Part shown: one piece after another, positions 1 to 24,331 of the stretch | Position numbering within the stretch: the first letter of the stretch is position 1 | Layout: each line of letters opens with the position of its first letter | IMG/VR virus record: IMGVR_UViG_2778261216_000006 | Reading direction: 5' to 3' (one strand) | Source: a virus | Taxonomy: Duplodnaviria; Heunggongvirae; Uroviricota; Caudoviricetes | DNA length: 24,331 nt | Notes under the pieces: generated by a model | What the model saw: only the letters and a program-made list of their open reading frames with translations | Databases searched by the model: none | Told to the model about the DNA's origin: nothing | Translations under genes and position numbers: made by a program

Positions 1-1461
1 ATGAAAAAATTACTGCGTCTTTTTTTCCCGCTCTCACTGCGGGTACGTTTTCTGTTGGCAACGGCTGCGGTAGTACTGGTGCTTTCGCTTGCCTACGGAA
101 TGGTCGCGCTGATCGGTTATAGCGTCAGTTTCGATAAAACTACGTTTCGGCTGTTACGTGGCGAGAGCAATCTGTTCTATACCCTTGCGAAGTGGGAAAA
201 CAATAAGTTGCATGTCGAGTTACCCGAAAATATCGACAAGCAAAGCCCCACCATGACGCTAATTTATGATGAGAACGGGCAGCTTTTATGGGCGCAACGT
301 GACGTGCCCTGGCTGATGAAGATGATCCAGCCTGACTGGCTGAAATCGAATGGTTTTCATGAAATTGAAGCGGATGTTAACGATACCAGCCTCTTGCTGA
401 GTGGAGATCATTCGATACAGCAACAGTTGCAGGAAGTGCGGGAAGATGATGACGACGCGGAGATGACCCACTCGGTGGCAGTAAACGTCTACCCGGCAAC
501 ATCGCGGATGCCAAAATTAACCTTTGTGGTGGTGGATACCATTCCGGTGGAGCTAAAAAGTTCCTATATGGTCTGGAGCTGGTTTATCTATGTGCTCTCA
601 GCCAATCTGCTGTTAGTGATCCCGCTGCTGTGGGTCGCCGCCTGGTGGAGTTTACGCCCCATCGAAGCCCTGGCAAAAGAAGTCCGCGAACTGGAAGAAC
701 ATAACCGCGAATTGCTCAATCCAGCCACAACGCGAGAACTGACCAGTCTGGTACGAAACCTGAACCGATTGTTAAAAAGTGAACGCGAACGTTACGACAA
801 ATACCGTACGACGCTCACCGACCTGACCCATAGTCTGAAAACGCCACTGGCGGTGCTGCAAAGTACGCTGCGTTCTCTGCGTAGTGAAAAGATGAGCGTC
901 AGTGATGCTGAGCCGGTAATGCTGGAGCAAATCAGCCGCATTTCACAGCAAATTGGCTACTACCTGCATCGTGCCAGTATGCGCGGCGGGACATTGCTCA
1001 GCCGCGAGCTGCATCCGGTCGCCCCACTGCTGGACAATCTCACCTCAGCGCTGAACAAAGTGTATCAACGCAAAGGGGTCAATATCTCTCTCGATATTTC
1101 GCCAGAGATCAGCTTTGTCGGTGAGCAGAACGATTTTGTCGAGGTGATGGGCAACGTGCTGGATAATGCCTGTAAATATTGCCTCGAGTTTGTCGAAATT
1201 TCTGCAAGGCAAACCGACGAGCATCTCTATATTGTGGTCGAGGATGATGGCCCCGGTATTCCATTAAGCAAGCGAGAGGTCATTTTCGACCGTGGTCAAC
1301 GGGTTGATACTTTACGCCCTGGGCAAGGTGTAGGGCTGGCGGTAGCCCGCGAAATCACCGAGCAATATGAGGGTAAAATCGTCGCCGGAGAGAGCATGCT
1401 GGGCGGTGCGCGGATGGAGGTGATTTTTGGTCGCCAGCATTCTGCGCCGAAAGATGAATAA
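1..1461 (+). CDS. phoQ: Sensor histidine kinase PhoQ
   Basis: 486-aa ORF; N-terminal TM segment, periplasmic acidic patch (EDDDDAEM), HAMP, H-box (LTHSLKTPL) and HATPase motifs ([15 protein letters not shown]); recognised as PhoQ from memory. Confidence 0.96.
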
Positions 1462-1469
1462 ATATGTCC
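1460..1469. repeat. attL core (10-bp direct repeat, overlaps region just after phoQ stop)
   Basis: AAATATGTCC is repeated at 16609-16618 immediately upstream of roxA. Confidence 0.5.
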
Positions 1470-1540
1470 TTTTATCATTAAACACAACCAACCAATTGAT
1501 TTAATTAAATAAATCTCACTGCAGAAAGTGCCAAAAATCG

Positions 1541-1612
1541 CAAATTGACTACACCATTAACTACACCGTTCGGTGCACTGTATGAAACAACGTGGAACAA
1601 ATAGACACAAGA
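1541..1612. repeat. Left arm-type repeat (ATTGACTACACCATTAACTACACCG ... GAAACAACGTGGAACAA)
   Basis: ~75-bp imperfect direct repeat of 16455-16535; it lies ~70 bp inside the core, as expected for integrase/Xis arm sites. Confidence 0.5.
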
Positions 1613-1898
1613 AATATACAGGCGGGTAATCTTTCCAGGGGGAAGCGCACCAATTCATGAGGGGCGTTAATGTCGATATGGGGATCCCCATAACGGGGCT
1701 ACCGGATTTTTTTTCCGGTTAACCTTTAATCAGGCTGGTGGGTTTTACATACCCTTGATCACCGTAATGATGATCCAGATGTGCACCTTTTCCACCAATG
1801 GCGGAAAGCTCCAACCGTAACGATGATCGCTATGGTTGCCTCGATGGCCTGCGTGGTCATTATGACCATTCAGAATGTGAGGGATGATGTTTCCGCTC

Positions 1899-2305
1899 TC
1901 CTCAAATTGAGGTTACCGGAAATATCAACTACTTAACGATAAACTGGCGAGTAATTAAACTGCGAAAATTTCGTAGCTTGTGACTATCTGAAAGATCGTC
2001 GGTTGTTCCGGCCTCAACCGTTGGCTGTTTCCGAGAATATCAACGGGTTAGCAAAGCGCAATTTTGCACTTTGCTTTAAGTTCAACCAGTTACCGCCAGC
2101 TTCCCCCAATGGGGGATTGTGGAATAATCAACGGTTTAGGCCTTAATCATCTGCGTAAACATAAGTAATCATAATGATCATTCAGCCAGCGCAATTTTGC
2201 GCTTTGCTTTAAGTTCAGCGAGTTACAGCGCCGACTTCCTCAAATTGAGGTTGCCGGAAATATCAACCAGTTACGAGGCTCAAAATTGAGCCGCCTTTAA
2301 ATCAA
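1899..2305. repeat. Structured non-coding repeat region near the island left end
   Basis: No ORF of 60 aa or more; two ~40-bp direct repeats carrying palindrome CCTCAAATTGAGG (1899-1940, 2237-2277), two copies of hairpin AGCGCAATTTTGC(G/A)CTTTGCTTTAAGTTCA (~2056, ~2190), five (A/T)ATCAAC motifs. Confidence 0.5.
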
Positions 2306-2309
2306 CACG

Positions 2310-2591
2310 TTACCGCCGTAACCGCTCCGGCTTCTTCCAGTTGTACGTAATTTTCTCTTTCTCCCTGTACATCTCTACACGGCGATTGTAGGCCAGCATT
2401 TCAAGAACGCGGATCCGTATGTCGCGCATATCCGCATCATTAAGCTGGATACCATCACGGCGCATCACCTCAGCAACAACACGCGCATAATTTTCGGCTG
2501 TCACGCTGTCCGGCTGCGTGGTCTGTTCGTCAGCCTGCTGGCTGATTCCAGAGACGCGGCGGATTAATCGCAGTATTTCGGCTTCTGTCAT
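2310..2591 (-). CDS. Hypothetical protein (93 aa) immediately downstream of terminase large subunit
   Basis: ORF begins 14 nt after the TerL stop with a GAGG ~10 nt upstream; no recognisable family. Confidence 0.5.
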   Translation of the reverse strand: MTEAEILRLIRRVSGISQQADEQTTQPDSVTAENYARVVAEVMRRDGIQLNDADMRDIRIRVLEMLAYNRRVEMYREKEKITYNWKKPERLRR

Positions 2592-2604
2592 GCTGCTGAC
2601 CTCA

Positions 2605-4266
2605 TTACACCCCGCTAAATTCTTCCAGTTTCTGGCGGTGGCTGTCGCTTATATCAAAAGCAAAATCCTCATGCTCTGCCTGGAATGTACCAAACGCCAT
2701 CAGCGCCGCTACGCTCGGGTCTATCTTGTTCGGTGATTTTTTCTTGTTCGGCTTGATATTGGCGTTCGCGTCACTCTGCATCACGACGTTACTCATCGAC
2801 CAGGACAACACCGGATCGCCACGATGCACAATCACCCTGCGGTTAACAAAAACTTCGAACGATTTCGCCGCCGGACTGAATCTGAGGTAGGTTTGCGGGA
2901 ACGGCTCCACCTCAAAACCAGCCCCCTGTAATTGCGTCCTGAGATGCGTGGCGTTCCACGTATCAAAGCCCACCAGCCTGATATTAAATTTCTCCGCATC
3001 CTGCATGATGTCATCTCTGATCCGGTCGTAATCAATGCAGTCACCTGGCGTTGTGCGTATCCAGCCCGCTTTAGCCCACTGGCGATAGACAGCGCGGTTT
3101 TTATTGGCGGGGTTCTGTAGCTGGAACTCCGGCAGATAATGACGGGAAACCAGCATGATATTTTTACCGACCGGAAAGGCATAGCACACGCTGGAAATAT
3201 CGCTGGTTGATGATAAGTCCAGCCCCGCGTAACACTCCTGCCCGTGTAAATCTTCCTCCGTGAACGTTCCGGCACACTCAGCCCATGCGCCGTTACCCAT
3301 CCACGGGGTAGCCCCCTGGCACCAGATATTAAATCGCTTTGTCATCATCTCCACCCATTGCGACGGAATACCCCGCGCTTTCTGGATGGTTGAGGCCAGT
3401 TTTTCACGATCCACGGAAACATCGATGTTAGGGTTAGCCTTTATCCACATCGCCGGATCATCAACCTCGTTTTCGTCGTCCAGCTCGTAAATCAGCACAA
3501 AAATTGAATCGTTGACCTCTTCGCCGTCCAGGATCTGGCAGCAATAATCATAGTGCTGTTTACAGGTTGAAACGACGTTACTGCCCGATGTGGTAATGGC
3601 AAATAACAGCCCTTCGGGACGTGCGCCCATCCCCAGCTCAAGCGCGGAATAAACGCCGTTATCGGGGTGTAGGTGGTATTCGTCCACGATGGAAAGGCTG
3701 GGGTTTGTTCCCTCGATGGTTGCCGCTTTTGCTGCCAGCGGCTTTAACAGGCTGTTGCTTTTCGGGTGCATCACCTTGTGGGCCTGAATATTCACCCGCC
3801 TGCGTAACGGTCGGGATAAAAGGCACATCTGACGCGCATCATCAAAAACGATCCGCGCCTGGTCACGGCTCACCGCTGCGGTGTAAATATCCTGCTGCCC
3901 GTTCTCCATAATCAGAAACCAGTTAGCCAGAATCGCGGCGGTCGTGGATTTCGCATTTTTGCGCGGCACTTCGATAAAGGCGCTCGTGTATTTGCGCCGT
4001 CCGGTGGCCTTAACCTTAAAGCCGAGGATGCACGCAAAGGCGAACTGCTGCCACGGCTCCAGCTCAATGGGTCTGCCACGCATCGGCCCTTTTACGTGCG
4101 GGCACACCCTGGAAAAGGCAATAAACCGCTCCACAACCTCACGATCGAACGTGTAAAGGGGGCTTTCAAGGTCCGAAAAGTACCGTTTAACGGCCTGTTT
4201 CAGCCGTTTACAGGCCGGAATTTTGCCCGTTTTTACGTCTTCTGCGTACTTATTCCAGGCGGTCAA
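2605..4266 (-). CDS. Phage terminase large subunit
   Basis: 553-aa ORF (TTG start in track) with ATPase and nuclease regions typical of HK97-like TerL; start overlaps the TerS stop. Confidence 0.93.
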   Translation of the reverse strand: MTAWNKYAEDVKTGKIPACKRLKQAVKRYFSDLESPLYTFDREVVERFIAFSRVCPHVKGPMRGRPIELEPWQQFAFACILGFKVKATGRRKYTSAFIEVPRKNAKSTTAAILANWFLIMENGQQDIYTAAVSRDQARIVFDDARQMCLLSRPLRRRVNIQAHKVMHPKSNSLLKPLAAKAATIEGTNPSLSIVDEYHLHPDNGVYSALELGMGARPEGLLFAITTSGSNVVSTCKQHYDYCCQILDGEEVNDSIFVLIYELDDENEVDDPAMWIKANPNIDVSVDREKLASTIQKARGIPSQWVEMMTKRFNIWCQGATPWMGNGAWAECAGTFTEEDLHGQECYAGLDLSSTSDISSVCYAFPVGKNIMLVSRHYLPEFQLQNPANKNRAVYRQWAKAGWIRTTPGDCIDYDRIRDDIMQDAEKFNIRLVGFDTWNATHLRTQLQGAGFEVEPFPQTYLRFSPAAKSFEVFVNRRVIVHRGDPVLSWSMSNVVMQSDANANIKPNKKKSPNKIDPSVAALMAFGTFQAEHEDFAFDISDSHRQKLEEFSGV

Positions 4267-4606
4267 GCTCGTCCTCTTCTTCTGTTTCCGGTGGATTTTT
4301 ACGGCGGCTTATCGGGTCAAAACCGAGCAAAGAGGCCATTTTTATCATCACTCTTTCAGCGTCGGATTTTGCGCTTAATGCGGGGTTTCTGCTCTCGCCG
4401 CCCTGACTGTTAACAATGCTGAACCCGCGCGCCGCAAGGTCTGCAACGGCTTTCCGGTAAATGGAGTAGTTGACACAATACAGTTCCAGATTGCTCCAGT
4501 CGGCGGGGGTCAGGTCTCCCCGTTCCGCAAGCTGCCTAGATTTTTCCCGCCACTGCTTCACGGCGATATCATCCAGGTAGGCGGGGGCTTTCGGTGGTCT
4601 TGCCAT
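4250..4606 (-). CDS. Phage terminase small subunit (P27-family-like)
   Basis: 118 aa; LELYCVNYSIYRKA and RNPALSAKSDAERVMIKMASLLGFDP match the small-terminase signature; directly upstream of TerL. Confidence 0.85.
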   Translation of the reverse strand: MARPPKAPAYLDDIAVKQWREKSRQLAERGDLTPADWSNLELYCVNYSIYRKAVADLAARGFSIVNSQGGESRNPALSAKSDAERVMIKMASLLGFDPISRRKNPPETEEEDELDRLE

Positions 4607-4728
4607 GCTTATTTTTCGCCAGATTATTTTTCAAAAAATTCCCGTGCATAAAAATTTGAGGAGGCGTTCGGTGCCCGGCGGGGTCGGGTTTGTCCTGAAA
4701 ACGCCCCCCACCCCGTCATACAGCCTCA

Positions 4729-4911
4729 TCAGCGATTGCGGAAACATTCCATAACCTCGCGGTCACGGTCGGTTAATCGCTTCGCTGTGATGCGTTCTGC
4801 GCGTCCTGACGCTTTATCTTTATGCCCTGTTTCCTGTGTCTTCCATGCGTCACGCTGCCTTATAAGTCCACGGATAAGGCGGTTTTGTTCCCGATCATTC
4901 ATCAGCGTCAT
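4729..4911 (-). CDS. Hypothetical small charged protein (~60 aa) between HNH and TerS
   Basis: C-terminal part of track ORF 4729..5133 lying past the HNH stop (MTLMNDREQNRLIRGL...); the start is my estimate. Confidence 0.35.
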   Translation of the reverse strand: MTLMNDREQNRLIRGLIRQRDAWKTQETGHKDKASGRAERITAKRLTDRDREVMECFRNR

Positions 4912-5335
4912 ACATCCAGTTATTGCGGTTAGCGGCCCGTTCTTCCTCTTCACGAAATCCACCTGCGGCACGCTTGCTTTTTGTTGCCGGATCAAGCCAT
5001 TTCGTTTTCTGGTTATGACACGCCTGACACAATGGTTGATGGTTCCATTCGGGCCAGAAGAGAACATCATCACCGCCATTAATCGGGATAATGTGATCCA
5101 CCACCACGGCGGGCGTATATATCCCCTTCTCAAGGCATCGCACGCATAACGGGTTTTTACTCAGATACATGGCGCGGTATTTGTCCCACTGTCTGGAATA
5201 TCCACGCGCGCGGCGGTGTCCTCGTCTGGCATCCTCTGCACGCCATGCCGCCCGCCTGTGCTCTTCACACTTGCCGGATTTAACGCGCCTGTTACAGCCT
5301 GGTTCTGTGCATCGTCTTAATGGTTGCCACGGCAT
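4895..5335 (-). CDS. HNH endonuclease (phage packaging-associated)
   Basis: 146 aa; Cys-rich N-terminus, VVDHIIPINGG and CQACHNQKT motifs. Confidence 0.9.
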   Translation of the reverse strand: MPWQPLRRCTEPGCNRRVKSGKCEEHRRAAWRAEDARRGHRRARGYSRQWDKYRAMYLSKNPLCVRCLEKGIYTPAVVVDHIIPINGGDDVLFWPEWNHQPLCQACHNQKTKWLDPATKSKRAAGGFREEEERAANRNNWMYDADE

Positions 5336-5631
5336 CAGTACACCCCCACATCACGGTAAGCCGTCCAGAGTGCGCCAATCGTCATGGGTACGCGTGTTTT
5401 TGCGTTATCCGCGACAATCTGGCGATTCTCATACAGGTGAGCGATAAACATCATGCAGCCAATCTTTATGGCTGGCGTGAACTCCAGCCCGTCATCAAAG
5501 CGCCTGCCTATGTGTATCTGGCACGCCTCAAGCGATGCGGCAATGTATCCGCTGATTAACTGGTCTTCCTCGTCGCCATCGATGCGGCAATGGAGTTTCA
5601 CTTCTTCCAGGGTGATAAGTTCTTCTGTCAT
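5335..5631 (-). CDS. gp6-like head-tail connector protein
   Basis: 98 aa; LITLEEVKLHCRIDGDEEDQLISGYIAA N-terminus typical of this family. Confidence 0.8.
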   Translation of the reverse strand: MTEELITLEEVKLHCRIDGDEEDQLISGYIAASLEACQIHIGRRFDDGLEFTPAIKIGCMMFIAHLYENRQIVADNAKTRVPMTIGALWTAYRDVGVY

Positions 5632-6008
5632 TTTTCCGCGCCCTCACGACAAAGAATTTCAAGGCGTGTCCTGGCGGCATCCGGCAGCGGCTGCCCGATG
5701 ATATTCAGTACACGCCCCGCCAGCGGCCCCGTACTGACCTTTATCCGGCTGGTGGCGTTGATGTCCTTCCGGTACCGTATCCAGATCCTTACGGTACCAA
5801 TCGCCAGCTCTGCACCCGATGAAATGGCCTCCTTGCTGCTGACCATGTTCACGCTTGCCCAGAGTGTGTGACCGTCCTCCCACGTTTCGAGTATTTCGCC
5901 GGTTATATCCCTGGTCTGTTTCAGGGTCTGAATCGTTATCCTGTCACGCAGTCGCCCTATGTTCATTCCGGTTTTTCTCCCTCGCTGATTTTTACTTCCT
6001 GTTTCCAT
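5628..6008 (-). CDS. Phage head closure / head-tail adaptor protein
   Basis: 126 aa; MNIGRLRDRITIQ ... VRIWIRYR ... pattern; the true start may be the internal Met near 5966. Confidence 0.78.
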   Translation of the reverse strand: METGSKNQRGRKTGMNIGRLRDRITIQTLKQTRDITGEILETWEDGHTLWASVNMVSSKEAISSGAELAIGTVRIWIRYRKDINATSRIKVSTGPLAGRVLNIIGQPLPDAARTRLEILCREGAEK

Positions 6009-7174
6009 GCCTGGCTGAACTCATCACCACCATCACGCGGTGACAGTCCTTCACGTTCGCGGGCTTCGTTCGGACACATAACGCCGGATTTGATGCCGCG
6101 CTCATAGGTGGCAAAGCGTTCGCCAGGTGTGGCCCGTAACAGGTCCGCGCTGTCAAACTCCACCTGATACCGGATACCAGGTACAGGCGAGGCCACCAGC
6201 AGGGCGTTTTTTATCTGCTGCTCAAAGTTCGCCAGCCACGGGCGCATCGTCATGGTGAGAAATGCGCGGCTTGCCTCGCTGAAATTGCTGTAGGTGCTGT
6301 TGCTGTATTCCTGCAAAAAAATCGGCGAGACGTTGAACATTCGGGCGATGTCTTCAATGGTGAAGCGACGGGAGGCCAGCCATTCAGCATCCTGATTACT
6401 CATGCCCAGCTGCTGATAGCTCATACCCCCTTCAAGGATGGGCGTTTTTCCGGCGTTTCTGGCCCCTTTGTAGCGTTCCAGTGCGGCTAATGCCTGTTTG
6501 CCCTTCACGCCGTCCAGCCATTCGCCTGACGTGATAACCCCTGCCGCCATCATGCCATCACGCATCACGCTCGCGCCGTGGCGTTGTTGGGCCAGCCCAA
6601 GCCCCAGCGATTCGCGGCAGATGGTTACAGGTGAGCGCCCCATAAAGCCGTCATCCGTGGAGTAACGAAGGTGAAGTACTTCCCACGGTAAATAGTTGCG
6701 GGTGTTTCCGGTGTAAGCGTCAGTGATGCAGTAGCGCCAGTTGTGTTCGCCTGTCTGCTCCACGTTCACCGACTGCGGCGGGTAAGGATGTAAAGCCACC
6801 GGAAAACCATCACGCCCCCACTGAATCACCGCATAAGCATTACCGTTTAACAGGCAGTGGCGGATCATCATTCGCTTAAACTGGTAGGGAGTCTGCCACG
6901 CGTTCGGGCGCTCGTTGAGGATGTGATCGACCGGATGAGAATCAAGCCACTCGCGGGCCTCCTTCCCCTTCTCATTGCGTACCAGGTACAGGTAACACGG
7001 CATGGTAGCCACCGCCTCAGAGATGACCGTGACGGCGTTCATAACGGCGGGCAGTGATTCCGCTGTCCCCGATGATACGTACTCACCCGCCCCCGTGTTC
7101 GATGTGCCAGCCAGCGCCATAAACTCATCAAGCGTCATGCTGCGCTGCTCTTTTTTTCTTCTGAAAGGCCACAT
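5963..7174 (-). CDS. Phage portal protein, HK97 family
   Basis: 403 aa; size and conserved blocks of the portal family; lies between protease and head closure genes. Confidence 0.9.
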   Translation of the reverse strand: MWPFRRKKEQRSMTLDEFMALAGTSNTGAGEYVSSGTAESLPAVMNAVTVISEAVATMPCYLYLVRNEKGKEAREWLDSHPVDHILNERPNAWQTPYQFKRMMIRHCLLNGNAYAVIQWGRDGFPVALHPYPPQSVNVEQTGEHNWRYCITDAYTGNTRNYLPWEVLHLRYSTDDGFMGRSPVTICRESLGLGLAQQRHGASVMRDGMMAAGVITSGEWLDGVKGKQALAALERYKGARNAGKTPILEGGMSYQQLGMSNQDAEWLASRRFTIEDIARMFNVSPIFLQEYSNSTYSNFSEASRAFLTMTMRPWLANFEQQIKNALLVASPVPGIRYQVEFDSADLLRATPGERFATYERGIKSGVMCPNEAREREGLSPRDGGDEFSQAWKQEVKISEGEKPE

Positions 7175-7175
7175 A

Positions 7176-7748
7176 TCACACCCCCGCTAAATCCACCCAC
7201 CAGCGGCGATTATCCGCACGCGGCATTTTTTCGGGGTGCTGCTCATACAGGGAACGGCGGGCCAGCTCCACGCCGGAATCGGGGTAAGCCGGTACCGATG
7301 TAACGGTAATTTCGTACAGTTCCGCCACCAGCACGGTGCGCACGCATGGATCTGTTGTGGTATCCCATACATCCTTACGGGAGCGAAAGCCAAAGCTCAT
7401 CCCCGAGATGTCCCCACGCTTAACCAGTTCGATAACGTCGCGCCCTGTACTGGTATCCGGTGGGGTCAGTTCAAAGCGTAACCCTGTTTCGTCCTCTTCC
7501 AGTTTCAGCGTGCCGGAACGGGTGCGCCCCAGTAACATGCTGTGGTCATGCTCATACAGGCCGCGAACGTCATTACCCGCCGCAAGCCATTCAGTAAACG
7601 CCCCCCGCTGGAATTTTTCGTAAAACTCACCCCATAACAGTTCTGAAAGCTTATCCCAGCGAACAACGTAGCCCGTCAGCGTACCGGCTCCGCTGGTGGT
7701 GATTTCCGATGACCGGATTTCCATACTCTTCATAATTTTTTCACCCAT
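7176..7748 (-). CDS. HK97-family prohead serine protease
   Basis: 190 aa; TLTGYVVRWDKLS, HDHSMLLGRT and GMSFGFR blocks. Confidence 0.9.
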   Translation of the reverse strand: MGEKIMKSMEIRSSEITTSGAGTLTGYVVRWDKLSELLWGEFYEKFQRGAFTEWLAAGNDVRGLYEHDHSMLLGRTRSGTLKLEEDETGLRFELTPPDTSTGRDVIELVKRGDISGMSFGFRSRKDVWDTTTDPCVRTVLVAELYEITVTSVPAYPDSGVELARRSLYEQHPEKMPRADNRRWWVDLAGV

Positions 7749-7787
7749 AAAACACTAAAGGGGCTTTTAAGCCCCTTCTGTATGCTG

Positions 7788-8993
7788 TTAATCGTCGTCC
7801 TGTGGCAGTTCCAGAATCTTGATCGCGTTCGAATCCACCACGCCACCGCCTAAATATTTCTGCGTGAAAATTTTGATGAAGCCCGGCTCTGTGAGGTTGT
7901 CCGGTCTGGTGCGAACACCTGTTTCGTGATCAACAATGTAGTAACCGCGTTTGAAGTCACCCAGGGCAATAACGTTATCAGGCATAAACTCCAGATATTC
8001 GACCGGAAGGCCCAGCAACGTATCAGGATCACCCGCCTGTAAACGGTCGCGCCAGATGTAATCACCGTTCGCGTTCTTCACCTTCTGAAGTTTTGCCGCC
8101 GTCGTGGAGTTAACCACCCAGACCGCGTTTTTGCGGTATTTTTTACGTAATGCAAATTTCAGGTCGATCAACGGGTCCGCAGATGTCCACGCCAGAGATT
8201 CGGAAGGTTTAATTACCTGCAACGTACCAAAATCACGCTCTTTGTCGTTCTTCTCTGCACGGGGTACGGATAAAAAACCTTTTGCTTTTTTGTCACCGTC
8301 GCCCACAACCAGATCGCTTTCTTCGGTTTCCGTGAAGGTGTCGCCAATCTCACCCGTCAGCCATGAAAGGATGTCCACATCGGAAAAATCCACGATTTCC
8401 TGTGTGGTGCGCGGGTACGCATAGACCGGATACAGCTTAATGCTCACCTCGTTAATCTGCGGGGTGCTGGTCTGTTCGCGTGTCTTACCCTCTTCACCGT
8501 GGTTAACGGTCGCACCGCCAGCGGAAACAAGCTGCTTAAACTCGTTGCTGCTGATTTTCTTCACGGTACAGATGCGGCGCATGGTGGACTCATCCGCCAG
8601 CATTCGCATGATTTCGGTGTTCAGCTCGGGGATAACGGTATAACCACCATCAGCGGGAACGCCTGTACTTAATGCGCGGGTTTCACCCGTCAGAATGTAG
8701 TTTCGTAGTTCTGCGGGGTCAGTGGTCTGACTGCTTTTACCTGGCTTGCTGCGCTCTTCGTCTGCAATGGCTTCAAGGCGGGAAATGTCTTTATCGAGGG
8801 ATTCAGCTTTAGCGCGTAATTCGTCAAATTTTGCGCCCTCAGCATCGTTAAGACTGCGGTTTTCTTTTTCCGCGTTCTCCAGCATGTCGCGCATCTGATT
8901 TTTAATGGCGGTTTTCTGCTGGCGTAATTCGATTATTCTCGGCATAAAAAAAGTCCTGGGGTTAAGTAAGGAACTCCAGGACGCGGCAAACAC
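7788..8993 (-). CDS. Major capsid protein, HK97 family
   Basis: 401 aa; N-terminal coiled-coil delta-domain-like region, then a conserved HK97-fold body; start (GTG at 8993 or internal Met) uncertain. Confidence 0.93.
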   Translation of the reverse strand: MFAASWSSLLNPRTFFMPRIIELRQQKTAIKNQMRDMLENAEKENRSLNDAEGAKFDELRAKAESLDKDISRLEAIADEERSKPGKSSQTTDPAELRNYILTGETRALSTGVPADGGYTVIPELNTEIMRMLADESTMRRICTVKKISSNEFKQLVSAGGATVNHGEEGKTREQTSTPQINEVSIKLYPVYAYPRTTQEIVDFSDVDILSWLTGEIGDTFTETEESDLVVGDGDKKAKGFLSVPRAEKNDKERDFGTLQVIKPSESLAWTSADPLIDLKFALRKKYRKNAVWVVNSTTAAKLQKVKNANGDYIWRDRLQAGDPDTLLGLPVEYLEFMPDNVIALGDFKRGYYIVDHETGVRTRPDNLTEPGFIKIFTQKYLGGGVVDSNAIKILELPQDDD

Positions 8994-9035
8994 TCAACCG
9001 TTTTTCATAAGGAAATCAGCAATCGCACCGATCGT

Positions 9036-9083
9036 TTTCCCGCCTGGTAATGAATATTGGCGAGCACATTAACAGGCGGGAAA
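9036..9083. promoter_or_regulatory. 11-bp perfect inverted repeat TTTCCCGCCTG / CAGGCGGGAAA with 26-nt spacer in the leader of the capsid operon
   Basis: Read directly; located 45-90 bp upstream of the capsid gene start. Confidence 0.35.
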
Positions 9084-9157
9084 GTGGCCCCAGCGTCCTG
9101 GCACCACGGGCGAGAATAATCATGATTCAGTTCGGGTAAAATATGCCGATCCGCTCA

Positions 9158-9189
9158 GTGAACAACGTGGAACAACCACGAACAAATAA
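9158..9189. promoter_or_regulatory. Dyad motif GTGAACAACGTGGAACAACCACGAACAA upstream of the capsid operon
   Basis: Contains palindrome CGTGG-AACAA-CCACG; near-identical copy, inverted, at 15115-15145; half-sites inside both att arm repeats. Confidence 0.4.
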
Positions 9190-9226
9190 TTTACAAAAAA
9201 TAACAAAAAGCCGGATTGCTCCGGCT
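9190..9226 (-). terminator. Rho-independent terminator (hairpin AGCCGGAGCAATCCGGCT plus T-run on minus strand)
   Basis: Stem-loop followed by TTTTTGTTATTTTTT on the minus strand, just downstream of ORF 9246..9470. Confidence 0.6.
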
Positions 9227-9245
9227 GTATGTGCTGTATGGGTGC

Positions 9246-9470
9246 TCAGTCTCTGATCCCTTTCAGAAATTCTATCAATGCATCTGTCTGTTCAGGATTT
9301 ACTGCCAGCATTTCACCGGATAGCGCGCAACGAACAAAACCATGATGATCCTTTTCAATCAGCGCCCCCGTTTCCAGAAATGCGCGGTAATCAGTGATAT
9401 TCATCGTCTCCATGTTGTCAGCATGGTATTTATCACGCTGTTTAAGTATCTCATCAAATTTCATCGGCAT
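9246..9470 (-). CDS. Hypothetical protein (74 aa), moron-like gene flanked by two copies of the same terminator
   Basis: Internal Met of track ORF 9246..9548, preceded by GAGGAAAACGCA; no family recognised. Confidence 0.55.
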   Translation of the reverse strand: MPMKFDEILKQRDKYHADNMETMNITDYRAFLETGALIEKDHHGFVRCALSGEMLAVNPEQTDALIEFLKGIRD

Positions 9471-9562
9471 TGCGTTTTCCTCTGTTGTGTCTGTTTGTTT
9501 CAGATAGTAACTATGCCGGACCGTGACGAAAAGCCAGTAGTGCTCCATACCGTTTCAAATGA

Positions 9563-9588
9563 CGCAAAAAAGCCGGATTGCTCCGGCT
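9563..9588 (-). terminator. Rho-independent terminator (second copy of AGCCGGAGCAATCCGGCT hairpin)
   Basis: Same hairpin plus T-run on the minus strand, downstream of the PerC-like gene. Confidence 0.6.
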
Positions 9589-9610
9589 GCGTGGTGTGGT
9601 TCTGATATTC

Positions 9611-9859
9611 CTACTCAGCTAATTTGCTCAGCCCCATGTCTGCGTAAGTGCGATTTACTGCATTTCTCAGGTCTGCGTAGTTCTCCGTTGGCGGCTCCGG
9701 TGGCCTCTGTGCCTTCCTGGAACATTCCAGCCGTCGCATCGTAACCTGATGCCGTTCCTTGTCTGTCTCCACCAGTTGCATGACTTCACCCCATCGCGCC
9801 GACGCCCTCCGGTAAAATCCTTTCGCCTCGAGTTCCTCCGCTATGCGGTCATGTACCAT
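9611..9859 (-). CDS. PerC-family-like transcriptional regulator (82 aa)
   Basis: Start at internal Met with strong SD (GAGGGGGTGA); MVHDRIAEELEAKGFYRRASARWGEVM resembles the PerC-family N-terminus (from memory). Confidence 0.5.
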   Translation of the reverse strand: MVHDRIAEELEAKGFYRRASARWGEVMQLVETDKERHQVTMRRLECSRKAQRPPEPPTENYADLRNAVNRTYADMGLSKLAE

Positions 9860-9869
9860 CGTCACCCCC

Positions 9870-10280
9870 TCAGAACGGAATACCGTCACCGTAAGGGTCA
9901 TCGCCTCCCGCTGGTGGCTGATTACCCTGTGTGCCTGTGGTTTTGCGTCTGTTCCCGCCTGGACGTGCCGCGCGGGCACTGATTACGCTGTCTGCAATAA
10001 CCTGATACCCCCGCCGCGTTTCCCCGTTCTGTCCGGTCCACTGGCTTACCTGCATCGTGCCGGATACGCTGGCAACATCGCCTTTTTGATGTTTAGCCAG
10101 GAAATCGGCCTGTTTGCCAAATGCGATAACCGATAACCATAACGTCGCCTGTCCGTCCTGTGCCTGGCTGCATGGCAAAGATACCGCCATACGCGCCAGC
10201 GTCATCGGTGTGCCCTTGCTGGTCTGTTTTACCTGCGGGTCGTCCACCAGCCGCCCGTAAGCCGCTATCTGTGCTGTCAT
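9870..10280 (-). CDS. Single-stranded DNA-binding protein (SSB-like)
   Basis: 136 aa; OB-fold core blocks, Gly/Pro-rich linker and acidic C-terminal tip ending DGIPF; ATGA overlap with the upstream gene. Confidence 0.8.
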   Translation of the reverse strand: MTAQIAAYGRLVDDPQVKQTSKGTPMTLARMAVSLPCSQAQDGQATLWLSVIAFGKQADFLAKHQKGDVASVSGTMQVSQWTGQNGETRRGYQVIADSVISARAARPGGNRRKTTGTQGNQPPAGGDDPYGDGIPF

Positions 10281-10528
10281 GCTGTCTGCTCTCCGGTTTT
10301 AACGTTGATTGTTGTTACCTGTTCCGCTTCGGCAATCTCCCGTTCTGTCAGCGTGGCAAAGTTTGCCGCCGCTGTTGTCATGAATGCGCTTATCAGTTCG
10401 GGATGCTCCTTCGCGTATCCTTCCCCCGCGTGGCGGTCTATCGTTCTGATTGCCACCTTTAAAGCCAGTTCAGCCATATCTAACGCCTTATATTTCGGCT
10501 CTGTTCTGTCTCTGCGTTTTTGGGTCAT
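10277..10528 (-). CDS. Hypothetical protein (start uncertain, 66-84 aa)
   Basis: Track ORF 10277..10558 overlaps the iterons at its 5' end, so an internal Met (10528 or 10477) is the likely start; translationally coupled to ssb. Confidence 0.5.
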   Translation of the reverse strand: MTQKRRDRTEPKYKALDMAELALKVAIRTIDRHAGEGYAKEHPELISAFMTTAAANFATLTEREIAEAEQVTTINVKTGEQTA

Positions 10529-10540
10529 TTCTCGCAACCT

Positions 10541-10730
10541 CTCACTTTTTCGCCTCACTTTTTCAAGCGTCTCACTTCGTCGCAGTTGGGATTTTTGGTT
10601 TTTCTATGTGTGTGTTTCATAAGTATTTTTTTACCCCTCACTTTTGAGGATGTATACAGGTCGAAAAGTGAGGGAGAGCAGGCTAATTTTGGCCCTCTTT
10701 CCACCCCCCTCGCTTTTGCTCCTCACTTTT
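10541..10730. repeat. Iteron array (CTCACTTTT repeats, at least 6 copies in both orientations) with AT-rich spacer: candidate island replication origin
   Basis: Copies near 10541, 10554, 10571 (variant), 10637, 10665 (inverted), 10709 (variant), 10722; immediately downstream of the replication helicase gene. Confidence 0.55.
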
Positions 10731-12138
10731 ATAGCGGCGCTACATCATCCCCATCGATACGAATAACCCCATCTTTTTCCAGCTTGTACAGCCAGCGCCG
10801 GAAGTTTTTCATTTCATACCCCAGTTTTTTCATGTCATCACGTAACAGCGGGATCGTGCACTTGTCGCCGTTCTGTGTGCGTGAACGGATGCACCCCCAT
10901 AGCGCGGTATGGTTTTCCGTCTTGTTCCCTGCCTCCTCGATGCGCTCCAGTTCAACGGGAGGGCGCGGCTTATCCACCACCACCAGCGACGTGATTAACT
11001 CCCCGTCAGCGTCGGTAAAAAGCTCCACCACCCGCAAATCATAGGCAGCCTCTTTGAGTTCCTCCGCGTCCTTCATTTTGGTGCATGAGATAACCAGCGC
11101 TTCGCTTCCTGCGTCCTCCCTGCGTATCCGGTATTCAGCATCCAGTGATGCACGAAATGCACTGGAACCGCGCGCGCCTTTCGTCTCATCCTTGCCGGAA
11201 TGGTGAACCACCAGCACCGTGGCCCCTGTGCGTCGTTTCAGTTCGTCACACCCACGGATAAACGCCCCCATGTCGCGGGAGTCATTTTCATCATTGCCGC
11301 CAAAGCAGCGCGCCAGCGTGTCCAGAATAATCATGCGAACAGGTTTACCCGTTTCCCTCTCCACCTGACTGGCAGCAATAACCAGTTCATCAACATCAAG
11401 CGGGACAGCCGGAAAGATGGGACGGTTTACCAGATACAGATTTTTCACCTGCTCACCGTGCACAACCTCCCAGGCTTTTACACGACGCGGAACGCCGATA
11501 CCGCCTTCACCAACCACATAGAGAACAGCGCCATGCGCCACCCTGCGGCCTCCCCACTGGCGGCCCGTGGAAACGTGACACGCCCACGATCCGGCAAGGA
11601 ATGATTTATAGGAACCGCTCGCCCCGTATATGCTGCAAAGCGACGATGCCGGAATAATCCCCTTTACCACGTAATCAAGCTGTGTGTCGTATCCGGTAGA
11701 TCCAACGCTCATCGGTAGCGTGGTTTTTCGCTGGGGAATTTTTTTCATGACCAGGCTTTCCCCGCGTTCCCATGCCTCCCTAAGCCGTGGAAGCTGGTCG
11801 CTCCATTCCTCCAGCAATTCGAAATTTTCAGAAAGTAGCCGCGCCTCCTGGACTCCGGCGATCGCCAGTTTCGTGGCGATGGTTAACAGCTGCGGCTCTT
11901 CAATATTTCCGGCGCGTATCACCGTCGCCCTGTATCGCCCATCATCAACAATCTGGAGGTTATCCAGTTCGCTTAACTGATAACGCCCCAGATAAACGGG
12001 AGGGACTGGATCGCCTGCTTTTTTGGCCTGTGCAATGATGTAATGCTCTGCGAATGAGTGAGCATCAATACCCGCAAAAATAATCGCATCGGTGTATTTG
12101 TCTTTCGGTAATAGTTTTACGTTCGGTGCCAGTTTCAT
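10729..12138 (-). CDS. Replication protein, RepA-like AAA ATPase/helicase (satellite pri-rep type)
   Basis: 469 aa; Walker A (YGASGSYKSF), Walker B (RMIILDTL), VVHHSGKDETKGARGSSA block. Confidence 0.85.
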   Translation of the reverse strand: MKLAPNVKLLPKDKYTDAIIFAGIDAHSFAEHYIIAQAKKAGDPVPPVYLGRYQLSELDNLQIVDDGRYRATVIRAGNIEEPQLLTIATKLAIAGVQEARLLSENFELLEEWSDQLPRLREAWERGESLVMKKIPQRKTTLPMSVGSTGYDTQLDYVVKGIIPASSLCSIYGASGSYKSFLAGSWACHVSTGRQWGGRRVAHGAVLYVVGEGGIGVPRRVKAWEVVHGEQVKNLYLVNRPIFPAVPLDVDELVIAASQVERETGKPVRMIILDTLARCFGGNDENDSRDMGAFIRGCDELKRRTGATVLVVHHSGKDETKGARGSSAFRASLDAEYRIRREDAGSEALVISCTKMKDAEELKEAAYDLRVVELFTDADGELITSLVVVDKPRPPVELERIEEAGNKTENHTALWGCIRSRTQNGDKCTIPLLRDDMKKLGYEMKNFRRWLYKLEKDGVIRIDGDDVAPL

Positions 12139-12434
12139 TTTTTACCCCTGAATCCGTTAATCATGGTTTTCAGCTTCTGGATGTTTGCCCGTGCCCTGGC
12201 GTTGCTGGTGGGCACGTTATGCGGCGCGGTCTGTACCAGAGAAAAATCACGCCGGAACTGATAAACAGGCATCACGCAATCATATTCGTAACCTTCACGG
12301 CGGTAAGTTACGCACCGTCCCGCCACGCCCTTAATCATTACCATGCCGCCGTACTGGTCGCGGTAAATATCACCGCGCGTAAATTTAGGGTGAGTGTTGC
12401 CACTGGCAGTTAAGCCAGAATATTTAAGTTTCAT
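12135..12434 (-). CDS. Hypothetical protein (99 aa)
   Basis: GGAGA SD ~9 nt upstream; stop overlaps the rep start (ATGA). Confidence 0.55.
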   Translation of the reverse strand: MKLKYSGLTASGNTHPKFTRGDIYRDQYGGMVMIKGVAGRCVTYRREGYEYDCVMPVYQFRRDFSLVQTAPHNVPTSNARARANIQKLKTMINGFRGKK

Positions 12435-12439
12435 TATTT

Positions 12440-12670
12440 TTATTCTCCGGTGTGGGGCGCGTTATTATTTTCGTGAATTGCCATTGCCTTATCCAGTTCA
12501 TCAATAACAGGCGATAGTAATGTCTGAATGGCTGCAAACATTAATGACGAAGATTCTTCGCCAGATTCCGGCACTTCAATTAATTTGCCTAACAACGCAT
12601 TCATTTCCTTTGCGCGGATTAATGCGTTTTCAGAGTGGATTAATACTTCAAAAGGGATTTTATGCATCAC
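12440..12670 (-). CDS. Hypothetical protein (76 aa)
   Basis: AAGGGAG SD upstream; tightly packed in the operon. Confidence 0.5.
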   Translation of the reverse strand: MMHKIPFEVLIHSENALIRAKEMNALLGKLIEVPESGEESSSLMFAAIQTLLSPVIDELDKAMAIHENNNAPHTGE

Positions 12671-12890
12671 AAATTTTCTCCCTTATTCTTTTAATGTCCT
12701 CATTAAGGATGTCTGTAACTTTTATCAGCGAGTTTTTGGCAATTATTTTTATTGTTTTAAGTTTTCTTTTGTCGTGCTCCGACTGTGATTTTCTCTCCAT
12801 GCTCTCCACCATGTGGGTAACATCAACGAGCGCACGTATCAGTATTTGCATTGCTTCTTCTGCTGCGTCCGGTGTGGTTTTATTGTGCAT
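12660..12890 (-). CDS. Hypothetical protein (76 aa), first gene of the replication operon
   Basis: Internal Met of track ORF 12660..12932 with strong SD (AGGGGGAAACCT). Confidence 0.5.
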   Translation of the reverse strand: MHNKTTPDAAEEAMQILIRALVDVTHMVESMERKSQSEHDKRKLKTIKIIAKNSLIKVTDILNEDIKRIREKICDA

Positions 12891-13122
12891 AGGTTTCCCC
12901 CTGGCGAATACGGGCGGCAAATACAGCAACACAACCGGACGGGCAACGGTTACGCGCTTCGCGTTCCGTCCAGGCGGTTACGTGGATGATTTGACGTTCT
13001 GACGCGCCAAAGGCAATAAAGCGCCAGATGTATTTATTCAGGTTGTGCGAGTCCCGCCCTTGCGGGTGTGTGGTATGATTTCTCATAGCTACCTCGATAC
13101 TATTGCTATCGTTGGTGGTTAG

Positions 13123-13156
13123 ACGCCCCGTATGTGTGCCACCACTGCGGGGCGTT
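13123..13156 (+). terminator. Conserved hairpin GACGCCCCG...CGGGGCGTT (copy 1) bounding cassette 1
   Basis: 8-bp GC-rich stem; near-identical copy at 13860-13896. Confidence 0.45.
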
Positions 13157-13167
13157 GCCTTTTGGTG

Positions 13168-13208
13168 CAAGTCACCTTTAAAGGCTATGCTACTTTCAGG
13201 TGACTTGC
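13168..13208. promoter_or_regulatory. 11-bp perfect inverted repeat GCAAGTCACCT / AGGTGACTTGC (operator-like) upstream of cassette 1
   Basis: Read directly; followed by a T-rich tract and TATACT -10-like hexamer (~13241). Confidence 0.4.
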
Positions 13209-13276
13209 ACTTCAAGCCTTTTTTTATTTTTTTTTCTGCGTATACTGAACGCCACCTAACAGTAAGGAGGCCAGTA

Positions 13277-13456
13277 ATGCCAACGGGTACAACCAACAAC
13301 AAATCACAACAAAAAACGGCTAGAGTTCCTCTAGAAGTTTTAAGCGAAATGAATTTGGTCAAAGAAGAAAACGAAACAGACGCGCAATTCATCGTTACAG
13401 CCATGCGCGGCGAAATCAAACGCCGCCAGCGCCGCAAGGCCAAAGAATCAGAATAA
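13277..13456 (+). CDS. Arc-like ribbon-helix-helix DNA-binding protein (59 aa)
   Basis: Strong SD AAGGAGG 6 nt before ATG; RVPLEVLSEMNLVKEENETDAQFIVTAM matches the Arc pattern (P-x-E-V-L ... EEN). Confidence 0.55.
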   Translation: MPTGTTNNKSQQKTARVPLEVLSEMNLVKEENETDAQFIVTAMRGEIKRRQRRKAKESE

Positions 13457-13461
13457 TCACT

Positions 13462-13505
13462 ATCAGCGCCGTGGTGTGAGGAACTCCGGCGCATTGCTTT
13501 ACAGG
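13462..13505 (+). promoter_or_regulatory. Conserved 44-bp intergenic element ATCAGCGCCGTGGTGTGAGGAACTCCGGCGCATTGCTTTACAGG (copy 1)
   Basis: Contains stem GCGCCG/CGGCGC; second copy at 14146-14189 with a single mismatch. Confidence 0.5.
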
Positions 13506-13513
13506 GCAGCACT

Positions 13514-13741
13514 ATGAACGAACACACATCATCACCGGAAAACGGCGAAAGCACGTCAACATATGAAATCATCCGGCAAAGGCAGTCAGAAGCCTGCGCC
13601 AGACTTGAGGAAGAACTAACCAGAACAAAAATACCACCACCAGCGCCGCGCTTAGTGCCACCAGAAAAATTTGCCCTTGAAGATTTTGTCGATAAATACC
13701 CACGGCGGCTTAAATCCGGCAAAAACCGACCGCCAGGATGA
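13514..13741 (+). CDS. Hypothetical small protein (75 aa), partner of the Arc-like gene
   Basis: ATG 9 nt after the conserved element; shares F-A-x-x-x-F-V-D-K-Y-P-R-R block with the 14198..14401 product. Confidence 0.4.
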   Translation: MNEHTSSPENGESTSTYEIIRQRQSEACARLEEELTRTKIPPPAPRLVPPEKFALEDFVDKYPRRLKSGKNRPPG

Positions 13742-13859
13742 GTGCACAAAACCGAACTATGAAACGGATTATTCCGTTTCCGGGGCGTTTGTGTGTGTAT
13801 AAAGAGTAAGCTATGCTCTTTTATAGCCATAATCGTTACCTCAATTAATGGTTTGGTTA

Positions 13860-13902
13860 GACGCCCCGTATGTGTTCCCATCACTGCGGGGCGTTGTTTT
13901 TT
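13860..13902 (+). terminator. Conserved hairpin GACGCCCCG...CGGGGCGTT plus T-run (copy 2), between cassettes
   Basis: Stem followed by GTTGTTTTTTG. Confidence 0.5.
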
Positions 13903-13945
13903 GTGCTAGTTGTGTGTAATGTGTATATACACATAAACACATTAT

Positions 13946-14140
13946 ATGGGTGTAATTGACGTGTCAACACACAAAAATGAAAGGCGTGGTAATCCTCCTT
14001 TCCAGTTCCGTTTAGATCCTGACTTACGGGAAAAGATGGAAAAAGCACAACAACAAGACGGTGATGACTCTTTAGCTGCTTGGATAAAACGAATAATCCG
14101 AAAAGAATTACAGCAACGCGGTATTGAACCCAAAGAATAA
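13946..14140 (+). CDS. Arc-like ribbon-helix-helix DNA-binding protein (59-64 aa)
   Basis: PPFQFRLDPDLREKMEKAQQQDGDDSLAAWIKRIIRKE follows the Arc pattern (from memory); start ATG 13946 or GTG 13961; palindrome ATGTGTATATACACAT just upstream. Confidence 0.55.
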   Translation: MGVIDVSTHKNERRGNPPFQFRLDPDLREKMEKAQQQDGDDSLAAWIKRIIRKELQQRGIEPKE

Positions 14141-14197
14141 AAAACATCAGCGCCGTGGCGTGAGGAACTCCGGCGCATTGCTTTACAGGTACACACA

Positions 14198-14401
14198 ATG
14201 ACCAATAAAGAATCAACCAATACACCATCGCAAAAAACGAACAGAGAGCACGAAAATATGGCGCTCGAGCATGAATCAGAAAGATTCGCTCCATGCGCTT
14301 TTGTCCTTGATGAGTTTCTAAAAAAATATTCACGTTCTGAACGGATGAAAATGGCAGCACAATACGGCCCCAACAAGCAAGGTAATTGCCCACCAGCCTG
14401 A
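14198..14401 (+). CDS. Hypothetical small protein (67 aa), paralogue of the 13514..13741 product
   Basis: Same position relative to the conserved element; shared FxxxxFVLDEFLKKYSR block. Confidence 0.4.
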   Translation: MTNKESTNTPSQKTNREHENMALEHESERFAPCAFVLDEFLKKYSRSERMKMAAQYGPNKQGNCPPA

Positions 14402-14473
14402 TAGCGGCTATCATTCCCGTGCTTATGTTTGGGATCACATACACATAAGGCGCAGCAGGTTAATTGTTCAGAA

Positions 14474-14506
14474 AGGCGGCTCCATATCGGGGCCGCTTTT
14501 TTTATG
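14474..14506 (+). terminator. Rho-independent terminator ending the plus-strand cassettes
   Basis: GCGGC...GCCGC stem followed by TTTTTTT. Confidence 0.55.
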
Positions 14507-14644
14507 CCTGAAAAACCCCAATTTTGTTGTTTTTCAGTTTCACCAGGGCGAACGAATCCCCGCCCACGTTCGGGCGCATATTCAATCTTCATAGTTATAT
14601 CTCTGTATTAGTGGATGTGTGGCGACTGTGTGCCGCCAGTCTTT

Positions 14645-14833
14645 TTAGTGAACTGCCTTGCAGCTATCCTTCCAGGCCAAAACCTCAGATAAAGACCAGC
14701 CAACAGAACGCCCACCAAGTTTACGACGTGATGGGAATTGTCCGGCCTTTTCCAGGCGGTAGCGGCATGAGCGGCTAAGGCCTGTTAGCTTTTCGCATTC
14801 TTTTTCACGTATAAACCGATCAGTGCTTAACAC
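14645..14833 (-). CDS. alpA: AlpA-family phage regulatory protein (Xis-like activator)
   Basis: 62 aa; LSEVLAWKDS-type C-terminus typical of the AlpA family; sits just downstream of the integrase as in PICIs. Confidence 0.88.
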   Translation of the reverse strand: MLSTDRFIREKECEKLTGLSRSCRYRLEKAGQFPSRRKLGGRSVGWSLSEVLAWKDSCKAVH

Positions 14834-14995
14834 TATTGCCCCCTTTCGTTTCTTAAAGAGTTATTTCGTGTTCTATTGCGTTGGGATGTGTCTGATTGTG
14901 TCAGGATGATTCAGAGTTGGCAAATGTTGGTGTCGCATGGTTTACAGAAAGAGGAATAATCAGGATAAAATCATTTAAATTCATGTTAATACAAA

Positions 14996-15030
14996 GGCAT
15001 AAAATCTTGTTTTATGCCTTTTTTCGCACG
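14996..15030. terminator. Hairpin GGCATAAAA-TCTTG-TTTTATGCC with flanking T-run between int and alpA
   Basis: 9-bp perfect stem followed by TTTTTT on the plus strand; weaker T-tract on the minus strand. Confidence 0.45.
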
Positions 15031-15114
15031 CTTTAACGCGTAATTCACTAATGTATAAAAAACCAGTCACACAAATAAAATCAGTCACTTATAAACCTGC
15101 GTACTTTTTCGCCT

Positions 15115-15145
15115 CTTGTTCGTGGTTGTTCCACGTTGTTTCACA
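15115..15145. promoter_or_regulatory. Inverted copy of the GAACAACGTGGAACAACCACGAACAA dyad motif
   Basis: Reverse complement matches 9158-9189 over ~28 bp; ~70 bp downstream of the int stop. Confidence 0.4.
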
Positions 15146-15207
15146 TTGTTCGCCGTTGTATCTGTGTGCTTATCCAGTATACGCATACTGAAAAAACACG
15201 AAAAAAA

Positions 15208-16458
15208 TTATTTTCTTCTGGCTGCTGGTAGTGCGGTTACGTTTTCATGTGTTCCCGCCAGTATCCCTAACCGCTCCGTCCACATATCCAGCGCATTGCG
15301 TTTAGCATCCAGATAACGGGAATGATTATAAACTCGCTGCATTCCTGGCATCTGGTGGCCTGTAAGCTGCTCCACGACGTGCGGATCAACGCCTAAATCG
15401 TTCAGCATGGTTGTAAAGGTGCGCCGGATGTCATGCAGTGACCAGTGAGGGTGTTTAAGCCTCCTGTGCGCTAATCTGCCGTACTGCGACACGCTGGTTT
15501 CCTGTTTCACTTCCCCCAGCAATAAGCCCGTGTGCCTGTTCTGCTCCACCAGCTGCGTGATGAACGGCAGTATCGCTTCCGGTATGGGCCGGAATATGGC
15601 TACCTTCGTTTTACTGTGCTCCTTCGGAACGGTCCAGAGCATTTCGGTAAAATCCCACTCGCCGATCTCAGATAACCTAAGTTCGACCGTCCGGCATCCG
15701 AACACAATCAGGAGGCGGATTAGCGCGATGTAGTAGGGGGAGAATATTTTTTTGTCCAGTGCCTGCAATAATTCGCCAAGTTCTTTGTTGCTTAAGACAC
15801 GCTCGCTTATATCCGGTTTTTTCCCAACGTCAGCCACACTCATATCATCAAGAACGTTGCTGATTGCATAGCGCCGCTTCCTGCAGAACTTAAGCGCCTG
15901 CTTGCATGTCTGTAGCAGGAACCCGGCGGAAACAGGGGCTTTCTTTGCCACCCGATCAAAACAGGCCAGCCAGTGCCGTAGCTCGCATTTATCCAGCGGC
16001 ATAGGGCCAATGTGCTGTATTACGTGATTATTTAGCCGCTTTTTCAGTGGGTCATAATCCACACGGTTTTCCTTTGCGTACGACTCAAGCCAGTAGGTGA
16101 GCGCATCGCCAACCGTTACAGGCTTTAACGCTTCCTGTACGGAGTAATTCATCTCATGGCGTGGATTTTTCCCTTCTGCCAGCCATGCACGACACTGGGC
16201 GGCTTTTTCCCTGGCTGATTTCAGGCTCAGATCAGGATAATTTCCCAGCTTAATGCGTTCCGGTGGTGCCCCCCTTCCCGCTCCGGCCCTGTAAGTGAAA
16301 TACCAGGTTAAAAGGCCGCTGGTTGAATGCCTGACACTCAGGTTTCCACCGTCATTAAGAAAGGCTGTTTTTTGGGCGGGTGTGCCGTTGATTTTCCTTA
16401 GCTGTGTATCGCTCAGTTTGTTAAGTGCTCTGCTCATAATTTTGAATCCGGTCATCAC
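15208..16458 (-). CDS. int: Tyrosine recombinase/integrase, P4-like family
   Basis: 416 aa; N-terminal arm-binding-like region, catalytic-domain blocks (HDIRRTF, LGHQMPG-type); start codon uncertain (GTG 16458, ATG 16455 or 16437). Confidence 0.94.
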   Translation of the reverse strand: MMTGFKIMSRALNKLSDTQLRKINGTPAQKTAFLNDGGNLSVRHSTSGLLTWYFTYRAGAGRGAPPERIKLGNYPDLSLKSAREKAAQCRAWLAEGKNPRHEMNYSVQEALKPVTVGDALTYWLESYAKENRVDYDPLKKRLNNHVIQHIGPMPLDKCELRHWLACFDRVAKKAPVSAGFLLQTCKQALKFCRKRRYAISNVLDDMSVADVGKKPDISERVLSNKELGELLQALDKKIFSPYYIALIRLLIVFGCRTVELRLSEIGEWDFTEMLWTVPKEHSKTKVAIFRPIPEAILPFITQLVEQNRHTGLLLGEVKQETSVSQYGRLAHRRLKHPHWSLHDIRRTFTTMLNDLGVDPHVVEQLTGHQMPGMQRVYNHSRYLDAKRNALDMWTERLGILAGTHENVTALPAARRK

Positions 16459-16535
16459 AATTAACTACACCATTAACTACACCGATCGTTGCACAAAGGG
16501 CTACAACGTGAAACAAGCTGGAACAAGAAAAATCA
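16455..16535. repeat. Right arm-type repeat (ATTAACTACACCATTAACTACACCG ... GAAACAAGCTGGAACAA)
   Basis: Direct repeat of 1541-1612, between the int start and the attR core. Confidence 0.5.
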
Positions 16536-16608
16536 CAAATCTGTTTATAATCAAAAACATAACGCACAACCTGAAACATTATGAAACGGCAAAAAACACT
16601 AATTGATA

Positions 16609-16618
16609 AAATATGTCC
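16609..16618. repeat. attR core (AAATATGTCC)
   Basis: Direct repeat of 1460-1469. Confidence 0.5.
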
Positions 16619-16685
16619 ATACTTCACGCATTACGTTAAGCATCCGTTATAATCGGTTGCAGATACCAGCCTGTGGATGCTTAAC

Positions 16686-17807
16686 ATGGAATACCAACTC
16701 ACTCTTAACTGGCCCGATTTTCTTGAACGTCACTGGCAGAAACGCCCGGTGGTGTTAAAACGCGGCTTTAATAATTTTATTGACCCGATCTCTCCAGACG
16801 AGTTGGCGGGTCTGGCGATGGAAAGCGAAGTTGACAGTCGACTGGTCAGTCACCAGGATGGCAAATGGCAGGTCAGCCACGGCCCGTTCGAAAGCTACGA
16901 TCATCTCGGTGAAACCAACTGGTCATTACTGGTACAGGCAGTGAACCACTGGCATGAGCCGACCGCCGCGCTGATGCGACCGTTCCGTGAACTACCGGAC
17001 TGGCGTATTGATGATCTGATGATCTCTTTTTCTGTACCGGGCGGCGGCGTCGGCCCGCATCTCGATCAGTACGACGTGTTTATCATTCAGGGTACCGGTC
17101 GTCGTCGCTGGCGAGTGGGCGAAAAGCTGCAAATGAAACAGCACTGTCCGCACCCGGATCTGTTACAGGTCGATCCGTTCGAAGCCATCATCGATGAAGA
17201 GCTGGAGCCTGGCGATATTCTTTATATTCCGCCAGGATTCCCGCATGAAGGCTACGCGCTGGAAAATGCGATGAACTATTCCGTGGGTTTTCGCGCGCCA
17301 AATACGCGGGAATTAATTAGCGGATTTGCCGATTATGTGCTGCAACGTGAACTGGGCGGCAACTACTACAGCGATCCGGATGTTCCACCTCGCGCTCATC
17401 CTGCGGACGTTCTGCCGCAAGAGATGGATAAACTGCGTGAGATGATGCTCGAATTGATCAACCAGCCGGAACACTTTAAGCAATGGTTTGGCGAGTTTAT
17501 ATCCCAGTCACGTCATGAACTGGATATCGCGCCGCCGGAACCGCCTTATCAGCCAGATGAAATCTACGATGCGCTGAAACAAGGTGAAGTGCTGGTGCGC
17601 CTGGGTGGTCTGCGCGTATTGCGCATTGGCGACGACGTGTATGCCAATGGTGAGAAGATCGATTCCCCGCACCGTCCGGCACTGGATGCACTCGCCAGCA
17701 ACATTGCGCTGACTGCGGAGAATTTTGGCGATGCGCTGGAAGATCCGTCATTCCTCGCGATGCTCGCGGCGCTGGTCAATAGCGGGTATTGGTTCTTCGA
17801 AGGGTAA
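16686..17807 (+). CDS. roxA: Ribosomal protein L16 arginine hydroxylase (JmjC/cupin oxygenase) RoxA/YcfD
   Basis: Protein MEYQLTLNWPDFLERHWQKRPVVL... recognised as YcfD; track ORF starts 3 codons upstream. Confidence 0.93.
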   Translation: MEYQLTLNWPDFLERHWQKRPVVLKRGFNNFIDPISPDELAGLAMESEVDSRLVSHQDGKWQVSHGPFESYDHLGETNWSLLVQAVNHWHEPTAALMRPFRELPDWRIDDLMISFSVPGGGVGPHLDQYDVFIIQGTGRRRWRVGEKLQMKQHCPHPDLLQVDPFEAIIDEELEPGDILYIPPGFPHEGYALENAMNYSVGFRAPNTRELISGFADYVLQRELGGNYYSDPDVPPRAHPADVLPQEMDKLREMMLELINQPEHFKQWFGEFISQSRHELDIAPPEPPYQPDEIYDALKQGEVLVRLGGLRVLRIGDDVYANGEKIDSPHRPALDALASNIALTAENFGDALEDPSFLAMLAALVNSGYWFFEG

Positions 17808-17819
17808 GTTTGGATTTAA

Positions 17820-17886
17820 GCCGGATGCGGCGCTGATTGCGCCTTATCGTGCCTACATGCACTGAACGCCTGTAGGCACGATAAGT
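17820..17886. repeat. REP/BIME-type extragenic palindromic element
   Basis: GCCGGATGCGGCG...GCGCCTTATC and CGTGCCTACA...TGTAGGCACG palindromes between the convergent roxA and pepT genes. Confidence 0.7.
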
Positions 17887-17952
17887 ATGTTGACCAGTAT
17901 CAATATAACGGTTTCATCCCGGTAATTGGCAGTCCACATACGCATCGGGCAA

Positions 17953-19182
17953 TCACGACTTCCGTTGCGCCGTTAACTCGGCAATACGGACAATCACCTG
18001 CACCGCTTTTTCCATACCTTCCAGAGTCACAAACTCATGCTTACCATGATAGTTGTAACCGCCAGTGAACAGGTTCGGGCACGGTAATCCCATAAACGAC
18101 AACTGCGCGCCGTCGGTACCGCCGCGGATCGGTTTCAGTTCCGGTTCAATATCGCAGTCACGCATCGCCTGCTGGGCGATATCGATAATATGCGGATGCT
18201 CAACCACTTTCTCGCGCATATTGTAGTAACTGTCTTCAATCACCAGTTCAATGTAGCAATCAGGATGTAACCCTTTGCCCACTTTTTTGGCGATCTCCAT
18301 CATTTTACGTTTACGCGCTTCAAACTGTTTACGGTCGAAATCACGGATGATGTAGTGCATATCGGCTCGGTCAACGGTGCCTTTCATGCTCGCCAGGTGA
18401 TAGAAACCTTCATAGCCTTCTGTCATTTCCGGGCTTTCATCCGCCGGAACTTCCGCATGAATACGTGCCGCCAGCGACAGCGCATTTACCATCACTCCTT
18501 TCGCCGTGCCCGGATGAACATTGTTACCGACAATTTTGATATTGACCGATGCGGCGTTGAAGTTTTCAAACTCCAGTTCACCTACGCCACCACCGTCAAC
18601 AGTGTAAGCCCAGCGGGCATCGAAGGCATCAACATCAAAATGTTTCGCCCCTTTGCCCACTTCTTCATCCGGGGTAAAGGCGACGCGAATATCACCATGC
18701 GGAATGTTTTTCTGTTGCAATACCGCCAGCGCGGTCATGATTTCTGCAATACCGGCTTTGTCATCGGCACCTAACAAGGTTTTACCATCGGTAGTAATCA
18801 GCGTCTGACCCAGTAGCTGATGCAGCACCGGGAACATAACCGGTGATAAAACTTCATCGCCGATACCCAGCGCAATATCGCCACCGCGATAGTTTTCAAC
18901 AATTTGCGGATTCACATTTTTGCCGCTGCAATCCGGTGAGGTATCCACATGAGAAATAAAGCCAATCGCCGGGATATTGCCAGGGACGTTAGCCGGTAAC
19001 GTCGCCATCAAAGTGCCCTTCTCACTTAAGGTCACATTGATAAGCCCCATCTCTTCGAGCTGCTCTTTCAGCAGATGCAATAACTTCCATTGGCCTTCCG
19101 TGCTGGGAACCTGTCTCACCCCTGCTTTTGATTGGGTATCCAGAGACACGTAGTTCAAAAATCGCTCAAGTAGTTTATCCAT
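17953..19182 (-). CDS. pepT: Peptidase T (tripeptide aminopeptidase)
   Basis: Protein from [21 protein letters not shown]... recognised as PepT; M20 metallopeptidase motifs; track ORF extends 14 codons upstream. Confidence 0.94.
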
Positions 19183-19431
19183 GTAGTCACCCTCACTTTT
19201 TGTGACAACATTATTAAGAAGCAAGAAAAGACAAATATTGCGTCAGGTCACTTTTACCCCTGCAAGCGGGAATATTTATCAGCATTACCTTAATGAATAT
19301 AAAGCTAAGCCAGTAATTCACAACAAAGATTGGCGATTCAAGCGGTTTGCCGTAGAATTACCGCCCTCATTAAGAGTCACCAAGGTGGTTAACCACAAAC
19401 CCCGCATCGGTAAGCCATCCGTTGCGTTTAC

Positions 19432-20568
19432 ATGGGACAGAGTAAAAAATTGAATAAACAACCGAGTTCGCTTTCACCGCTGGTGCAATTGGCGGGAATT
19501 CGCAAATGCTTTGATGGTAAAGAGGTCATTCCCCAGCTGGATCTGACTATCAACAATGGCGAGTTCCTCACGCTGCTTGGCCCTTCTGGCTGCGGTAAAA
19601 CAACCGTTCTTCGCCTGATTGCAGGTCTGGAAACTGTTGATTCCGGACGCATCATGCTGGATAACGAGGACATCACCCACGTTCCGGCGGAAAACCGCTA
19701 TGTGAACACTGTTTTCCAAAGCTACGCACTTTTCCCCCACATGACCGTGTTCGAAAATGTGGCCTTTGGGTTGCGCATGCAAAAAACCCCCGCTGCTGAA
19801 ATTACGCCCCGCGTGATGGAAGCCCTGCGGATGGTGCAGCTGGAAACCTTCGCTCAACGCAAACCGCATCAGCTCTCTGGTGGTCAACAGCAACGCGTCG
19901 CCATTGCCCGCGCGGTGGTTAACAAGCCTCGTCTGTTGTTGCTGGATGAGTCGCTCTCAGCGCTGGATTACAAACTGCGTAAGCAAATGCAGAACGAGCT
20001 GAAAGCGTTACAGCGTAAGCTTGGCATTACATTCGTCTTCGTGACTCACGACCAGGAAGAAGCACTCACCATGTCGGACAGGATTGTGGTGATGCGCGAT
20101 GGTCGCATTGAGCAAGACGGCACGCCGCGTGAAATCTACGAAGAGCCGAAAAACCTGTTTGTTGCCGGCTTCATTGGCGAAATCAATATGTTTAACGCCA
20201 CGGTCATCGAACGTCTCGACGAGCAGCGCGTACGCGCCAACGTTGAAGGCCGCGAATGTAATATCTACGTTAACTTCGCCGTTGAACCGGGGCAAAAACT
20301 GCATGTTCTGCTGCGCCCGGAAGACTTACGTGTTGAAGAGATTAACGACGACAACCACGCTGAAGGGCTGATTGGTTACGTTCGCGAGCGTAACTACAAA
20401 GGCATGACGCTGGAGTCGGTTGTTGAACTTGAAAATGGCAAGATGGTGATGGTCAGCGAATTCTTCAATGAAGACGACCCTGACTTTGACCACTCTCTCG
20501 ACCAAAAAATGGCCATTAATTGGGTAGAAAGCTGGGAGGTCGTACTGGCTGATGAAGAACACAAGTAA
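19432..20568 (+). CDS. potA: Spermidine/putrescine ABC transporter ATP-binding protein PotA
   Basis: 378 aa; Walker [13 protein letters not shown] signature LSGGQQQRV, Walker B LLLLDE. Confidence 0.96.
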
Positions 20569-21415
20569 GTTCCAGAATGTAGTGATTGTCACTATTGTCG
20601 GTTGGCTTGTGTTGTTTGTCTTTCTGCCCAACCTGATGATCATTGGCACCAGCTTTTTGACCCGCGACGACGCCAGTTTCGTCAAAATGGTCTTTACGCT
20701 GGATAACTACACGCGTCTGCTCGATCCGCTCTATTTTGAAGTGCTATTGCACTCGCTGAATATGGCGCTGATCGCCACCCTCGCCTGCCTGGTGCTGGGC
20801 TACCCGTTTGCCTGGTTTCTGGCGAAGCTGCCACACAAGGTGCGTCCGCTGCTGCTGTTTCTGCTGATTGTTCCCTTCTGGACCAACTCATTGATTCGTA
20901 TCTACGGGCTGAAAATTTTCCTCAGCACCAAAGGCTATCTCAACGAGTTTTTGCTCTGGCTGGGCGTTATCGACACACCAATTCGTATCATGTTCACGCC
21001 CAGTGCGGTGATTATCGGTCTGGTTTACATTCTGCTACCGTTTATGGTGATGCCGCTGTACTCCAGTATCGAAAAACTGGATAAGCCGTTGCTTGAGGCG
21101 GCGCGCGATCTCGGTGCCAGCAAGTTACAGACTTTTATCCGTATCATTATTCCACTGACGATGCCGGGAATTATTGCCGGATGTCTGCTGGTGATGCTGC
21201 CAGCGATGGGCCTGTTCTATGTATCCGACCTGATGGGCGGTGCGAAAAACCTGCTGATCGGTAACGTCATCAAGGTCCAGTTCCTCAATATTCGTGACTG
21301 GCCGTTTGGTGCAGCCACCAGCATTACGCTGACTATCGTAATGGGCCTGATGTTGCTGGTTTACTGGCGCGCTTCTCGTTTGCTGAATAAGAAGGCAACC
21401 GAAATAGATGATTAG
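20552..21415 (+). CDS. potB: Spermidine/putrescine ABC transporter permease PotB (3' end apparently remodelled by prophage insertion)
   Basis: Polytopic permease; potC/potD do not follow; the ORF ends ...NKKATEIDD where I recall the reference ending ...NKKVELE; true start may be GTG at 20582. Confidence 0.9.
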
Positions 21416-21447
21416 TGCTGAATATTCAAAGAGTTAATAGCAAATTT

Positions 21448-21481
21448 GGCATGCTTTTTACTTTTGCGTAAAAAGCATGCC
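21448..21481. other. Perfect 13-bp inverted repeat GGCATGCTTTTTA / TAAAAAGCATGCC with 8-nt loop
   Basis: Read directly just past the potB stop; no clear T-run, so a terminator role is uncertain. Confidence 0.45.
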
Positions 21482-21524
21482 TCTATCCATAAAATCAAAT
21501 AGTTATAATTTAATTTTGGAGAAT

Positions 21525-21564
21525 GTTTTTTTTCAGCGTCCTTTGATCTGATCGCTGAAAAAAC
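21525..21564. terminator. Bidirectional rho-independent terminator (T8 - TCAGCG...CGCTGA - A6)
   Basis: Stem flanked by T-run upstream and A-run downstream. Confidence 0.55.
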
Positions 21565-21572
21565 AACAAATA

Positions 21573-21911
21573 GTATAAAAATGAACAATCCGAATCCATG
21601 CATGACGTGTAGTGCCTGTTGTGCATTTTTCCGCGTCTCTTTTTACTGGGCAGAAGCTGACGATGCTGGCGGAAAGGTTCCGGGTCAGTCTCACTGAGCA
21701 AATATCCCCCTTTCATCGCTGTATGCGCGGCACCAGTCAGAAAAATCCCCGATGTGTCGCTCTGGCGGGAACTCCGGGTAAAAACGCATATTGCTCTGTT
21801 TACAAAAACCGTCCGTCCACGTGCCGGGAATTCGCAATGTCCGGAGAAAATGGCATCGCAAATGAAGCATGCAACCGCGCCCGGGCAAAATACGGACTTC
21901 CGGAAATCTGA
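21573..21911 (+). pseudogene. YkgJ-family CxxCxxCC cysteine-cluster protein gene, frameshifted
   Basis: N-terminus [38 protein letters not shown] stops at TGA; the rest ([14 protein letters not shown]...[29 protein letters not shown]) continues in the +1 frame (track ORF 21612..21911); consistent with loss of CT in a TCTCTC run. Confidence 0.5.
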
Positions 21912-22074
21912 AAAATCATCCATATCAACAGGATGCACGAAAAATGAGAGTTCCGTCACTTCCGGAATTAACTTTTCCGTGGCACTATTTAATCGGCATA
22001 GTGTATATCTTCACAATAATGACATAATCAACGCAGTTTATGGGGGAGGTGATGGTCCCCCATCTTTTTGTCTG

Positions 22075-22749
22075 TTATTCCTGTGCCCAGCCAACCCTGT
22101 ATGCCAGGATCTCATCCGCACTGCTCAGCGATTCCAGGTCCTTCTTCATGGTGCGCTGGCGAATGTGGATTTCCATCCCTTTAGTGAACATCGCCTGCTC
22201 TGCCGCTTCACTCAGCGCAATAAGCTCTTCTGCTGTCACCGGCACATCATTGTTTTCCGCATCCGTCCAGAAAAACGCCTCCGGCAGTTTCCCCGCTTTC
22301 GCTGCAGCCACCGACGGCTCAAGACGCGTCTGCGTTGACTTCCCGTAGTCCCATTTACGCCCATTGTGCTCAAACGTGTAGTTCGCCGCTTCCATCGCAT
22401 TACGCCAGGCGTTAATTTCATCGCCCTTCATCCCTCGCGCTTTCTCCGCGGTCAGCAGGTCCGTGATTTTCTCCCCGTCAAAACCCCAGCGCCCGCTCAG
22501 GTCAATTTTCCGGTTCTCCGGGGTATCCGGCACTTCTGCCACACTCTGGTTCACCGGCCACAGTAACGCAGTGTCCTTACCGTATCCCGTAATCACACCC
22601 CGGCTGTCATACACCACCTTCAGCGTCTCCGGCGAAAACAACGCCTGACACTCATACCAGTCCTGACCATCCTCAGACTTCAGGTACATCGCGCCTGCAA
22701 CATCCGGCTCCGCCGGGGTGTAATACGAAAAATTTCTGATATGCATCAT
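22075..22749 (-). CDS. Phage tail fibre assembly protein (Tfa-like chaperone)
   Basis: 224 aa; SEDGQDWYE ... VVYD ... VAEVPD N-terminal pattern of Tfa proteins; directly downstream of the tail fibre gene. Confidence 0.72.
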   Translation of the reverse strand: MMHIRNFSYYTPAEPDVAGAMYLKSEDGQDWYECQALFSPETLKVVYDSRGVITGYGKDTALLWPVNQSVAEVPDTPENRKIDLSGRWGFDGEKITDLLTAEKARGMKGDEINAWRNAMEAANYTFEHNGRKWDYGKSTQTRLEPSVAAAKAGKLPEAFFWTDAENNDVPVTAEELIALSEAAEQAMFTKGMEIHIRQRTMKKDLESLSSADEILAYRVGWAQE

Positions 22750-22970
22750 GTTTCCGTGCCCTCCTCCGATACCGGCACCCAGACCGGCATTTTTTCCGCA
22801 CCGACGCCCCGCTTCATACCTGCCGGTGCAGCATCCGCTGCAAAGACTTTATACACCACATAATCCACCACAATACCGTCTTCCGGCCAGCGCCCTGCTG
22901 CCTCATAAACCGGCCGCAGGGACAGGGGATAAAACATATTCTCTGACGGTGAAAAAACATACTGTTCCAT
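22746..22970 (-). CDS. Hypothetical small protein (74 aa) between tail fibre and tfa
   Basis: Stop overlaps the tfa start (ATGA coupling); no family recognised. Confidence 0.4.
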   Translation of the reverse strand: MEQYVFSPSENMFYPLSLRPVYEAAGRWPEDGIVVDYVVYKVFAADAAPAGMKRGVGAEKMPVWVPVSEEGTET

Positions 22971-22979
22971 ACAATGCCC

Positions 22980-24331
22980 TCAGTATCCGATCGCTTCCCA
23001 TGAAAACTTGCCGTAGCATCCCCTGACTGTTATCAGAGTCACAGACACTAATGACGGATTCGACAGGGTATACATCTTAATGACGTTGGGGTCTCCCACT
23101 GCAGACACCTGAGCATTCAGAGCAGCAACCGGAAAAGCGACAGGAAAACGGATAGAGTGTTGTGTCATAAGCTTACCATCATCCTCACTTACCTCAATAC
23201 TGCCCCATTGCCGCAAACGACCGGTTACTTCATCACGCTCCCAGCCATTTACTGTCAGGCTTGCTGTTGTGGGCTTGTTTTTTGTGCTGTAATCCACCCG
23301 CCAGTGAAAACGTTGTGTGTCTCCGTAAACTGTACAGGTACAGACCGTGCCGTTCAGAAAACCATCGCCACCGTATTCGCCGATGGTGACCCGGACTATG
23401 GCTGCGTTATACGTCCCCATCACCTCAATGGCGCAGCCTCCCAGATTGAGTTTTCCCGGTCCGACATCCGTGATGACCTTATTAAATTCCGCAAGCAGTG
23501 ATGCCTTCATCATCCAGTAAGGCTGGTCAAATGCCCCCTTTTCTTTCAGCCAGGCCACAAACTCACTCGTGGTCCATTCACCGGTCTCCGTATGAATGTC
23601 CCGCCCGTATACTCTGGCTGCTCCCACGGTGTTCAGAAACTTCACCTTATCCGGGATATCGTCACCGTTTTTCGCTTTCTCCAGGCATCCGTCCGCTTTG
23701 TCCATTGCCGCTTTCACCGCTTTCGGGGTGGCTGCCTTCGTTTCATCATCACTGTCCGTTGCGCTGCTTAACTGCACAATTCCCTTCTGTGCCGTCGTCG
23801 CATCCGGCCCTCCCGGCTCGCCTTTTTCGCCCTTCTCTCCCCGTTCACCTTTCACACCCTGAAGCCCTGTGGTCCTGTCTCACCACGCTCACCCTTTGGC
23901 CCCCGCTCGCCGGTATCGCCTTTTGGCCCGGGAATACCCTGCGGCCCGGTGTCCCCCTTATCCCCCTTCGGTCCCCGCGCATTCTCTGCCCGTTTTTTTG
24001 CCTCCTCCGCACTGGCTGCGGAGGCTTCCGCACGTTTCAGGATTTCCGCTGCCACCGCTTCCAGCTCTGCAAGGGCTTTCGGGTAATACTGTGCGTCTTC
24101 CAGGTCCATCAGAAATTTATTCAGCGTTCCCGGTGCAGAATCCGCCTTCACCAGAATGTCACCCACATATGACGGCGCGTACCCTTCCGTGTTCAGCGTC
24201 ACCCGGTACAGACCCGGCTCAACATCCATACTGTAACTGCCGGTTTCCCCCGGCTGACCATACGCCACCGTGGTGACAATCACCGTCTCCGTTGTACGGC
24301 GCGCTTTCAGCTCTATCGTGCATCCCGGTAC
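22980..24331 (-). pseudogene. Side tail fibre protein with collagen-like Gly-X-Y repeats, frameshifted near 23852 (5' part beyond window)
   Basis: Upstream frame (open to the window edge) ends ...GERGETGPQGFRV*; the repeats continue in another frame as GVKGERGEKGEKGEPGGPD...; a single missing base in GGC(C)TTCAGGGT would restore one ORF. Confidence 0.7.

Follow-up and report, generated by a model that had tools for sequence, protein, structure and literature searches.

Phage 21 and the e14 element integrate in the 3′ end of icd and carry a substitute 3′ end for this gene. In E. coli pathogens, prophages have been described at potB in clade 8 of O157:H7 and also in O145:H28 (PMC9997748, PMC7067040), CFT073 has the 44-kb prophage PhipotB (PMC3573123), and potC is a recognised integration site of Stx phages in LEE-negative STEC (PMC8065619), where potB/potC Stx2 prophages are attributed to Steyert et al. 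2012 (as cited in PMC8065619). Prophages at potB/potC have also been reported in the O113:H21 strains 4, 00-3076, RM10466, and EH41 (PMC9453080), all of which were among the matches to the junction or the ykgJ-like gene analysed here. These reports bear out the initial annotation, which had named the potB 3′ end as a site used by prophages of pathogenic E. coli; the potB/potC insertion site is already catalogued for prophages and Stx phages, and the junction examined here is not new. The small host gene ykgJ has been connected with both bacterial physiology and prophages: ykgJ mutants showed biofilm-fitness and filamentation phenotypes in a transposon study (PMC8743551), and STEC prophages carry ykgJ/ecpE-derived DNA as a secondary attB, termed attB-in-PP_2 (Nakamura et al. 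2021, PMC8112680).

The window, i.e., the whole stretch of DNA analysed (24,331 nucleotides, IMG/VR record IMGVR_UViG_2778261216_000006), begins in host genes and ends inside a prophage (Table 1). No RNA elements were detected anywhere in it using Rfam at gathering thresholds and tRNA scans. Homology to K-12 spans positions 1-1466 and is found again from 16609 onward, the two segments overlapping by 7 nt in K-12 coordinates. The intervening island contains genes for an integrase, an HTH regulator, an Icd-like protein, a RepA-family helicase, SSB, PerC, HK97-type capsid, protease and portal, head-closure and connector proteins, HNH, and small (P27-type) and large terminase subunits; no tail genes were found in it. 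Such a gene set is that of a putative capsid-forming phage-inducible chromosomal island. Further downstream, the roxA-pepT spacer (17832-17957) exceeds its K-12 counterpart by ~100 nt and interrupts the homology to K-12, which may reflect insertion of a small repetitive element.

Table 1. Features of the window, based on the ORF listing and on comparison with K-12 and annotated relatives
Feature	Position	Strand	Description
phoQ	1-1461		left end of window
Inserted island	1467-16608		15.1 kb, between phoQ and roxA
roxA	16677-17807
pepT	17953-19224	-
potA	19432-20568
potB	20552-21415	+	287 aa, intact
Attachment-site core TGAATAAGAAGG	21384-21395		12 bp; host/phage crossover placed here
Phage-supplied potB 3′ end	21395-21415	+	GCA ACC GAA ATA GAT GAT TAG, encoding ATEIDD and stop
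Phage DNA	past potB to window end		ykgJ-like, tfa/DUF4376, 74-aa ORF, tail fibre
attP-derived arm, tail-fibre side (P arm in lambda terms)	21396-21580		185 nt between core and ykgJ-like start
Perfect inverted repeat	21448-21481		14-bp arms
Perfect inverted repeat	21528-21563		11-bp arms
ykgJ-like (PF03692, CxxCxxCC) pseudogene	21581-21911	+	split into two frames
Terminator-like hairpin and T-run	22040-22063	+	between convergent ykgJ-like and tfa genes
Tail-fibre assembly/DUF4376 gene (tfa)	22075-22749	-	224 aa; Pfam DUF4376 7.5e-18; phrog_11571 5e-148
Small tail-module ORF	22746-22970	-	74 aa; phrog_19350 4e-47; phrog_188 tail fibre assembly
Prophage tail-fibre gene	22980-24331	-	runs off window; frameshifted

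Alignment to the K-12 potB-potC region revealed near identity up to position 21395, the last base with K-12 potB homology (the sequence up to it being ...CTGAATAAGAAGG), and unrelated sequence beyond it. When the whole window was compared with the K-12 region by BLAST, the match ended at the same base. Host synteny is therefore broken at a short, defined core, a feature of site-specific integration, and the genes inside the junction are phage structural genes (tfa/DUF4376, phrog_11571, and a tail fibre gene), which are annotated likewise in relatives. In strain GE3, the integrase-side junction reads ...CCTTA TGAATAAGAAGG TGGAACTCGA ATG, the last triplet being the start of potC; given that TGAATAAGAAGG is present both on the potB side and before potC, the two junctions share a 12-bp core. 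A 161-nt K-12 sequence spanning potB-potC was used as a site-occupancy probe in 5,426 complete E. coli genomes and was unbroken in 3,800, implying that the potB site is occupied in ~30% of complete E. coli genomes. In occupied genomes, the probe splits such that its potB part ends at position 69 and its potC part starts at position 58 (an overlap of exactly 12 nt), and this breakpoint at the core is common to ~1,600 occupied genomes. The exact junction of the window was found in 78 complete genomes, with 98-99.8% identity. Two proposals of the initial annotation, that potB ends in prophage-adjacent sequence and that integration took place at the potB 3′ end, were thus confirmed by the break of K-12 homology inside TGAATAAGAAGG and by the presence of the same core and breakpoint in other potB-integrated prophages, such as those of GE3 and HY220605.

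Whole prophages in relatives provide the context that the window lacks. GE3 has a complete 46.6-kb lambdoid prophage at potB, one end of which corresponds to the window junction, in the order potC, int, xis, exo ... terminase, head, tail, J, hok, stf (tail fibre), tfa, ykgJ-like, and potB. HY220605, the nearest relative at this locus (25 SNPs and one indel over 6 kb), has a prophage of ~48 kb that ends with int, followed by potC and potD, all intact. Nearly half of these SNPs (12 of 25) are packed into 28 nt (22624-22651) of the tail-fibre assembly gene, and this clustering resembles the trace of a short recombination or gene-conversion event. No stx gene is annotated in HY220605 or GE3, the closest relatives, and the window itself ends inside the prophage. 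It had also been noted that potC and potD are missing; this holds for the window, which terminates within the prophage, but in the relatives both genes lie intact past the integrase, ~47-48 kb away. Judging from these relatives, potC and potD are displaced, not lost, and the far end of the window's own prophage probably resembles theirs in having int, a second copy of the core, and potC. Absence of potC and potD from the window would also be expected if a deletion or rearrangement, rather than site-specific integration, had fused potB to prophage DNA and removed the two genes; yet the breakpoint falls exactly at the core used in ~1,600 occupied genomes, the junction is almost identical to that of 78 genomes, and potC and potD come after the integrase in both relatives inspected, which makes such an origin very improbable.

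We therefore regard it as quite probable that the junction is the tail-fibre-proximal end of an ordinary lambda-like prophage occupying a well-known E. coli site at the potB end; this degree of confidence applies to the best explanation as a whole, that is, lambdoid integration at potB together with a young ykgJ-like pseudogene. According to this explanation, a tyrosine integrase would have inserted a lambdoid prophage into the last codons of potB, with the crossover lying within the 12-bp core, and the window junction would correspond to attR in lambda terms. Six new codons and a stop come from the phage arm, which leaves PotB at its full length (287 aa), whereas potC and potD would have been moved to the integrase end, ~47-48 kb from potB.

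The PotB protein encoded at the junction is that annotated in relatives as WP_000799399.1, and it scores 551.6 bits against the NCBIfam PotB equivalog model (cut-off 348), with the match extending over essentially the full length. The native protein ends in ...LLNKKVELE, in which VELE is replaced by ATEIDD in the window. Eight potB-site loci representing four att-arm types were sampled for their PotB tails, and all eight encode a 287-aa PotB ending in ATEIDD, ATEIDN, VSEIGD, or VSELDD. Two synonymous changes in the Stx1a-phage arm leave the ATEIDD tail unaltered. The repeated rebuilding of a 287-aa protein in these sequences hints that PotB is kept functional. A native potB with a phage-type tail was not found in two degenerate-pattern scans (185,579 species-representative genomes) or in one scan of viral contigs, and the idea that the tail represents the native potB end of another species is hence unsupported. 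On the integrase side of GE3 (locus L005, 2208-2260), phage sequence preceding the core encodes ...VSRLMNKK in the potB frame, which is close to ...ASRLLNKK of PotB and uses different synonymous codons; this likeness suggests that attP may have arisen from the 3′ end of a diverged potB.

Between the core and the ykgJ-like gene lies an AT-rich arm (GC about 0.38-0.40) that is specific to potB-site prophages and absent from a serT-integrated prophage carrying the same ykgJ-tfa module. It is ~87% identical in the O157:H7 and Stx1a-phage junctions, and 687 genomes match at least 80% of its length. Two perfect inverted repeats occur in this arm, of which the one at 21528-21563 is not conserved in the Stx1a-phage arm. 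Neither fits the pattern of a terminator, and they are probably sites for recombination proteins or structural sites. The same core, followed by the O157-type arm and espK, was also observed in three IMG/VR contigs whose left flank is not potB, namely L020 (core at 7811-7835, minus strand), L021, and L025 (1844-1868); the left flank of L025 is located downstream of smpB and presumably also downstream of ssrA. The presence of core, arm, and espK beside a non-potB flank implies that a potB-type arm has been transferred to a prophage integrated elsewhere.

Just inside the prophage is a Cys-cluster gene of the YkgJ family, as had been recognised initially. Its intact form (GE3 and RM10466) is 330 nt long and encodes 109 aa, with a Pfam PF03692 match of 5.7e-12 (46.6 bits in the intact relative against a cut-off of 23). 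In the window, the C-terminal frame still reaches 30.6 bits, and the N-terminal 38-aa fragment alone has no Pfam match. The intact prophage protein is 83% identical to K-12 YkgJ (b0288), and nucleotide homology to the K-12 ykgJ locus extends from the ATG itself to just short of the stop codon; this restriction of homology to the ORF indicates that the ykgJ-like gene was captured from a host. Strong purifying selection acts on the intact prophage copies (dN/dS of ~0.06 versus K-12), and 11 synonymous and one non-synonymous differences were observed among prophage copies. Searches of PHROGs, PADLOC, and NCBIfam gave no match to the YkgJ-like protein, no relative of it was found in PDB, and AlphaFold2 run on an alignment of 39 sequences yielded an unusable model (pLDDT 41.7). 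A simple consensus scan found no sigma-70-like promoter upstream of the gene.

The distribution of this gene is that of a moron, a dispensable insert between phage modules: other potB-site prophages hold espK, a SAM methyltransferase gene, or nothing in the same slot. The ykgJ-tfa-tail-fibre module is also present in the serT-integrated prophage of RM10466, where the upstream sequence is different and the part shared with the window starts ~5 nt upstream of the ATG. No full-length ykgJ-like gene was found in sequenced E. coli phages, in which only 5′ or 3′ remnants occur near Stx-phage genome ends; one Acinetobacter phage record carries a 50%-identical ykgJ-like gene. Stx1a phages keep a 66-nt ykgJ 5′ stub (L007, 339-404) and O157:H7 keeps 27 nt of it (L009, 1742-1768), and these stubs, each followed by unrelated cargo (e.g., espK), indicate where recombination cut into a former ykgJ gene. 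In the window, the cargo slot, flanked by the att arm and by the tail-fibre assembly gene, holds a copy of host ykgJ, coding for a small putative metal-cluster (CxxCxxCC) protein; in related prophages this copy is intact and under purifying selection.

The window copy is broken, as proposed initially, being divided into two frames by a premature stop, and the frameshift is shared with HY220605. The nature of the lesion, however, differs from the 2-bp deletion in a TCTCTC tract that had been suggested. When the window and HY220605 were aligned with GE3 and RM10466, the TCTCTC tracts were identical in all four sequences, showing that such a deletion does not exist; the only difference in ORF length between intact and broken copies is one extra G in a GG run (CCGGTC to CCGGGTC, 21682-21684), giving a CDS of 331 nt instead of 330 nt. 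As a result, the first frame comprises 38 codons and ends at a premature TGA (21695-21697), the remaining 75 codons lie in the +1 frame, which is open to the normal stop, and the single open frame of ~109 aa of a functional YkgJ member is not present. A second lesion, a G to A change at 21611, replaces Gly11 by Ser inside the C-x-x-C-G-A-C-C motif. All four Cys residues (C7, C10, C13, and C14) are kept, but the motif itself is lost with Gly11, a residue that is invariant in 118/118 motif-bearing homologues and throughout the 39-sequence alignment. If the extra G is removed, the window ORF differs from that of GE3 by this single non-synonymous change and by no synonymous change, implying that inactivation was recent.

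The frequency of the frameshifted allele was estimated with a 61-nt probe over the lesion site in complete genomes carrying the ykgJ-like gene. The GGG allele was found in 1 of 81 such genomes, which is that of HY220605, whose ykgJ-like CDS is labelled 'frameshifted' in RefSeq; among the matches listed, the full-length ones were all one base shorter than the probe. These data also bear on whether the frameshift might be functional, with programmed ribosomal frameshifting or slipped-strand phase variation toggling the ykgJ-like gene. In favour of such a switch, the inserted G extends a mononucleotide run, and the frame downstream of it is open as far as the normal stop. However, slippage at useful rates needs tracts far longer than 2-3 bases, and neither a long slippery tract nor two common lengths were observed: the run has only 2-3 G (GG or GGG), the other 80 genomes have no GGG allele, the TCTCTC tract does not vary between frameshifted and intact copies, and the accompanying substitution at a residue that is otherwise invariant suggests that constraint has been lost. 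We consider a functional frameshift to be highly unlikely. The initial annotation had offered decay or slippage as causes; the frameshift and Gly11Ser are in line with decay, whereas the short run and the rarity of GGG speak against slippage. A rare and recent extra G together with Gly11Ser points to a young pseudogene rather than to a gene that is regulated or controlled by slippage, and this lineage would have recently lost its ykgJ copy through the +1 G frameshift and the change at the invariant motif residue.

A second frameshift is present in the prophage tail-fibre gene, which has lost one C in a region of collagen-like repeats (CCCC to CCC, 23865-23867) and is split as a consequence; the adjacent 74-aa tail-module ORF is annotated as hypothetical in relatives. 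The CCC allele is present in none of 80 complete genomes carrying that stretch and represents either an inactivating mutation unique to this prophage or an error of the consensus. The two homopolymer indels lie within 2.2 kb of each other, which might be explained by decay of the prophage or by consensus errors. It is conceivable that both frameshifts arose as errors of sequencing or assembly at short homopolymers and that the ykgJ-like gene is intact in the organism: both are single-base indels in runs of 2-4 identical bases, long-read consensus errors look the same, the tail-fibre indel is private to the window, and the only other assembly with the ykgJ allele could share platform or study with the source of the window. 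On the other hand, HY220605 differs from the window by enough SNPs to be a different strain and has GGG as well, the allele travels with Gly11Ser, a substitution of the type that homopolymer errors do not produce, and runs of 2-3 bases are not typical hotspots of sequencing error. Errors at both sites thus seem rather unlikely to us. Because the indel is shared with a distinct strain and is accompanied by a substitution, a real mutation is the favoured and quite likely cause of the ykgJ-like frameshift, as far as sequence comparison can tell.

Taken alone, this locus is of low significance, as its junction occurs in 78 complete genomes and the ykgJ-like frameshift had already been flagged by RefSeq in a near-identical strain. 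The analysis adds a little to this knowledge: the 12-bp core and the breakpoint of the potB att site are precisely defined, PotB was seen to be rebuilt as a 287-aa protein by every potB-site phage sampled, and the prophage ykgJ copy is recognised as constrained, host-derived cargo, whose 5′ stubs mark where espK-type effectors were swapped in. A broader reading would combine selection for PotB/potCD function in lysogens with the loss of an ancestral cargo gene that was itself selected, and we regard this combination as speculative and rather improbable. With respect to the first part, a six-codon acidic tail pattern, [AV][TS]E[IL][DG][DN], is common to four diverged att arms, and its constancy suggests that selection may keep the spermidine transporter working in lysogens. 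This would require that potCD, lying 47 kb from the potA promoter, be expressed from the integrase-side arm or by read-through from int; if true, polyamine uptake would be tied to the prophage state. With respect to the second part, the cargo slot would ancestrally have been occupied by the ykgJ copy, which T3SS effector genes would have replaced in EHEC later on, leaving stubs of 27-66 nt, and the loss of this copy here, with two damaging changes and no silent ones, could have been selected rather than simply neutral.

Among described elements, the potB/potC prophages of LEE-negative STEC (e.g., RM10466) are at the same site, are 98-99% identical to the window from potB through the att arm and the ykgJ-like gene to tfa, and encode the same PotB variant (WP_000799399.1); the difference lies in their ykgJ-like gene, which is intact at 330 nt, whereas the window copy has the extra G and Gly11Ser. 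PP_potB of O157:H7 and O145:H28 and PhipotB of CFT073 use the same core, have a homologous att arm (~87% identical), and likewise supply a new six-codon PotB tail (ATEIDN in O157:H7). In the cargo slot, O157:H7 has the T3SS effector gene espK and only a 27-nt ykgJ 5′ stub. As with phage 21 and e14 at icd, attP gives substitute 3′ codons that leave the target gene intact; in contrast to these elements, only six codons are replaced here and they do not match the native tail. K-12 YkgJ (b0288; PF03692/UPF0153) has 109 aa and the same Cys pattern as the intact prophage form, from which the window copy is set apart by being a prophage-borne pseudogene with homology to ykgJ in the ORF only. Finally, both attB-in-PP_2 and the window represent capture of chromosomal ykgJ-region DNA by lambdoid prophages, but attB-in-PP_2 is the intergenic region upstream of ykgJ (a secondary attB), whereas the window, in which homology starts at the ATG, has the ykgJ ORF without any ykgJ/ecpE intergenic sequence; the serT-site ykgJ copy carries 36 bp of the attB-in-PP_2 intergenic region.

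Follow-up and report, generated by a model that had tools for sequence, protein, structure and literature searches.

A single-base frameshift within the collagen-like repeats of a prophage side tail fibre gene

The side tail fibre gene of bacteriophage lambda provides a close described precedent for the locus analysed here. According to the account of Hendrix & Duda (1992) given in PMC12617516, a frameshift in stf leaves lambda PaPa without side fibres while its plaques remain normal. In that same account, orf-401 and orf-314 of lambda PaPa stand in place of the stf gene of Ur-lambda. Spontaneous stf frameshifts have also been selected experimentally in lambda, and nearly all of them are slippage-class events at short homonucleotide runs (Gallet, Shao & Wang 2009, PMC2762979). 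Proteins related to lambda Stf are encoded as well by EHEC prophages, which carry the collagen-like proteins EPclA-D (Ghosh et al. 2012, PMC3368898).

The window, i.e. the whole stretch of DNA that was analysed, comprises 24,331 nucleotides (IMG/VR virus record IMGVR_UViG_2778261216_000006). On its minus strand, positions 22980-24331 correspond to codons 17-466 and the stop codon of one prophage side tail fibre gene coding for 466 aa; only the first 16 codons of this gene are missing from the window, as they sit past its end (Table 1). Read from 24331 to 22980, the gene appears as two adjacent ORFs in different frames. The 5' ORF runs off the end of the window and its C-terminal end reads GETGPQGFRV followed by the stop, also given as ...GERGETGPQGFRV-TGA and ...GPKGERGETGPQGFRV-TGA. 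The 3' ORF begins GTG-KGERGEKGEKGEPG, the reading from this GTG being KGERGEKGEKGEPGGPDATTAQKGIVQLSS..., and its GTG start overlaps the upstream TGA as GTGA. As in the tail module of lambdoid phages, the gene is preceded by gpJ and followed by a tail fibre assembly gene, and the order gpJ, hok/gef, fibre, 74-aa ORF, DUF4376/Caudo_TAP-like gene was found in three annotated genomes as well as in the source contig. The tail fibre assembly function is seemingly distributed over two ORFs (22075-22970, minus strand), one of 74 aa without a Pfam hit and one of 224 aa containing DUF4376, which overlap by ATGA. This pair is kept in intact relatives.

Table 1. Coordinates of the fibre gene, of its lesion and of the adjacent prophage genes in the window.
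Feature	Position	Strand	Basis or remarks
Side tail fibre gene of lambda Stf / EPcl type, interrupted by the loss of 1 nt	22980..24331	-	Full-length alignment to 1401-nt intact genes; Pfam PF08400, PF01391, PF03406, PF21882
Lesion: coding-strand G3 (plus strand CCC) vs G4 in homologues	23865..23867	-	Intact-gene codon 171-172; 13th of the 18 Gly-X-Y triplets
5' ORF fragment, 175 aa when complete	23852..24331	-	N-terminal domain, short Ala/Glu-rich helix, 12 Gly-X-Y triplets, out-of-frame F-R-V, TGA 23854-23852
3' ORF fragment, 291 aa	22980..23855	-	GTG start 23855-23853; last 5 Gly-X-Y triplets, Phage_fiber_2 repeat, gp53-like C-terminal (receptor-binding) domain
Collagen-like region, (Gly-X-Y)18-Gly in the repaired reading	23811..23974	-	Residues 136-190
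74-aa ORF directly downstream of the fibre gene	22746..22970	-	Similar to the N-terminal portion of a tail fibre assembly protein; 72% identical to the 70-aa 'tail fiber assembly protein' of strain RM10809-3
224-aa DUF4376 protein, weak Caudo_TAP (tail fibre assembly) match	22075..22749	-	Final gene of the prophage, followed by the ykgJ-family gene and potB

Pfam analyses of the intact homologue revealed a prophage tail fibre N-terminal domain (PF08400) at residues 1-134 (E = 2.5e-41, and 2.8e-42 in the 175-aa fragment), a collagen domain (PF01391) at residues 135-190 with a score above the gathering score (E = 2e-9), a Phage_fiber_2 repeat (PF03406) after the collagen domain at residues 195-235 (E = 8e-19), and a Gp53-like_C domain (PF21882) at residues 386-466. 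No Pfam match to PF06820 (PfC), the domain that defines EPclA/B, was found in the intact fibre protein. Since its C-terminus is gp53-like instead of PfC, the protein does not belong to EPclA/B and comes closest to the rarer EPclC/D-type architectures. In the repaired reading, 18 Gly-X-Y triplets follow one another without interruption. A preliminary description of this DNA had taken the gene for that of a side tail fibre bearing collagen-like repeats, an identification borne out by the Pfam domains, the 18 triplets and the alignment with homologues. It had also proposed that the Gly-X-Y repeats carry on across the frame change, which they do, with 12 triplets in the 5' ORF and the last 5 in the 3' ORF.

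The fibre gene is mosaic: in many genomes and phages the similarity starts at gene nt 1 and stops near nt 1105 (about 1057 in query coordinates), the remaining sequence, which codes for the C-terminal receptor-binding part (window 22980-23275), being divergent. At the same potB-adjacent site, strain RM10809-3 (L035 24023-25735) codes for a 570-aa fibre with a longer collagen region and a C-terminus that is only 47% identical. Stx phages have only a 104-nt block, located just after the lesion, in common with the fibre gene of the window.

The two ORFs are matched along their whole length by a single gene of complete E. coli genomes (1401 nt, 466 aa), with an identity of 1399/1401 and a single 1-nt gap. 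The sole length difference lies in a G run, where the homologues read CCA CAG GGG CTT CAG GGT GTG AAA and the window reads CCACAGGGCTTCAGGGTGTGAAA. One G is gone from GGGG, CAG GGG CTT of the homologues being CAGGGCTT here; the two alleles are hereafter designated G4 and G3. The split gene has two properties expected of a frameshift pseudogene, namely two ORFs collinear with one continuous ORF of the homologues and a 1-nt indel in a homonucleotide run. The alignment result is deterministic and not statistical. Reading through the split gene requires a frame change of -1 (or +2), and re-insertion of one G restores the peptide Gly-Leu-Gln at the lesion (triplet 13) and yields a 466-aa protein that matches a database entry letter for letter and is present on 89 public contigs, compared to 2 contigs for the truncated 175-aa product. 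The presence of a frameshift inside the collagen-like repeats is thereby confirmed. The preliminary description had also proposed that one base in a GGC(C)TTCAGG context would restore a single long ORF. One base is indeed sufficient, but it is a G of GGGG and not a C, the peptide being the same either way.

The G3 allele is rare. Megablast against 5,426 complete E. coli genomes returned 23 records that span the whole 1352-nt stretch at 96.5-99.9% identity, and in 22 of them the match covers 1353 nt, one base more than in the window. In HY220605, STEC1590 and GE3, the gene is a single 1401-nt CDS coding for a 466-aa 'prophage tail fiber N-terminal domain-containing protein'. A 71-nt probe spanning the lesion had matches at 134 places in 80 complete E. 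coli genomes. The exact G3 71-mer was found in none of these 80 genomes, and among the probe matches listed all 25 complete genomes span 72 nt, which corresponds to G4. An exact-pattern scan of IMG/VR returned G4 in 19 contigs and G3 in a single one. In metagenomes the exact G3 28-mer was found in no contig and G4 in four, and neither pattern was found in the GTDB species representative genomes. All intact homologues examined in this comparison, which the preliminary description had suggested as a check, carry G4 and a single ORF. The sole IMG/VR contig with G3 (IMGVR_UViG_2660238269_000004, L015 8671-10063) contains 12 one-base homopolymer indels within the 1.4-kb fibre gene, and we therefore regard it as an error-ridden assembly and not as a second occurrence of the allele. 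This record is a low-accuracy assembly retained in IMG/VR.

Several apparent cases of a broken fibre gene were set aside. STEC2018-553 (NZ_CP075665.1, L036 1453-2838), the exception among the 23 full-cover records, was considered as a broken copy and rejected: its ORF is intact and codes for 461 aa, the helical segment having lost AEEAK through an in-frame deletion of 15 nt. RefSeq splits this gene into a 'missing C-terminus' pseudogene and a gp53-like CDS, a split that looks like an annotation artefact. Twelve contigs containing a 291-aa ORF were likewise considered as evidence for many frameshifted copies, an interpretation that was also rejected. Among the places listed, G3 accounts for one of nine, seven are contig-end artefacts with G4, and the remaining one is found in the Logan assembly of ERR10498426 (L007 1707-3105). 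The latter has G4 at the site, but carries G5 to G4 at gene nt 129 and A7 to A6 at nt 381, which produce a split into 156-aa and 291-aa ORFs attributable either to independent decay or to read errors. The 291-aa 'hypothetical protein' of the databases comes mostly from contig ends and not from frameshifts. Seven draft-genome contigs (L005, L006 and L008-L012) start 33-52 nt upstream of the G run, indicating that short-read assemblies routinely break in the collagen-like repeats.

We consider it highly improbable that the two-ORF layout is functional, whether through recoding (-1 ribosomal frameshifting or coupled translation of the two parts) or through a phase-variable G tract toggling the side fibre. 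The GTGA stop/start overlap is compatible with termination-reinitiation, but none of the 25 listed complete genomes, 19 viral contigs and 4 metagenome contigs that contain the segment has this layout, and a collagen triple helix cannot link two separate polypeptides end to end. No slippery heptamer of the form X XXY YYZ occurs at or before the stop codon (0-frame CCA CAG GGC TTC AGG GTG TGA). The RNA downstream, over about 100-106 nt from the site, folds no better than its shuffled versions (MFE of -21.1 kcal/mol compared to a shuffle mean of -23.4, z = +0.87). With no heptamer, no downstream structure and no conservation of two frames in relatives, programmed -1 frameshifting was rejected. 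As for a contingency switch, the homonucleotide runs of lambda stf do mutate readily under selection (PMC2762979), but the tract here is 4 nt long and G3 is confined to the lineage of the window and to one error-ridden contig, without recurrence among strains. A recurrent or phase-variable allele was rejected on the basis of the exact G3 28-mer scans of IMG/VR, metagenomes and GTDB together with the probing of complete E. coli genomes. Tracts known to act as contingency loci usually measure 7-8 nt or more, well above the length of the run here.

The allele occurs in two assemblies. The window is identical to contig NJTK01000018.1 of GCA_002459125.1 at 9352/9352 bases compared, and G3 was also found in the Logan assembly of run SRR30255780, in which the overlap is identical at 1012/1012 positions including G3. 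The SRR30255780 contig has different ends and extends 2.4 kb further into gpJ, which is open there for 811 codons. From these observations, we infer that G3 is probably a real and recent one-base deletion produced by replication slippage in one lineage, that of E. coli assembly GCA_002459125.1.

A sequencing or consensus error, the main rival explanation, would imply instead that the strain truly carries G4 and an intact 466-aa fibre, one G having been undercalled in a homopolymer within a G-rich repeat; we regard this as possible but rather unlikely. The lesion does lie in a homopolymer, and a relative (DALPAL010000051.1 of GCA_027230865.1, L005) has zero mismatches over 6078 nt yet carries G4, so the change must be either very recent or technical. 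The error-prone IMG/VR assembly displays the same undercall among its 12 indels, and some platforms undercall this run. The region is also hard to assemble, as shown by the short-read assemblies that often break within 33-52 nt of the run. Against an error, G3 is present in a second assembly produced by another pipeline from run SRR30255780, although this run might derive from the same isolate or library, in which case the second assembly would not be independent with respect to platform error. Contig NJTK01000018.1 is moreover reported for four samples. Four bases also make a short run for consensus errors to arise systematically when coverage is normal.

The state of the other genes bears on the same question. 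Compared to the complete RefSeq genome of strain RM10809-3, about 28 other genes of the 24-kb window are complete and read in frame, including phoQ, the genes of a phage-like island, roxA, pepT, potA and potB, and the only other frameshift in the window, in a ykgJ-family gene, is common to independent assemblies. As no other unexplained indels are present across the 24 kb, the assembly is not generally indel-prone, which speaks against an undercall at the G run. Of the three causes that the preliminary description had put forward unranked, a real deletion limited to one lineage, i.e. local prophage decay, is thus the favoured one and a sequencing error is a possible one. The third, slippage-based variation of the fibre, is unsupported as a designed feature, given a run of only 4 nt, G3 elsewhere in one error-ridden contig only, and no recoding signals.

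The ykgJ-family frameshift affects a YkgJ-family cysteine-cluster gene located between potB and the end of the prophage (21581-21911, plus strand), with one extra base at about 21682-21684, where the plus strand reads GGG compared to GG in GE3 and RM10809-3. The same allele is found in HY220605, in which RefSeq labels the gene 'frameshifted', and in L005; being common to both, it is inherited and not an error.

The phage-like island, of about 14.9 kb, lies between phoQ and roxA (window 1543-16533) and has an imperfect direct repeat of 75 nt at either end (1543-1617 and 16459-16533, 77% identical). Its non-structural genes code for an integrase, an HTH regulator, an Icd-like protein, a DUF4222 protein, a RepA-family helicase, an SSB, PerC and an HNH endonuclease, and its head and packaging genes for a major capsid protein, a prohead protease, a portal, head closure and connector proteins, and the small and large terminase. 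No tail genes were found among the genes of the island (1543-16533), whose layout we take to match that of capsid-forming phage-inducible chromosomal islands. The RepA helicase was considered as a tracer of samples containing the same strain and was rejected, the protein being too widespread.

Under the favoured reading of a real deletion, Streisinger-type replication slippage on the short homonucleotide run of the collagen-like stalk would have converted G4 into G3, in an accessory side tail fibre gene of a lambdoid prophage and recently in the lineage of GCA_002459125.1. G3 would be a null allele. The 175-aa product is predicted to be devoid of the receptor-binding end but to retain the domain for tail attachment, the helical segment and 12 Gly-X-Y triplets. 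The 291-aa ORF could at best be weakly translated by termination-reinitiation at the fortuitous GTGA, with nothing to anchor its product to the virion, and a free receptor-binding fragment would have no means of joining the fibre stalk. By analogy with lambda PaPa, particles without side fibres would presumably still infect via the central gpJ fibre, with slower adsorption or a narrower use of receptors. The most likely interpretation is therefore a strain-limited one-base knockout of an accessory prophage gene, an event of an ordinary and already-known kind with textbook precedent.

We consider it very unlikely that the loss of the side fibre was selected in the resident prophage, as a natural counterpart of lambda PaPa or of the low-adsorption mutants of structured habitats, or that the GTGA yields a free, secreted or decoy receptor-binding half. 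If either were true, the locus would offer a natural example of adaptive fibre loss as opposed to neutral decay. For annotation, the two ORFs are best entered as one frameshifted tail fibre pseudogene and not as two proteins, and homopolymer indels in collagen-like fibre genes call for confirmation at the level of reads. If the lesion is real, the particles would lack side fibres and their adsorption rate or host range could change, which matters only for the study of the phages of this strain. The significance of the allele beyond annotation is small.

Compared to the EPcl proteins, the intact form of the window-type fibre has the same succession of a PfN domain, an Ala/Glu-rich helical segment, a (Gly-X-Y)n collagen region and a Pf2 repeat, likewise in a lambdoid E. 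coli prophage (PMC3368898). Its C-terminus is PF21882 and not the PF06820 of EPclA/B, its helical segment is very short, and the copy described here is interrupted. The stf mutants selected in lambda resemble the window in that they result from 1-nt insertions or deletions at short homonucleotide runs, and those of lambda abolish the side tail fibres; their origin is an experiment in a biofilm-like setting that selected for low adsorption (PMC2762979). The comparison with lambda PaPa extends to several features. Lambda Stf is longer, with 774 aa compared to 466 aa for the window fibre with its collagen-like stalk and gp53-like C-terminus. The window lesion, unlike that of lambda PaPa, lies in collagen repeats and in the resident prophage of a natural isolate instead of a laboratory phage stock, and its phenotype is predicted by analogy. 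In both cases the order of genes is J, a small membrane-protein gene, stf and tfa, the fibre gene is accessory with gpJ still mediating infection (as would be expected for the window prophage), and a single-base frameshift in stf divides the gene into an ORF carrying the PF08400 N-terminal domain and an ORF carrying the receptor-binding C-terminus.
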